Below, piece by piece: positions 1 to 64,000 of a stretch of DNA of 64,000 nt. This DNA is from Prolixibacteraceae bacterium. GTDB taxonomy: Bacteria; Bacteroidota; Bacteroidia; Bacteroidales; Prolixibacteraceae. Numbering within the stretch: the first letter of the stretch is position 1; each line of letters begins with the position of its first letter. Under the pieces are notes generated by a model. That model was given only the letters and a program-made list of their open reading frames with translations, did no database searches and had not been told where the DNA came from. Location of the stretch: assembly GCA_009773765.1 (NCBI GenBank), contig WTWZ01000004.1:66507-130506 (forward strand), written 5' to 3'. The translations under genes and the position numbers were made by a program.

Positions 1-1314
1 GTCTTCAAACAACTTTCCCAAACCAAAATTCTTAAAAAACCAGTTATCGACATTTGCTTCCGAAACAGGTTCGCTACGCTTTGCTTTCGGTTTTTCCTTT
101 CCTTTTAACCTTTCCATGAAAGTTGCAGTTTTTACGATCCCTTTTTCACGCTTAACCGGTTGTTTGGTTTCAATTTCAAATTCAAACCCGCGTATATTTT
201 CCTCGTCAACTTCCTCTTTTTCTTCCAATGAAATATCATTGAACGGAAAATCAGGCTGCTCCTTCGATTGTACTTCATGTTTTACTTTTTGGTGTAAATT
301 GAACTTTTCAGGTTCAACTTTTGGGCGCAAAGTTTGATTAGGATTCGTAATAAACCCAGTTGCAAGAATGGTAATACTGACTTGCTCCCCGAGCGATTCG
401 TCGTACCCATTTCCCCAGATAATGTCGGCTTCCTGACCGGCACGCTCCTGAAGGGTTTCAATAATTTCGCCGATTTCGCCGATTGTAATTTCCTGTTTTC
501 CTGAAATGATATTCAGCAATATATTTTTTGTTCCGTAAATATCATTGCTGTCGAGCAGCGGCGATTCGAGCGCATGGTTAACCGCCTCCATTGCCCTGTT
601 TTCGCCTGATGCATAACCAGTTCCCATGATAAATACGTTGCTTTTCTGCAGCACTGTTTTTACATCGGCATAGTCGATATTTACATTTCCGTGAATTGTT
701 ATGATTTCGGCCACTCCTTTTACAGCAGTTGTAACAATATTGTCGGCCATTTTAAAAGCCTGCCTGGTTGGCAAATCGCCGTAAATGTTGTGCAGCCGCT
801 GATTACTGATTACCAACATGCTATCCACAAATTCACCCAGCTTTTTTATGCCTTCCATTGCCTGGCCATAACGCTTTTTGCCTTCTGCAGGCGAGGGAAT
901 AGTAACCACAGCAATGGTTAAAATATCGAGTTCGCGCGCTAACCTGGCAATAACAGGAGCCGCACCAGTACCTGTTCCGCCGCCCATTCCTGCAGCAATG
1001 AAGAGCATTTTGGTGTTGTCTTTTAACACTTTTTTTATATCCTCGTAATTCTCCCGTGCTGCTTCCTCTCCCATTTCGGGTTGGTTGCCAGCGCCCCGTC
1101 CCTCGGTTAAGGTTACCCCAAGTTGAATTTTTACCGGAACAATACTGTTTTCAAGGGCTTGAGAATCAGTATTGCAAATAATGTAATCTACACCCTTAAT
1201 ACCAGCTTCGCACATGTGGTTAACCGCGTTGCACCCACCTCCGCCAACCCCAACCACTTTTATGATTGATGAAGTAACTTTTGGAAAATCAAAGCTGACT
1301 AAATTTTCGGTCAT
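1..1314 (-). CDS. ftsZ: Cell division GTPase FtsZ (partial; C-terminal end lies beyond window start)
   Basis: Not in the ORF track because it runs off the edge. The minus-strand frame is open from the ATG at 1312-1314 to position 1 (438 codons, no stop). Translation starts MTENLVSFDFPKVTSSIIKVVGVGGGGCNAVNHM and contains the tubulin signature AAGMGGGTGTGAAP. It lies directly downstream of ftsA. Confidence 0.95.
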   Translation of the reverse strand, partial: MTENLVSFDFPKVTSSIIKVVGVGGGGCNAVNHMCEAGIKGVDYIICNTDSQALENSIVPVKIQLGVTLTEGRGAGNQPEMGEEAARENYEDIKKVLKDNTKMLFIAAGMGGGTGTGAAPVIARLARELDILTIAVVTIPSPAEGKKRYGQAMEGIKKLGEFVDSMLVISNQRLHNIYGDLPTRQAFKMADNIVTTAVKGVAEIITIHGNVNIDYADVKTVLQKSNVFIMGTGYASGENRAMEAVNHALESPLLDSNDIYGTKNILLNIISGKQEITIGEIGEIIETLQERAGQEADIIWGNGYDESLGEQVSITILATGFITNPNQTLRPKVEPEKFNLHQKVKHEVQSKEQPDFPFNDISLEEKEEVDEENIRGFEFEIETKQPVKREKGIVKTATFMERLKGKEKPKAKRSEPVSEANVDNWFFKNFGLGKLFED

Positions 1315-1326
1315 ATCGTTTGGTTT

Positions 1327-2616
1327 TTATTTCAATGGAACATCTTCGTTTTCATCATCGACCAGATCGAGAACTCCCTGAAAAACCCTGTCAATCCATG
1401 GTTTTATCTTTCCGGGTTCTTTTGGCTTTTTAACTTTTGCAGATTTTTCATTAACCGGCACAATTGCTGCTGATTTTCTTTCAACAAGATTAAGCAATCC
1501 GAGCGCGGTAAAATATTCACCATTTTGTAACTCTTTGTGTTTTTCGTGCAACCCTAAAACCAGGTTTGCCTTTCGCACATCGAGCCCGGTCCTGAATTTT
1601 ACCAGGGAAACAATGTTTTCGAGGTTTGAAGTTCCACCTGTTAAAACAATTCCGGCGCCCAACTGTTCGGCAATTCCCGGTTTTTCAATTTGAAAGTTAA
1701 CACTGTCTATGATTTCTTCCAAACGGGCCTGAATAATAAATGCCAGACTTTTAAACGAGATTTCCTTAGGTTCCCAACCGTTGTTCCCAGGAATGGTAAC
1801 CACTTTCTGGTCGTCGGCAAAATCGCCAAGCGCCTGGCCATACTGAACTTTTAACTGTTCGGCCCATTTATACAAAATGGAACAACCTTCCCTGATATCA
1901 TTGGTAACTACCTCGCCGCCAAATGGTATCACAGCAGTGTGTATTAATTTATAATCATGGAAAATAGCCAGGTTTGTTGTTCCGCTACCAATGTCGAGAA
2001 CGATAACTCCCATTTCCTTTTCTTCGTGTGTGATAACCGCTTCGGCCACAGCCAATGTTGAAAGTGTAACTTTTTCGAGTTTAACATCCAATTTTCCAAA
2101 AACCTTGAGCAGGTTCACCCAGTAACTGTTCGGAATAATGAGCAGTTTATAATTTGCTTCAACTTTACGGCCCGTTGTTCCAACAGGCTTTTCAATCCTT
2201 TCGTTATCAACAACATACGAAACGGGGATAATCTCAACGAGTTTGTACCCTTCTTCTATTTCAGCATTTTTGGCCTGTTCGAATAAACTATCAATATCTG
2301 CCTTGCTTACTATACCATCTTCTGATGTTAATTTAACACGCTGAAAATGAACGGTTTTCATGTGTTGCCCGGCATACGCAACATACACTTCATCAATTCT
2401 CTCATTAATTTTCAGCTCAAGCGCAGTTAGTAATTCTTTCACCGTATCGGCAACATCTTCGATGTTAAAAATAATCCCTCTTTTAACTCCTTTTGCCTGA
2501 GTTTTGGCAAAACCAATGATTTCCAGTTTTCCTGCCTCATTTTTTGCACCGGCAACAGCAGCCATTCTTGATGTGCCAATATCGATTGCTACCGTAAGTT
2601 TACTTTTTGACGCCAT
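1327..2616 (-). CDS. ftsA: Cell division protein FtsA (actin-like ATPase)
   Basis: 429-aa ORF with actin/HSP70-fold phosphate motifs (AIDIGTSRMAAV, LDIGSGTTNLAIF, GIVLTGGTS). Located between ftsQ and ftsZ. Confidence 0.93.
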   Translation of the reverse strand: MASKSKLTVAIDIGTSRMAAVAGAKNEAGKLEIIGFAKTQAKGVKRGIIFNIEDVADTVKELLTALELKINERIDEVYVAYAGQHMKTVHFQRVKLTSEDGIVSKADIDSLFEQAKNAEIEEGYKLVEIIPVSYVVDNERIEKPVGTTGRKVEANYKLLIIPNSYWVNLLKVFGKLDVKLEKVTLSTLAVAEAVITHEEKEMGVIVLDIGSGTTNLAIFHDYKLIHTAVIPFGGEVVTNDIREGCSILYKWAEQLKVQYGQALGDFADDQKVVTIPGNNGWEPKEISFKSLAFIIQARLEEIIDSVNFQIEKPGIAEQLGAGIVLTGGTSNLENIVSLVKFRTGLDVRKANLVLGLHEKHKELQNGEYFTALGLLNLVERKSAAIVPVNEKSAKVKKPKEPGKIKPWIDRVFQGVLDLVDDENEDVPLK

Positions 2617-2619
2617 AAT

Positions 2620-3369
2620 CTATTTTCTTTTTGCAACAACCTGATTATTATATTTCAAACTCACCATTTCGTATTTGTCCCAGTTGTTTTTTGCCAGGAC
2701 CTGCTTGTAAAATGCACTCATTATATGAAGTTTCCAGCGGTAATTAGTAATATCCCCCAATTCGATAATGTGGCCGCCAACCAAGGGGGAAAGCAACACG
2801 TCCCCATCATTGTCAACATAAATTTGCTGAATTTGTGCCTTCCAGAAATCGTTGTCTTCAACATAGAGTATAAATGGTAAAAGTTGCTCAACGGCAAAAG
2901 TTTCAGAAACTGAGCCGGTTGCAACCATAACGTTTGTGGCATAGTTGGTTGAAGCCGGAATTTTCATTCCAAACTTATCGAGATAGTAACTGGCCGATGA
3001 AGTTATCACCCTCAAAACCGGTTCGCGGTGTTTTACCTTAACCACCAGCGTTCCTTTGTAGGCGCCATTTTCGTTTACCATCAGTTTATAAACATCGGCT
3101 TTTAAAATTGCCGGGAGTTTTTCAATTTCCTCCTCAATAATTTCGGCGTTAATTTCGCTGAGGGTTTTGCTTAAAACTTTGTTATCAGCAGATTTTACCA
3201 ATCTTACCAACCTTTCCTTGTCGATATTAATGACATCGTTTTTATTGAAAACAACCTGAATATCAGTACATATTATATTTTTACTTTCGATGGAAGTAAA
3301 TGCCAGGGTTCCGACAATAAATATTATCAGTACCAAAAACCCGGTTAAATTCAATAGTTTCCGAACCAT
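2620..3369 (-). CDS. ftsQ: Cell division protein FtsQ-like (TM anchor plus POTRA-like region)
   Basis: 249 aa with an N-terminal TM helix (LTGFLVLIIFIVGTLAF). It occupies the conserved dcw slot between murC and ftsA and overlaps murC by 1 nt. Confidence 0.75.
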   Translation of the reverse strand: MVRKLLNLTGFLVLIIFIVGTLAFTSIESKNIICTDIQVVFNKNDVINIDKERLVRLVKSADNKVLSKTLSEINAEIIEEEIEKLPAILKADVYKLMVNENGAYKGTLVVKVKHREPVLRVITSSASYYLDKFGMKIPASTNYATNVMVATGSVSETFAVEQLLPFILYVEDNDFWKAQIQQIYVDNDGDVLLSPLVGGHIIELGDITNYRWKLHIMSAFYKQVLAKNNWDKYEMVSLKYNNQVVAKRK

Positions 3370-4754
3370 TATACCTTTGTTTTAAGTATTTCAATAATAT
3401 CACCGGCTAAACTGTCAATATCGCCGGCGCCCATGGTTAGTACAATTTCACATTTTTCGTTTCGCAAAATATCGAGCATTTGCTGTTTTGTAACCAGGTG
3501 CTTGTCATGCAATTTCATTTGGTTGAAAATGATTTCTGATGAAATTCCTTTAATCGGTTCCTCGCGGGCAGGATAAAGGGGAATTAGAATGGTGGTATCG
3601 AGCAAATCGAGGCTTGCTGCAAACTCAGCCGAAAAATCGCGGGTGCGCGAATACAGGTGGGGCTGAAAAATGCCAGTGATTTTGCGTCCTTTGAATAATT
3701 CCTTTACCGATGAAATAATTGCTTTTAACTCTTCGGGATGATGTGCATAATCATCGATATAAATGTACTTTTCGTTTCTGAACCTGACATCGAACCTGCG
3801 TATTACACCCTGGTAATCTTCAAGTCCGTTTTTAATTTCGGCAGGGGCGGCCCCTGCCAAAAATGCCAGCGACACTGCACCAACCGCATTTTCAACATTC
3901 AGTAACCCAGGATAATTCATTTTACACCCGGCAATAATCCCATCTGGAGTTTTTATATCGAACTGATAAAATCCCCCCTCAGAATTTAATTGCAGGTTGA
4001 GAGTTGTAAAGTCAGCCTCCTGGTTTAAAGAATAACTATAAATTTTAGCCGGGGTTTTTGCCGTATTCAGTTCAACACCTTTTTTAATAACCAACGAACC
4101 TCCCGGCTGAATTTGCGAAATAAACCTTTCAAACGACTCTACAATCTTGTCTTTCTGCCCGTAAATATCCAAATGGTCGGCGTCGATGCTGGTTACCAGT
4201 GCCAAAAGCGGCGTGAGGTGCAGAAATGAGCGGTCGAATTCATCGGCTTCGGCAACAATCCACGGCGATTCAACTTTTGGCAGCAACAAATTGGTGCCAA
4301 AATTTTTGGATATCCCACCTAAAAAAGCGCCGCAACCACGGTATGTTTTATTCAGAATGTTGGCTACCATAGTACTTACGGTTGTTTTTCCATGTGTGCC
4401 CGAAACGGCAATTCCGCTTCGTTCGTTACAAACCAAACCGAGTACTTTCGCGCGCTTTAACAATGGAATGGGCCTCTCCATGAACCACGACAATTCTTTG
4501 TGTTCCTCTGGCAGTGCAGGAGTGAATACGGCGAGAGTACTTGCCGGATCCCAGTTACTTGGAATTTTCCGGATATCGTCGTCGAAATGAATATCTATTC
4601 CCTCGGCGCGCATAGCATCTGTAAGCGCCGTTGGTGTGCGATCGTAACCAGCCACGTTTCGGCCTGTAAACTTAAAATAACGTGCCAGCGCACTCATGCC
4701 AATTCCCCCAATCCCGAGGAAATAGACATTTCGGATATGTAGAAGGTTTTTCAT
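3369..4754 (-). CDS. murC: UDP-N-acetylmuramate--L-alanine ligase
   Basis: 461 aa with Mur ligase motifs GIGGIGMSALA, GTHGKTTVS (P-loop) and IDADHLD. Confidence 0.95.
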   Translation of the reverse strand: MKNLLHIRNVYFLGIGGIGMSALARYFKFTGRNVAGYDRTPTALTDAMRAEGIDIHFDDDIRKIPSNWDPASTLAVFTPALPEEHKELSWFMERPIPLLKRAKVLGLVCNERSGIAVSGTHGKTTVSTMVANILNKTYRGCGAFLGGISKNFGTNLLLPKVESPWIVAEADEFDRSFLHLTPLLALVTSIDADHLDIYGQKDKIVESFERFISQIQPGGSLVIKKGVELNTAKTPAKIYSYSLNQEADFTTLNLQLNSEGGFYQFDIKTPDGIIAGCKMNYPGLLNVENAVGAVSLAFLAGAAPAEIKNGLEDYQGVIRRFDVRFRNEKYIYIDDYAHHPEELKAIISSVKELFKGRKITGIFQPHLYSRTRDFSAEFAASLDLLDTTILIPLYPAREEPIKGISSEIIFNQMKLHDKHLVTKQQMLDILRNEKCEIVLTMGAGDIDSLAGDIIEILKTKV

Positions 4755-5854
4755 TGTGTAATTAACTTTTCAACCTCGTCAACAATTGATTTGGTTGCTT
4801 CTGGTTTTGCCAATATTTTAATATTTGTTGCCATTAACCGGCATAGTTCAGTATTATTTACCAGATCGAAAGCGACCTGAAAAAGTTTTTTATCAATCTC
4901 TCCATCAGTAATCATTACTGCGGCATCCCTGTCAACAAGCGCCATTGCATTTTTGGTTTGGTGGTCTTCGGAAACATTGGGCGACGGGACCAAAATTGCG
5001 GGTTTTCCAACCAGGCAAAGCTCAGAAAGAGTACCTGCGCCCGCTCTCGAAATTACCACGTCGGCAACTGAATAGGCCAAATCCATTCGCGATAAAAACT
5101 GATGAATGTGCAGGTTTTCCGGCTTTTTGCCCTGAATTTCGGCCTGTATTTTTTCGAAATAAATTGCCCCGGTTTGCCAGATTACCTGAACCCCTGATTT
5201 TGTAATTAGCCCCAGATTTTTTAACACCGAATTATTTATCGAACGCGCCCCCAAACTGCCGCCCACGATTAAAACCACACGTTGGTTTCCGGTTAAACCA
5301 AAATATTCAAGCGCTTCATCTTTATTCTGAATATTGGCCAGCAGGTTTTCGCGTACCGGATTTCCGGTTAATATGATTTTTTTTGATGGGAAAAACCTGT
5401 CCATGTTATCGTAGGCAACGCAAATGGCATTAACCTTTCTGCCCAGAATTTTATTGGTAATTCCGGCATAAGAATTTTGTTCCTGAATTAAAGTGGGGAT
5501 TTTTTGGTTTGCAGCGGCCCGTAAAAGCGGCCCGCTTGCATAACCGCCGACACCGATGGCAATTTCGGGTCTAAATTCTTTTACAATTCTCTTCGCCATC
5601 GAAGCGCTTTGGACTAACTTATTGAAAAATGCAAATATTTTCAAACTTGGTTTACGGGGAAAACCCATTACCGGCAACCCGACAATTTTGTAACCTGCAG
5701 CCGGTATTTTTTCCATTTCCATTCTGCCCAAAGCGCCAACAAACAAAATATCAGCATCGGGATACCGTTTTTTAATTTCGTTAGCTATGGAAAGCGCTGG
5801 AAAAATATGCCCGCCGGTTCCGCCCCCGCTTAATATTACCCTGTTAATTTTCAT
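4751..5854 (-). CDS. murG: UDP-GlcNAc:lipid I GlcNAc transferase MurG
   Basis: 367 aa with the N-terminal GGTGGHIFPAL motif typical of MurG (GT28). It has 4-nt overlaps with both neighbours. Confidence 0.95.
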   Translation of the reverse strand: MKINRVILSGGGTGGHIFPALSIANEIKKRYPDADILFVGALGRMEMEKIPAAGYKIVGLPVMGFPRKPSLKIFAFFNKLVQSASMAKRIVKEFRPEIAIGVGGYASGPLLRAAANQKIPTLIQEQNSYAGITNKILGRKVNAICVAYDNMDRFFPSKKIILTGNPVRENLLANIQNKDEALEYFGLTGNQRVVLIVGGSLGARSINNSVLKNLGLITKSGVQVIWQTGAIYFEKIQAEIQGKKPENLHIHQFLSRMDLAYSVADVVISRAGAGTLSELCLVGKPAILVPSPNVSEDHQTKNAMALVDRDAAVMITDGEIDKKLFQVAFDLVNNTELCRLMATNIKILAKPEATKSIVDEVEKLITQ

Positions 5855-7056
5855 TTTTTCATTTCCTCATCTTCATCGGGTGCATTCACCTGAATTGGTT
5901 GTTTTTGCGTTTCGCTGTCAATTTCGTTTTGATGGCTTACACTTAAAATGCAGCCAAAAGCAACCGAAGTAAACAACAGTGAAGTTCCGCCCAGGCTGAT
6001 CCAGGGCAGCGGTTGGCCGGTAACCGGCAGCACCCCGCTTGAAACGCCGATATTAATTAAAGCCTGGTAAACCATTACCAGAGTAAGGCCAATTACCATA
6101 AAAGCGGGAAAAGTCCGCGATGATCGCCTTACAATAATTATCCCCCTGAAAAAGAAAATCAGGTACAGAAAAATTACCCCCACACCAAATATTAAACCAT
6201 ATTCTTCAACTATAATTGCAAAGATAAAATCGTTGTATGCTGCTGCCATGTAATTACTTACATCAGATTGTCCCGGCCCTTTTCCGAAAATCCCGCCAGA
6301 GTAAATTGCCAGTTTTGCATAATCGGCCTGAGTTACTCCCTGTTCAGAATTTGGGTCGCCATGAATAAACCGTTCAATACGTCCTTTAATTGTATGAATC
6401 CGTCCCACACTGTCGGGGACCAAATCGGCAGTAAAATAAATTAAAACAATCAGCCCCACGCCCGCACCAAAAACCAACAACATATACCTGATTGGTATTC
6501 TGCCAACAAACATCATGGTTAGGATGGTGGCAAAAATGAGTGCCGAAGTGGAAAAGTTGGAAAGTAAAATCAGCCCGCAAACCAACGCAGTGAAAATCAT
6601 TATTTTCCTGAAGGCTGACGCCAAATCCTGTTTAGTCTTTTGTTTCTTCCCCAAAACTTTAGCAGTGAAAAGAATTAAGGAAATTTTGGCCACTTCGGCC
6701 GGTTGAAACGAGAAGATTCCAAGATTGAACGTTCTTCCGGTCCCTTTCAGGATACCGGCAAATTTTAAAACTACCGCAGCTACCAGCAAAAGAATACTAC
6801 CGTATAGCAAATAGTTGGCAGCTATTGAATAAAACTTTACAGGAATTACATTAACCATTAGTACAATTACACCCAAACCCATACCGATAAAAAACACCTG
6901 GCGGACGAGGTAGTGCATTGTGTTCCCACCGTGTACACGATATGCTAGCGCTCCGGTTGCGCTGTAAACAATCAGTAGCGACAGCAACGAAAGAAACACG
7001 AGAATTATCCAGATTACCCGGTCGCCTTTGAAGTATTTTAATATTGAAAAGTCCAT
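5851..7056 (-). CDS. ftsW: SEDS-family peptidoglycan polymerase FtsW
   Basis: 401-aa polytopic membrane protein of FtsW/RodA/SpoVE type, in the dcw slot between murD and murG. Confidence 0.9.
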   Translation of the reverse strand: MDFSILKYFKGDRVIWIILVFLSLLSLLIVYSATGALAYRVHGGNTMHYLVRQVFFIGMGLGVIVLMVNVIPVKFYSIAANYLLYGSILLLVAAVVLKFAGILKGTGRTFNLGIFSFQPAEVAKISLILFTAKVLGKKQKTKQDLASAFRKIMIFTALVCGLILLSNFSTSALIFATILTMMFVGRIPIRYMLLVFGAGVGLIVLIYFTADLVPDSVGRIHTIKGRIERFIHGDPNSEQGVTQADYAKLAIYSGGIFGKGPGQSDVSNYMAAAYNDFIFAIIVEEYGLIFGVGVIFLYLIFFFRGIIIVRRSSRTFPAFMVIGLTLVMVYQALINIGVSSGVLPVTGQPLPWISLGGTSLLFTSVAFGCILSVSHQNEIDSETQKQPIQVNAPDEDEEMKK

Positions 7057-8393
7057 TACAATTTTCTAACCCACTGTTTAAACTGATTACCGCGGTCTTC
7101 GTAATTATCAAACAAATCGAAACTGGCACATGCCGGCGATAAAAGCACAGTGTCGCCATTGCGCGCCAGATAATAAGCGGTTTTAACCGCTTCGTCCATG
7201 CTCGAAGCATCCACAATATTTTTTACCACGCCCTTAAAGGCTTCGTGCAACTTATTGTTGTCTTTTCCCAAACACACCAATGCCTTTACTTTCTCTTTGG
7301 CCAGAGCTTTCAACATCGAATAGTCATTGCCTTTGTCAACTCCGCCGGCAATCCATACAATGGGTTTGCGGATACTTTCAAGAGCATACCATGTTGAATT
7401 TATATTGGTGGCTTTCGAGTCGTTTACAAACTCAATTCCATGAACTTTCAGGAAATGTTCCAGGCGGTGCTCAACACCTGTAAAATTAGACAGGCTCTCC
7501 CTTAACTGTTCGTTGCGAATTTCAAAAATCATACTTGCAATTCCTGCTGCCATGGAGTTGTAAGTATTGTGTTTCCCTTGTAATGCAAGATCCAGAATAG
7601 ACATATTGAATTGGTTTTGATTTAAATTAATAATTAACTGATTGTCTTTAACCCCTGCTCCGGTTACGGGTGGGTTGCCCAGGCCAAACTGGATTACTGC
7701 AGGTATAATGTTTCTTTTTTGTAATTCATTTCGGGTGACTTCATCATCGGCACAAGCGATAAACCAGTCGTTTTGGGTTTGATTTTGAACAATGCGGAAT
7801 TTTGCATCAACATAGTTTTGCATGTTGTAGTTGTAGCGGTCGAGATGGTCGGGGGTAATGTTCAGCAAAACTGCCACATCTGCCCGGAAATCGTACATTC
7901 CGTCGAGTTGAAAACTACTGAGTTCGATAACATAGACATCATGTTTTTCCCCGGCGACCTGCCAGGCAAAACTTTTTCCCACATTTCCGGCTAAACCAAC
8001 ATTTAATCCTGCATTTTTCAGAATATGGTATGTAAGCAAAGTAGTGGTGGTTTTACCGTTGCTGCCGGTTATACAAATGGTTTTGGCCGTGTTGTAACGC
8101 CCGGCAAATTCAATTTCAGAAATAACAGGCATCCCAATTTCCTTAAGCTGCTTAATTATCGGCGCTTTATCAGGAATGCCCGGGCTTTTAATAACCAAAC
8201 CGGCGTTCAGGATATTTTCTGCTGAATGTTTTTCCTCTTCAAAACCGATTTTGTAATTGGATAAAATGCCTTTATATTTTTCTTTTATTTTACCCAAATC
8301 AGACAGAAAAACAGAAAAGCCCTTTTGCTGTGCAAGGATAGCCGCTCCCACACCGCTTTCGCCACCGCCTAATATTGCAATCCTGTTATTCAA
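7056..8393 (-). CDS. murD: UDP-N-acetylmuramoylalanine--D-glutamate ligase
   Basis: 445 aa with ILGGGESGVGAA, GSNGKTTTT (P-loop) and ITPDHLDR. Confidence 0.95.
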   Translation of the reverse strand: MNNRIAILGGGESGVGAAILAQQKGFSVFLSDLGKIKEKYKGILSNYKIGFEEEKHSAENILNAGLVIKSPGIPDKAPIIKQLKEIGMPVISEIEFAGRYNTAKTICITGSNGKTTTTLLTYHILKNAGLNVGLAGNVGKSFAWQVAGEKHDVYVIELSSFQLDGMYDFRADVAVLLNITPDHLDRYNYNMQNYVDAKFRIVQNQTQNDWFIACADDEVTRNELQKRNIIPAVIQFGLGNPPVTGAGVKDNQLIINLNQNQFNMSILDLALQGKHNTYNSMAAGIASMIFEIRNEQLRESLSNFTGVEHRLEHFLKVHGIEFVNDSKATNINSTWYALESIRKPIVWIAGGVDKGNDYSMLKALAKEKVKALVCLGKDNNKLHEAFKGVVKNIVDASSMDEAVKTAYYLARNGDTVLLSPACASFDLFDNYEDRGNQFKQWVRKL

Positions 8394-8394
8394 T

Positions 8395-9645
8395 TTATCT
8401 GACTTTTAAGGTTACCATTGTAATTACTGCCAGAATAATCCCCACTATCCAAAAACGGGTTACAATTTTTGCTTCAGGTATCCCCTTTTTCTGAAAATGG
8501 TGGTGGATTGGGCTCATCAGGAACACGCGCCTGCCTTCGCCATATTTTTTCCGGGTGTATTTAAACCACAAAACCTGAATCATTACAGAAAGATTTTCGA
8601 TGAGAAAAATTCCGCACAAAAGCGGGATCAGTATTTCCTTACGTATAATTACAGAGAAAACGGCTAAAATCCCACCTAACGCGAGGCTTCCGGTATCGCC
8701 CATAAAAACCTGTGCCGGGTATGAATTATACCACAAAAACCCAACAGTGGCCCCAATAAACGCTGCAATAAAAACCGACAATTCGCCAATGTTTGGAATA
8801 TACATGATGCTGAGATATTCGGAATAAATGATGTTGCCACTAACGTAAGCCAGCACTCCTAAGGTAGCGCCACTGATTGCCGACGTTCCGGCAGCCAGCC
8901 CGTCCAGCCCGTCTGTGAGATTGGCCGCGTTCGAAACTGCTGTAATTATTAAAATAATTACTAAAGCATAAACTATCCATTTTAACCACGAAGAAGCATC
9001 GCCGGCAAAAGCAACCATCCACTCGTAATTAAACTCATTCTTTTTCACAAAGGGAATAGTAGTGACTGTGGATTTTATATCTTTTGTAACAAACTGGACA
9101 GTTTGCTCGCCGGTAACCGGATCAACAAGAATTTCCTGCAAATTACGCCCATTTTCATCTTTTACATGCTGCCTGACTTTTACGTCTTCGCTGATAAAAA
9201 GCGTGAGGGCCACAATTAAGCCCAGCACAATCTGGCCCAGAATTTTAAATTTTCCGGCTAATCCTTTTTTATTTTTAAGAAAAACCTTGATATAATCGTC
9301 AATAAAACCAATGAAACCCAGCAATATAGTTGTAATTAACATCAGGATTACATAAACATTATCGAGGCGTGCAAACAATATTGTTGGGATAATAATGGAT
9401 GCAAGAATAATTAAGCCGCCCATTGTTGGGGTGCCTTTTTTCTGCAACTGGCCTTCGAGTCCTAAATCGCGAACTACCTCGCCAATTTGCTTTTGCTGTA
9501 AAACCCTGATTATTTTTCTCCCAAAAACCGCAGCAATAAATAGTGAAGCAATAATTGCCCCCCCCGCACGAAATGTAATGCCGGGCAACATTCCAACACC
9601 CGGAAAATCGTATTTTACCAAAAATTCATACAACCAGTAAATCAT
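8395..9645 (-). CDS. mraY: Phospho-N-acetylmuramoyl-pentapeptide transferase MraY
   Basis: 416-aa membrane protein with MraY motifs [20 protein letters not shown] and [12 protein letters not shown]. Confidence 0.95.
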
Positions 9646-9657
9646 GCTTTCAGTTTT

Positions 9658-11115
9658 TTAATTATTGATGCCAAAGCAATTTTCAATTTCTTCCTTATCA
9701 TCGAAGTGGTACTTAACCCCGTTTATATCCTGATAGTTTTCGTGGCCTTTGCCTGCAATCAAAATAATGTCGCCTGGTTGTGCAATTAGCGCTGCAGTTT
9801 TAATTGCTTCCCTTCTGTTTTCAATTGACACAACTTTATTTTTAAATTTTGCGGAAACACCGGTTTCCATTTCCATAATAATTTGTGCCGGATTTTCAGT
9901 GCGCGGATTATCAGAAGTGAGAATCACTTTATCGCTGGCCAAAACAGCTTCGTTCGCCATTTCCGGGCGTTTTGTTTTATCGCGGTCGCCGCCGGCGCCA
10001 ACAACGGTAATAACCTGTTCGTTTCTGGTCCTGATTTCTGAAATTGCCCTCAACACGTTTTTTAGTGCATCGGGAGTGTGTGCATAATCGATAATTGCCA
10101 GTTTGCCATCGGGGCTGCGAACCGTTTCAAACCTTCCCTGAACCGGGTGCAAATTGCTGATTATGGTTAAAACTTCGTCTTTGTTTTGCCCCAAACGGAT
10201 GGCAGTTGCGTAAACAGCCAGCAGGTTCGATGCATTGAATTTGCCCACAAACCGAGTCCAGATTTCTCTTCCATCGAGGTTGAGCAGCATCCCGTCGAAA
10301 TGACTTTCGATAACTTTGCACCTGAAACTGGCAGTTGTACTGGTTGAAAATGTTACTTTCTCAGCCTGGGAATTCTGAACCATGACCAAACCATTTTTAT
10401 CGTCGATATTGGTAATGGCAAAAGCCTCTTTTGAAAGGCCGTCGAAAAAGCCTTTTTTCGCTTTGATGTATTCAGCAAATGTTTTGTGATAATCCAGATG
10501 GTCGTGTGTAATGTTGGTGAAAATGCCACCTGCAAATTCAATCCCGGAAATCCGTTTTTGATGAACCGCATGTGAACTCACTTCCATAAAACAATACTGG
10601 CACCCTGCAATAACCATTTCGGCAAGCAACTGCTGAATTTTTAAAGCATTTGGGGTGGTATGCGATGCAGTTTCCTCCTTTTCTTTAATCCGGTACGAAA
10701 TGGTTGAAATGAGCCCGGTATTGTAGCCCAATTGTAAAAACATTTTATAAAGTAAGGTTGCAACGCTGGTTTTTCCATTTGTGCCGGTAACGCCAACTAC
10801 TTTCAGTTTCTGTGAAGGAAAATTGTAAAAAGCCGATGCAAGTTTTCCTAAAACTTCATTTGAATCATCAACTTTAATGTATGTAACATTTGATGAAATT
10901 TCTTCTGGCAACTGCCCGCAAACAATTACCGTTGCGCCATTTTCAATTGCCCTGGGAATGAATTTATGCCCATCGGAAACCACTCCCTGCTGGGCCACAA
11001 ATAAAAAACCGGTTTTAATCAGCCTCGAATCAAATTCGATACCGGCAACTGTTTTTTCCACAGAACCGATAACTTTTGAAAAACTGATGTATTTTATTAA
11101 TTCGTTTATTTTCAT
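9658..11115 (-). CDS. murE: UDP-MurNAc-L-Ala-D-Glu--2,6-diaminopimelate (or L-Lys) ligase MurE
   Basis: 485 aa with GVTGTNGKTS (P-loop), ITHDHLDYH and the LTSDNPRTE motif characteristic of MurE. Confidence 0.93.
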   Translation of the reverse strand: MKINELIKYISFSKVIGSVEKTVAGIEFDSRLIKTGFLFVAQQGVVSDGHKFIPRAIENGATVIVCGQLPEEISSNVTYIKVDDSNEVLGKLASAFYNFPSQKLKVVGVTGTNGKTSVATLLYKMFLQLGYNTGLISTISYRIKEKEETASHTTPNALKIQQLLAEMVIAGCQYCFMEVSSHAVHQKRISGIEFAGGIFTNITHDHLDYHKTFAEYIKAKKGFFDGLSKEAFAITNIDDKNGLVMVQNSQAEKVTFSTSTTASFRCKVIESHFDGMLLNLDGREIWTRFVGKFNASNLLAVYATAIRLGQNKDEVLTIISNLHPVQGRFETVRSPDGKLAIIDYAHTPDALKNVLRAISEIRTRNEQVITVVGAGGDRDKTKRPEMANEAVLASDKVILTSDNPRTENPAQIIMEMETGVSAKFKNKVVSIENRREAIKTAALIAQPGDIILIAGKGHENYQDINGVKYHFDDKEEIENCFGINN

Positions 11116-11124
11116 TTCATGTTA

Positions 11125-13230
11125 TTATCCGAGGGTGAGAAGCACTGTTTGTCCTTTTTGATATTTATTTCCGGGAGTTAACGACTGTTTTTTAACCTTC
11201 CCAATTCCGGTTATCCGCACCTGCAAACCTGCATTCTCCATTAAATAGATAGCGCTTCTTGCTCCCATTCCCTGCACATTTGGTACAATGCCATTATGAA
11301 TTTCAACCCCGGTGAGCCTGACAATATCCTCGTCAACTTCAATATTTGACCACTGCGAGTCGGGATCGCCCTTGATGTGCTTTAGTTTTAAGGTGCTGAT
11401 TACCTCCTGTAAATCTTCTGTCTGGCCCTTTTTTATATCGGGTGTCACCAGTTTTTGATTGTCATCGTCAATTTCAGGCTCTCCTGTCAGCATCTGAAAG
11501 GCATAAACCCTCTCTGCTATTTCTCTAAAAACCGGACCAGCCACGGAGGCGCCGTAATAACCGCCACGCGGATTATTGAAGGTTACAATTAACGAATATT
11601 TTGGGTCGTCAGCCGGAAAATAACCTGCAAACGAAGCCAGGTACATTCCTTCGCTGTACCCCGCGCTGCTTGTTGCAACCCGGGCAGTCCCAGTTTTTCC
11701 GGCCACGTTGAAATATTCGCTGTTCACCGATTTCCCTGTACCGTAAAGGCAAACACCTTCGAGCATTGACTGCGCCTTTTTAATGGTTTCCCTTGATGCA
11801 ATCATCGGGTTAATTACTTCGGTTTTGTACTTTTTCACCAAAGCGCCATTTTCCCTTACTTCCCTCACCAAATGCGGTTTCACCATTTTACCGTTGTTGG
11901 CAACAGCATTATAAAAATTGAGCACCTGCAAAGGGGTCATTTTTGTTTCGTATCCGTATGACATGCCTGCAAGTGTTGTTCCCCACCAATCAGCATCGCC
12001 CGGATATTTAAAATAAGGTTGGCCTTCGCCAATTATGTCGAGGCCAAGGGGTTTATTTATTCCAAAACTATAAACCCGGTCAACATATTTCTTTGGATTT
12101 TTTTCGTAAAATGTGGTTATTATTTTGGCAATGCCCACATTCGAAGATTTTTCAAAAATCTGCTTAACAGTAAGAGGGCCGTATCCGTGGGTATCCGAAA
12201 TTTTTCTTCCGTTTTTAAACCACTGCCCGTTGCCCGTATCGAAAACATCGGTAGTATCAACCACCCCATCTTCGAGCGCAACCATTAGCGAAACCAGTTT
12301 AAATGTTGAACCGGGCTCATAACAACCACGTGGCCCAAGCGCAAAATTGTCGGTTTCAAAATAGTCGCCATCGCGTTTCCCCAAATTGGCAATGGCTTTA
12401 ATTTCTCCGGTTTTTACTTCCATCAGTATGGCAGTTGCCCAATCGGCATTGGCCTTTTGCAACTGTCTGTACAAAGCGCTTTCGGTAATATCCTGCATTT
12501 TTACATTGATGGTGGTAACGATGTCCATTCCATCTTCAGGTTCAATTTCAACGCGGGTCACCCATCTGCCCGAGAGGTTTTGTTTAAAACTGATTCCGTC
12601 ATTACCTTTTAAAAAGGGTTCAAAAGAACCTTCAAGGCCGGTGTAGCCAATTGCCCCATGCACCCCTCCATAAGCACCTTTGTTTAAACCGCCAAGGGTG
12701 CGCAACGCAAGCATACCGAGCGGATTAACCCTACGGTTTTCCTGTTCAATAATTAGTCCTCCGCCGTAACGCCCCTTTTTCAGTATTGGAAATTTTTTTA
12801 TTTGCTGAAGTTCGGTATAATCAATTCTGCGCGGGGTAAGCATGTACCCGCGGTTTTTGTTTTTATAGGCTTCGTTCAGCCGCCGGTTCATTTCAGCATG
12901 GGAGGCGTTGCCAAAAAACCGGGAAAGATAATAAGCCAGTGAATCGCTTTCATGGTTATATACTTTCCGCACCCCTTCAGAAGCCATGTCGATACGAACG
13001 AAATAACCTGGAACCGAGGTAGCCAAAACACTGCCATCATCGGCACAGATATTTCCCCGATTGGGGCTAACAATAATGGTATTTTCGCTTAAATTATGCT
13101 GAATTTCTTCCCAACGGTCGTTCTTAATCTTCTGAACCGAGACCATTTTAACTATTACCACTATGGCGAAAACCAACAGTGCAAAATAGATTAATGTTAT
13201 ACGCGTTAATATTACTCTGCGAATTTCCAC
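11125..13230 (-). CDS. ftsI: Class B penicillin-binding protein (division transpeptidase, FtsI/PBP3-like)
   Basis: 701 aa with an N-terminal TM anchor and transpeptidase motifs STFK (EPGSTFKL), SSN (EKSSNVG) and KTG (AGKTGTA). It ends in a PASTA-like tail and sits in the dcw slot after ftsL. Confidence 0.9.
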   Translation of the reverse strand: MEIRRVILTRITLIYFALLVFAIVVIVKMVSVQKIKNDRWEEIQHNLSENTIIVSPNRGNICADDGSVLATSVPGYFVRIDMASEGVRKVYNHESDSLAYYLSRFFGNASHAEMNRRLNEAYKNKNRGYMLTPRRIDYTELQQIKKFPILKKGRYGGGLIIEQENRRVNPLGMLALRTLGGLNKGAYGGVHGAIGYTGLEGSFEPFLKGNDGISFKQNLSGRWVTRVEIEPEDGMDIVTTINVKMQDITESALYRQLQKANADWATAILMEVKTGEIKAIANLGKRDGDYFETDNFALGPRGCYEPGSTFKLVSLMVALEDGVVDTTDVFDTGNGQWFKNGRKISDTHGYGPLTVKQIFEKSSNVGIAKIITTFYEKNPKKYVDRVYSFGINKPLGLDIIGEGQPYFKYPGDADWWGTTLAGMSYGYETKMTPLQVLNFYNAVANNGKMVKPHLVREVRENGALVKKYKTEVINPMIASRETIKKAQSMLEGVCLYGTGKSVNSEYFNVAGKTGTARVATSSAGYSEGMYLASFAGYFPADDPKYSLIVTFNNPRGGYYGASVAGPVFREIAERVYAFQMLTGEPEIDDDNQKLVTPDIKKGQTEDLQEVISTLKLKHIKGDPDSQWSNIEVDEDIVRLTGVEIHNGIVPNVQGMGARSAIYLMENAGLQVRITGIGKVKKQSLTPGNKYQKGQTVLLTLG

Positions 13231-13601
13231 GATAATTTATTTTTTTTCACCACCAATTTTTGAGGAGGTTTCACCGGCACATGTAAATCAATATTTGCGT
13301 TTTCAACTTTTTTTGCAATTTCCGACGGACGGCTTGAGTTCATGAGCTTTGCAGATAGTGTAATTGACTCTGAACGTAGTTCGTCCAACGTGTTTTGAAG
13401 TATTTCAACCTTTCTGATTGTGCGCTCAGACCAGTTGCGGTTGGTAATAATGAGAATAGCCAGAAAAGCCAGAAAAATCAAAAATGGGATTTGTCTGGTT
13501 ACCCGTTCATCGGTTAAAATGGTGCCGCCAATAAACGATTTCACCCCTGGTGACTTTTTGCTGTTTTTTTTACTTTCCGACATATCAGATTTTTTCTGCA
13601 A
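13212..13601 (-). CDS. FtsL-like small bitopic division protein
   Basis: 129 aa with a basic N-terminus, a single TM helix (IPFLIFLAFLAILIIT) and a coiled-coil-like tail. It occupies the conserved slot between rsmH and ftsI. An alternative ATG at 13583 would remove the overlap with rsmH. Confidence 0.65.
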   Translation of the reverse strand: MQKKSDMSESKKNSKKSPGVKSFIGGTILTDERVTRQIPFLIFLAFLAILIITNRNWSERTIRKVEILQNTLDELRSESITLSAKLMNSSRPSEIAKKVENANIDLHVPVKPPQKLVVKKNKLSWKFAE

Positions 13602-14487
13602 TTCTTAGTTTGGCGCTTCTCGACCGGCTGTTGGTTTTTATTTCTTCCCCACCGGGTGTGATTACTTTTTTGTTTACCATTTTAAAAGGTGAGGAAACAT
13701 TCCCGAAAAAATCTTTTTGCACCTTCCCTTCAAAATTTCCGGTTTTCATGAAATTTTTACAAAGCCTGTCTTCCAAACTGTGATAAGTGATTACAACCAA
13801 CCTTCCTCCCGGTTTTAACAACTTCAGCGATGCTTCCATGAACTCCTTCAAAGCATCCAATTCATCGTTCACTTCAATTCTCAGCGCCTGAAAAACCTGG
13901 GCGAGGTATTTATTTTCGATGGCGCGCGGCGCGCATCCAGCAACGATTTCCTTTAGGTGGGTAGTAGTTTTAATGCGCGATTCATTTCGCTTTTTGCAGA
14001 TTACAGCCGCGAGTTGCCGCGAGTTATGTATTTCTCCAAACTTCCTGAAAACCTGCCCCAACTGCTCTCCCGAATATTCATTTATAATTTTACCGGCGTC
14101 GGTTTTGGCGTTTTGGTTCATTCGCATATCCAGATTTCCTTCGAACCGGAACGAAAACCCGCGGCCGGGCACATCGAAATCGTGGGAGGAAACTCCCAAA
14201 TCGGCAAAAATGGCGTCAACCTTTTCAACGCCGTAATAGTTCAGAAAATTTTTGATGTATCGGAAATTGTGCCTGATAAAGTAAAGTTTTTTGTCATTTA
14301 TGGCATTTTGAGCAGCATCTTCATCCTGATCGAAAGCAAAAAGCCTGCCCTCTGTAATCTTTTCAAGAATGAGCCTTGAATGACCGCCGCCCCCGAAGGT
14401 TGCGTCCACTACATCGGCGTTGGGCAATAAATTCATGCCTTCAATGCTTTCCGCTGCCAAAACTGGTATATGATAAATTTGGGCCAT
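13585..14487 (-). CDS. rsmH: 16S rRNA (cytosine1402-N4)-methyltransferase RsmH/MraW
   Basis: 300 aa containing HIPVL, DATFGGGGHS and ITYHSLEDR motifs. Confidence 0.95.
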   Translation of the reverse strand: MAQIYHIPVLAAESIEGMNLLPNADVVDATFGGGGHSRLILEKITEGRLFAFDQDEDAAQNAINDKKLYFIRHNFRYIKNFLNYYGVEKVDAIFADLGVSSHDFDVPGRGFSFRFEGNLDMRMNQNAKTDAGKIINEYSGEQLGQVFRKFGEIHNSRQLAAVICKKRNESRIKTTTHLKEIVAGCAPRAIENKYLAQVFQALRIEVNDELDALKEFMEASLKLLKPGGRLVVITYHSLEDRLCKNFMKTGNFEGKVQKDFFGNVSSPFKMVNKKVITPGGEEIKTNSRSRSAKLRIAEKI

Positions 14488-14492
14488 TCAGG

Positions 14493-14945
14493 TTAAACTT
14501 TTTTCTGACGTTTTTCCTTCAGTTTCATTAAAAACTCTTCCTTGCTCATTTCCTGTCTGCCGGTTTTTCCGACAGCCAGTAACCGGATAGATTCGCCCAT
14601 TCCAATAAATTCGGCGCCTTTTTCAAGATTTCCATATTTCAAATAGGCGTCCGGAATATTTAACCTTCCGTTTGGCGCCATCGACACTTTAATAAAATTC
14701 TGATAGAAGAACTGCAAAAGAGCATCATCGTCTTCGTTAAACGGATCGAGAACACTCTTAAAATCTTCCACCCGTTTTCTCCAGAATTTTTCGGGATGAA
14801 TATCAAGACATACCTTGTGCAGATTTTTTTCGATGACCAAAGATTCATTAGCCAGTTCCCCCAACTCCTTTTTAAAGGAAGCGGGAAGCACGATCCGGCC
14901 TTTGTCGTCAATGGTTGCGCTATATGTACCTGCAAATTCAATCAT
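14493..14945 (-). CDS. mraZ: Division/cell-wall cluster transcriptional regulator MraZ
   Basis: Two SpoVT/AbrB-like halves carry DxxGR-type motifs (DDKGRIVLP, APNGRLNIP). I prefer the ATG at 14945 (MIEFAGTYSATIDDKGR) over the track's upstream start at 15005, which adds a 20-aa non-homologous extension. Confidence 0.9.
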   Translation of the reverse strand: MIEFAGTYSATIDDKGRIVLPASFKKELGELANESLVIEKNLHKVCLDIHPEKFWRKRVEDFKSVLDPFNEDDDALLQFFYQNFIKVSMAPNGRLNIPDAYLKYGNLEKGAEFIGMGESIRLLAVGKTGRQEMSKEEFLMKLKEKRQKKV

Positions 14946-14985
14946 TTGTGAAATCTTCAGAATTTTTGTAGCGTAAAAATAGGAA

Positions 14986-15025
14986 TTTATTCCAAAATAT
15001 GACACTTTATTCCATTCTATTCCAC
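14986..15025 (-). promoter_or_regulatory. Candidate MraZ operator: four 10-nt-phased boxes (GTGGAATAGA / ATGGAATAAA / GTGTCATATT / TTGGAATAAA on the minus strand)
   Basis: Read directly from the sequence 41-80 nt upstream of the mraZ ATG. Three copies of TGGAAT are spaced 10 and 20 nt apart, and a degenerate copy fills the gap. Confidence 0.45.
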
Positions 15026-15290
15026 TTTAAATTAAATCTTTACGTTAAAAATTATGTTGAAAACATGTTTGCATTCTGTTGAAAACAGAACAACAATACG
15101 CAATAAAGCGTTGTATTATACTGATATATTGATATTTATAAAATTATACTTTTTTATTAACAATGGTTAATAACTCACCGTGCCAGTGAATAAAAAATAG
15201 TAATATCAAACATTTGAGATGAGTTTAAAGAGCGATGTTTATTGATTTCAATACTAAGAATTTAGTGAAGCGTTTAGCCATATTTGAATT

Positions 15291-16178
15291 ATGGGTATTT
15301 TTTACTTAATTGCCACAAAATTAAGATTAGTGGAAGAAACCATTGAAAATACCTTTAAGCCCATCAATATCAGAGAATTATTCTTAATAAAAAATCCAGG
15401 TTTGTCCAGATTTATGCCTGGGTTTGTGTTCCGTTTCATCCATAATTTATTGCACATCGACTTTATCAATGATTTTATCGCCCGAAACGGGCACTTGAAA
15501 GGAATTGCATTTGTCGATCAGGCTGTAGCCGAGTTTAACGTTAAGGAACACATTTACGGCCTTGAAAATATTCCTGAATCGGGCCGGTTTATTTTTGCCA
15601 GCAACCATCCGTTGGGTGGTTTCGATTCGTTGTTACTCATGAAATATGTGAACAAAAAACTGGGCAATGTGAAGTTTTTAAGCAATGATGTTTTAATGGG
15701 AATTCCTAGTTTGAGCTATATGTTTATACCCGTAAACAAACAAGGTACCAACAGCAGGGAAGTGGCGCTCGCCCTTGACAATGCCTATGGTTCCGGTGAA
15801 CAGATCCTGATTTTTCCATCGGGACTGGCCTCGCGCAGAATTAAGGGAAAAATTACCGATTTGGAGTGGAAAAAACACTTCATAACAAAAGCGATCAAAT
15901 ATCAGCGCGATGTTGTCCCTGTTTTTATTGGCGGGCGCAATTCCGACAGGTTTTACATGATGGCCAATATCAGAAAATTCCTACGCTTGAATTGGAATTT
16001 AGAAATGTTTCTACTTCCTGACGAATTGATGAGACATAAAAACGCAGATATTCCTGTTTATTTTGGAAAACCAATTTCGTTTGAAACCTTCGAAAAATCA
16101 AAAACTCATTTGGAATGGGCAGAATGGGTAAAACAGCAGGTGTATAAATTACCCGGACAATTTCACACTATAAATTAA
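15291..16178 (+). CDS. Lysophospholipid/1-acyl-glycerol-3-phosphate-type O-acyltransferase (GlsA-like, lipoamino-acid O-acylation)
   Basis: 295 aa with acyltransferase blocks FASNHPLGGFDS and IFPSGLASR. It is followed 78 nt later by an OlsB-like N-acyltransferase, which is the two-gene arrangement described for glycine-lipid synthesis in Bacteroides. Confidence 0.75.
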   Translation: MGIFYLIATKLRLVEETIENTFKPINIRELFLIKNPGLSRFMPGFVFRFIHNLLHIDFINDFIARNGHLKGIAFVDQAVAEFNVKEHIYGLENIPESGRFIFASNHPLGGFDSLLLMKYVNKKLGNVKFLSNDVLMGIPSLSYMFIPVNKQGTNSREVALALDNAYGSGEQILIFPSGLASRRIKGKITDLEWKKHFITKAIKYQRDVVPVFIGGRNSDRFYMMANIRKFLRLNWNLEMFLLPDELMRHKNADIPVYFGKPISFETFEKSKTHLEWAEWVKQQVYKLPGQFHTIN

Positions 16179-16255
16179 TATCAAAACATAAACATGCCAA
16201 AACAGGAATTTTTCTAATTTTGCTTTCTGTTTTTTCAAAAAAATATTAAACCTAA

Positions 16256-17215
16256 ATGAAAAACATAATTGAACCTCTGCCGAGGAATGAGATTTATGCA
16301 GAACTGACCCCCGACAAATTACTAAGAAAAACAAATAAAGGCGGCAACGAAATTTATGTTGTAACCCACCACGATTCGCCTGCATTAATGCACGAAATAG
16401 GGAGGTTACGTGAAATCACCTTTCGCGATGCAGGTGGGGGCACGGGAGAAGAAACAGACATTGACATTTACGATACTGCAGAATCGCCATATAAACAGCT
16501 TATTGTCTGGGATCCTGATGCGAGGGAGATTTTAGGCGGCTACAGGTATATTCTTTGTGCCGAAGCGCCAAAAGATGAACATGGACACGTTCAACTTGCA
16601 ACTTCGCACCTTTTTGATTTTTCTCAGAGATTTATTGATGAATATCTTCCTTATTCCCTTGAATTGGGCAGATCGTTTGTTCAACCTGAATACCAATCGA
16701 GCAAAGCAGGCGCAAAAGCGCTTTTTGCACTCGACAATTTATGGGACGGGCTTGGAGCTTTAACAGTAGATCATCCCGAAATCAGGTATTTTTTTGGAAA
16801 AGTTACCATGTACACCCATTTTCATAATGAGGCCAGAAATTTAATTCAGTATTTCTTTAAGAAATATTTCAGGGACAAGGAAAACCTTGTTTATCCAAAA
16901 GAACCGGTTGAATTTGATATGGACATGAAAGCCATGGAAAAACTTTTTTGCGGTGAAAATTACAAGGAAGACTATAAAATTTTATTGCAATCGGTACGGC
17001 AGTATGGAGAAAATGTACCACCCCTGATAAATGCCTACATGAACCTCTCGCCATCGATGAAAACATTTGGCACATCGGCAAACCGGGAGTTTGGCGAGGT
17101 ACTGGAAACCGGTATTATTGTTACCATTGAAGATATTTACAGTTTTAAAGTTGACCGCCATATTGAGACCTACATTAAGGATAAAGAAACGAGCGAATGG
17201 CCCGAACCCAAATAA
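16256..17215 (+). CDS. GNAT-family N-acyltransferase (OlsB/'hemolysin'-like; GlsB-like amino-acid N-acyltransferase)
   Basis: 319 aa. The N-terminal block GRLREITFRDAGGGTGEE and the overall length match my recollection of OlsB-like lipoamino-acid N-acyltransferases. It is adjacent to a PlsC-type acyltransferase. Confidence 0.7.
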   Translation: MKNIIEPLPRNEIYAELTPDKLLRKTNKGGNEIYVVTHHDSPALMHEIGRLREITFRDAGGGTGEETDIDIYDTAESPYKQLIVWDPDAREILGGYRYILCAEAPKDEHGHVQLATSHLFDFSQRFIDEYLPYSLELGRSFVQPEYQSSKAGAKALFALDNLWDGLGALTVDHPEIRYFFGKVTMYTHFHNEARNLIQYFFKKYFRDKENLVYPKEPVEFDMDMKAMEKLFCGENYKEDYKILLQSVRQYGENVPPLINAYMNLSPSMKTFGTSANREFGEVLETGIIVTIEDIYSFKVDRHIETYIKDKETSEWPEPK

Positions 17216-17221
17216 TACAAC

Positions 17222-17914
17222 ATGAATTTTTATTCTGATTTTCCAAAAATCCTGGTTGCTGTTGACGCCATAATTTTTGGTTTCAACGAAAATGAACATG
17301 AGTTAAAGTTATTGCTTCTAAAGCGCCAGTTTGCACCTGAAAAGGGCAATTGGTCGTTGATGGGCGGATTTATTGATCCCGAAGAAAGTCTCGACAATGC
17401 TGCCCAAAGAATTGTTAAAAAACTTACAGGCCTCGATCAGGTTTATATGGAACAGCTTTATGCTTTTGGCGATGTGAACCGCGACGCTGGTGGCCGCATA
17501 ATTTCAGTAGCATACTTTTCGCTTATTAAAATTAACGAACACGACAGTGAACTGGTAAAAAAATACGGGGCTTCCTGGATTACGATTTCTGAACTCCCCA
17601 AATTAATTTTCGACCATGAGGAAATGGTAAAAAGGGCTATGAGAAAACTACGGATTCGGGCACGCACTCAACCCATTGGTTTTGAACTTCTTCCAAATAA
17701 ATTTACTATTCCACAACTTCAGCGTTTGTATGAAGCAATTTACCAGGTTCCTTTTGACAAAAGAAATTTCAGAAGAAAACTGCTGGCAATGGGATTATTG
17801 GAAAAGTTAGACGAAAAAGAAAAGGAAACCTCTAAAAAAGGCGCTTTCTATTATCAGTTCAACAAAACAAAATACGGGGAACTCCTCGAAAAAGGGTTAA
17901 ATTTTGATTTATAG
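17222..17914 (+). CDS. Nudix-domain/winged-helix regulator (NrtR-like), Nudix box degenerate
   Basis: 230 aa. The Nudix box position reads GGFIDPEESLDNAAQRIVKKLTG, so the REUxEE glutamates are replaced. The C-terminal segment IPQLQRLYEAIYQVPFDKRNFRRKLLAMGLL resembles the wHTH of NrtR-type regulators. Confidence 0.7.
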   Translation: MNFYSDFPKILVAVDAIIFGFNENEHELKLLLLKRQFAPEKGNWSLMGGFIDPEESLDNAAQRIVKKLTGLDQVYMEQLYAFGDVNRDAGGRIISVAYFSLIKINEHDSELVKKYGASWITISELPKLIFDHEEMVKRAMRKLRIRARTQPIGFELLPNKFTIPQLQRLYEAIYQVPFDKRNFRRKLLAMGLLEKLDEKEKETSKKGAFYYQFNKTKYGELLEKGLNFDL

Positions 17915-17939
17915 CCTATTTTGATTTTAAAACTTCGGG

Positions 17940-19838
17940 CTAATATGCCCTCTGATCTTTACCTTCAATAAAATTGATAAATGAACTGTTCACCACCCTA
18001 TTACCGCCCGGAGTTGGATAGTTGCCTGTAAAATACCAGTCGCCTAAATCGTTGGGGCAGGCTTTGCGCAAATTCTCAACCGTTTGATATACAATTTCCA
18101 CTTCAGCATTACAATCTTCAGGCTTCAGTAATTCTGCAATTTTAGCCGAAATTTGCTCAACAGTAAAGTTCTGATAAATCTCCTGCACATAATTTACAAT
18201 TTCTTCCTTTGGCAAATTTTCCTGTTGTTTGCAACGGTTATAAACTTTATCGATGATGGCCTGCTGACCGGTTTCCCGTAAAAGTTCTATTGCAGCATTA
18301 AACGCTATAAATTTATCGAGGCGTGCCATATCAATTCCGTAACAGTCGGGGTAACGGATTTGCGGCGCGGAGGAAACAACAATTATTTTTTTGGGATGTA
18401 ACCTGTCAAGAATTCGTAAAATACTGTTTTTGAGAGTTGTTCCGCGAACTATTGAATCATCAATAATCACTAACGTATCTACATCGTTATTTATAATTCC
18501 GTATGTTACGTCGTAAACATGTGCCACCAAATCTTCGCGGCTGGCGTCGTCGGCTATAAAAGTGCGAAGTTTTACGTCTTTTATGGCAATTTTCTCAACC
18601 CGTGGTTCGAATGAAATGATTCGTTTAATTTCTTCATTGGTTAACGAACCGTTTTTCCTTTTTATTTCCTCTATTTTCCAATCCACCAAATAACGCCTGA
18701 TCCCTTCAACCAATCCGTAAAATGCTGTTTCTGAAGTATTTGGTATGTATGAAAACACCGTATTTTCAAAATCAAAATTGATGGCTTTTAAAACAGCAGG
18801 GCATATTAAATTACCAAGTTCCTTTCGTTCCTTATAAATGTCTTTATCGCTTCCCCTCGAGAAATAAATGCGCTCGAACGAGCACGAAGTTCTTTTATGT
18901 GGAACCCGAATCAGTTCTTTACTGATGCGGCCATCTTTTTTTATAATCAGGGCCTCTCCCGGGTTTATTTCTTTTACCTCACCCACCCGAACATTCATAA
19001 CCGTTTGGATAACAGGCCTCTCAGATGCCACTACCACAATTTCATCATCGCAATAATAATGGGCAGGCCTGATTCCCCATGGATCGCGAACAACAAAAGC
19101 ATCGCCATGGCCAATTAGCCCGGCTATGGTGTAACCGCCATCCCAGTCTTTTGTAGCCCTTTCCAAAATATTCAGAATATCGAGGTTTTCCTCTATTTTA
19201 TGAGATATTTTATCGTTACTAAGTCCCTCGTTTTTATATTTCCTGAATAAATGCTGGTTTTCCTCATCGAGGAAATGGCCTACTTTTTCGAGAGCAGTAA
19301 CAGTGTCAGTGTATGCCTTTGGATGCTGGCCCAAATCTACCAAAACCCTGAAAAGCTCGTCGGTATTGGTAAGGTTAAAGTTTCCGGCAAGTACCAGGTT
19401 TCTGGATTTCCAGTTGTTTTGGCGCATTACCGGATGCACCAAATCGATGCTGTTTTTTCCAAAAGTGCCATACCTTAAATGCCCCAGATAAAGTTCTCCG
19501 GCAAACGAAAAATTTTGATATGCCCAATGGGTATTTTCAATATCAATTCTGTCCCACAGTGCTTTTTGCAGGGGTTCGTTCATTTGGTCGAAAACATCTT
19601 TAATGGGATTTTCCTTTACTGATCGGAAACGACTGATGTATGCGCTTCCCGGGGCTAAATTATTTTTTACACAAACAGCTCCGGCGCCGTCCTGTCCGCG
19701 GTTATGCTGTTTTTCCATGAGCAGGTACAATTTGTTTAACCCATATTTCCATGTGCCATATTTTTCAGCATACCACGATAATGGCTTTAACAACCTAATT
19801 AAAGCAATTCCACACTCATGCTTTATTTGGTCACTCAT
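17940..19838 (-). CDS. purF: Amidophosphoribosyltransferase (long Bacteroidota-type PurF)
   Basis: Ntn-amidotransferase start MSDQIKHECGIALIRL, with the nucleophile Cys after a short propeptide, plus a PRTase motif LVIIDDSIVRGTT. I prefer the ATG at 19838 over the track start at 19883. Confidence 0.9.
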   Translation of the reverse strand: MSDQIKHECGIALIRLLKPLSWYAEKYGTWKYGLNKLYLLMEKQHNRGQDGAGAVCVKNNLAPGSAYISRFRSVKENPIKDVFDQMNEPLQKALWDRIDIENTHWAYQNFSFAGELYLGHLRYGTFGKNSIDLVHPVMRQNNWKSRNLVLAGNFNLTNTDELFRVLVDLGQHPKAYTDTVTALEKVGHFLDEENQHLFRKYKNEGLSNDKISHKIEENLDILNILERATKDWDGGYTIAGLIGHGDAFVVRDPWGIRPAHYYCDDEIVVVASERPVIQTVMNVRVGEVKEINPGEALIIKKDGRISKELIRVPHKRTSCSFERIYFSRGSDKDIYKERKELGNLICPAVLKAINFDFENTVFSYIPNTSETAFYGLVEGIRRYLVDWKIEEIKRKNGSLTNEEIKRIISFEPRVEKIAIKDVKLRTFIADDASREDLVAHVYDVTYGIINNDVDTLVIIDDSIVRGTTLKNSILRILDRLHPKKIIVVSSAPQIRYPDCYGIDMARLDKFIAFNAAIELLRETGQQAIIDKVYNRCKQQENLPKEEIVNYVQEIYQNFTVEQISAKIAELLKPEDCNAEVEIVYQTVENLRKACPNDLGDWYFTGNYPTPGGNRVVNSSFINFIEGKDQRAY

Positions 19839-20295
19839 ATTGTATTGGTTTCTCCAGTGGAAAATCAATCTCGTCGGCAACAATAAATGCCACAGGAAAA
19901 TTATTTTTTATCTCGCGGTAAAGTTTCAGCGCCTCGTTTTTAGTTCTGAAATCGCCAACGCGCACCCTGAAATTGGGTGAAATATATTTTATATGTACGG
20001 CATAGTCGGGATAATCCGATAAAAATTCCTTCTTTTTCCTGATTGATTTTTCCCTGGCATCAAAATCGGAACTAAAAAAAACCTCAACCCGAAAACCTTC
20101 AATTTTATTCCTTATCCTGTTATTTTCAATGTGCCAGCCCAACATTTTATCCAAACGTGGATCCTGATTGATATTCAGGTTTTTAGTTACTTCAGGGCGA
20201 TTTGTTTTTTCATTATTTTGAGCAGGAAGATATACCTGTGCATTTAAAAGCAGATTGGTTAATAAACTTAAAAAAACTAATAATAACCGCTTCAT
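19831..20295 (-). CDS. SPOR domain-containing secreted protein
   Basis: Signal peptide MKRLLLVFLSLLTNLLLNAQ and a C-terminal SPOR-like block (GFRVEVFFSSD...NFRVRVGDFRTKNEALKL). The ATG at 20295 is preferred over the TTG at 20319. It overlaps the purF start by 8 nt. Confidence 0.75.
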   Translation of the reverse strand: MKRLLLVFLSLLTNLLLNAQVYLPAQNNEKTNRPEVTKNLNINQDPRLDKMLGWHIENNRIRNKIEGFRVEVFFSSDFDAREKSIRKKKEFLSDYPDYAVHIKYISPNFRVRVGDFRTKNEALKLYREIKNNFPVAFIVADEIDFPLEKPIQYE

Positions 20296-20662
20296 TTTCC
20301 CTTTAAATTGTGTAGGCAAATATAAATTAAAATGCCTTAAAACGATAACTTATTTTCAAACCTTTCTTTTTGCACATTCATTAAACGATTTTCAAAATGC
20401 TGTAACAATGTAGTTTGCAATTTTTGAACGAAAAAAAAGTTATCACTAAAATCATTCTGATAAGATTGAATTAACATTATCCATCCAAACCACATTAATC
20501 CGGGGTTATCAGAACTAACTTATGTTCTTCCCGAAGATTTTCAACCAATCAACCAATTAAAGTGTTATAATTTTAAAAATCGGCCATGAAATTCTTTTTT
20601 ATTGATATTTTCGAATCCATAAATCAGATGACCAATTAATTATAATTTTAGATACAAAGCAG

Positions 20663-21013
20663 ATGGGAAAGCTTGTTGAGGAATTTAATGCATACAGGGC
20701 AAAAATGAACGATAAAATAATGGCTTCGGACAATAAGGTAATGAAGAGAATTTACAGCCTCGATACATTAACTTACCAGGATGGCGCCCTTAGTGCAAAA
20801 ACCAAGGAAATGCTAGGACTTGCCACTTCGATGGTTCTTCGCTGTGACGACTGTATTAAATATCATCTCGAAAAATGTTTTGAATATGGAGTCACCACTG
20901 GCGAAATATTCGAACTTTTTGGCGTGGCTAATTTGGTGGGGGGAACAATTGTTATTCCCCATACAAGAAGAGCCGTTGAATATTGGGAAGAACTGGCCAA
21001 TTCGAAGATTTAG
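20663..21013 (+). CDS. Carboxymuconolactone decarboxylase / AhpD-like family protein (CxxC)
   Basis: 116 aa with an AhpD/CMD-type motif LRCDDCIKYHL (CxxC followed by H). Confidence 0.75.
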   Translation: MGKLVEEFNAYRAKMNDKIMASDNKVMKRIYSLDTLTYQDGALSAKTKEMLGLATSMVLRCDDCIKYHLEKCFEYGVTTGEIFELFGVANLVGGTIVIPHTRRAVEYWEELANSKI

Positions 21014-21044
21014 AACAGAAAAAACAAAATAAATTTTCAAAAAA

Positions 21045-21365
21045 ATGGACAAAATATTTGCAATCACTTCTGCCGGTAAAACCGAAAAATCCTTTATTGA
21101 CCTGCGATTCGGGAAATGTGAGAATGTGGTTATTTTCAACGTCAATAAAAATCAGTATTCCATCGTTGAAAACCCCTATAAAGAAGATGAAAACAGCGGG
21201 ATAAACCTCGTGGCTTTTTTAAAAGAATGCTGTGTAACTTCGATTATTACAGGTGAAATTGGCCCTAAAGTAAGTGCTTTGCTCGAAACTGAAAAAATCC
21301 AGGTGATACTTTACCACGAAGTGAAAATGAAAATTAAGGAAATTATGGACCGGATTAATCCATAA
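21045..21365 (+). CDS. NifB/NifX-family (dinitrogenase FeMo-cofactor-binding domain) small protein
   Basis: 106 aa. The pattern FGKCENVVIF...ITGEIGPKVSALLETEKIQV matches the small NifX/NifB C-terminal-domain proteins common in anaerobes. Confidence 0.65.
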   Translation: MDKIFAITSAGKTEKSFIDLRFGKCENVVIFNVNKNQYSIVENPYKEDENSGINLVAFLKECCVTSIITGEIGPKVSALLETEKIQVILYHEVKMKIKEIMDRINP

Positions 21366-21384
21366 GTATTGAATTTTTATCGTT

Positions 21385-22047
21385 TTGGGCACTTACATTT
21401 ACAAATTGATTCAGGAAGGCGAGCATCAGCGGCAGGATTTCAAATACTGCATTAACGACTCGAAAAAGATTGCCAAATCGCTTGTTGCATTTGCCAATAC
21501 GGATGGTGGCAGATTATTGGTTGGCATTAAGGACAATGGTAAAATTGTCGGAATAAAAACCGATGAGGAATACTACATGGTTGAAGCGGCAGCAAAAATT
21601 TACAGTAATCCGCCAATCAGCTTTTTAACACAACAATGGCAGGCGGAAGGCAAAACGGTTTTAGAAATTCTGATTGAACCCAGCACCCAAAAACCCCATT
21701 TTGCAATAGACGAAGACGGGAAATGGCTGGCATACCTGAGAGTTGGTGATGAAAATTTTCTGGCACACAAAATCCACCTGAATGTGTGGAAGAGAAATAA
21801 CAACCCTGTTGGGGTTCATTTTACCTATACAAATCGTGAAAAAATTTTAATCGACTACCTTCAGAATAACAAACAAATCACAATATCCAAATTCATGCGA
21901 CAGGCACATATTTCGCGTATGAAGGCGGAAGAAGTCATAACCAACTTTATTATTATGAATGTTATAAACTTGAAAACAGAAAAGGAAGGAACTTTTTTCG
22001 AACTTATTCAAACGATTGATGCAGATGAACTCAAGAAATTCAAATAA
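21385..22047 (+). CDS. AlbA_2 (Schlafen-like) domain protein with C-terminal HTH-like region
   Basis: 220 aa with a TTG start. The block IAKSLVAFANTDGGRLLVGIKDNGKIVGI is the hallmark of the AlbA_2/'divergent AAA' nucleic-acid-binding domain. The tail NNKQITISKFMRQAHISRMKAEEVI looks like an HTH. Confidence 0.6.
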   Translation: MGTYIYKLIQEGEHQRQDFKYCINDSKKIAKSLVAFANTDGGRLLVGIKDNGKIVGIKTDEEYYMVEAAAKIYSNPPISFLTQQWQAEGKTVLEILIEPSTQKPHFAIDEDGKWLAYLRVGDENFLAHKIHLNVWKRNNNPVGVHFTYTNREKILIDYLQNNKQITISKFMRQAHISRMKAEEVITNFIIMNVINLKTEKEGTFFELIQTIDADELKKFK

Positions 22048-22144
22048 AATGATTTTAAAAAATCATATCTTTTTTTATTTCATAAAATTAACGGATTTTA
22101 CAATAAACCTTATTTTTACCCATTCAAAATAAAAAAACAGAATT

Positions 22145-23302
22145 ATGTTACAAAAATTAAAATTTTTCTTAATTTTCCTTATACCTGTAATTACTGTATA
22201 TGCTCAGGAACAATATCTTACAGAAAAATCAGAAGATCCGGAAAAAACCTACACAAGCCAGAAAACCTATGAAGTTAAAGAATTCCCAAATCAATTTAAA
22301 AAGGATAAACCCAGGAACATCATTCTGCTGATTGGCGACGGAATGGGCGTAACACAGGTTTTTGCCGCATTAACTGCAAACAAAGGAAGGCTGTTTATCG
22401 AAAACTGCAAATATATTGGCTTCTCGAAAACAAGTTCGGGCGACAATTATATTACCGACAGCGCCGCCGGGGGAACAGCTCTTGCAGCAGGGGTGAAAAC
22501 TTACAACGGCGCTATTGGCGTTGATATGAATAAAAATCCGGTTAAAACTATTCTTGAAGAGGCATCAGGAAAAGGCCTTTCAACCGGGCTTGTTTCTTCA
22601 TCGGCTATTACGCATGCCACACCAGCTTCGTTTATTTCGCACCAGGCCAGCCGCAGTTCGTACGAAGATATTGCAACCGATTTTTTAAAAACCGATATCG
22701 ACGTTTTTATAGGCGGAGGTTTGGATCATTTTTCCAAAAGGAAAGATGGGCGCAATCTTGTGGACGAACTTAAAAACAAAGGCTACCAGGTTGAAACAGA
22801 AATGAGTAAAATTAATACAGTAAAAAAAGGCAAACTTGCCGGTTTAATTGCCGGCGTGCATCCGGGAAGAATAAGCGAAAGAGGCGATATGTTGCCGGTT
22901 GCAACTGAAACCGCCCTTAATATTCTGGATAACAATAAAATCGGATTCTTTTTAATGGTTGAAGGTTCTCAAATTGACTGGGCCGGCCATGCAGGCAGCA
23001 CTGTTTATGTGGTTGAAGACATGCTCGATTTTGACAAGGTAGTTGGCAAAGCACTTGAATTTGCCGCCAATGATAAAGAAACACTTGTAATTGTTACCGC
23101 CGACCATGAAACGGGAGGAATGGCTATAACAGGCGGCAGCATTGAAAAAGGGGTTGTACAGGGCGCATTCCCAACCGGTGGACATACCCCGGTTATGGTC
23201 CCCATTTTTTCGTACGGCCCTGGCGCTGAAGAATTTATCGGAATTATGGAAAATACCGATGTACATGCAAAAATGAAAAAACTACTTTTTAATAATAAAT
23301 AA
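22145..23302 (+). CDS. Alkaline phosphatase (PhoA family), secreted
   Basis: 385 aa with a signal peptide and PhoA active-site blocks LIGDGMGV, TDSAAGGTALA (Ser nucleophile), TADHETGG and GGHT. Confidence 0.9.
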   Translation: MLQKLKFFLIFLIPVITVYAQEQYLTEKSEDPEKTYTSQKTYEVKEFPNQFKKDKPRNIILLIGDGMGVTQVFAALTANKGRLFIENCKYIGFSKTSSGDNYITDSAAGGTALAAGVKTYNGAIGVDMNKNPVKTILEEASGKGLSTGLVSSSAITHATPASFISHQASRSSYEDIATDFLKTDIDVFIGGGLDHFSKRKDGRNLVDELKNKGYQVETEMSKINTVKKGKLAGLIAGVHPGRISERGDMLPVATETALNILDNNKIGFFLMVEGSQIDWAGHAGSTVYVVEDMLDFDKVVGKALEFAANDKETLVIVTADHETGGMAITGGSIEKGVVQGAFPTGGHTPVMVPIFSYGPGAEEFIGIMENTDVHAKMKKLLFNNK

Positions 23303-23305
23303 AAG

Positions 23306-24268
23306 ATGAAGGAAGCTTTGGAAGTCCTCGACCACGTTCGATTGAATTTTTCCCCCGCTGGTTTGTTTGCACTGAATGTCACCATCGCCTTTATAATGTT
23401 CGGCGTAGCGATAGACATCAAACTTCAGCATTTTAAAGATTTGTTAATGAACCCCAAGTCAGTGGTTATTGGGCTTATTTCACAGTTTGTACTACTGCCC
23501 TCAGTAACTTTTCTTTTTATTATGCTTTTGGGCCCTACGCCCACGGTAGCATTGGGAATGATTCTGATAGCCGCCTGTCCGGGAGGAAATATTTCCAATT
23601 TTATGACGGCAATGGCCAAAGGGAATGTGGCGTTATCTGTTAGTTTAACTGCCATTGCAACGTTGGCAGCCACATTTATGACGCCACTGAATTTTGCCCT
23701 TTGGGGAAAACTTTTTGTAAAATACTACAATATCGCGGGCGCAGGTACTTTTTTGGTTCCTATCGAGATTGATTTTTTTCAAATGTTGCAAACCGTTGTT
23801 ATTCTTCTGGGGATTCCGGTTGCTATAGGTGTGCTGTTTTCTCATTACCTGCCAAAAATAACTGTCAAAATCAAGAAACCTATCCGTCAGCTTTCCATAG
23901 TTATTTTTATTGCATTTGTTATTATTTTGTTATCGGCCAATTTCGACCATTTCATGCGTTTTATCCACCTTGTATTTATTATCGTCCTTATTCATAACGG
24001 ATTGGCCTTGCTGTCAGGTTTTGGGGCTGCCACAATCTTCAAATTGCCTATTGCTGACCGGCGCGCTGTTACCATCGAAACAGGCATTCAAAATTCGGGA
24101 TTGGCGTTGGTCCTCATGTTCAACCCCAAAATTTTTCCCCCTGAACTCGAACTGGGAGGGATGACCATCATTGCCGCATGGTGGGGGGTATGGCACATCA
24201 TCAGCGGATTTGTCATTTCCTACTTATGGACCAGAAAAAAAATCCCGCAACCTTCTGAAATAATATAA
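23306..24268 (+). CDS. Bile acid:sodium symporter (BASS) family transporter
   Basis: 320-aa polytopic protein with the BASS-like block ACPGGNISNFMT. It starts 3 nt after the phosphatase gene. Confidence 0.8.
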   Translation: MKEALEVLDHVRLNFSPAGLFALNVTIAFIMFGVAIDIKLQHFKDLLMNPKSVVIGLISQFVLLPSVTFLFIMLLGPTPTVALGMILIAACPGGNISNFMTAMAKGNVALSVSLTAIATLAATFMTPLNFALWGKLFVKYYNIAGAGTFLVPIEIDFFQMLQTVVILLGIPVAIGVLFSHYLPKITVKIKKPIRQLSIVIFIAFVIILLSANFDHFMRFIHLVFIIVLIHNGLALLSGFGAATIFKLPIADRRAVTIETGIQNSGLALVLMFNPKIFPPELELGGMTIIAAWWGVWHIISGFVISYLWTRKKIPQPSEII

Positions 24269-24417
24269 ATTAATGGCCTTTTGTTGATCTGTTCTAAATC
24301 TTTTTCATTCCGACCAGAAACTGGTAAAAATGCTGGATGCCTGGAGGAAAATCATCCTGAAGAAACAGAAAAACTGGATGAATTGATTACAGTTTAAAAA
24401 TGCAGTGTTAATCATTG

Positions 24418-25749
24418 TTAAGTTTTTGAACCACGGCCAGTTCCCCTTTTTTGTCTTTCCTTTGTACGCTGAAATTTATCCTCAAAAGTCCGTTTCGATG
24501 GATAAATATTTTTCTTTTTATGAAAAGCTCCCTTGTACGAGGGATCGTCCAATTTTCGCTGGCGGTCAATTTCGCGCAGATATTCTTGTTTTTCATCAAA
24601 TTCAGTTGGCACAACCACAACTTTCTCAGGAATTTCGAAAAACTGAACCGGCATTCTGATTAACTCCTCCACTTTTATCAAATGCCATTCGTCGGCCGGG
24701 TCAATCAAAGTAATTGCATCTCCTCTATTCCCTGCCCTTGCCGTGCGCCCAATCCGATGAACGTAATCCTCATAGCTTGATGGAAGATCGAAATTAATAA
24801 CGTGGCTGACCAAACTTGCATCCAGGCCACGTGCCGATACGTCGGTGGAAATCAGAATTCTGACCTCGCCATTTTTAAACGCGTTAATCGCATTTATCCG
24901 CGTGTTTTGACCTTTATTCGAATGTAAAATGCGTTTTTCACCTTCTGCTTTCCTTTTAATTACTTTGAAAACCTCCTCGGCATGTTCTTTTGTTTTCACG
25001 AAAATAATCACCCTCGAAAAGGTTTCTTCGTCTTCCAAAAGATGCTGAATTAAGTTGAGTTTTGTACGGTAATTGGGAACTTTATAGGCTTTCTGGGTAA
25101 CCAGTTCAACTGTTGTTGCTGATGGAGTAACTTCAACTTTCTCAAAATGATCCAGAAATTCCTCTGCCATTTTCTCCACATTTTCATTGAAAGTGGCAGA
25201 GAAAAGAAGATTTTGCCGACGATTGGGAATTACTTCCAAAAGTTGCCGCAATTGTGGAATAAATCCCATGTCGAGCATTCGGTCCGCTTCGTCTATAACC
25301 AGGTGTTTCACTTTTTTAAACGAAAGCACTCCTGCCCGGTAAAGCTCCCATAAACGGCCAGGGGTAGCAATTAAAATATCAACGCCGGGTTCTATAAGCG
25401 CAGCATGTTTTGTCCAGCCGATTCCTCCAAAAACGGCAGCATGGCGGATATCGGAAAGCGGGGTTAATTCCTGGACATCGTCCCCCACCTGAATTGCCAG
25501 TTCGCGCGTTGGGACAATAACAACCGCCCGGGGATCATTGCCTTCGGCTTTTTTCAGTTTTGTTAATACAGGCAGCAAATATGCGGCAGTTTTTCCGGTA
25601 CCGGTTTGGGCAATTCCAACCACATTTTCGCCCGAATTTATTTTGGGGATGGCTTCCATCTGAACCGGCGTTGGTTCTTTAAAACCAATTTCATCCAGGG
25701 TTTTCAACAATACTTTTGCTATTTTTAATTCTTCGAATGTTTGTTTCAT
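24418..25749 (-). CDS. DEAD-box ATP-dependent RNA helicase (RhlE-like)
   Basis: 443 aa with Q motif/AQTGTGKT, DEAD (VIDEADRM), SAT and HRIGRTARAG motifs, plus a basic C-terminal tail. Confidence 0.93.
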   Translation of the reverse strand: MKQTFEELKIAKVLLKTLDEIGFKEPTPVQMEAIPKINSGENVVGIAQTGTGKTAAYLLPVLTKLKKAEGNDPRAVVIVPTRELAIQVGDDVQELTPLSDIRHAAVFGGIGWTKHAALIEPGVDILIATPGRLWELYRAGVLSFKKVKHLVIDEADRMLDMGFIPQLRQLLEVIPNRRQNLLFSATFNENVEKMAEEFLDHFEKVEVTPSATTVELVTQKAYKVPNYRTKLNLIQHLLEDEETFSRVIIFVKTKEHAEEVFKVIKRKAEGEKRILHSNKGQNTRINAINAFKNGEVRILISTDVSARGLDASLVSHVINFDLPSSYEDYVHRIGRTARAGNRGDAITLIDPADEWHLIKVEELIRMPVQFFEIPEKVVVVPTEFDEKQEYLREIDRQRKLDDPSYKGAFHKKKNIYPSKRTFEDKFQRTKERQKRGTGRGSKT

Positions 25750-25775
25750 GGCGCAAAAATAGGAAAATCAACCGA

Positions 25776-26879
25776 TCATTTCAATTTGTACATTTTCCCC
25801 GGCATGGCAACCAATACGTTTTTAAACTCAAGTGCCAGTAACATAGCCGAAACATGGCTAACCGGCAATGTCAATTCCGACGAAATTTGATCGATAAACA
25901 ATTCTTCATTTTCGCGCAGCAGGCTGACAATTTTTTCTTCCCCGGCTGTTAATTCAACAAACAAACCCGATTGTACAGCTTTATTTTTTGAGGTTTTCTC
26001 CCACCCCATAAAAAACTCCAAATCGTCGATACTTTCCATCAAATTAGCGCCGCTGTTTCTAATCAACTGGTTGCAGCCTTTTGAATAAACATCGCCAGCC
26101 CGGCCCGGAAAGGCAAACACATCGCGGTTGTATGACGAAGCAATCTCGGCTGTAATCAGCGCCCCGCCTTTTGAAGCTGATTCGACGACAATTGTGGCAT
26201 CTGCAAGTCCGGCAATAATGCGGTTGCGACGAATAAAATTGGAAGGATCGATTTTAGTGCCACTCGGAAAATCGGTTACAAGACCTCCGTTTTCCAACAT
26301 TTTCCGGGCTGTTTCGGCGTGCAGCGACGGGTAGATTTTGTCCAACCCATGTGCAATAACACCCGCAGTTGGCAAATTGTATTTCAACGCCGATTTGTGC
26401 GCCTGAATATCAATTCCATAAGCCAATCCACTCACAACAAGTATTTTGTAATTTCTTTCAGAGAATTTCTGAATTAACTCATCGCATACCAGCTTTCCGT
26501 AATTGGTGGCATTCCGGGTTCCGACTATACTCACAATACGGTGCTCATTCAGTTCTAAATTGCCTTTTGTGTAAAGTAAAACAGGCGCATCTGCGCAGGT
26601 TTTCAAGCGGCGGGGAAAAATTTTATCGGTATAAAACAGTACTTCAATTTCATTTTTTTCGATAAAACGAAGTTCTCTTTCAGCATTTTTAAAAATATCT
26701 TTGTCTTTGATTCGTAGTGCGTTGATTTCGCCAATTCCGGGAATTTTTTTCAATGATTTAATTGGTTCGGCAAAAACACCTTCAACCGTGCCAACGTAAG
26801 CAACAACATTCCGTGCCAGTATTCCGCCAATTCCCGGAATAATTGACAGTGCAATTTTGTAGAGCAGGTTTTCGTCCAT
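25776..26879 (-). CDS. dprA: DNA-processing protein DprA
   Basis: 367 aa with a Rossmann-like DprA core (IVSIVGTRNAT, SGLAYGIDIQAHK) and a C-terminal wHTH-like tail. Confidence 0.9.
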   Translation of the reverse strand: MDENLLYKIALSIIPGIGGILARNVVAYVGTVEGVFAEPIKSLKKIPGIGEINALRIKDKDIFKNAERELRFIEKNEIEVLFYTDKIFPRRLKTCADAPVLLYTKGNLELNEHRIVSIVGTRNATNYGKLVCDELIQKFSERNYKILVVSGLAYGIDIQAHKSALKYNLPTAGVIAHGLDKIYPSLHAETARKMLENGGLVTDFPSGTKIDPSNFIRRNRIIAGLADATIVVESASKGGALITAEIASSYNRDVFAFPGRAGDVYSKGCNQLIRNSGANLMESIDDLEFFMGWEKTSKNKAVQSGLFVELTAGEEKIVSLLRENEELFIDQISSELTLPVSHVSAMLLALEFKNVLVAMPGKMYKLK

Positions 26880-26894
26880 TTCAGAGGGTAAGCA

Positions 26895-27359
26895 TTAATT
26901 AAGATGGGATAAAAGTTCGTTAAGTGATTGGGCTATTTTTAGCCGGTCTTCAAAATGTACCGCCGATAAACTTACGGAAGGATATTCGGCGGCGCCTCTT
27001 TTGGTTTTAACTACCAAAGTCAAATCCGACATTTTTCCGAATACCGAATTTTCGAAAAATACCTTTCTCAGCATATTTTGAGGGAATTCAATTTCATTAA
27101 ACCTGGGGCGCCCAAAACTAACGGCTTTATAATAACGAAGCATAACACGGCCGTTTTCGTTTTTGAATTCGACAAACTGGTAATCGGCCACATGAAAATA
27201 CAGATACCACAATGAAAAAACGCCAATAGAGATGAGTGCAGTCCCTGTCATATCGAAAAGAAAAAACAGCAGCGCCCCAATGGCAATAACAACACTTACC
27301 AGAAAAAATGTACGCTTAAATTTTACTGCCCTGTTTTTATTATTAATTCTCATGGCCAT
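26895..27359 (-). CDS. Hypothetical membrane protein (2 TM plus small soluble domain)
   Basis: 154 aa with two N-terminal hydrophobic helices. I recognised no motif. It lies 15 nt downstream of dprA. Confidence 0.5.
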   Translation of the reverse strand: MAMRINNKNRAVKFKRTFFLVSVVIAIGALLFFLFDMTGTALISIGVFSLWYLYFHVADYQFVEFKNENGRVMLRYYKAVSFGRPRFNEIEFPQNMLRKVFFENSVFGKMSDLTLVVKTKRGAAEYPSVSLSAVHFEDRLKIAQSLNELLSHLN

Positions 27360-27448
27360 GTTTTATTTCCGACAAAATAAAGCCAAAATTAAAACCAAAT
27401 TCTCAAAACCAATTTTATTTTAACTTTACCGCAATTTAACAGCAATCA

Positions 27449-28513
27449 ATGGGAAAATCAAAAATAAATTCAAAAATAATCTACAGCCGCAACCCGAAAG
27501 AGGAACTTTTGTATTGGGTTGGCAAATACAACGCCGGAAAAGTTTTTTTAGCCACTGAAGACACAGTTAACAAACTCTGGATTCCCACATTCAGTGATTT
27601 TTTTAAGGCGAACGGGATAAAAAAAGTGGTAATTCCTTCCGGTGAAAACAATAAAAAAATTGAATCGGTTGCCAAAATCTGGGAATTCCTCTCGGAAAAC
27701 GGTGGCAGCCGAAAATCGCTGCTCATCAATATTGGCGGGGGAATGCTAACCGATTTGGCAGGTTTTGCAGCCTCCACTTTTAAACGGGGTATCGATTTTC
27801 TGAATGTGCCCACCACCCTGCTTTCGCAGGTTGATGCTTCGGTCGGGGGCAAAACCGGTATTAATTTCGGCGGTTTCAAAAACGAAATCGGCACATTTAA
27901 AGAACCGGTTGCGGTTATTATCAATACCGGTTTTTTAAAAACCATCGACAGTGAAAATTTTATTTCAGGTTTTGCTGAAATGATAAAACACGGCCTGATA
28001 TACAGTCCCGAACATTTGTCTGAACTTGAAAAGTATGATTTGGGAAACGTTGATTACGGCCTTTTGCAGAAAATTATCCGCCATTCGGTTGAAGTTAAAG
28101 AACATTTTGTCGCCAGCGACCCCACTGAAAAAAACATCCGCAAGGCATTAAATTTTGGCCATACCATTGGCCATGCTTTCGAAAGTTATGCCTGGGGGCA
28201 AAACCGGCCAATCAAGCACGGCTATGCAGTTGCTTACGGGATGATTGCCGAACTTTATCTTTCGGTTAAAAAATGTAATTTTCCACCTGATGATTTTGCC
28301 CACTTGACCAACTGGCTGATAAAACTATACGGAAAATTCAAAATTCAGGAAAATGATTTTAATGCGCTTTTTGAACTGATGGAACACGACAAAAAAAATG
28401 AAGCTGGCCGCATTAATTTCACCTTACTTTCAGGGATTGGCAGTATTGAAATTAACCAAAATTGCGATAGGGATTTGATATATGAATCATTGCTTCACTA
28501 CATAAAACTGTAA
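27449..28513 (+). CDS. aroB: 3-dehydroquinate synthase
   Basis: 354 aa with GGGMLTDLAGFAASTFKRGIDFLNVPTTLLSQVDASVGGKTGIN and the metal-binding HGYAVA block. Confidence 0.93.
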   Translation: MGKSKINSKIIYSRNPKEELLYWVGKYNAGKVFLATEDTVNKLWIPTFSDFFKANGIKKVVIPSGENNKKIESVAKIWEFLSENGGSRKSLLINIGGGMLTDLAGFAASTFKRGIDFLNVPTTLLSQVDASVGGKTGINFGGFKNEIGTFKEPVAVIINTGFLKTIDSENFISGFAEMIKHGLIYSPEHLSELEKYDLGNVDYGLLQKIIRHSVEVKEHFVASDPTEKNIRKALNFGHTIGHAFESYAWGQNRPIKHGYAVAYGMIAELYLSVKKCNFPPDDFAHLTNWLIKLYGKFKIQENDFNALFELMEHDKKNEAGRINFTLLSGIGSIEINQNCDRDLIYESLLHYIKL

Positions 28514-28524
28514 TTCGGGCCGTT

Positions 28525-29763
28525 ATGATTTACGAAGTTTCCACAAACCGGAAAAATATCCAGGCAACCATTAACCTGCCCTCCTCGAAAAGTATTAGTA
28601 ACAGGGCATTAATTATCAACGCATTAAGCTATAACCCTTACCCACTGCTGAATTTATCGGACAGCGACGACACGAAAGTTTTGTTTGAGGCGCTCAATTC
28701 AAATTACAACAAATTCGATATTGGCCATGCCGGAACTGCCATGCGTTTTTTAACTGCCTATCTGGCAAAAATTGTTGGCGAATGGGAAATTACAGGCTCG
28801 GAAAGAATGCAGCAACGCCCGATAGGGATTTTGGTTGATGCCCTAAAATCGCTTGGTGCACAAATTGAATACACCAGAAACGAAGGATTCCCACCTTTAA
28901 AAATATTGGGTTCGCGCCTGATCGGAAAAACAATTGAACTGGACGGCAGCGTTTCGAGCCAGTATGTTTCGGCGCTTTTATTAATCGCCCCAACAATCGA
29001 AAATGGTTTGACCTTAAAATTGAAAAGTGAAATTACATCGCGTTCATACATTGAACTCACGCTGAAACTGATGGCAAAGTTTGGCATTCAGTATTGTTGG
29101 GAAGGAAATGAAATTACTGTGCCTGAACAAAATTACTTTGCCCGCGATTTTACGGTGGAGGCCGATTGGTCGGGAGCTTCGTACTGGTACGAGATTTTGT
29201 CGTTATGCGAATCGGGTGAAATCTTACTTCAAAATCTTGAACTCGACAGTTTACAGGGCGATGCCAATATTGCCGGTTGGTTTACCCAATTCGGGGTAAT
29301 TTCAACTCAAAAAACCAACGGGGTTTTGCTTGCAAAAAATGAAAATATAACTCCTGAAAAACTGGTTCATGATTTTATTGAAAACCCCGATTTAGCGCAA
29401 ACCATGGCCTGTTTATGTGTTGCTAAAAAAATCCCGTTCCATTTTTCAGGATTAAAAACGCTGAAAATTAAGGAAACAAACCGGATACTGGCTTTGCAAA
29501 ACGAGTTGGCAAAATTTGGGGCAGAACTAACCGAACCTACGGAAGGAGAACTTGCATGGAACGGATTGATTTCAGAAAACCTGAGGCATGAAGTACCGTT
29601 AATAGAAACTTACCACGATCACCGCATGGCGCTGGCTTTTGCACCACTTTCCCTGGCCGGAACCCTCATTCAGGTTTCAGTCCCAATGGTGGTAACCAAA
29701 TCGTACCCGGGGTTTTGGGATGATTTGAAAAAGGCAGGGTTTACCGTCACTGAGATTGATTGA
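28525..29763 (+). CDS. aroA: 3-phosphoshikimate 1-carboxyvinyltransferase (EPSP synthase)
   Basis: 412 aa containing LPSSKSISNRALI, GTAMRFL and DHRMALAF. Confidence 0.93.
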   Translation: MIYEVSTNRKNIQATINLPSSKSISNRALIINALSYNPYPLLNLSDSDDTKVLFEALNSNYNKFDIGHAGTAMRFLTAYLAKIVGEWEITGSERMQQRPIGILVDALKSLGAQIEYTRNEGFPPLKILGSRLIGKTIELDGSVSSQYVSALLLIAPTIENGLTLKLKSEITSRSYIELTLKLMAKFGIQYCWEGNEITVPEQNYFARDFTVEADWSGASYWYEILSLCESGEILLQNLELDSLQGDANIAGWFTQFGVISTQKTNGVLLAKNENITPEKLVHDFIENPDLAQTMACLCVAKKIPFHFSGLKTLKIKETNRILALQNELAKFGAELTEPTEGELAWNGLISENLRHEVPLIETYHDHRMALAFAPLSLAGTLIQVSVPMVVTKSYPGFWDDLKKAGFTVTEID

Positions 29764-29814
29764 TTTGAACGTACTCACATATTTATTACTTTCCAGTAAA
29801 ATGAGAGATACTTT

Positions 29815-30258
29815 TTATCTCCTTTGCCTGAAAAATTCCTGCATTAATTCTGCACATTCAATTTCCAAAATTCCACCAATGATTTCTGTTTTTGGATGCA
29901 GCGCTTTCGGGGCAAATTTATTGAAACCCCTTTTTTCATCAGGTGCACCATAAACAATCTTTCCGATTTGCGACCAACCCAAGGCGCCGGCACACATAAC
30001 GCACGGTTCGAGAGTAACATACAATGTGCAACCGGTCAAATACTTACCCCCCAGAAAATTAGTAGCTGAGGTAATTGCCTGCATTTCGGCATGAGCTGTA
30101 ACATCGTTAAGTATTTCTGTTAAATTGTGTGCCCTGGCAATAATTCTTCCCCCCGAAACAACCACAGCGCCAACAGGGATCTCTCCCCTTTCAAAAGCCT
30201 GAATTGCTTCTGAAAAGGCTTTTTTCATAAAATACTCGTCACCGAATGGCTCTATCAT
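29815..30258 (-). CDS. tadA: tRNA adenosine(34) deaminase TadA
   Basis: 147 aa with CDA zinc motifs HAEMQAI and PCVMCAGAL. Confidence 0.92.
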   Translation of the reverse strand: MIEPFGDEYFMKKAFSEAIQAFERGEIPVGAVVVSGGRIIARAHNLTEILNDVTAHAEMQAITSATNFLGGKYLTGCTLYVTLEPCVMCAGALGWSQIGKIVYGAPDEKRGFNKFAPKALHPKTEIIGGILEIECAELMQEFFRQRR

Positions 30259-30340
30259 TTTAGATTAAACTGGAATTAATTTGAGAGGCTTAAATTGCTA
30301 AAATCTTCTTATTTTCGCAACCAATTCAAATAAAATTAAA

Positions 30341-32098
30341 ATGTACAGAACTCACACTTGCGGCGAACTCAGAATCGCAAATATAAATACAAATGTTACA
30401 CTTGCCGGCTGGGTTCAGCGAATCCGCGATTTTGGAGGAATGTCGTTCATCGATTTACGCGACAGGTATGGAATCACCCAATTGGTAATTGACGAAAACA
30501 CCAACCAACCGGTTGTTGCACAAATCGGCCAGTTAGGCCGCGAATATGTAATCCAGGTAAAAGGTATGGTTCGCGAACGTTCGAGTAAAAATATGAATAT
30601 CCCTACCGGAGAAATTGAAATTGCTTTAACCGAAATACTTATTCTGAACCCCTCACTTGTTCCACCTTTTACAATTCAGGACGATACCGATGGCGGAGAT
30701 GAATTACGAATGAAATACAGGTACCTTGATTTACGCCGCAATGCTGTGAAGCAGAATATCGAACTCCGGCACAAAATGGCCCAGGAAACCAGGAGATATT
30801 TTGATGATCAGGGATTTCTTGAGATTGAAACACCGGTTCTGATGAAATCGACACCCGAAGGAGCGCGTGATTTTGTGGTACCTTCAAGAACAAACCCGGG
30901 AATGTTTTATGCTTTGCCACAATCGCCGCAAACTTTTAAACAAATTTTAATGGTTGCAGGTTACGACCGATACTTTCAAATTGTGAAATGCTTTCGCGAC
31001 GAGGATCTCCGGGCCGACAGGCAACCCGAATTTACACAAATAGATTGCGAAATGTCGTTTGTTGAGCAGGAAGACATTCTAAACACATTTGAAGGGATGT
31101 TACGGCATCTTTTCAAAAAAATTAAAGGTATCGGATTCGATCAGCCATTTCTTAGGATGAGTTTCGAAGACGCTATGAACAATTATGGAAATGACAAGCC
31201 TGATTTGCGGTTCGATATGAAAATCCATGAACTTACCGGAAAATTGCAGGGAAAAGGATTTGGCGTTTTTGACCAGTCACCATACATTGGCGGAATTTGT
31301 GCCACAGGGGCAGCTAATTACAGCCGTAAACAAATTGACGAACTGACAGAATGGGTGAAACGGCCGCAGATTGGCGCTAAAGGATTGATTTATATCCGTT
31401 TTGGCAATGATGGAGTTAAATCATCAATCGATAAATTTTTCAATGCTGAAGAACTGGCTGAAATTGGTAATCTTTTCGGGGCAAAAACCGGAGATATGAT
31501 TTTTGTTTTGTCAGGAGAAAAGAAAAAGACATTAGGCCAGTTAAGCGAACTTCGGCTGGAAACAGGCAACCGGTTGGGGCTGCGCGACAAAAACCGTTTT
31601 GTTCCGCTTTGGGTGGTTGATTTCCCGCTTTTTGAATGGGACGAAGGTACGCAACGCTTTTATGCTATGCACCACCCGTTTACTTCGCCAAAACCTGAGG
31701 ATATGGAATTCTTTGAAAGCGATCCGGGGCGTGTGAGGGCAAATGCGTATGATTGTGTTGTTAATGGCGTTGAGTTGGGTGGCGGTTCAATCCGTATTCA
31801 CGATCAAAAACTGCAACAAAAAATGTTTAAAGTGTTGGGCTTCACAAAAGAGCAGGCTGAATACCAGTTTGGGTTTATCATGAATGCCTTTACTTACGGC
31901 GCCCCGCCACATGGTGGCATCGCCTTTGGCTTCGACAGGCTGGTTTCGATGTTTTCCGGGCTTGATTCAATCCGTGATGTAATCGCCTTCCCAAAAAACA
32001 ATTCAGGCCGCGATGTAATGATTGATTCGCCATCAACAATTTCAAAAGAACAGTTGGAAGAATTGCAAATAAGCCTTGATTTAAAGGATAACAAATAA
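30341..32098 (+). CDS. aspS: Aspartate--tRNA ligase
   Basis: 585 aa with an N-terminal OB fold (RTHTCGELR) and class II motifs ([35 protein letters not shown]). Confidence 0.96.
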
Positions 32099-32116
32099 TT
32101 TAAGGTATTATAGTTA

Positions 32117-32150
32117 CGATAAAAGGGAAGCGAAAGCTTCCCTTTTATCG
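32117..32150. terminator. Bidirectional intrinsic terminator between convergent aspS and exbD
   Basis: Perfect 15-bp stem cgataaaagggaagc / gcttcccttttatcg with a GAAA tetraloop. A/T-rich tracts flank it on both sides. Confidence 0.8.
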
Positions 32151-32180
32151 TTTATTATCTAACAAACATATTAGCTTAAT

Positions 32181-32648
32181 TTATTGTGCAGGTTTCCTTG
32201 ATGAATAATTGATGTGTAATGCTGCTGCTTTACGCAACTCTTGCTTCACTTCGGTAACAATGCCCATTTTAGTATTCTCATCTACTTTTAATGAAACTAT
32301 CATCCTTGGCCTTTCAGCTTCATCCCGTGCTTCTCTCTCCGCGATTATGAAATTGCTGATGTCAGAAACACTGGCAAACTGGTCTGCTAACTGAATACGC
32401 GGAGCAATACCAAATTTGGACTGATATTGTCTTAATGGTTCTCCGATATAAATAAAGCTTACCAACGATTTTTTTTCCAATTTGCTCAGCTCAGTGGCTG
32501 TTGGAAGTTTTACCCTTACATTTAATGTTACTTCGCGCATGGTAGTGGTTACCATAAAAAAGAAAAGCAACATAAAAACAATGTCAGGCAACGAAGCTGT
32601 TGAAATTGGAGGTAACTCCTTATTACTGCTTTTTTTAAATTTGCTCAT
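32181..32648 (-). CDS. exbD: Biopolymer transport protein ExbD/TolR
   Basis: 155 aa with the ExbD N-terminus PISTASLPDIVFMLLFFFMVTT and a periplasmic domain. Confidence 0.85.
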   Translation of the reverse strand: MSKFKKSSNKELPPISTASLPDIVFMLLFFFMVTTTMREVTLNVRVKLPTATELSKLEKKSLVSFIYIGEPLRQYQSKFGIAPRIQLADQFASVSDISNFIIAEREARDEAERPRMIVSLKVDENTKMGIVTEVKQELRKAAALHINYSSRKPAQ

Positions 32649-32660
32649 CGTATTTACCTC

Positions 32661-33227
32661 TTAATTACGTTTTCTTGGTTCAGCTTCAGAAATCCTTGAA
32701 GGATAAATTTCGCGAATTGCATCTTGTTGTTCATTTTCCAAATCACTGTAGGATTTCTGAAATTTACTTTTCGCCAATTCGTCCCTCAATTCATTAATGG
32801 CAGCAACTAACTCGTTTTGAACAGCAATGTATGTTCCATATTTAGTATCAAGGTCATTACTTAAAGAGATAACACCTTTGGTTACCATAACCTCTCCGAA
32901 GAAAGGCACTTCTTTAGGTTCCTTTTCAGGCAAACTGGCATCATCGGCAGGATTTGCCATAAACTCTTTAGCCTTTTCGCGCAGTTCACTAATATTGGTC
33001 CATTCATTTTCCACCAACAGGTCATTATTTCTGTTAACCAGCACAACAAATATGTTACGCTCCTTAACATCAACTTGCTCGTCTTGTTTTTCTTCAACCC
33101 ATTGCGGAAGCCTTCTTTCAAGGCCACTGTCCACGTCCATCGTAGTTGTTACCAGGAAAAATATAAGCAACATAAAAGCGATATCTGCCAATGATGCTGC
33201 CGGTACTTCAGGCATTTTTTTACTCAT
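32661..33227 (-). CDS. exbD: Biopolymer transport protein ExbD/TolR (longer paralogue)
   Basis: 188 aa with LADIAFMLLIFFLVTTTM and an extended periplasmic part. Confidence 0.85.
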   Translation of the reverse strand: MSKKMPEVPAASLADIAFMLLIFFLVTTTMDVDSGLERRLPQWVEEKQDEQVDVKERNIFVVLVNRNNDLLVENEWTNISELREKAKEFMANPADDASLPEKEPKEVPFFGEVMVTKGVISLSNDLDTKYGTYIAVQNELVAAINELRDELAKSKFQKSYSDLENEQQDAIREIYPSRISEAEPRKRN

Positions 33228-33256
33228 AACTAATTTTCCTGTTTTATTCCACGATT

Positions 33257-33715
33257 TTACTTTCTAATTAACCGAATAAACGGAGAGAATATAAATACCA
33301 ATACTGATATTGCAAGCATAATGTATAATGCAATTAATCCAGTATCAACTAATTTTATAGTCTTCCCTGTTAAACCTTCGGCAATAAATTTCTCAGCTCC
33401 AACAAAGTTAGGCATCTCCGGAGAAGCTAATAAATATGATACCAATACAACTGCTGCCATAAACAATACCGAAGTAAGTCCTTTTTTAGCTGCTTCTTTA
33501 CTGGTTACTGTATGAAACATTGCAAAGAATAATGCCAGGCCAGCACCAACAATTCCCAGTATATAGACCCAAATAAGATTGATATTAATCCAGCTTAACA
33601 TATTAGGATCCTGTTCGTTATCACTGATATTTGCAACCAGGGAAATACTTAAAATTACTGATACACCAATCAGGACCCATAAAATAATAGTAACTATTTT
33701 TCCTGTTTTTTCCAT
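33257..33715 (-). CDS. Hypothetical 4-TM membrane protein embedded in the ExbB/ExbD cluster
   Basis: 152 aa with four hydrophobic helices and no recognisable motif. Gaps to the neighbours are 8 and 29 nt. Confidence 0.55.
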   Translation of the reverse strand: MEKTGKIVTIILWVLIGVSVILSISLVANISDNEQDPNMLSWININLIWVYILGIVGAGLALFFAMFHTVTSKEAAKKGLTSVLFMAAVVLVSYLLASPEMPNFVGAEKFIAEGLTGKTIKLVDTGLIALYIMLAISVLVFIFSPFIRLIRK

Positions 33716-33723
33716 GGGTTTAC

Positions 33724-34524
33724 TTATTTTTTCAGATTGTGTTTTATCAAAATATCTAACATCGAAATCGAAGCATCTTCCATGCTGTTTACTATTCCAT
33801 CGATTTTATTTACACAATAGTTGTAGAAAATCTGAAGTATAATGGCAACGATAAGACCAAATACGGTAGTGATCAAAGCAATTTTAATACCGCCGGCAAC
33901 TAATGAGGGCGAAATATCACCTGCAATCTCAATTGCATCGAAAGCACCAATCATACCGATAACCGTTCCCATGAACCCAAGCATCGGGCCTAACGCGATG
34001 AAAAGTGCAATCCAGCTCAAACCCCTGTCAAGTAGGCCGGCCTGGACACCACCGTACGAAATAATTGATTTTTCAACAACATCAATGCCGTCATCAACCC
34101 TGTCCAAACCCTGATAGAAAATACTTGCCACTGGTCCGCGCGTGTTACGGCAAACTTCTTTTGCGGCTTCAACGCCACCGCTTTCCAAAGCTTCTTCAAC
34201 TTTGGCCAAAAGTTTCTTAGTGTTGCTGGTAGCAAGATTAAGGTAAAGTACCCTTTCAATTGCAAACGCCAACCCTAAAATAAGCGAAAGTAAAATTGAG
34301 GTCATAAAGCCTGCACCACCCTCAATAAACTTTTGTTTAATTGCACTGTGAAACGATTTTCCTTCTTCAGCGGCTGCTGCAGCCTGCTCTTCCGGATCAG
34401 CAGTTATATCAACCTGACTGGGAGCTGAGGCCTGAGTAGCTGTTGTGTCTTGTGCAACTACAACATTTGACGCCATAAACAATAGCATCCCAAATACTGC
34501 TATTAACGCGAATAGTCTTTTCAT
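33724..34524 (-). CDS. exbB: MotA/TolQ/ExbB proton-channel protein
   Basis: 266 aa with a signal-like N-terminus, an acidic/Ala-rich periplasmic extension and the conserved C-terminal block GPMLGFMGTVIGMIGAF...SPSLVAGGIKIALITT. Confidence 0.9.
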   Translation of the reverse strand: MKRLFALIAVFGMLLFMASNVVVAQDTTATQASAPSQVDITADPEEQAAAAAEEGKSFHSAIKQKFIEGGAGFMTSILLSLILGLAFAIERVLYLNLATSNTKKLLAKVEEALESGGVEAAKEVCRNTRGPVASIFYQGLDRVDDGIDVVEKSIISYGGVQAGLLDRGLSWIALFIALGPMLGFMGTVIGMIGAFDAIEIAGDISPSLVAGGIKIALITTVFGLIVAIILQIFYNYCVNKIDGIVNSMEDASISMLDILIKHNLKK

Positions 34525-34669
34525 AATTGTTTTGAATTTTTTAATTAATAATTCTCTAATTTGTTTTTATTGATTTTTATTGAAAAAAATTTACTGTTGC
34601 TATGAAAAAATGTATTAATATTTAACCATTGAATTTTGTAACTATTTATAAGAACGTATCTCTTTAACC

Positions 34670-34760
34670 TGGCGGAGAGAGAGGGATTCGAACCCTCGGT
34701 ACCGTTTCGCAGTACACACGCTTTCCAGGCGTGCCAGTTCAGCCACTCCTGCACCTCTCC
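34670..34760 (-). tRNA. tRNA-Ser (anticodon GGA), class II with long variable arm, CCA encoded
   Basis: I folded it by hand. The acceptor stem is GGAGAGG/TCTCTCC and the anticodon stem is CACGC/GCGTG with loop CTGGAAA. The variable arm is long. The T-arm is GAGGG-TTCGAAT-CCCTC, followed by discriminator G and CCA. Confidence 0.9.
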
Positions 34761-34826
34761 ATTTGTTGACTGGCATCCTTTAAAAGAGGGGTGCAAATTA
34801 ATAAAAAATTATTAATATGAAATAAG

Positions 34827-35870
34827 CTATTCACTAATTTCCCCCCTTAAACTCTTATTGAGATACATTTTAATTTCGCTGTTGCTTAATCCTTGTCCCA
34901 ACAGGAACATTAATTTGGTTATTGCGGCTTCCGATGTCATATCATTGCCCGAAACCACGCCTGCATTGAGCAGTTCCAAACTGGTTTCGTACTGCCCCAT
35001 TATTACCCTGCCTCCTTCACACTGGGTAATATTTAAAATTACTATCCCTTTCTTAACCGCCCTTTTAATGCAACCGGTCAACCATTGCACAGTAGGTACA
35101 TTTCCCGAACCAAACGTTTCCAGGACGATACCTTTTAGCCCGGGAATTTCTAAAATCGCTTTAAATACTTTTTCGTTAATTCCGGGGAACATTTTAATAA
35201 TTACCACATTATCATCAAAACGCGTATTTACTTTCAATATCCCTTTATTTTCAGTATGATAAATAAATTCACTGTTAAACCGTATATCAACGCCTGCTAC
35301 TGCAAGCTCAGGGTAATTCACCGAGTGAAAAGCGCTGAATTGCTCGGAGTCTCTTTTAACTGTCCGGTTTCCACGGTACAATTTAAAATCAAAATAGATG
35401 CAAACCTCGGGAACCTTACTTTTGGCCGCTTCTTTTGCAGCCGCAATTTCAACCGAAGTTATCAGATTTTCCTTCCCATCAGTTCTGATTGTGCCAATTG
35501 GAAGTTGCGAACCTGTCAGAATTATCGGTTTATCCAGGTTTTCAAACATGTAACTCAAAGCCGATGCTGTATAAGCCATGGTATCGGTCCCATGTAAAAT
35601 CACAAATCCATCGAAATTATTGTAGTTCTTTTTTATGGTAAGGGCAATTTTAACCCATAACGATGGATTCATATTTGAAGAATCGAGCGCCGGATTGAAA
35701 ATTACGGTTTGAATATTATAGTTGAATTTATTTAACTCCGGGACTTCTTTTAAAATCTGATCAAATTTTACCGGGGCCAGGGTTCCTGTTTCAGGCCTTT
35801 GGACCATTCCGATTGTGCCACCGGTGTATATAATTAATATTGATGTTTTGTTAATATTTTCTGATATCAT
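34827..35870 (-). CDS. ansA: L-asparaginase, type I
   Basis: Motifs LIIYTGGTIGM (Thr nucleophile) and HGTDTMAYTAS. The ATG at 35870 (MISENINKTS) is preferred. The track start at 35924 would overlap tatD. Confidence 0.9.
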   Translation of the reverse strand: MISENINKTSILIIYTGGTIGMVQRPETGTLAPVKFDQILKEVPELNKFNYNIQTVIFNPALDSSNMNPSLWVKIALTIKKNYNNFDGFVILHGTDTMAYTASALSYMFENLDKPIILTGSQLPIGTIRTDGKENLITSVEIAAAKEAAKSKVPEVCIYFDFKLYRGNRTVKRDSEQFSAFHSVNYPELAVAGVDIRFNSEFIYHTENKGILKVNTRFDDNVVIIKMFPGINEKVFKAILEIPGLKGIVLETFGSGNVPTVQWLTGCIKRAVKKGIVILNITQCEGGRVIMGQYETSLELLNAGVVSGNDMTSEAAITKLMFLLGQGLSNSEIKMYLNKSLRGEISE

Positions 35871-35898
35871 TGGATTGGTTGGATTTGTCTGCAATTTA

Positions 35899-36663
35899 TC
35901 AAATTCCAAACATTTTACGCGCATTTGCAGTGGTTATTTCCGCAATTTCTTTAAACGACAACTGATAAACTTCAGATAGTTTCTGTGCAACATATACCAA
36001 ATACGCGCTTTCATTCCGCCGGCCACGTTTAGGTTCGGGAGCCAGATAAGGTGCATCAGTTTCCAAAACAAGATTATTTACATTTACGTTTTGAAGAATA
36101 TGGCACAGAGAACTGTTTTTATAGGTTACCACCCCCCCTATTCCGAGTAAAAATCCCAAATCAATAACTTTTTGCGCCTCTACCTCATCTCCCGAAAAAC
36201 AATGAAAAACACCATTTAATGTCCCATCCTGTTCTTCTTTCACAATTTCATGAACCTCGTTAAATGATTCCCTGACATGAATAACTATTGGAAGTTTTCG
36301 CGATTTTGCCAATTTAATCTGATACCGGAAAGCTTCTTTTTGTTCTTCAATATAAGTACGATCCCAATACAGGTCGATTCCGATTTCACCAATACCATAA
36401 AACTTTTGTTTATCGAGCCAGTATTCAACAACAGATAATTCTTCTTTAAAATCATTGGAAACAGAAGTTGGATGAAGCCCCATTAATGGATAGCAAACAT
36501 GCGGATATGAATTACTCAAATCAAGTAATCTTTTAATAGACCCTGAATCGATGTTGGGAAGTACTATTTTTTTGACATCATTATTATAGGCATTTTGCAG
36601 TACCTCTTCAATGTCGTCGTTAAAATCTTCAGAGTAAATATGTGAATGTGTATCAATCAGCAT
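35899..36663 (-). CDS. TatD-family metal-dependent hydrolase
   Basis: MLIDTHSHIY (HxH) start, later VIHVRES and ETDAPYL motifs. The ATG at 36663 is preferred over the track start at 36714. Confidence 0.88.
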   Translation of the reverse strand: MLIDTHSHIYSEDFNDDIEEVLQNAYNNDVKKIVLPNIDSGSIKRLLDLSNSYPHVCYPLMGLHPTSVSNDFKEELSVVEYWLDKQKFYGIGEIGIDLYWDRTYIEEQKEAFRYQIKLAKSRKLPIVIHVRESFNEVHEIVKEEQDGTLNGVFHCFSGDEVEAQKVIDLGFLLGIGGVVTYKNSSLCHILQNVNVNNLVLETDAPYLAPEPKRGRRNESAYLVYVAQKLSEVYQLSFKEIAEITTANARKMFGI

Positions 36664-36792
36664 GTCAAAAAAAATTTCGACAAATGTATAAAACGAATTT
36701 ATCCTGAAACACAATCCAACTTTAACAAAAAATTAAGTTTTCGATGTATTTCAGGATAAATCAAAAAAAAACAGATTGACCTAATGATTTAA

Positions 36793-38127
36793 TTACACAA
36801 TTCCCTGGGCAAGCATTGCATCAGCGACTTTTACAAAACCGCCTACATTTGCACCAGTTACATAGTTGACTTTATTTTCGTTTTTACCGTAAGTAACGCA
36901 TGTTTCATGAATATCTTTCATAATTTGCTTAAGCCGCATGTCAACCTCTTCGCGCGACCAGTTGTAACGCATACTGTTTTGCGACATTTCGAGACCTGAT
37001 ACTGCCACACCACCAGCATTTACAGCTTTTCCGGGTGCATAATCAATGTACTCCGACAGATATTCCGCTGCATCAGCCGTACATCCCATATTTGATGCCT
37101 CGGCTACCAGCTTGCAACCATTTTTAACAAGTTCTCTGGCATCGTCAAAGTTTAATTCGTTTTCAGTAGCACAGGGCATTGCCAAATCAACAGGCACCTC
37201 CCAGGGATGTTTTCCTGCAAAAAATCTGCAACCAAACTCATTTGCATAAGGTTCTACAATATCATTATTTGTTGACCGAAGTTCAAGCAGATATTCAACT
37301 TTATTGCCTTTAATTCCTTCAGGATCGTAAATATAACCATCAGGCCCTGAAATAGTGACCACTTTTCCGCCCAACTCATTAATTTTTATTATTGTTCCCC
37401 ACGCAACATTGCCAAATCCTGAAACTGAAATTGTTTGTCCTTCAATATCTTTACCAATACGGTGCAGCATGTGTTGTGCAAAATAAACTGAGCCAAAACC
37501 GGTAGCTTCGGGCCGAATTAAACTGCCCCCCCACGCAAGTCCTTTTCCAGTCAAAACACCCGTAAATTCGTTCTTTAATCTTTTATACTGACCAAACAAG
37601 TAGCCAATTTCCCGGCCTCCAACACCAATATCGCCCGCCGGCACATCGGTATTTGGCCCAATATGACGATAAAGTTCGGTCATAAACGACTGACAAAACC
37701 GCATAATTTCCCAATCGGTTTTTCCCTTTGGGCTAAAATCGGAACCACCTTTTCCACCGCCCATTGGAAGTGTTGTTAAACTGTTTTTAAATGTCTGCTC
37801 GAATCCCAGAAATTTCAGAATGCTCAAGGTTACACTGGCATGAAAACGCAAACCGCCTTTATAAGGCCCCAAAGCAGAATTAAACTCCACACGGTAGCCG
37901 CGGTTAATTTGAACTTCGCCCCTGTCGTCAACCCACGGAACACGAAACATGATTATCCGCTCGGGTTCTACCATTCGTTCAAGGATTTTTGCTTTCTGGT
38001 ATTTTGGATTTCTTTCGTAAAAATCCCAGATTGAACCTATCACTTCTTCAACTGCCTGATGAAATTCCCTTTCTCCCGGAGTTCTTTTCTCCAAATTCAC
38101 GATGAATTCATTTATATCTGCTTTCAT
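36793..38127 (-). CDS. gdhA: NADP-specific glutamate dehydrogenase
   Basis: 444 aa with the GDH catalytic block LPMGGGKGGSDFSPKGK and dinucleotide fold GFGNVAWG. Confidence 0.95.
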   Translation of the reverse strand: MKADINEFIVNLEKRTPGEREFHQAVEEVIGSIWDFYERNPKYQKAKILERMVEPERIIMFRVPWVDDRGEVQINRGYRVEFNSALGPYKGGLRFHASVTLSILKFLGFEQTFKNSLTTLPMGGGKGGSDFSPKGKTDWEIMRFCQSFMTELYRHIGPNTDVPAGDIGVGGREIGYLFGQYKRLKNEFTGVLTGKGLAWGGSLIRPEATGFGSVYFAQHMLHRIGKDIEGQTISVSGFGNVAWGTIIKINELGGKVVTISGPDGYIYDPEGIKGNKVEYLLELRSTNNDIVEPYANEFGCRFFAGKHPWEVPVDLAMPCATENELNFDDARELVKNGCKLVAEASNMGCTADAAEYLSEYIDYAPGKAVNAGGVAVSGLEMSQNSMRYNWSREEVDMRLKQIMKDIHETCVTYGKNENKVNYVTGANVGGFVKVADAMLAQGIV

Positions 38128-38293
38128 ATAAAAAACGTTTTTAAATTATGCACCAAAGGTATCATTCTTAAAAACGAAAAAACAAGATATTATGTCATAT
38201 TCAGCTAACATTAGTGGCTCTGATAAACAACGCTTTAGGAGGCGAATAAAGATGTTAAAAAACAGTGTGTGACAAATGTCAGATTTTTGGGCA

Positions 38294-38327
38294 CAAAAAA
38301 AAGCCCCTTCCTTTTAAAGAAAGAGCT
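38294..38327 (-). terminator. Intrinsic terminator downstream of groEL
   Basis: The minus-strand RNA AGCUCUUUC-UUUAAAA-GGAAGGGGCU forms a 9-bp stem (two G-U pairs) followed by a U8 tract. It lies 25 nt after the groEL stop. Confidence 0.7.
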
Positions 38328-38351
38328 TTTTGTTAAATATTGTGGCTGCGA

Positions 38352-40296
<1,945 letters not shown>

Positions 40297-40353
40297 AGTT
40301 TTAAGTTTTTATTTTAATTAAACATTATTTTAAAAAAATCGACACGGTGGCTT

Positions 40354-40369
40354 TGCACATTCCATGCCA
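40354..40369 (-). promoter_or_regulatory. Candidate sigma-54 (-24/-12) promoter upstream of groES: TGGCATGGAATGTGCA
   Basis: The minus strand reads TTGGCATG-GAAT-GTGCAAAG, against the consensus YTGGCACG-N4-TTGCW. The GG and GC have the correct spacing, and the element lies about 58-73 nt upstream of the groES ATG. Confidence 0.3.
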
Positions 40370-40800
40370 ACCGGTCAGGATTGTTGATTTCTGACGAAAC
40401 TAAGACAAAGTTGCATAGATTATTTTCACGATTTACTTCCAAATAAGCACAAAACACTATTTTACAACACATTAAGAACAGCGACAAAATATCTGACAGG
40501 GTGGCATAAAATAATCAGGACTTATAATGGTTGGATTACACATTGGCAAAAGATAAGCCCCCTGAGCTACTGTTTTGCAACATAAGTTTAAGTAGACAAA
40601 TTTCTATAATGTTCTCAGCATATTAAAAAAATAATATCAATAACCTCAAACTTATGGGTTGCATACAGGAGATTGGAGGATATCGATTCGAACTACGATG
40701 ATTTGTTTTCAATTCCAAGTGATAATTTCGATATCCGGTGGGGTTTTAGCTATTATCTGCACCGGAAACAGGAAATAAACAAAGAAGAATAATCATGCCC

Positions 40801-40845
40801 ACACCTACTAAAAAAGCCGGTTATTTACCGGCTTTTTTAGTAGGT
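40801..40845 (-). terminator. Strong intrinsic terminator downstream of secG
   Basis: Perfect 19-bp inverted repeat cacctactaaaaaagccgg / ccggcttttttagtaggtg with a 7-nt loop. The stem includes the A/T tracts. It lies 15 nt past the secG stop. Confidence 0.8.
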
Positions 40846-40859
40846 GTTATATTTCTATT

Positions 40860-41198
40860 TTATTTTATCGAATCAGATGCTACAGGCGCTGTTGTCGGGA
40901 AATTGGGGACCTGGGTCGGGTCAATGGCAGTTTCAATCTGCTGCCGAACGCGTGATTCTTCAACGCCGGCTTCGCCACGCGGAATAAATGCCGAGCCAAC
41001 TACTGCCAGAAACAATAAAGCCCCTGCCAAACCCCAGGTGGCCTTTTCAAGAAAATCGGTGGTTTTACGAACGCCCATAACCTGGCCTGCCGACTGGAAA
41101 TTACTTGCCAAACCGCCACCTTTTGAATTTTGTACCAAAACAATCAATACCAAAAGGACGCAAACGATAAATAATAAAACCGTGATTAATGTGTACAT
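40860..41198 (-). CDS. secG: Preprotein translocase subunit SecG
   Basis: 112 aa. The N-terminus MYTLITVLLFIVCVLLVLIVLVQNSKGGGL is the classic SecG signature, and a second TM helix is present. Confidence 0.88.
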   Translation of the reverse strand: MYTLITVLLFIVCVLLVLIVLVQNSKGGGLASNFQSAGQVMGVRKTTDFLEKATWGLAGALLFLAVVGSAFIPRGEAGVEESRVRQQIETAIDPTQVPNFPTTAPVASDSIK

Positions 41199-41201
41199 TT
41201 T

Positions 41202-41807
41202 TTATGAATTAGTGTTCCTTAATTTTTCAATTTCTTCAATTCGGGCAGCAAAGTAAATACTTTTTTCCGGATATTTCAAACTTAATTTCTGATAAGATTC
41301 TTTTGCTTTTCCATAGTTTTTTTGCTGAAAATAAATTGAAGCCAGAGTTTCGGTAATGAGCTCGTGGTTTTCGGTTGCCGATTTTTCAGCAATATTAAGC
41401 CTGTTTTCATTTTCGGCAACATTCCCTCCTTCCGGTATCCTTCTGGCTGACCCCGTATCTGTTTGTAAAAATTTATCGATCAATGGATTCCCTTTACCAT
41501 TTTCTGTTTCATCCCCTGTTTCGCCGAATTGCTGTAAAATACTTTCGTCATCCGTTTTATCAGCCTTTGCCCGAGTTTCTGAATTCAAATAGTTGTACAA
41601 TAATTTGCGGTCGGGTACCATAACCGCCACCTTTTTTAATACCAAATGGTAGTCAGGCGATTTCATTTCCTTCAGATTTTTAAGGTACAACATCCAGCCC
41701 AACTGAAACCAGGGATACTTTTCAGTTAACAGTTTCAGTTCAATCACCGTTTCGTTACAAAACAAACCTGGATTGGCGAATAAATTATTTAATTTATCGT
41801 TTTCCAT
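41202..41807 (-). CDS. Hypothetical protein with C-terminal TPR-like repeat
   Basis: 201 aa with an acidic middle and a TPR-like end (LASIYFQQKNYGKAKESYQKLSLKYPE). It sits between lptE-like and secG with 3-nt gaps. Confidence 0.55.
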   Translation of the reverse strand: MENDKLNNLFANPGLFCNETVIELKLLTEKYPWFQLGWMLYLKNLKEMKSPDYHLVLKKVAVMVPDRKLLYNYLNSETRAKADKTDDESILQQFGETGDETENGKGNPLIDKFLQTDTGSARRIPEGGNVAENENRLNIAEKSATENHELITETLASIYFQQKNYGKAKESYQKLSLKYPEKSIYFAARIEEIEKLRNTNS

Positions 41808-41810
41808 TCT

Positions 41811-42326
41811 TTACCAGTTGGCGATAGTTGCATTAAAAATATCTTCGGTTAATTTAATGACAATCAGCCGGGTTAATTCTTCTTCCACATCGTTGATTGA
41901 AAGGTTGCTGTCAAAATCCTCGTATGCCGAAAAACTCCTTTCAAAATTTTCCTCTGGCGATTTGCTGTTGGCATATTTCAACTTAACCGAAATTGTTAAT
42001 CTGTTTTGAGCTGCAAGGTCATCTTTTTGAATCGACATGGGGCGAACCTCGTAACCCGTTATCTGTCCTTCAAATTCAATATCTCCTCCTTCCGACAATT
42101 CGGTCAGCGAGGTTTGTCTTCGAAGTTTTTCCTTTAAATCTTCGGTAAATGTCTGGCTCAATGTCGGATTGATCAGTCTTGCCCGGTTTGGGAAATAATA
42201 TACTGTGTAAGTGCGTACTGCGGGCGAAAGATTTGCCCCCGTAAAAGAATAATTGATTTTACATGCAGTGAAAAAACCCGACATGGCAAAAAAAGCTACA
42301 ATAATAAACATCAACCGTTTTAGCAT
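41811..42326 (-). CDS. lptE: LptE-like LPS-assembly lipoprotein
   Basis: Lipoprotein signal MLKRLMFIIVAFFAMSGFFTAC. The size and the pattern (YTVYYFPNRA...GQITGYEVRP) fit Bacteroidota LptE-family proteins. The ATG at 42326 is preferred, because the track start at 42431 would overlap the upstream gene by 100 nt. Confidence 0.6.
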   Translation of the reverse strand: MLKRLMFIIVAFFAMSGFFTACKINYSFTGANLSPAVRTYTVYYFPNRARLINPTLSQTFTEDLKEKLRRQTSLTELSEGGDIEFEGQITGYEVRPMSIQKDDLAAQNRLTISVKLKYANSKSPEENFERSFSAYEDFDSNLSINDVEEELTRLIVIKLTEDIFNATIANW

Positions 42327-42330
42327 AATT

Positions 42331-43620
42331 TTAACCTTTAATATCGTACTCCTTGATTTTGCGATAAAGTGTCCGCTCCGAAATTCCCAGTTCCTGTGCT
42401 GCATATTTTCGCTTTCCCTTGTGCTTTTCAAGCGCCTTAATAATCATTTCAATTTCCTTGTCTTCCAGCGAAAGCGATTCTTCCACAAACTCTTCTGTGT
42501 CCTGAATGTTTTCCTTTTCAACCTTATCGAAATGAATGTGTTTCGAGACCGATTCTTTTGAAACAAAATTATTTGAATCGTTATCATACAAATTTCGGAA
42601 TACCTTCGCCTGATCGCTGTTCCCTGCCTGATCTTTACTTTCCATGATTTCGAGCACTAATTTCCTCAGCTCAGTCATGTCGCGTTTCATGTCAAATAAA
42701 ACCTTGTAAAGAATTTCCCTTTCGTTTGAAAAGGTACTTTCCTCTGTTTTTGAAAAAAGGGCCGGCAAATTCTTTGTAGCGTCAACCGGTAAATAGTTCC
42801 TCAGTATTTCAGCCGTAATATCCCTTTCTTTTTCAATAATAGAAATTTGCTCAGTAATATTTTTTAACTGCCGCACGTTTCCCGGCCAGCGATAATTCAT
42901 TAATAGCGCCTTTGCCTGCTCGTCCAGAATTATCGGGGGCATACGGTATTTCTCGGCAAAATCGCGGGCAAATTTACGGAATAACAGATTAATATCTTCA
43001 GGCCTTTCCCTTAAGGGTGTAATAACAATAGGAACAGTATTTAAACGGTAATACAAATCTTCCCTGAATTTTCCGGCTTCAATGGCTTGCGGCAAATCAA
43101 CGTTAGTGGCTGCAATAACCCGAACATTGGTTTTTAAAACTTTCGATGAACCTACTTTAATAAATTCGCCTGTTTCAAGCACTCTTAACAACCGTACCTG
43201 TGTTGCCAGTGGTAATTCGCCAATTTCGTCGAGAAAAATGGTGCCACCGTCGGCTTCCTGAAAATATCCCTTCCTGTCGGCCAGAGCGCCGGTAAATGAG
43301 CCTTTCTCGTGTCCGAAAAGTTCCGAATCGATAGTTCCTTCAGGAATTGCCCCGCAGTTAACGGCAATGTATTTCCCATGTTTCCGGCTCGAATACTGGT
43401 GAATAATTTGCGGGAATATCTCTTTTCCCGTGCCACTTTCGCCGGTAATTAAAACCGACAAATCGGTTGGCGCCACCTGCACCGCTACTTCGATTGCACG
43501 GTTTAAGATGGCTGAATTCCCAATAATTTCAAATCGTTGTTTTACCCCCTGTACATCCATATTAGAAAGCCCCTCTAACCTCCCCAAAGGGGAGGGAATT
43601 TTAAAAACTTCTGTTTTCAA
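42331..43620 (-). CDS. Sigma-54-dependent transcriptional activator (AAA+ plus Fis-type HTH, no N-terminal sensory domain)
   Basis: Walker A is GESGTGKE, the GAFTGA-equivalent is GSFTGA, Walker B is LDEIGEL, and the C-terminal HTH is AAQELGISERTLYRKIKEY. The AAA+ core begins within about 30 residues of the N-terminus. An alternative ATG lies at 43560. Confidence 0.9.
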   Translation of the reverse strand: MKTEVFKIPSPLGRLEGLSNMDVQGVKQRFEIIGNSAILNRAIEVAVQVAPTDLSVLITGESGTGKEIFPQIIHQYSSRKHGKYIAVNCGAIPEGTIDSELFGHEKGSFTGALADRKGYFQEADGGTIFLDEIGELPLATQVRLLRVLETGEFIKVGSSKVLKTNVRVIAATNVDLPQAIEAGKFREDLYYRLNTVPIVITPLRERPEDINLLFRKFARDFAEKYRMPPIILDEQAKALLMNYRWPGNVRQLKNITEQISIIEKERDITAEILRNYLPVDATKNLPALFSKTEESTFSNEREILYKVLFDMKRDMTELRKLVLEIMESKDQAGNSDQAKVFRNLYDNDSNNFVSKESVSKHIHFDKVEKENIQDTEEFVEESLSLEDKEIEMIIKALEKHKGKRKYAAQELGISERTLYRKIKEYDIKG

Positions 43621-43747
43621 ATTGGATTACGCGTTTATTTAATTTCAAAATAAATCAAAACTCAATTTCGGGTGCAAATTTAAGATTTTTAGCTGTCAAA
43701 TATCCTACTTGAAGATTATTAACCTTTTTTATTGATAGATTTGTCAC

Positions 43748-44503
43748 ATGAAATTTATCGCAATTATACCTGCACGATATCAGTCAATCCGTTTCCCCGG
43801 GAAACCATTGGCATTAATAAACAATAAACCTATGATTCGATGGGTATATGAAAATGTTATAAAAGCAGTGGACAAAGCATGGGTTGCCACCGATGACGAA
43901 CGTATTTTTAGGGCTGTTGAAGATTTTGGAGGAAAAGCAATCGAAACACTTTCAACACACCAAAGCGGAACCGACAGGTGTGCGGAAGCTGCGCGAAAGA
44001 TAGGTGAAAACTTTGATTTCGATGTGGTGATCAACGTTCAGGGCGATGAACCATTTATTCAGGCAAAACAAATTGAGTTATTAAAATCCTGTTTTTCAAC
44101 CGATGCCGATATTGCTACCCTGATTAAAAAGATTGATTCTGCCGAAGAATTATTTAACCCGAACCGGCCCAAGGTTGTTATCGATAATCAAAAAAATGCA
44201 TTGTATTTCAGCCGTTCCCCTATTCCGTTTGTACGGGGCACTGAAAACGAAAACTGGGTTTCGGTGCAAACATTTTGGGCACATATCGGTATGTATGCAT
44301 TTAAAAAAGAGGTATTGCAGCAGATTTCAAAACTTAATCAGGGAGAACTGGAAAAGGCGGAATCCCTGGAACAATTGCGCTGGCTCGAAAACGGGTTTAA
44401 TATTAAAACAGCAGTTACTGAACACCAGGGTATTGGAATTGATACGCCTGCGGATTTGGAACAGGCTTTGCAATATTTAAGAAATAATTTAGTCTTTGAA
44501 TAA
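43748..44503 (+). CDS. kdsB: 3-deoxy-manno-octulosonate cytidylyltransferase (CMP-Kdo synthetase)
   Basis: 251 aa containing IIPARYQSIRFPGKPL and NVQGDEP. Confidence 0.93.
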   Translation: MKFIAIIPARYQSIRFPGKPLALINNKPMIRWVYENVIKAVDKAWVATDDERIFRAVEDFGGKAIETLSTHQSGTDRCAEAARKIGENFDFDVVINVQGDEPFIQAKQIELLKSCFSTDADIATLIKKIDSAEELFNPNRPKVVIDNQKNALYFSRSPIPFVRGTENENWVSVQTFWAHIGMYAFKKEVLQQISKLNQGELEKAESLEQLRWLENGFNIKTAVTEHQGIGIDTPADLEQALQYLRNNLVFE

Positions 44504-44546
44504 AAAGGCACAACATTTGTAGCTTAAAAATCGTAATTTTACTTGA

Positions 44547-44912
44547 ATGAGAATATTTTTACTTATAACATTTATCATAGTTTCGGTTTCGGTTTTTTCA
44601 CAAAACCTGCAGGCAAATCCTCCGGGCTTGAACACCCGGTTTTCGGAAGAAAGCACCCTTTCATTGGAACTCAGGGTATATCCTAATCCCGCTACTGACG
44701 GTAAAGTTACAGTTGAAATCAATAGCCAGGAAATTAGCGAAATACGATTAACCAACATTACAGGTAAAGAAGTATTTCTGAAAAAATTTCAGTTAGCCGA
44801 AAACAAAAAGGAAATTCAGTTAAACGACATTCCAAACGGGTTATATATCATTCGGATAATAACTTCAGGCCAAAATCAGGTGATGAAGAAACTGATGGTT
44901 GCCAAAAACTAA
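44547..44912 (+). CDS. Mini-protein consisting of a signal peptide plus a T9SS type-A C-terminal sorting domain
   Basis: 121 aa. It has the signal peptide MRIFLLITFIIVSVSVFSQ, then only about 25 residues, then a CTD (LRVYPNPATDGKVTV...GLYIIRIITSGQNQVMKKLMV). Confidence 0.75.
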   Translation: MRIFLLITFIIVSVSVFSQNLQANPPGLNTRFSEESTLSLELRVYPNPATDGKVTVEINSQEISEIRLTNITGKEVFLKKFQLAENKKEIQLNDIPNGLYIIRIITSGQNQVMKKLMVAKN

Positions 44913-45255
44913 TAGTTGCCCTTTTTTGTTTTCGATTAAAGAAAAAATTCGACAGAATTTTAGCAGATTGACTTCTTATTTAATCATCAGATTTTTTTTA
45001 GCTTTTTCAATTGTCAGTTGTTAAATTCCCTTTGATTATTAAACCGATATGCTTTTAATTTAGTTCATATCAATAAACTCTCAAATTAATAGTTTTATCT
45101 TAATTTGAAAACTGCTTTCCTCAATTCAGACTTTAGTCACTTGTAAACCAAAACTTAACAAAGACCATTATATGTTTCTCCAATATCGGCAATTTGCAAT
45201 CACTGAATTTTATGTATGTTTGAAACCAGTGACAGAAATCAGACATTAAAAAAAA

Positions 45256-45525
45256 ATGCAAGAATTTGAGTTGGTTGGTTGGATTGGAGCAGTTACTTTT
45301 GTTATTGCATATTTATTTTTGAGTATTAAAATCCTATCTCCTGATAAGATTTTATATCATGCTTTAAATGCCATTGGCGGACTTTGCCTTACTATCAGTT
45401 CTGATTACTACAAGGACACTCCAGGTTTTTTTGTTAATTTAATTTGGATGTGTATTGCATTGTATTCAATATTTAGAGTTGTTAGGCTTGGATTGAGAAC
45501 TAAAAAGCAAACAACTACTTTATGA
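45256..45525 (+). CDS. Small 3-TM membrane protein (unassigned)
   Basis: 89 aa with three hydrophobic helices. Its 3' end overlaps the convergent TetR gene by 11 nt, and it lies in an AT-rich stretch. Confidence 0.5.
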   Translation: MQEFELVGWIGAVTFVIAYLFLSIKILSPDKILYHALNAIGGLCLTISSDYYKDTPGFFVNLIWMCIALYSIFRVVRLGLRTKKQTTTL

Positions 45526-46108
45526 CCTGAAGGATTTCCAATACATGTTGTTTATAACACTCAACTTTTATGTTGTACTCTTTTTTATCATCTACAAGTC
45601 CCAGGTAATAATATGCACCCTCCAATAAAGCAAATATTATTTCAGTTTGATTATCAATATTTTCAAGTTTAATAATTTCGCTTTTCTGAGCATCCATAAA
45701 CGATTGTTTTAAAATTGACCGCAATGAATCGTGCAGTTGTTTGAATTTGCTTTGGAATTTCTTGTTTCGGAATACATGAGCATAGCAGCTATAAAAAACA
45801 CCATCATCGAACAGTCGATTCCACTTCCTGGAAAATAATTTATCTATTAAATCAAGAAGCTTTTCAGTGGAATTTATTTTTCCATTGGATGTATATATTT
45901 GTAAATATCTTTCAAGAATGTACTCAATAAGAGCAACTTCAAGTTCTTGCTTTGACTTAAAATAATGAATAATTAAACTTGGATTAATTTTCAAATGTTC
46001 AGCCACCTTTGCAATTGATGTTTTATCTAATCCTTCACGTTTTGCAACAAGGTAAAATGATTTTACAATTTCCTTTTGTCGGATTTCCTTTAAACTTTTT
46101 CGCCCCAT
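45515..46108 (-). CDS. TetR/AcrR-family transcriptional regulator
   Basis: 197 aa with the N-terminal HTH EIVKSFYLVAKREGLDKTSIAKVAEHLKINPSLIIHYFKSKQEL. It is divergent from susC. Confidence 0.88.
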   Translation of the reverse strand: MGRKSLKEIRQKEIVKSFYLVAKREGLDKTSIAKVAEHLKINPSLIIHYFKSKQELEVALIEYILERYLQIYTSNGKINSTEKLLDLIDKLFSRKWNRLFDDGVFYSCYAHVFRNKKFQSKFKQLHDSLRSILKQSFMDAQKSEIIKLENIDNQTEIIFALLEGAYYYLGLVDDKKEYNIKVECYKQHVLEILQVIK

Positions 46109-46252
46109 CTATTATAATAAAGAGATTAAACCTAATAAATCAGACCGATTCCATTAAAATTATCAAATGATTCCACAAATTTTTGGATCAATATGAATTT
46201 ATTTTGAACGTAAAACTAAGGAAATAAAAAATTATAAGCAATATATATTGAA

Positions 46253-46262
46253 TGAACGTTCA
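46253..46262. promoter_or_regulatory. Candidate TetR operator: perfect palindrome TGAACGTTCA (half-site TTTGAACGT repeated at 46203-46211)
   Basis: Read from the sequence in the 288-bp tetR/susC divergent intergenic region. The half-site TTTGAACGT occurs once on each strand. Confidence 0.4.
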
Positions 46263-46396
46263 AACAAATTTGTATATAAAATAATTAATTACTATTATTG
46301 TATGCATCAATTTTACTTTAAATAAATGTTCTTTCAATTTTAAAAAATACAATTGACAACTTAATAACAGATCAATATTCTACTAATTTAAATTTT

Positions 46397-49300
46397 ATGG
46401 AGAAGTACATTTTACTTAACAGAGAGCAAGTTCAAAAATTTATATTCACTTCTGCAGTTTTGATTTCAATGTTTATGCTGTCATTTCAGGTTAGTGCCCA
46501 GGGAGTGCAGGTAAGAGGAAAAGTTGTAGCAAAAAGTGACAATTCAGGACTCCCCGGAGTTTCAATTATTGTAATAGGCACTTCAGTTGGAGTTGTTACC
46601 GATGTTGAAGGGAATTATCAAATTTCTGCACCTGATAACAACAGTATACTTCTTTTTTCTTTTATTGGTATGAAAACACAGGAAGTTGAAATTAAAGGTC
46701 AACCAGTGATTGATATTATATTGAATGAATCAACGGAAGATCTTGATGAGGTAATAGTAGTTGGTTACGGCACCCAAAAAAAGGTTAACCTTTCAGGCGC
46801 TGTTAATCAGGTTAATCTTGAATCACTTAACAGTCGTCCAATTACAAACATTGCTCAGGGATTACAAGGGCTGGTTCCAAACTTAAACATCGATATGCTG
46901 GGAGGTGAGCCTGGAGCTTCACCTTCATTTAATATTCGTGGTTTCACTTCTATTAATGGTGGCTCACCCTTTATATTAATTGATGGCGTTCCTTCAACAA
47001 CTGAAGAACTTAATCGATTAAATCCTACGGACATAGAAACTCTTTCCGTTTTAAAAGATGCCTCATCAGCAGCAATTTATGGAGCAAGAGCAGCATTTGG
47101 CGTAATTTTACTTACAACCAAAAAGGGGAGTCGACAAGGGGTTCACCTCGATTATAACGGATCAGTTTCTTATGGCAGACCAACTATTTTGCCTGAACCA
47201 GTAAAAGATCCATACTACATTTTAAGTACGCAAAAAGAAGCTGCCCGCGACTGGCAGGCATTGTTTAATCCATCGCAACAACAGCTTGATTATGCAAAAC
47301 AGCGTTCTTTAGATCCTTCACTACCATCTGTAATCGTCGATCCCAACGACCCTGAAAAGTGGTTTTATGCAGGAAATTTCGACTGGTACAATTTTTTCCT
47401 CAATGATTATGCTCAAACTACCGAACACACCATGTCAGTGAGTGGAATATCAGAAACCGTAAATTATTATTTCTCAGTTAACTATTTGAATCAGGATGGG
47501 ATAATAAAGTTAGCTGATGATTTGTATGAAAGACTAAACCTCCGAAGCAAAATTGAATTTAAAGTCAGCGATTGGCTGTCGGTTTCAAACAACACCGTAC
47601 TTATTAACACAAACAGGGACAAACCTTCCCAGGATGTTCTTTATGGAATTTACTATCCTGTACCTGTCCAGGTTCCGTACAACCCTGACGGCAGCTGGTC
47701 TGATACTTTCGGTGGCCGCGAAGCTGCACGGGTAAAAGAAGGTGGAACACAAAACACAGAAACCAACGGGTTTCAATCAACTGTGGCTTTTACCGCTAAA
47801 TTTCTTAAAGATGCGCTTCAAATAAACGGTGATTTTACTTATAAAAGGGAAAATTCAACACAGTCTTTCACCCGGAAAAAAGTGTACTACAGCCCGGGCC
47901 CCGGGATTATCAGGGACGATGGCACAAACAACAGCGCCTGGGAGTGGTATTTTAATGACAAATATGCTGTTTCCAATTTGTATGCTTCGTTTAATAAAAC
48001 TATTAATAAACACTTTTTAGGCGCTATTGCAGGTTATAACCAGGAATCAAGAGTTAGTAAAAATTTCTGGGCAGAAAGGGCTGAATTAATAAGCGACGAC
48101 CTTCCTTCCATCGAACTTGCAACCGGTGAAATGGATGTTGGGGCAGACTATTACGACTGGGCCATCAGGGGCGCATTTTTAAGGCTTAATTATATCTTCG
48201 GTGAAAAATACATTGTTGAATTAAACTCCCGTTATGATGGTTCATCACGCTTTCCGGTTAACAACAGATTTGGGCTCTTTCCCTCTTTTTCCGCAGCATG
48301 GCGGATGTCAGAGGAACAATTCATGGATTTTTCAACTAATTTTTTAAGCAATTTAAAATTCAGGGGTTCATGGGGAACTCTTGGAAATCAAAGTATTGGA
48401 CCTTACGATTATATCGAGAAAATGGAAACCTATAAGATTTGGGAAATTCTGGGAGGGAAAAGGCCGGTAGCTGTTGGCCCTCCACAATTGGTTGCACAGA
48501 ATTTTACATGGGAATCCGTCACTTCGAGAAATATTGGCGTTGATATTGGCCTTTTTGACGGCAAATTAACTACCGAATTTGATTATTATCTCCGCGACAC
48601 AAAAGACATGCTAACCACAGGCAAAGAATTACCCGCAGTACTCGGCGCTGACGAGCCACTGGAAAATGCAGCCGACCTGCAAACAAAAGGTTGGGAACTA
48701 ACACTTAATTTAAATGAAAAATTTAACCTGGCAAATTATCCTTTTCTTTTAACAGCCAGGTTTATTTTATCCGACAGCAAAACTTTTATTACCCGCTTTG
48801 ACAATCCGGATAATCTTCTTGACCAATATTATGAAGGGCATGAGGTTGGTACGATTTGGGGCTTGGTTAACGATGGATTTTTTAACAACCAGGAAGAAAT
48901 TGACAATGGGGCCGACCAAAGATGGTTGTCGCCGTGGGGCCTTGCAACCCAGGTTGGCTGGAACAGGTATGCCGATTTAAATAATGACGGGTACATCAAC
49001 AACGGATCTAATACCGTTAACGACCCCGGTGATTTAAAAATAATTGGCAACAGTTCGTCACGGTATCGTTTTGGTTTTGATCTTTCGGGGAACTGGAAAG
49101 GATTTGATTTGCGCATGTTTTTACAGGGAATAGCAAAAAAAGATTTCTATCCTCAGGGATATTTCTACTGGGGGCAATTTTACAAACCTTACCAAAATAC
49201 TTACAAACACATGCAGGGCAATACCTGGACTGAGGAAAACAAGGAGGCATTTTTCCCCCGAAACACTGCATGGTTAGCCGATGTCTGGGGAAAAGGGCTT

Positions 49301-49564
49301 TCAAGGGAGCAGTCTCAATACTTGATGAGCGCCAGCTATTTAAGGATAAAAAATTTAATGTTGGGGTATCAAATACCTAAACAACTGACATCTAAAATTG
49401 GGATAGACTATCTGAGATTTTATGTAAGCGGCGAAAACCTGTGGGAATGGTCCGGATTAACTGAAGTATTCGACCCTGAAGCAGTAAATGATGCTTACTG
49501 GGACTGGGGATGGGTTTATCCTTTCCAAAGGCGTTATTCGGTTGGTGTAAATATCCGTTTTTAA
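46397..49564 (+). CDS. SusC/RagA-family TonB-dependent outer-membrane transporter
   Basis: 1055 aa with a signal peptide, a CarboxypepD_reg-like domain (VRGKVVAKSDNSGLPGVSIIVIGTSVGVVTDVEGNYQI), a TonB-box/plug start DEVIVVGYGTQKK and a terminal aromatic ...VGVNIRF. No STN/anti-sigma domain is present. Confidence 0.93.
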   Translation: MEKYILLNREQVQKFIFTSAVLISMFMLSFQVSAQGVQVRGKVVAKSDNSGLPGVSIIVIGTSVGVVTDVEGNYQISAPDNNSILLFSFIGMKTQEVEIKGQPVIDIILNESTEDLDEVIVVGYGTQKKVNLSGAVNQVNLESLNSRPITNIAQGLQGLVPNLNIDMLGGEPGASPSFNIRGFTSINGGSPFILIDGVPSTTEELNRLNPTDIETLSVLKDASSAAIYGARAAFGVILLTTKKGSRQGVHLDYNGSVSYGRPTILPEPVKDPYYILSTQKEAARDWQALFNPSQQQLDYAKQRSLDPSLPSVIVDPNDPEKWFYAGNFDWYNFFLNDYAQTTEHTMSVSGISETVNYYFSVNYLNQDGIIKLADDLYERLNLRSKIEFKVSDWLSVSNNTVLINTNRDKPSQDVLYGIYYPVPVQVPYNPDGSWSDTFGGREAARVKEGGTQNTETNGFQSTVAFTAKFLKDALQINGDFTYKRENSTQSFTRKKVYYSPGPGIIRDDGTNNSAWEWYFNDKYAVSNLYASFNKTINKHFLGAIAGYNQESRVSKNFWAERAELISDDLPSIELATGEMDVGADYYDWAIRGAFLRLNYIFGEKYIVELNSRYDGSSRFPVNNRFGLFPSFSAAWRMSEEQFMDFSTNFLSNLKFRGSWGTLGNQSIGPYDYIEKMETYKIWEILGGKRPVAVGPPQLVAQNFTWESVTSRNIGVDIGLFDGKLTTEFDYYLRDTKDMLTTGKELPAVLGADEPLENAADLQTKGWELTLNLNEKFNLANYPFLLTARFILSDSKTFITRFDNPDNLLDQYYEGHEVGTIWGLVNDGFFNNQEEIDNGADQRWLSPWGLATQVGWNRYADLNNDGYINNGSNTVNDPGDLKIIGNSSSRYRFGFDLSGNWKGFDLRMFLQGIAKKDFYPQGYFYWGQFYKPYQNTYKHMQGNTWTEENKEAFFPRNTAWLADVWGKGLSREQSQYLMSASYLRIKNLMLGYQIPKQLTSKIGIDYLRFYVSGENLWEWSGLTEVFDPEAVNDAYWDWGWVYPFQRRYSVGVNIRF

Positions 49565-49594
49565 ATTAGATGCGTACTATTAAATCTTTTTGGT

Positions 49595-51352
49595 ATGAAA
49601 GCAATAAAAATAATTTTTGGAATAATAACCTTTTCGCTGTTTATTGCCTGTAACGATGAATATCTTGATCGGTTGCCGCAAACACAGCTTTCGCCCCGGA
49701 ATTTTTTCAACAACCCGCAAGACCTAAAAACTTATTCCAACGGCTTTTACAGCATGTTGCCCGGCGCCGAAATTGCAACTGACGATGCCCAAAGCGACAA
49801 TTGCCTTGCAGTTCAGGCCAGTGAACTTACCCGGATACTCACTGCCGCCAATGCCAGTTCTGAAAATGTAACCAGCGGATGGGATTGGGCCGATCTCAGA
49901 AAAATAAATTTTTTCCTTGAAAATTATCAGCGGGTTGATACAAAAGCCGATTATAAAAATCACTATGCCGGGGTTGCCAGGTTTTTCAGGGCAATGTTTT
50001 ACTACAATAAAATAAAAAGGTTTGGAATTGTCCCATGGTATTCAGGAACAATGGGAACAGGCGACATCGATTTATTATACAAAACCCAGGACAGCCGCGA
50101 GTTGGTTGTAGATTCGGTAATGGCCGATCTCGATTTTGCAATTCAACATATTAAGGAAAAAGCAGACGAGTACGGGACAATTGATAAATGGTGCGCCCTG
50201 TTCTTAAAATCGAGGATTGCCCTCCACGAAGGTACATTCAGAAGATACCACCCAGAACTGAATCTTGAGGGAACTGCCAGCCATTTTTTGGAAGAATCCC
50301 GCAAAGCTTCACTTGAAATAATGAATAGTGGTAATTTTTCCATTTATTCAACAGGTAATTTTGCAAACGATTATTATAATTTTTTTGCTGCCGATGACTA
50401 TTTCGACAACAAAGAAGTTATACTATCAAGCGTTTATGATGAAAAGTTTGAAAGAGGATCAAGCCTTAATTATATTTTGTACAATTATGATTTTTCCATG
50501 ACCAAAGACCTTGTGAATACCTACCTTATGACAGATGGTACACGATTTACTGATAACGTTAGATACCCCACCCGCAAATTTGTTGATGATTTTTTAAATC
50601 GTGACCCGCGATTATTTCAAACTGTAATGGGCCCCGGGCTTACCCGAAATGGAGAAAAATATGTACCAATTGTAACTCCCGGTGGAAATCCAACCGGATA
50701 TGTTCAGCGAAAATTTTACATCGATAACCTTGAGGGGACTTATTATGGCGATATTCCTATTTATCGTTATGGCGAAGTTCTTTCAAACTATGCCGAAGCA
50801 ACCGCTGAATTAGGGTTGCTTACACAAACCGACATCGATATTTCAATTAATCTGTTACGTGACCGTGTTGGAATGCCACATATGAAATTGAATTATATCC
50901 TTACCAATTTTGATCCGATTTTGGAAGCACAATATCCAAATGTTATTGGTGAAATGAAAGGTGCAATACTTGAAATCAGGCGTGAACGTAGGGTTGAACT
51001 GGCCGGGGAAGGCCGCCGGTATGATGACTTGATGCGATGGTATTCAGGTAAACTTTTAGAAGCCGAATTCCTTGGAATGTATTTCCCCCGGACAGGAAGA
51101 TACGATATGACTGGTGACGACATTGCCGATTTAATCCTGGTTGAAAAAATGCCGCCAACTGTTGATCAGGAAGAAGGCATGGTATATTTAAGTCTTGAAA
51201 ATGTAAAATTGACTGAGGGTTTTAAAGGTAACCTGATTTCGAAAGAATCGGAAAACAAAAAATTTATTGAACCAAAATACTATTACCGCCCGGTTCCAAG
51301 GCAACAGACTATATTAAACCCGAATCTAAAACAGTTATTTGGGTGGAATTGA
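49595..51352 (+). CDS. SusD/RagB-family outer-membrane lipoprotein
   Basis: 585 aa with lipobox FSLFIAC and the SusD-typical block EIRRERRVELAGEGRRYDDLMRW. It follows susC after 30 nt. Confidence 0.92.
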   Translation: MKAIKIIFGIITFSLFIACNDEYLDRLPQTQLSPRNFFNNPQDLKTYSNGFYSMLPGAEIATDDAQSDNCLAVQASELTRILTAANASSENVTSGWDWADLRKINFFLENYQRVDTKADYKNHYAGVARFFRAMFYYNKIKRFGIVPWYSGTMGTGDIDLLYKTQDSRELVVDSVMADLDFAIQHIKEKADEYGTIDKWCALFLKSRIALHEGTFRRYHPELNLEGTASHFLEESRKASLEIMNSGNFSIYSTGNFANDYYNFFAADDYFDNKEVILSSVYDEKFERGSSLNYILYNYDFSMTKDLVNTYLMTDGTRFTDNVRYPTRKFVDDFLNRDPRLFQTVMGPGLTRNGEKYVPIVTPGGNPTGYVQRKFYIDNLEGTYYGDIPIYRYGEVLSNYAEATAELGLLTQTDIDISINLLRDRVGMPHMKLNYILTNFDPILEAQYPNVIGEMKGAILEIRRERRVELAGEGRRYDDLMRWYSGKLLEAEFLGMYFPRTGRYDMTGDDIADLILVEKMPPTVDQEEGMVYLSLENVKLTEGFKGNLISKESENKKFIEPKYYYRPVPRQQTILNPNLKQLFGWN

Positions 51353-51388
51353 AATTTAAGATATAAATTCACTTTTAATTAAATTATT

Positions 51389-53146
51389 ATGAAAAAGTTT
51401 TACTTTCTTTTTGCTTTTTTACTAAGCATTTTTTCAAATCAATCTAATGGACAATCCATTACGATTCCAGGAGGAACTCAGTATTTATCTGTTGATTCGA
51501 TTACGTTTGTATATGAAAACCCCGGATTCGTATCAACAGACTGGATTGGTATCTATCCAGAAGGAATTAAACCGGGCGACCAGGCATCCACAGCCTGGCA
51601 ATATGTAACAGGCTCTTCAGGTAATGCAGTTATTAAAGACACAATCCCTGGCGGCAAATACGTTGCATATTTGCTTTGCTGCGATGGTTATGAAGTTAAG
51701 GCTTCAACAGTTGTTATTACAATTCTTGAGCCCAAAATTTCATCATTATCACCATCATATCTTGCTGGGGACACTATTGCCTTTACTTTCGAAAGCCCGT
51801 TGTTCGCACCTACCGACTGGATTGGGATTTATAATGATAATGGCGTTCCCCCCAGCGGAAGCAATGCCTCAATCGAATGGGGTTATATCCCTGCTAATTC
51901 AGGGGTAATGAAATTTACGACAAAATTAATTCCCGGCAATTACATTGCATATTTGTTATGTTGCGACGGATACCGCGTTTTAGATGGTATTCGTTTTATA
52001 ATTGAAGACCCGAAAACTGCTTTTGTAAGGCCTGTAAAAATGGCATTTGGAACTACCGACAAAATTGCTTTCAACTTTAACAATCCCGATTATGAGGACG
52101 AAGACTGGCTTGGTGTATATTATGCCGGCGATGACCCCGAAAAAGTTCCTGCGGTGGCATGGAAATATATAAAATCCACAAAAGGGACAATAACACTTGA
52201 CGATGTATTGCCGGCAGGCTCCTATGAAGCTTATATTTTCTGCTGCGATGCTACTGATATTATGATTGCCAAATCTGAGGTTTTCACTTCTGCCGGGGGC
52301 GCTGCAAGTTCGTTCATCAGAACATCAGCATCAGTTTATCCTCCAAATTCACTTGTTTTAATTAATTACAGAAGCTCAGGCTTTACCAATACCGATTGGA
52401 TTGGCATTTATAACGACAACGGAATAGCTCCTGGTTCGGGAGGGCCGTCAATTGCCTATGTTTATGCACCTGCCGACTCTGGAACAGTAACATTTACTAC
52501 TGTGCTTGCTCCGGGGAAATATGTTGCTTATTTATTGTGTTGTGATGGATATAATGTGAAAGCTAAATCTAATTTCTCAGTTGGCGATGCCACCTCAAAA
52601 GTAATGGTAGCAACTTCATTTACATTTGGCAAATCCGACTCTCTATTTTTTAGGTACAACAACCCCGGCTTTTCATCTACCGACTGGATAGGCATATACA
52701 AATCGGGAGATGTGCCGGGAAACATCAATTCAATAACTTGGGATTATTTAAAAACAGCGTCAGGGAGAATGGCTTTTGCCAACACCCTTAATGTGGGAGA
52801 ATATTGGGCAGGGCTCTTCTGTTGCGATGGTTATGAACTTTATGCCAAATCTACTTTTATGGTTGTTGAAGGAACTCCGGTTTCGGCAAGAAATATTGAG
52901 TCAGAAAAAAGCAAACTTATAGTGTTCCCCAATCCATCAAACGGGCAGTTTACTTTACTTTCACAAGGAAATACAGTACTTGGGCAGGTTGAAGTTTTCA
53001 GCATTTCGGGCAAACTTATGTATTCTGAAAAAATAAACAATCCAGGAATCCTGACCATCAACCTTAAAAGATTAGACGCCGGAGTTTATATTTTGAAAGC
53101 AATGTCGGAAAGCGATATGTTTACAACCAAAATTATTATTCAATAA
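51389..53146 (+). CDS. T9SS-exported protein made of five tandem DWIGIY/CC-motif modules (SGBP-position protein, function unknown)
   Basis: 585 aa with a signal peptide, five repeats of about 92-97 aa, and a type-A CTD (LIVFPNPSNGQFTL...GVYILKAMSESDMFTTKIIIQ). Confidence 0.85.
   Translation: MKKFYFLFAFLLSIFSNQSNGQSITIPGGTQYLSVDSITFVYENPGFVSTDWIGIYPEGIKPGDQASTAWQYVTGSSGNAVIKDTIPGGKYVAYLLCCDGYEVKASTVVITILEPKISSLSPSYLAGDTIAFTFESPLFAPTDWIGIYNDNGVPPSGSNASIEWGYIPANSGVMKFTTKLIPGNYIAYLLCCDGYRVLDGIRFIIEDPKTAFVRPVKMAFGTTDKIAFNFNNPDYEDEDWLGVYYAGDDPEKVPAVAWKYIKSTKGTITLDDVLPAGSYEAYIFCCDATDIMIAKSEVFTSAGGAASSFIRTSASVYPPNSLVLINYRSSGFTNTDWIGIYNDNGIAPGSGGPSIAYVYAPADSGTVTFTTVLAPGKYVAYLLCCDGYNVKAKSNFSVGDATSKVMVATSFTFGKSDSLFFRYNNPGFSSTDWIGIYKSGDVPGNINSITWDYLKTASGRMAFANTLNVGEYWAGLFCCDGYELYAKSTFMVVEGTPVSARNIESEKSKLIVFPNPSNGQFTLLSQGNTVLGQVEVFSISGKLMYSEKINNPGILTINLKRLDAGVYILKAMSESDMFTTKIIIQ
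51461..52864 (+). repeat. Coding tandem repeat array: 5 copies of a ~92-97-aa module
   Basis: D-W anchors fall at residues 51/143/239/336/432 and Cys-Cys at 97-98/191-192/285-286/384-385/478-479 of the ORF translation. Confidence 0.85.
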
Positions 53147-53193
53147 TGGCTTTAAATTTAACCTGTTATATTTTGAAATAATTATTAACTATA

Positions 53194-53231
53194 TTCTACT
53201 CTGTTTAAATGAACAGGGTAGAATTTTTTTT
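53194..53231 (+). terminator. Intrinsic terminator after the repeat-protein gene (inside the SusCD locus)
   Basis: 12-bp stem ttctactctgtt / aacagggtagaa (one G-U pair), a 6-nt loop, then a T8 tract. It lies 48 nt after the stop. Confidence 0.7.
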
Positions 53232-53272
53232 ATAAAATCAGTTTGAAACGTTTTGAAAAATTCAGGATTATC

Positions 53273-55759
53273 ATGATGAAGTTTTTACTCCATTTAAAAT
53301 TTTTATCACGCAATAAATTCTCCTTTCTGTTTATTTTTTTGACGGGATTTAACAATTACTGTTATACACAGGTAATAATACCCTATTTGCAATCGCCATC
53401 CCCAACAACCATCCTGGTTTCCTGGAAAACCGGAACAGGGACTGAAACAATAGTAAAAATCGGGACAGATTCGCTTAATCTAAACCAAACATTTACCGGA
53501 AGTCATCAGAAACTGACAGATTCCGGATATACTGGCAATTATTTTTACCACAGCGTCCAGCTTACCGGGCTTCAGCCTTCATCGTTTTATTATTACAAAG
53601 CAATTACCGGGGCAATTGAGTCAAAAACATACCGTTTTAAAACCCAACCTGAAAATGGCAACAATTTTGGCCATTTCCGGTTTCTCATAATTGGGGATAA
53701 CCAGATTGCAAACCGTGATGGTTTTGAGCGATTGATGTCGGCGGCAAATAATAAGGTATTTCAAAAATACGGCGGTTCAATTGAAGAAAATATCAATCTA
53801 ATAATGAATGTCGGCGACCAGGTTGATGAAGGAAATTTATTTCAATATGAAAATGTGCATTTTGGGAAATCAAAACTATTATCGCCAAATTTGCCAATAA
53901 TGACTGCTGTGGGAAACCATGAAACCTATGGTACCATGGGGCTGGAAGCATATTACCATCATTTTTTTTACGACAAACTCCGCTATAAGGGAATTGTTAG
54001 CCCCGGCGGTGAAGATTATTACTCCTTTCAGGCGGGGCGCGTTGTGTTTGTTGTATTAAGCAGCGAGCATCCAAACATTGACCAGGTACGATGGGTTCAG
54101 CAATTAATAGATTCGGTTAAAGTTGATAAAGATGTTGATTGGTTAATAAGCGTTGCACACCGGCCAATCCAGGCTGAACAATATATCGATGATATTTCTC
54201 CGTATATCAAAAACCAGGTTGTGCCGATATTAACACAAAGCCCAAAATCGGTGATATTGATTACCGGCCATCACCATCTGTATGCCCGCGGCCAACTGGC
54301 CGATTTCCCCATGTACCATATCATTTCGGGCGCTGCTTCGTGGGATCAATTTTGGGGGCAATCTGTTGAAAAAGATTATGACAATGTTCAGAAAACAATC
54401 GATTTCTGGGCATATCAAATAGTAGATATCGACCTTGAAAAACAAGAAATGCAAGTTGAAAGTTATGCAATCGGCAGCCCAAAACTTGGATTTACATTGA
54501 ATAATGTTTTAATCGATTCGTTTCACAGAACATTCGGAAACCCGATTCCTTCTCAACCAAAAATAGCAACAGAAGTTCCGGATACTATCCAATTGCCCTT
54601 TACATTTAAAAGTTCGGAATTTCAAACCAAATCGGGCGAAGAACTTAACAGCACACAATTCCAGGTTTCGGCAAACGAAGAATTTATAAATCCTGATAAA
54701 GATATTATTCGCGATTTTGAAAATCTTTACGGCTCTACCGGCAATCCCGGATATTTACCTGTCGATATTAATAAAAATATAAACCTACTTGAATACAAAA
54801 TTAAACAGTATGGGCTCCCAAATGGCAGATATTTTATCCGTGTCCGCCATCGCGATAAAAATTTGGAATGGTCGGACTGGTCAAATAAAAAGTCGTTTAT
54901 TGTTACAAAAAGCACAGAAGGAATTTCTGAAGTATCGACACTGAAAAAGTATTTTGATATAAATGAACCCATTAATATTTTTTATAAAAATGGCCCGGCC
55001 AACCAAAAAGACTGGATTGGGATTTACCGAAAGGGGGAAACTCCGGGCAGTGGAAGCTATTCAACCGATTGGAAATATGTAAATTCACCTTCAGGAATGG
55101 TAACCCTTCAGGTGAACGCACCAGGCGAATATTTTGCCGTTTTGTTTAGCAACGATGGGTACACCGAAATCTCACAACGGGTTTGGATAAATATAACATC
55201 TATTCCGGTTACAACCACAAGCAAATCCGTTTATGACGAGAGGGAGAAAATAGTGGTAAATTTTTTAAACGCACCTTCTTTTAAGTACGACTGGATTGGC
55301 ATTTACAAACTCGGCAATATTCCTGGAATGGTTGGATCAACCGATTGGAAGTATGTTTCAGGGAAAACCGGCTCGGTAATATTTAACAGCCTGCCCCCGG
55401 GAAATTATTTTGCAAACTATTTTTTGCTTAACGGGTATGACGAACCCGGCAATAGGGTTTATTTTTCAGTTGAAACAAATGCTGTATCTGCCAAATATAA
55501 TTTGACCGGTGAAACAATAACTATCTACCCGTCGCCCACCAATGGAATGTTAAATATCGGCTTTAATAATTTCAGGGAAAATATTAAAACAATTAGTGTA
55601 ACCACACTCTTGGGACAATTGGTCTTTTTTCAGAGTTTAAAAGAGGATCATTTGAAAGAAACAGAAACCATTGATATTTCCGGCAATCAAAAAGGAATTT
55701 ATTTAATTTCCGTAACAACCCACGCTTCTACAATGACGGGAAAAGTAATTTTAAAATAA
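53273..55759 (+). CDS. Purple-acid-phosphatase-like metallophosphoesterase with two DWIGIY modules and a T9SS CTD
   Basis: It has an N-terminal PAP-type FN3-like domain (PYLQSPSPTTILVSWKT) and metallophosphoesterase blocks LIIGDNQ, NVGDQVDEG, VGNHE and ITGHHHLYARG. Two modules follow (NQKDWIGIYRKGE, KYDWIGIYKLG), then the CTD (ITIYPSPTNGMLNI...GKVILK). The ATG at 53273 is preferred over the TTG at 53243. Confidence 0.85.
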   Translation: MMKFLLHLKFLSRNKFSFLFIFLTGFNNYCYTQVIIPYLQSPSPTTILVSWKTGTGTETIVKIGTDSLNLNQTFTGSHQKLTDSGYTGNYFYHSVQLTGLQPSSFYYYKAITGAIESKTYRFKTQPENGNNFGHFRFLIIGDNQIANRDGFERLMSAANNKVFQKYGGSIEENINLIMNVGDQVDEGNLFQYENVHFGKSKLLSPNLPIMTAVGNHETYGTMGLEAYYHHFFYDKLRYKGIVSPGGEDYYSFQAGRVVFVVLSSEHPNIDQVRWVQQLIDSVKVDKDVDWLISVAHRPIQAEQYIDDISPYIKNQVVPILTQSPKSVILITGHHHLYARGQLADFPMYHIISGAASWDQFWGQSVEKDYDNVQKTIDFWAYQIVDIDLEKQEMQVESYAIGSPKLGFTLNNVLIDSFHRTFGNPIPSQPKIATEVPDTIQLPFTFKSSEFQTKSGEELNSTQFQVSANEEFINPDKDIIRDFENLYGSTGNPGYLPVDINKNINLLEYKIKQYGLPNGRYFIRVRHRDKNLEWSDWSNKKSFIVTKSTEGISEVSTLKKYFDINEPINIFYKNGPANQKDWIGIYRKGETPGSGSYSTDWKYVNSPSGMVTLQVNAPGEYFAVLFSNDGYTEISQRVWINITSIPVTTTSKSVYDEREKIVVNFLNAPSFKYDWIGIYKLGNIPGMVGSTDWKYVSGKTGSVIFNSLPPGNYFANYFLLNGYDEPGNRVYFSVETNAVSAKYNLTGETITIYPSPTNGMLNIGFNNFRENIKTISVTTLLGQLVFFQSLKEDHLKETETIDISGNQKGIYLISVTTHASTMTGKVILK

Positions 55760-55781
55760 AATTTGGATTATCAAGAAAAAA

Positions 55782-55901
55782 GTGATTTCGTTTATTCTAT
55801 CCTTTCTTTTTCTGGTTTTCTGTTCACAAAACAAAAAAACTGATCCCTGGATAATTTCTTCACCATCAGGAAGTAAATTTACCAAGATCGAAAAGGATTG
55901 A
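55782..55901 (+). pseudogene. Orphaned lipoprotein signal-peptide ORF (39 codons) ending in TGA, in frame with the downstream phosphoesterase
   Basis: The GTG at 55782 encodes (M)ISFILSFLFLVFCSQNKK..., a lipobox ending at Cys. A TGA sits at 55899-55901. The same frame then stays open with propeller-like sequence (IIPNGRIIAPARKSIAVAPHPYGLTLSSDGNTAVTANSG) up to the ATG at 56136. Confidence 0.6.
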
Positions 55902-56135
55902 GAAGCCATAATACCAAACGGTCGGATTATTGCGCCTGCCAGAAAAAGTATCGCAGTTGCCCCCCACCCTTACGGATTAACTTTAAGCTCCGACGGGAAC
56001 ACTGCGGTTACAGCCAATTCAGGTATCAGTCCGCTTTCTATAACCATAATCAGGAAAATTCTTTCTGAAAATCCAGAAGTACAGCAAATTCCTCCCGGAC
56101 CGGCGACTGACAAAGGCATTCTGGCTTCAGTTTTT

Positions 56136-58571
56136 ATGGGTTTGGCTATTTCGAAGGATAATTCGCTGATTTATGTTTCCGGTGGACAGGAAAACAAGAT
56201 TTATATTTTCGATTTGAACTCGGGTGAAAAAAAGGATTCAATCGACTGTTCTTTTGTTTCTGAAATTGTGGATTACTCACACGGCTACATTGGCGATATG
56301 GTTCTTTCGAAGGATGGGAAAAAATTGTATGCCGTTGACCAGATTGGTTTCAGGATGTTGATTATCGATACTGAAACAGGAAAACTGGAACACAACGTTC
56401 CGGTGGGCAGGTATCCGTTTGGAATTTGCCTTTCGCCCGATGAACAAAAGGTTTATGTCGCCAATGTAGGGATGTTTCAGTACAGCATGATACGCGGAAT
56501 TACCGAAGAAAACGTGATTGCAAAAGCGATGAAATACCCTGCATTTGCCTATGGCAGTAAGGAAATGATTGAAGGAATTGAAACTGACAGCGTTTCAATT
56601 CCGGGTTTGGGAGAAATGAACTCGCCCGATGCATTTTCGGTTTTTACAATCAGTTTGGCAAACACAGAAAAGCCTGAAGTAATTGCCAAAACAAAAACCG
56701 GTAATTTGGTCGGCGCTTTGGTTGAGGGAATTCCGGCAGTTGGCGGTGCAAGCCCCAATTCGCTGGTTGCCACCGATAAATATGTTTTTGTAACCAACGG
56801 AACCAACGACAATATTTCGGTAATTTCCATCGAAAAAGATACGGTCGTTAATACTATATATATTAAACCCGACGAACGGGTTAAACAATTCCGTGGAGTA
56901 ATTCCGTTTGGACTTGCACTTACGCCCGACAACCAGAAACTATATGTCGCCTGCTCGGGAATCAATGCTGTGGCTGTTGTTGATGTCACAAAATTGAAGG
57001 TTACAGGTTTTATTCCCACCGGCTGGTTTCCGGCCAAACTCAAGGTGAGCAACGATGGCAAAAAACTCATTGTTTCAAATGCCAAAGGTTTTGGAAGCGG
57101 ACCAAACGGAGGTTCCACTTTTGATAGTGGCCCTGAGGGAAGTTACATTGGTTCACTGATGAAAGGCTCCGTTCAGGTTGTTGATATTCCTTCAGATGAA
57201 GAATTGAAAGCATATACAGAAAAGGTAATTTCAAATAATTTCAATTTCGAAAAAGCCAGTGCAGAAAAATTTGCCGGCAGGAAGAATAACCCTGTACCGC
57301 TATTCCCAGGCGAAAAAGTAAGTCCGATAAAACACATTGTTTTTATTTCGAAGGAAAACCGTACATACGATGAAGTTTTTGGTCAGATTGAAAAAGGGAA
57401 AGGCGATCCTGAGCTGGCACGCTATGGAACTGGAGTAAGTTTCAGAAACAGCAAAAGATCAGCATCCGTTGAAAATGCCGACGTAATGGTGAACCATCTG
57501 AAACTCGCACGCGAATTTGCTATTTCCGACAATTTTTATGTTGATGCAGATGTTTCTGCAGATGGTCACCGCTGGCTGGTAAATACATATCCAAACCAGT
57601 GGACAGAAACCAGTACATCGGCCAGTTACGGAGGAAACCGCGAATTTAGATTCGACTCAAAAGCACCCGGGGTTTATGCCATGAACGGCGCTGCCGGAGC
57701 GATTTATCCCGAAGATTACAACGAAGCCGGTTCGATGTGGGATCACCTGGAACGGAACAACATCGATTTTTACAACTTTGGCTTCAGCATTATGTTTGAA
57801 CCGGGGATCTATGAAGAACAATACAAATACGAGGGAATCAGGCATTATATCAATTACCCTCTTCCCCAGCCTATCTGGGATCGAACCTCGAAAGTTTATC
57901 CAACCTACAACATGGCCATCCCCGACCAGTTTCGGATTGACCAGTTTCAAAAGGAATTTACCAAAAAATGGATGAACGGAAAAGATACAATGCCCGCATT
58001 AATGACAGTAATTATTCCCAACGACCACGGCGCCGAAGATCGTCCTGAAGCTGGGTACCCTTTCCGCGAAAGTTACATGGCCGACAATGATTTGGCTGTT
58101 GGCAGAATTGTGGAATTCCTATCGCACACTCCTTACTGGGAAAATATGCTAATAGTAATTACCGAAGATGATGCACAAAATGGCGTTGACCACATTGATG
58201 CACATCGCAGTATTTTAATGCTGGTTTCGCCGTGGGTGAAGAAAGATTATGTGAGCCATATCCATTACAGTTTCGGGAGTATTTTCAAAACTTTCTGGAA
58301 TATTCTCGGATTGCCGTACCTGAACCAGTACGATGCCGGGGCTACCGACATGTCCGATTTCTTTACCGAAACGCCCGATTTTACAGCATACCGCGCAATT
58401 CCGGTTGACCCAAGAATCTTCGATCCACAACAAGCGCTTGATCCGTTTGATGAAAATTTCGACTGGAAAGCGCTGGAAGAATCTCCGGTAATGGACAATA
58501 AAGAAGACATGATTAACGAAAGTAAGGAAAAAGAGGAATACCGGCTGGAGAACAGGGAGAAGGAAAAATAA
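56136..58571 (+). CDS. YncE-like beta-propeller fused to a PLC/AcpA-type phosphoesterase (N-terminus apparently severed by an in-frame stop)
   Basis: 811 aa. The propeller repeats include SKDGKKLYAVD, SPDEQKVYVANVG, TPDNQKLYVACSG and SNDGKKLIVSNAKG. The phosphoesterase-family blocks are HIVFISKENRTYDEVFGQ, VIIPNDHG and ITEDDAQNGVDHIDAHRS. The ORF as called has no signal peptide. Confidence 0.8.
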   Translation: MGLAISKDNSLIYVSGGQENKIYIFDLNSGEKKDSIDCSFVSEIVDYSHGYIGDMVLSKDGKKLYAVDQIGFRMLIIDTETGKLEHNVPVGRYPFGICLSPDEQKVYVANVGMFQYSMIRGITEENVIAKAMKYPAFAYGSKEMIEGIETDSVSIPGLGEMNSPDAFSVFTISLANTEKPEVIAKTKTGNLVGALVEGIPAVGGASPNSLVATDKYVFVTNGTNDNISVISIEKDTVVNTIYIKPDERVKQFRGVIPFGLALTPDNQKLYVACSGINAVAVVDVTKLKVTGFIPTGWFPAKLKVSNDGKKLIVSNAKGFGSGPNGGSTFDSGPEGSYIGSLMKGSVQVVDIPSDEELKAYTEKVISNNFNFEKASAEKFAGRKNNPVPLFPGEKVSPIKHIVFISKENRTYDEVFGQIEKGKGDPELARYGTGVSFRNSKRSASVENADVMVNHLKLAREFAISDNFYVDADVSADGHRWLVNTYPNQWTETSTSASYGGNREFRFDSKAPGVYAMNGAAGAIYPEDYNEAGSMWDHLERNNIDFYNFGFSIMFEPGIYEEQYKYEGIRHYINYPLPQPIWDRTSKVYPTYNMAIPDQFRIDQFQKEFTKKWMNGKDTMPALMTVIIPNDHGAEDRPEAGYPFRESYMADNDLAVGRIVEFLSHTPYWENMLIVITEDDAQNGVDHIDAHRSILMLVSPWVKKDYVSHIHYSFGSIFKTFWNILGLPYLNQYDAGATDMSDFFTETPDFTAYRAIPVDPRIFDPQQALDPFDENFDWKALEESPVMDNKEDMINESKEKEEYRLENREKEK

Positions 58572-58645
58572 ACAGATTGATTCATTTTTAGCAGACAATA
58601 AAATCAAAATATTTACCTTTCGGCCCAAAATAATCTGTTATTATC

Positions 58646-61396
58646 ATGTTATTATTCCTATTACTCAAAATGAACAGGCAAGTTGGAAAAACGCTGTTTT
58701 TAACAATCGCTTTACAATTTTTCACTCTTTCAATGCTATTTGCACAGGGATTTTTACACCGTAATGGCAGATATATTTACGACGGTTCAGGCAAGGAAGT
58801 GATATTAAGGGGAATTGGCACCGGTAACTGGATGCTTCAGGAAGGCTACATGATGCAGACTTCGGGAGTTGCGAACACACAATATGAATTCAGGGCGAAA
58901 CTGGTCAGTACAATTGGCGAAGCAAAAACCGACAGTTTTTATACTGTTTGGCTCGATTCTCATTTCAGGAGAATTGATGTGGATTCCATGAAATCATGGG
59001 GTTTTAACAATGTGCGCGTTGCCATGCATTACAAATGGTTCACACTGCCCATTGAAAAGGAACCAGTTGCAGGTCAGCAAACATGGCTCGACAAAGGATT
59101 TACGATGATTGATTCACTGCTTGACTGGTGTGGTGACAACCAGATGTACCTGATTCTCGATTTACACGGGGCGCCGGGCGGACAGGGAAAAGATGCAGCG
59201 ATTTCGGATTATGACAAAACAAAACCTTCGCTTTGGGAGAGCCAGGCAAATAAAGATAAAACCATTGCCTTGTGGCGAAAACTTGCTGAAAGGTACAGTG
59301 ATGAACCCTGGATTGGGGGATATGATTTGATTAACGAACCCAACTGGAGTTTCCCGAATGGAAATACTCCGCTGTGGGATTTGCTGAAGCAAATAACCAG
59401 CGCGATACGTGAAGTTGACAAAAACCACCTTATTTTTATCGAAGGGAACGGATTTGCTAACGATTACAATGGATTGCCAGCGATTTGGGATGACAATCTG
59501 GCAATCAGTTTTCATAAATACTGGAATTACAATACTCAGGAATCGATAAACTTTGCTATCAATCTGCGAAATTCGCGAAATGTCCCAATCTGGATGGGCG
59601 AAAGTGGTGAAAATTCCAACAATTGGTTTACCGGATTAATTGAACTGCTCGAAAAAAACCGCATTGGCTGGTCGTGGTGGCCGGTTAAAAAACCAGGTAT
59701 TAATAATCCGCTCAGGGTAACTGTTAACAGCGATTATACAAATCTTGTCAATTTCTGGAAAGGAACAGCGGCCAATCCCGGAGTTGATGCGGCTTTTAAA
59801 GCCGTGCTTCAATTTGCAATCAATCACCGACTCGAAAATTGCTATTACCAAAGAGATGTTGTTGATGCGATGATCAGACAACCCCATTCAACCGAAACCA
59901 TTCCTTTCAAAATATTTAAAACCGGCGAACCAATTTTTGGTGCCGATTACAATCTTGGAAGAACCGGTTTTGCCTATTTCGATAATGATACTGCCAATTT
60001 TCATGGCAGTACAAATGTTTATACCGCCTGGAACCAGGGCTGGGGTTACCGAAACGATGGTGTGGATATTGAAATCTGCAAAGATTCTGATGAAAATAAC
60101 GGATTCAACGTCGGCTGGACCGGGAACAATGAATGGATGGAATACACGGTTGAAGTGGATTCAACAGCAGCTTATACATTAAATGTACGTTCTGCTTCGG
60201 GTTCGGGAGGTTCAAAAATCAGACTCGAAATTAGGGGACAGTCAGTTACTCCGGTTATTCAGTTGCCGGGTACCTCAGGTTGGCAGAGATGGCAAACCAG
60301 CACTTATCAGGGAGTGATACTTGAAAAAGGGATAAATAAAATCAAGCTTATTTTTGATCAGGGAGGTTCAAATTTGAATTATTTCAGTTTTTCAACTCCG
60401 GTGGAAGTTGAAGAACTTGCCTTTAAAAATCTTTATGCCGAAACTTCAAACGATGGGAAAACAGTTTTTTTGACACTAAACAAACCTGTGACTTCTCCCA
60501 ATTCCGAATTAAACATTTCTGAGTTCACGGTAACCATCAACAATAATTCTGTTGAAATCAGTGAAATTACCATTGACGACAAAAGCAGTAAAGTTCTTGT
60601 AATCAAAGTAAATGACCCGTTATTTTATGGTGGGACTATCAAATTATCGTACAACGGAAACAACATTTTCAGCGATGAACAGGCATTGGAAATGTTTTCG
60701 AATTTAACTGTTGCCAATAAACTTCCTGTCCGATATAATCTTCCCGGCAGAATTCAATCCGAAAATTACTACTATAATAATGGTATGGTATCAGAAACCT
60801 GCACCGATACCGGAGGTGGTTTTAACATGGGTTATGCCAATCCGGGCGATTATCTTGATTACCTGGTTTATGTTCCATCGGCAGGGAATTACAAGTTTAA
60901 TTTCCGGGTGGCATCCGAGCGTTCATCAAGCCAGATAATTATTCGTGTTGGAGAAGGGAACTCATTTACCGCAGTTGATACAGTTACCATTACAGGTACA
61001 GGTGGATGGCAAACATGGAAAACGATTTCATCAACCGCATTTCTTCCTGAAGGCAGATACACACTGAGAATTTATGTCAGGTCGGGTGAATTTAATACCA
61101 ACTGGTTTGAGGCGGCAAAAGCGCCAATCACGGGAATAGAAACGGATGCAATAAATGGTTTCCGGATTTATCCGAATCCGGCAAATGATAAAGTTACCAT
61201 CGAAACGGGTGGTTTGCAGGGCGGAGAAAAAATCGTAACCTTTTACAACGCAAACGGACAAATTGTGCAAACCAATAAATATTCTGAGCCAAATCAAACC
61301 GAAATTGATATTTCAAATCTAAGCAAAGGTTTGTACTTTGTGGAAATTAAAGCTGGAAACGGCTTTTTGAAGACTGCAAAACTCGTGGTTTGGTAA
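58646..61396 (+). CDS. Glycoside hydrolase family 5 enzyme with two CBM6-like modules and a T9SS CTD
   Basis: 916 aa with a signal peptide. GH5 blocks are GFNNVRVAMHY, LILDLHGAPGGQG, LINEPNW (acid/base Glu) and WMGESGEN (nucleophile Glu). There are two CBM6-like segments (...NEWMEYTVEVDSTAAYTLNVRSAS...GWQRWQT and GDYLDYLVYVPSAGNYKFNFRVAS...GWQTWKT). The CTD reads FRIYPNPANDKVTI...LKTAKLVVW. Confidence 0.85.
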   Translation: MLLFLLLKMNRQVGKTLFLTIALQFFTLSMLFAQGFLHRNGRYIYDGSGKEVILRGIGTGNWMLQEGYMMQTSGVANTQYEFRAKLVSTIGEAKTDSFYTVWLDSHFRRIDVDSMKSWGFNNVRVAMHYKWFTLPIEKEPVAGQQTWLDKGFTMIDSLLDWCGDNQMYLILDLHGAPGGQGKDAAISDYDKTKPSLWESQANKDKTIALWRKLAERYSDEPWIGGYDLINEPNWSFPNGNTPLWDLLKQITSAIREVDKNHLIFIEGNGFANDYNGLPAIWDDNLAISFHKYWNYNTQESINFAINLRNSRNVPIWMGESGENSNNWFTGLIELLEKNRIGWSWWPVKKPGINNPLRVTVNSDYTNLVNFWKGTAANPGVDAAFKAVLQFAINHRLENCYYQRDVVDAMIRQPHSTETIPFKIFKTGEPIFGADYNLGRTGFAYFDNDTANFHGSTNVYTAWNQGWGYRNDGVDIEICKDSDENNGFNVGWTGNNEWMEYTVEVDSTAAYTLNVRSASGSGGSKIRLEIRGQSVTPVIQLPGTSGWQRWQTSTYQGVILEKGINKIKLIFDQGGSNLNYFSFSTPVEVEELAFKNLYAETSNDGKTVFLTLNKPVTSPNSELNISEFTVTINNNSVEISEITIDDKSSKVLVIKVNDPLFYGGTIKLSYNGNNIFSDEQALEMFSNLTVANKLPVRYNLPGRIQSENYYYNNGMVSETCTDTGGGFNMGYANPGDYLDYLVYVPSAGNYKFNFRVASERSSSQIIIRVGEGNSFTAVDTVTITGTGGWQTWKTISSTAFLPEGRYTLRIYVRSGEFNTNWFEAAKAPITGIETDAINGFRIYPNPANDKVTIETGGLQGGEKIVTFYNANGQIVQTNKYSEPNQTEIDISNLSKGLYFVEIKAGNGFLKTAKLVVW

Positions 61397-61403
61397 ACTT
61401 TCT

Positions 61404-62948
61404 CTATTTTTTGATTTTACTCGCACCCGAAAGTGCATCGATATTTACCTTCGGATCGAAAACTACCGGAACGGCATCTTCCCTTGCCGCATCTCTTATT
61501 TTCTGAGGTGAAACATTTATTTTGCCGGTCATTAATTCGGGGCGATTGAAGTTGTGCAGGTAATTATTGTAGAAATCCGGATCTTTCTGAGGTAAAACAA
61601 AAGGTTTCCCAAATTTCCCGGTCTCGTCAAAATGAGCAATAAAAGTACGCGTATGAACTCCGTCGAGTCGGCGGCTGCTAAAAATCAGCCACCGCCCATT
61701 GGTTGACCACGAATGATAACTTTCTGTTTCGTCGCTGTTGATTTCGTTGGTAGCACGGTATTCCCACGTTTTCAGATCGAGAATATACAAATCGCTTTTT
61801 TTGTGATGAATGGTAAAATAGCCGTAATCGGTCATGCAAAAAACCAGGAACCTGCCATCGGGCGAACATTTTGGAAAAGTGATGCTTTTGCCAGTCAGTT
61901 TGGCCGAAATTATCGTGTCTGGCATACCCCACAGATTTTTTTCAGGATCGTAACCAATTCGCATCAGGCTGTACCTTGTAATCATTCGCGTTGAATCGTT
62001 GGTGGCTTCGCCGGCGCTGATGTAAAAGATGGTTTTTCCGTCGGCCGACCATTCCGGCAGGTTTTCGCGGCTGCGGGTCGATACTTCGGGCGAGGTAGTT
62101 AAAATATTTGATTGTGTATCGTAAACTACCAAATCGGAGTATTTATCGCTCACTTCGTTGCTTTGGCCTTTGAAAACATAAAAATTCTGGTTTATCTTAT
62201 TCACCGAAAATGCTATGTGCCGTCCATTTGGGTTCCACGCACCATAAGACGCCGAAGCAAGGGTAAAATCGGTTTTGGTTTCAATTTTTTCGAGTTTGCC
62301 ATTATTGTATATTACAGTACCCGGAAAGTCAGACCGAATATGAAACATAAATTTTTCAGGGTTATTTTTGCTTAGTGAATGACAGTTGATGCAACCGCCG
62401 TTAACCGATTTATTCTGAATTATCGGGCTTTCCCTGAAATTTTCCAGGTTACGTTGGTAAAGCCCCATTTCGAACCATAAAACGTATGCCGAGTTGATTA
62501 ACCGGTAACTCAGGAAACTGTCTATTTTTTCCCTGGCAATAATTTGCCTGACAGTATTGAACTTTGACCATATTCCTTTATTTTGACAAAAAATTTCAAT
62601 ATTCAATTCTTCGCCCTGATTGGCTGCCAGCAATTTTTTCCATTTTGATCCATTAATTCTTATTGCCGGAATACGTGAAAAAATAGTTACATCATTTCCA
62701 TTTTTCGATGTTAATCTTACCATAAATGCTTCGCCTGGTTCCTGGATAACAAAATTAAGAGGGGCAATATTGGGTGGAATGGTTATCCCGGCATAATCGG
62801 GGAAAATTGCGGGCAACTCAACGCCCTGTTTCCACTCCCTCGGCAGTTTGTCGTTACCGCATGTACCTGTTATCAAACCAACTGTGAACAGAAAGAGGTA
62901 TTTTATTAGAATTTCCAGGTTCATTTGCTTATCAATTTTCAGTTTCAA
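61404..62948 (-). CDS. Lipoprotein with a single CxxCH motif and PD40/TolB-like beta-propeller repeats
   Basis: 514 aa with a signal/lipobox region LFLFTVGLITGTC and a heme-c-type motif GGCINCHS. The PD40-like repeats include WNPNGRHIAFS, WSADGKTIFY, CSPDGRFLVF and WSTNGRWLIFSS. The track start at 62948 is a TTG that overlaps the upstream stop (TTGA). An alternative ATG lies at 62924. Confidence 0.7.
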   Translation of the reverse strand: MKLKIDKQMNLEILIKYLFLFTVGLITGTCGNDKLPREWKQGVELPAIFPDYAGITIPPNIAPLNFVIQEPGEAFMVRLTSKNGNDVTIFSRIPAIRINGSKWKKLLAANQGEELNIEIFCQNKGIWSKFNTVRQIIAREKIDSFLSYRLINSAYVLWFEMGLYQRNLENFRESPIIQNKSVNGGCINCHSLSKNNPEKFMFHIRSDFPGTVIYNNGKLEKIETKTDFTLASASYGAWNPNGRHIAFSVNKINQNFYVFKGQSNEVSDKYSDLVVYDTQSNILTTSPEVSTRSRENLPEWSADGKTIFYISAGEATNDSTRMITRYSLMRIGYDPEKNLWGMPDTIISAKLTGKSITFPKCSPDGRFLVFCMTDYGYFTIHHKKSDLYILDLKTWEYRATNEINSDETESYHSWSTNGRWLIFSSRRLDGVHTRTFIAHFDETGKFGKPFVLPQKDPDFYNNYLHNFNRPELMTGKINVSPQKIRDAAREDAVPVVFDPKVNIDALSGASKIKK

Positions 62949-64000
62949 TAATTTGCCTCCACTGGCCGGGTTCCAAGTTTAACATTGGTAACTTTTGGAC
63001 TCAGAAACAAAACATAATACCAGTAGGTATTTTTAAAAGCCTGGGTTGCCTGTTTTGCCTTATCTCTGTCTCCTTTTGCGGCGCTTGTCAGTTTGGCAAA
63101 TTCATTAAACCTGCTGGTTGTTTGCTGTGAAATCCGAATGCGGTTCAGAAATTCGTTATTTCTTGACTGTGAGCGGAAAAGAATAACAGCTTCTTCCAAA
63201 ACCACCGGCAATTTTTGATATTTCAATTTTTCAATGTATTGAAAATCAACGGTGAGCGATGCCAAATCATGTTCAAGCAAATCTAAGGCAATCAAACATT
63301 CGAATGCCGCTTTGTTTTGAGGGTTTTTTTCGAGCTGGCCAATCAGTTTTACCGGAGGGTCGCCAATCATACCTTCGGTTTTGTTCATATCTGTTCTTTT
63401 CCTGACAATCAGCGAATCAAAATCTGCAAGTTCAGGCCTAATTGTATACTGACGATAATTCTCAACCCACTTTTTCTCTATCGGATTGGAGGCAAGCACA
63501 TTTAAAAAAGTACTGGCTGCTTTGGGGTTATTCATAATTATACAGTTTAAAATGAGCCTTTTCAGCACCCGTGGACTGTTGGCCATTAACGTTTCAGATT
63601 CGAATGCATACCGTTGAGATTCATCGATATTACCCAAATCGAAATAGAAATCGCTGTTTGGCAGGGCAACTTCAGAAGCAAACGGCCTGTCAAGAAATAA
63701 TCCCTGCGAGCCTAGAAGTTGCTCATAATCAAAAAGTTTTTCAAGTAACTGCCCTGTATTCATCAACGCACGGTTAAACTGAAAATTAACCATCCTGTCG
63801 TATGTTTTCAGATTTCCGCTTAATTCAAGCACTTTGTTCCAGTTTTGCCTGTTGGCCTGATAATCAATTTCACATTTTAGTTTTTCTGCAGGTTTGAACT
63901 CCTTGTAAAGAACATATCCGGATACTACAACCAACAGCAATAATTGGATTGCAACAGCAATATCCCAACTGCTGTATTTGGGTTTTAAAGCTTTTTGAGA
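62945..64000 (-). CDS. Membrane-anchored helical-repeat (TPR-like) protein, partial (N-terminus beyond window end)
   Basis: The minus-strand frame stays open upstream of the track's TTG at 63940 all the way to position 64000 (...SQKALKPKYSSWDIAVAIQLLLLVVVSGYVLYKEF, a TM helix). The visible ~350 aa are alpha-helical-looking and probably form the C-terminal part of a larger polytopic protein. Confidence 0.6.
   Translation of the reverse strand, partial: SQKALKPKYSSWDIAVAIQLLLLVVVSGYVLYKEFKPAEKLKCEIDYQANRQNWNKVLELSGNLKTYDRMVNFQFNRALMNTGQLLEKLFDYEQLLGSQGLFLDRPFASEVALPNSDFYFDLGNIDESQRYAFESETLMANSPRVLKRLILNCIIMNNPKAASTFLNVLASNPIEKKWVENYRQYTIRPELADFDSLIVRKRTDMNKTEGMIGDPPVKLIGQLEKNPQNKAAFECLIALDLLEHDLASLTVDFQYIEKLKYQKLPVVLEEAVILFRSQSRNNEFLNRIRISQQTTSRFNEFAKLTSAAKGDRDKAKQATQAFKNTYWYYVLFLSPKVTNVKLGTRPVEANY

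Follow-up and report, generated by a model that had tools for sequence, protein, structure and literature searches.

A secreted array of five SKICH-like modules with adjacent cysteine pairs in a SusCD and phosphatase locus of a Prolixibacteraceae bacterium, a candidate surface capture protein

The window, a stretch of 64,000 nucleotides from a Prolixibacteraceae genome, holds a row of five genes on the forward strand, which encode a SusC/RagA-type TonB-dependent transporter (46397..49564; TIGR04056, E = 2.4e-250), a SusD-family lipoprotein (49595..51352; PF07980, E = 1.3e-41), the array protein studied here (51389..53146), a purple acid phosphatase (PAP; 53243..55759) and a protein combining a YVTN-type β-propeller with a PF04185 phosphoesterase of the AcpA/PLC family (56136..58571; Pfam and TIGR profiles), a second candidate phosphatase. 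The array gene starts 36 bp after the SusD gene, and the earlier note was right to place it directly behind SusD in this window. Just 3' of the array gene lies a terminator-like hairpin with a 14-bp stem followed by a T-run (53193..53224, forward strand), a candidate by consensus match only. According to Pfam, the PAP is composed of Pur_ac_phosph_N and Metallophos domains, two modules of the array type and a T9SS C-terminal domain (CTD). Its nearest solved relatives, plant purple acid phosphatases (6git, E = 4e-10) and lupin PPD1, are too distant for a substrate to be deduced from them. A TetR-family regulator (TetR_C_37 in Pfam) is encoded divergently at 45515..46108 on the reverse strand, and the TetR/SusC intergenic region contains a perfect palindrome, TGAACGTTCA (46253..46262), a candidate operator read from the sequence, with a half-site, TTGAACGT, at 46204-46211. 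A TetR regulator of the same type adjoins the array gene in one related locus (L023). Regulation of the locus by phosphate is a tentative proposal, because the only local regulator is the TetR-family protein and no PhoB/R was identified at the locus. No Rfam family was found within 44-62 kb.

Translation of the array gene yields 585 residues, made up of a signal peptide, five modules of approximately 95 residues and a T9SS CTD. The Sec signal peptide comprises residues 1-21 (51389..51451, forward strand), of which residues 2-17 are helical in the AF2 model, and ends in a putative signal peptidase I site, ...SNG|Q; the N-terminus, MKKFYFLFAFLLSIFSNQSNG|Q, contains no Cys and therefore no signal peptidase II lipobox of the kind that marks a lipoprotein. 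Q22 is at least 90% conserved across 71 orthologues and agrees with the Q-rule of Bacteroidetes, by which Gln follows the signal-peptide cleavage site (PMC5837995). The modules, delimited by repeat alignment and all on the forward strand, extend over residues 21-115 (module 1, 51449..51733, a SKICH-like Ig-fold β-sandwich in the AF2 model, with TDWIGIY beginning at residue 50), 113-208 (module 2, 51725..52012, the copy that was also modelled singly), 209-304 (module 3, 52013..52300, the most divergent copy, with EDWLGVY and CCDAT), 306-401 (module 4, 52304..52591) and 402-496 (module 5, 52592..52876), the last being the position best conserved among orthologues (48-63% identity). The span 51461..52864 of the earlier note corresponds to residues 25-492, that is, to the repeat array. 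A flexible linker (52877..52921, forward strand), in which residues 496-507 fall below pLDDT 50 in the full-length AF2 model, connects the array to the T9SS type A C-terminal sorting domain (residues 512-584; 52922..53140, forward strand). The previous assignment of this domain was borne out by PF18962 (E = 8.6e-13; 48.8 bits, cut-off 27) and TIGR04183 (E = 1.1e-13; 51 bits, cut-off 23), and with both a Sec signal peptide and a Por_Secre_tail/TIGR04183 CTD the array protein has the hallmarks of a T9SS type A cargo.

The five-module architecture and the invariant motifs that had been read from the translation were confirmed by the repeat alignment and by pairwise BLASTP, in which the repeats match one another at E = 3e-14 to 3e-28 with 30-51% identity; 14 columns of the five-repeat alignment are invariant. 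The motif DW[IL]G[IV]Y occurs at residues 51, 143, 239, 336 and 432, four times as TDWIGIY and once as EDWLGVY, exactly as claimed. The W-x-Y said to follow about 18 residues later is present in repeats 1-3 and 5, at 19-21 residues past the Asp, but in repeat 4 it is replaced by Y-V-Y. No DNA-level tandem repeat was detected in the array gene, which indicates an old duplication. Each repeat has its best match at the corresponding position of orthologues, a trend clearest for repeats 4 and 5 and weak for repeats 1 and 3; for this reason, and because the mutual identity is only 30-51%, a recent DNA duplication artefact was rejected.

Adjacent cysteines are found at residues 97-98, 191-192, 285-286, 384-385 and 478-479, precisely where the earlier note had located them (codon pairs 51677-51682, 51959-51964, 52241-52246, 52538-52543 and 52820-52825, forward strand, modules 1 to 5 in order), and these ten are the only cysteines of the protein. 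Only one CC dipeptide occurs among the 18,029 residues (0.57% Cys) of the remaining 45 ORFs in the window; the pattern in the array protein is far from chance. In a survey of 545 orthologous repeats, 519 (95%) carry CC, 25 have lost both cysteines, in at least six independent events, and one has lost a single Cys, in agreement with the view that the two residues act as a pair; the pair is thus retained by the great majority of orthologues rather than lost from most of them. Module 1 keeps it in 114 of 115 cases, orthologues miss it most frequently in module 3 (93 of 110 third repeats have it), and one clade retains module 3 with its CC gone. The pair does not define the module: the wider module family has x-Asn at the CC columns, with Cys in merely 4%, and both copies borne by the PAP of the window are CC-less (54923-55204, FSNDGY, and 55199-55483, FLLNGY, forward strand; i-E-values of 2.6e-24 and 8.5e-23, respectively). 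These alignments show CC to be derived and specific to a narrow subfamily within the Bacteroidota, in which the two cysteines persist or disappear together.

From the pattern of co-loss we infer that the adjacent cysteines of each module probably form a vicinal disulfide. In the AF2 models of all five modules, strand F finishes at the first Cys or at the residue just before it, the pair entering the F–G turn, and in module 2 the first Cys is the final residue of strand F and the second starts the C-D-G-Y turn, a location in the predicted secondary structure that is compatible with a vicinal disulfide but is not proof of it. Disulfides between modules were considered and discarded, since no module contains cysteines beyond its own CC and each forms a β-sandwich of its own. 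Known vicinal disulfides, such as those of the arabinofuranosidase 1wd4, methanol dehydrogenase and the α subunit of the nicotinic receptor, likewise join adjacent cysteines at a turn of an extracytoplasmic protein, although the bond of the array is deduced from co-loss and the presence of such a pair in all units of an array of five is uncommon. Roles ascribed to such bonds comprise contact with the ring face of a ligand, stabilization and conformational switching (PMC12102755), and the flat face of a sugar ring is contacted, for example, in the case of arabinofuranose in 1wd4 (section 2.5.5 of the same work).

Many of the source MAGs may come from anoxic habitats, where CC could remain reduced, which counts against a disulfide and against the capture role proposed below. 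In another reading the array would offer five reduced vicinal dithiols that coordinate a soft metal or metalloid (Fe, Zn, As(III) or Hg) or act as a redox relay, for instance by maintaining an active Fe(III)-Fe(II) centre in the PAP in low-oxygen sediment. The strict pairing of the cysteines would suit such a role, and precedents are found in MerA, MerT and ArsD, where adjacent Cys-Cys binds Hg(II) or As(III); moreover, purple acid phosphatases require a reduced M(II) site, and many of the MAGs belong to the Prolixibacteraceae, which include facultative anaerobes. Nevertheless, we regard this as very improbable, since no conserved His or further Cys was found near the pair in the alignments of orthologous and phosphatase-borne modules, Pfam annotation of the locus revealed no redox-partner or metal-resistance genes, and a strained vicinal disulfide is easily reduced, its dithiol consequently being a poor electron donor. 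In addition, paralogous modules may have x-Asn in place of CC, and such exchange is easier to reconcile with a turn or platform than with a chemical role.

The module had been described as unassigned, which is not wholly so. The whole array protein passes the Pfam cut-offs of both SKICH (PF17751; 35.2 bits, cut-off 23.4) and HECW_N (PF16562; 27.7 bits, cut-off 26.7), with no single repeat passing by itself; these two assignments are already precomputed for nearly all its homologues, and a profile search found about 3,944 representative protein clusters bearing the same β-sandwich module. SKICH scores reach 66.9 bits among relatives (P0122), and 37 of 71 single repeats match SKICH at E < 1, the best at 2.7e-5. 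In hhalign, an approximate NDP52 sequence was used for the SKICH domain; it aligns to the module end to end with 68-72% probability over 80-86 columns, and the wide-family profile reaches 93% over its first 32 columns. The first Cys of the module aligns to the Cys of 'QFCYV' in this approximate NDP52 sequence. A profile of the five window repeats matched no PDB sequence even at E <= 10, and deeper profiles (hmmsearch) produced marginal matches to NDP52 (E = 0.013-0.7) and TAX1BP1 (0.1), as well as to HECW2, NOMO and SdrD. Taken together, these matches point to a probable distant relationship between the module and the SKICH domain of eukaryotes. Like the SKICH domains of NDP52/CALCOCO2, TAX1BP1, SKIP/INPP5K and PIPP, it has a length in the range of ~95-110 residues, an Ig-like β-sandwich and a near-identical strand motif, (K/T)DWIGI(F/Y); however, SKICH proteins are cytosolic, single-copy and protein-binding, whereas the array modules are extracellular, arranged in tandem and furnished with Cys-Cys. 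Eukaryotic SKICH domains are also found fused to phosphatases, namely the inositol 5-phosphatases SKIP and PIPP. Literature searches on bacterial SKICH or PF17751 returned nothing on bacterial members, and we know of no solved structure and no established ligand for the module family. The 'eukaryotic' SKICH family of Pfam appears to extend to a very large, unstudied branch of extracellular bacterial proteins, amounting to about 3,900 clusters.

The AF2 model of a single module (module 2) has eight strands and a pLDDT of 95.8, and the full-length model a pLDDT of 86.7 and a pTM of 0.49, with a disordered linker ahead of the CTD. When the single-module model was compared with the PDB by Foldseek, no match at E <= 0.001 was obtained; the best 50 consisted of MG, Fc-receptor, FN3, Wzt-CBD and TapA domains, all generic Ig-like folds, and SKICH structures were absent from these 50. 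The full-length model retrieved tandem-Ig surface proteins, among them a T9SS grappling-hook fragment of Aureispira (9flw) and S-layer proteins. Being generic Ig-like folds and tandem-Ig arrays only, the Foldseek matches were rejected as specific relatives. No well-characterised CBM, Ig or FN3 family with a known ligand emerged from the profile and Foldseek searches, and no named CBM is among the Pfam matches of the protein or of the 71 single repeats (E <= 1), the sole CBD-like trace in the latter being Wzt_C at E = 0.27; in this respect the earlier note, which could place the repeat in no named CBM family, was correct. The array modules and the phosphatase-borne modules have their core motifs in common. 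The main differences are that the B–C loop reads S-P-x-F/Y in the former and N-G-P-G in the latter and that the F–G turn has CC in the former and x-N in the latter, to which two positions of strand F are added. By the strand order of the model, the B–C, C'–E and F–G loops would be placed at one pole of the module.

Related loci were collected by a genome scan based on the five-repeat alignment and the search pattern YxA[YG][LI][LF]CCD[GA], a scan that is biased to CC-type modules because the pattern itself contains CC. The proposed co-occurrence with SusCD was found, as the array gene adjoins SusC or SusD in most related loci, but its usual position is upstream of SusC. With most related loci having the gene before SusC or no SusCD adjacent, the slot behind SusD that is normally taken by surface glycan-binding proteins (SGBPs) is not a conserved location. 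Roughly ten independent loci combine arrays of five CC modules beside SusC/SusD with a PAP carrying CC-less modules, two or three in number, and array and PAP stay paired even where the SusCD pair is of another type or missing. In the window and in locus L007 the PF04185 enzyme lies 3' of the PAP gene. An alternative neighbourhood is a GH123/PF06439/GFO catabolic cluster with GH123 and oxidoreductase genes, and the array-bearing organisms are Prolixibacteraceae and Saprospiraceae MAGs. CC-type modules co-occur with unrelated phosphoesterase families: in P0159 they are fused to PhoD, on the N-terminal side of the PhoD domain and not beside the CTD, and in L005 a gene for a CC-type module adjoins an Exo_endo_phos gene.

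It could be argued that the array is a general T9SS-exported adhesin or coat protein, for which the SusCD and phosphatase neighbourhood is incidental. The tandem-Ig surface proteins retrieved with the full-length model (9flw, S-layer) would agree with such a function, as would the CC-less arrays of 5-7 modules located in polysaccharide-biosynthesis clusters (L026, L027) and the CC arrays found in clusters without a phosphatase (L003, L016). Against this, the array is linked repeatedly, in two Bacteroidota classes and with varying gene order, either with PAP and/or SusCD or with the GH123/PF06439/GFO cluster, the pattern expected from selection for co-function, and we consider an incidental neighbourhood quite unlikely.

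Tandem β-sandwich proteins encoded beside SusCD serve as binding proteins, as is the case of the SusE/SusF-type SGBPs. The array resembles these in that its gene adjoins susC/susD, in being built of tandem β-sandwich domains only and in having its module family in common with the surface enzyme of the locus. It differs from them in being a T9SS cargo rather than a lipoprotein, in resembling neither SusE/F nor any CBM family in sequence, in having phosphatases instead of CAZymes as partner enzymes and in the position of the gene, which is mostly ahead of susC in related loci. A second comparison is offered by the PusCD clusters of Flavobacterium, which are centred on phosphatases, induced by phosphate starvation and composed of a SusCD-like pair, secreted phosphomono- and phosphodiesterases and surface proteins, T9SS-exported or lipoproteins, that are uncharacterised (Lidbury et al. 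2020, PMC8115612). Likewise, the SusCD pair of the window is co-localised with phosphatases rather than only with CAZymes, an arrangement seen in roughly ten loci; in contrast to PusCD, the phosphatases are a PAP and a PF04185 enzyme, the organisms are Prolixibacteraceae and Saprospiraceae MAGs and not Flavobacterium, the regulator is of the TetR family and a response to phosphate is putative. The account of PusCD in PMC8115612 includes no protein of this module.

Based on these comparisons we hypothesize, with a probability that we set at roughly 45%, that the array is a surface-displayed multivalent capture protein of a phosphorus-scavenging, 'Pus'-type SusCD locus, with one vicinal disulfide per module. 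The protein would be exported by Sec and cleaved before Gln22, the modules would fold in the periplasm, where the two cysteines of each would form a strained vicinal disulfide, and the T9SS would carry the protein to the cell surface, to be anchored there or released. At the pole where the loops B–C, C'–E and F–G meet, the subfamily-specific residues, Ser-Pro-x-Phe/Tyr of the B–C loop together with the F–G disulfide, would make up a flat platform. This would touch the portion of a phosphorylated organic substrate that bears a ring, the substrate being, for example, a phosphoglycan, a glycolipid head group, an inositol phosphate or a nucleotide. Five sites in tandem would provide avidity for polymeric or particulate material, from which the neighbouring phosphatases would free phosphate, while SusCD would take up the product. 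Modules of the family, with or without CC, are also accessory domains of secreted PAP, PhoD, peptidases C11 and M64 and CBM48-like proteins, and on that account a dedicated ligand-binding role is plausible only. A more specific proposal, that the CC subfamily constitutes a new CBM-like ligand-binding family in which the F–G disulfide and the B–C aromatic residue stack on the ring of a phosphorylated glycan, an inositol phosphate or a nucleotide, appears to us doubtful.

Several observations count against capture. The phosphatase-borne copies are CC-less and, if CC is the binding site, would bind differently or not at all; one clade keeps a module 3 devoid of CC, and the arrays of L003 and L016 lack a phosphatase neighbour. 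Eukaryotic SKICH domains mediate protein-protein interactions and are not small-ligand binders, and modules of the family often occupy the place taken by the spacer Ig domains of T9SS cargo. In the neighbouring phosphatase, in a Peptidase_M64 protein (P0213) and in a CBM48-like protein (P0115), they lie between the catalytic or CBM-like domain and the CTD, in the manner of pre-CTD Ig-like domains such as the IgSF domain of RgpB, a β-sandwich directly upstream of a type A CTD, although the array protein itself has no other functional domain to present.

The main alternative is accordingly that of a scaffold or stalk, a semi-rigid Ig rod that would space the phosphatase and SusCD as a utilisome-like complex through module-module or module-SusD contacts, its vicinal disulfides merely hardening the domains in the extracellular environment. 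Besides the protein-binding nature of eukaryotic SKICH and the placement between functional domain and CTD in multi-domain relatives, this is favoured by the same-family modules of the partner phosphatase, which would make homotypic contacts possible, by the existence of stable SusCD-enzyme-SGBP complexes (utilisomes) and by the turn-forming x-Asn that replaces CC in the wider family, as expected of a purely structural turn. Exactly five modules are present in 94 of 120 relatives, and this number, together with the individual conservation of each position, suggests a geometric constraint. On the other hand, a protein that acts only as a spacer and is retained for so long would be unusual, and the subfamily-specific residues cluster in two loops at what strand order predicts to be one pole, instead of being spread over the surface. 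Furthermore, module 1 keeps its CC almost invariably even though no domain precedes it, the CC modules of P0159 lie N-terminal to PhoD and away from the CTD, and the pTM of 0.49 gives no sign of a fixed rod. On balance a scaffold is conceivable but seems to us rather unlikely.

If the CC subfamily is indeed a CBM-like family stacking on the ring of its ligand, SusCD-type systems for phosphorus uptake would have in the array their first dedicated organophosphate binder at the surface, and the large bacterial SKICH branch would receive its first assigned function. The published Pus clusters hold abundant surface proteins lacking an assigned function, and the array family is a concrete candidate for the recognition of organic phosphorus at the surface by SusCD systems of environmental Bacteroidota, being conserved, secreted, tied to phosphatases of several unrelated families and equipped with a probable five-fold vicinal disulfide. 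Should the modules prove to be mere spacers, the genes could still be relabelled as SKICH-like Ig-fold T9SS surface proteins rather than 'hypothetical'; at present the source names of the wide-family representatives are 'hypothetical protein' or blank.

The ORF at 51389..53146 (forward strand) encodes a 585-residue protein built of a signal peptide, five copies of one module and a C-terminal sorting domain, and every detail of this architecture in the earlier note, including the motif and Cys-Cys positions, was reproduced on translation. The DW[IL]G[IV]Y motif starts at residues 51, 143, 239, 336 and 432, and the Cys-Cys pairs, which hold the only ten cysteines of the protein, lie at residues 97-98, 191-192, 285-286, 384-385 and 478-479; in the 45 other ORFs of the window (18,029 residues) cysteine accounts for 0.57% of the residues and the Cys-Cys dipeptide occurs once. 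An alignment of the copies spans about 95 residues, 14 of its columns being invariant, and pairwise BLASTP between them gives E = 3e-14 to 3e-28 (30-51% identity); a W-x-Y follows the Asp by 19-21 residues in four of the five, repeat 4 having Y-V-Y. No DNA-level tandem repeat was detectable in the gene, and no opposite-strand ORF of at least 80 aa overlaps it. The signal peptide displays no lipobox Cys and is followed by Gln22 (at least 90% conserved), consistent with the Q-rule for signal peptidase I substrates of Bacteroidetes (PMC5837995). The protein ends in a sorting domain of the T9SS type A class (PF18962, E = 9e-13; TIGR04183, E = 1e-13) and is a genuine cargo of that type. Its 100%-identity database match is a hypothetical protein from a Prolixibacteraceae MAG.

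The description of the module as unassigned is strictly not correct, since SKICH (PF17751; 35.2 bits, cut-off 23.4) and HECW_N (27.7 bits, cut-off 26.7) both pass their Pfam cut-offs on the whole array protein; none of its repeats passes either alone. Both are also recorded in the protein database for nearly all homologues, and 37 of 71 diverse single repeats matched SKICH at E < 1 (best 2.7e-5). In hhalign comparisons with an approximate NDP52 SKICH sequence, only its first half being confirmed by the PDB-search alignment, the repeat profile aligned end to end over 80-86 columns with 68-72% probability, and a wider-family profile reached 93% across the 32 leading columns, where the (K/T)DWIGI(F/Y) strand common to the NDP52 SKICH and the module family is found. 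PDB sequence searches gave marginal matches to NDP52 (E = 0.013-0.7), TAX1BP1 (0.1) and HECW2 (1.2). AlphaFold2 modelled one module as a confident eight-strand β-sandwich (pLDDT 95.8), for which Foldseek returned nothing at E <= 0.001, the best matches being generic macroglobulin, Fc-receptor, FN3-like, Wzt carbohydrate-binding and TapA domains (TM <= 0.67). In the full-length model (pLDDT 86.7, pTM 0.49) the five sandwiches are separate, residues 496-507 form a disordered linker and the sorting domain follows; this model retrieved generic tandem-Ig proteins only. We conclude that the module is an Ig-like β-sandwich and probably a distant bacterial relative of SKICH; membership of that family is probable at the level of sequence profiles, whereas the top 50 Foldseek matches contain no SKICH entry. 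This label is uninformative on the function of an extracellular bacterial protein, and the PDB sequence and Foldseek searches yielded neither a solved close relative nor a known ligand.

When a profile of the 71 repeats was searched against 1.84 billion representative proteins, E <= 0.001 was reached by 3,944 of them and E <= 1e-10 by 1,767; they have 2-13 module copies and lengths of 200-2,500 residues. In 588 modules from the best 143 representatives outside the array subfamily, the consensus reads KDWIGIY followed by G-x-Y-x-A-R-L-F-x-N-D-G-Y, and the columns of the Cys-Cys pair are variable or Asn (Cys 4%). Three groups make up these relatives: purple acid phosphatases, peptidases of the clostripain type that have cadherin-like domains, and pure arrays of 5-8 modules devoid of Cys-Cys, some in polysaccharide-biosynthesis clusters. 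Two metagenomic contigs carry arrays of 5-7 modules with neither Cys-Cys nor a T9SS domain (L026 7366..8853 and L027 8001..10049) inside polysaccharide/O-antigen biosynthesis clusters with flippases, glycosyl- and methyltransferases, and the wider family therefore has other roles. Profile searches with the repeats gave no confident match to a family of known ligand, which leaves the proposed new ligand-binding repeat family standing; a wholly new family is too strong a claim, since the module belongs to a very large one that Pfam already covers in part, what is distinctive being only the Cys-Cys/S-P-x-F subfamily and the stand-alone form that it takes with five modules.

Among the 120 closest homologues, 94 have five modules and each column of the pair is 95% Cys, the opposite of the loss in most orthologues that would have spoken against the earlier note's proposal. 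Both cysteines are retained in 519 of 545 repeats, both are lost in 25 and one is lost in a single repeat, the commonest replacement being x-Asn, the wider-family state. The double losses affect module 3 of one clade and, separately, modules 1, 2, 4 and 5 elsewhere, and this scatter therefore implies at least six independent events; such all-or-none loss is as predicted by a bond between the cysteines, or else by a joint site. In the predicted models the first Cys ends strand F (directly after it in module 3) and the second opens the C-D-G-Y turn into strand G, a typical position for vicinal-disulfide turns. We infer that the pair probably forms a vicinal disulfide; that it remains a reduced dithiol with a metal or redox function is very improbable. 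Vicinal disulfides, a rare feature, almost always serve a function: they contact the flat face of rings (arabinofuranose, 1wd4), stabilise structure or work as switches (PMC12102755).

The purple acid phosphatase encoded downstream (53243..55759, forward strand) comprises Pur_ac_phosph_N, Metallophos, two modules and a T9SS domain, and its modules carry FSNDGY (nt 54923-55204) and FLLNGY (nt 55199-55483) at the site of the array CCDGY. When 545 array modules were compared column by column with 66 phosphatase-borne modules, DWIGIY, Pro42, Ser47, W-x-Y, Gly58, G-x-Y and D-G-Y were common to both, whereas differences were concentrated in the B–C loop (S-P-x-F/Y in the array, N-G-P-G in the phosphatase), the F–G turn (Cys-Cys versus x-N) and two positions in strand F. 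Judging from the strand order, the B–C, C'–E and F–G loops would lie at one pole of the up-and-down sandwich, the pole which serves binding in Ig V domains, FN3 domains and several β-sandwich CBMs. Residues peculiar to the subfamily thus seem to mark out a single putative site, in which an aromatic residue would lie beside the probable disulfide. Between the catalytic domain and the modules, phosphatase residues ~460-590 gave weak Y_Y_Y and fn3_PAP matches, and this region, which recurs in module proteins lacking the phosphatase domain (P0123, P0140, P0174, P0183 and others), could represent a further accessory domain, as yet uncharacterised, that accompanies the module.

All 16 recovered genome loci belong to Bacteroidota MAGs of two classes (Prolixibacteraceae, other Bacteroidia, and Saprospiraceae including Lewinella and Phaeodactylibacter), and in 27 fetched loci the five-module Cys-Cys array was found in two recurrent cluster types. 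In Type A the array is followed by SusC, SusD and a phosphatase with two or three Cys-Cys-less modules, sometimes with a PF04185 enzyme, ThuA or a GFO/IDH/MocA oxidoreductase next; in two variants of this type, the window and L006, SusCD comes ahead of the array. Type B (L003, L008, L010, L016 and L024, e.g. L024 6363..17366) runs DeoR, array, in some cases the phosphatase, GH123, a DUF5107/BDI_1685-like gene, a 3-keto-disaccharide-hydrolase-like PF06439 gene and a GFO/IDH/MocA oxidoreductase; the cluster resembles a pathway for oxidative glycoside catabolism with the array gene at its head. The window SusCD pair (PF07980 type; SusC matches TIGR04056 at E = 2e-250) is no orthologue of the PF12741/PF12771-type pair that most Type A loci have, and what stays constant is therefore the association of array and phosphatase and not a particular transporter. 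Cys-Cys-type modules are also fused to a PhoD phosphatase (P0159), an M64 peptidase (P0213) and a CBM48/53-like protein (P0115; L022 8001..9818, in a SusR-regulated GH30 polysaccharide locus), and a two-module protein (P0104; L005 10001..10984) adjoins an Exo_endo_phos gene. These repeated ties to unrelated phosphoesterases (PAP, PhoD, PF04185, Exo_endo_phos) point to phosphorus acquisition, and the glycosidase and oxidoreductase partners to a sugar-containing substrate. One contig (L023 1..16902) holds two paralogous five-module arrays, one by GH123 and one by SusC, together with a TetR_C_37-type regulator adjoining an array gene, a group II intron reverse transcriptase, and fragmented SusC, SusD and phosphatase ORFs, which could reflect decay or assembly error.

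In Flavobacterium, phosphate utilisation systems (PusCD) are SusCD clusters around phosphatases, induced by phosphate starvation and rich in uncharacterised surface proteins (PMC8115612); the window locus has the composition that defines them. As the best-supported reading we tentatively hypothesize, with a probability of roughly 0.45, that the array captures a ring-bearing phosphorylated substrate at the cell surface for the phosphatase/SusCD locus: it would be exported by Sec and then T9SS and retained at the surface, its five equivalent sites would capture the substrate, and the neighboring phosphatases and SusCD would process and import it. The main rival, a scaffold or stalk, is doubtful, and is favoured by the protein-interaction role of SKICH in eukaryotes, the frequent placing of modules just ahead of the sorting domain in enzymes, the presence of the same module in the partner phosphatase and a copy number fixed at five; a general adhesin or coat protein is improbable. 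That the subfamily constitutes a new family of organophosphate- or phosphoglycan-binding modules based on vicinal disulfides is unlikely. The array does directly follow SusD, the slot of a surface glycan-binding protein (SGBP), and its proposed role would be analogous; however, it is not a lipoprotein and therefore lacks one defining SGBP feature, and no sequence similarity to SusE/F or any CBM family was found.

The window genes lie on one strand in the order SusC, SusD, array, phosphatase, β-propeller/PF04185 and GH5-CBM35-CBM6. The fifth (56136..58571, 811 aa) joins a YVTN/lactonase-type β-propeller to a PF04185 phosphoesterase (acid phosphatase AcpA/phospholipase C family), a fusion that seems uncharacterised and of which a homologue also lies downstream of the phosphatase in L007; the directly following GH5-CBM35-CBM6 gene (58646..61396, with a T9SS domain) could link the phosphatase locus to the breakdown of glycans. 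A strong terminator-like hairpin (53193..53224; 14-bp stem, then TTTTTTT) separates the array stop at 53146 from the phosphatase ORF, which casts doubt on the called TTG start at 53243, an ATG at ~53273 ('MMKFLL...') being more likely. A single transcription unit may comprise SusC, SusD and the array, the phosphatase being transcribed by read-through or from a promoter of its own. Divergent from SusC is a TetR_C_37 regulator (45515..46108, minus strand), and the intergenic region holds a perfect palindrome, TGAACGTTCA (46253..46262), and upstream of it a half-site, TTGAACGT (46204..46211), together a candidate operator. In a 121-aa ORF at 44547..44912 a T9SS sorting domain (PF18962, E = 2e-15) takes up nearly the whole length and leaves almost no cargo; this ORF could be a gene remnant or have a mis-called start.
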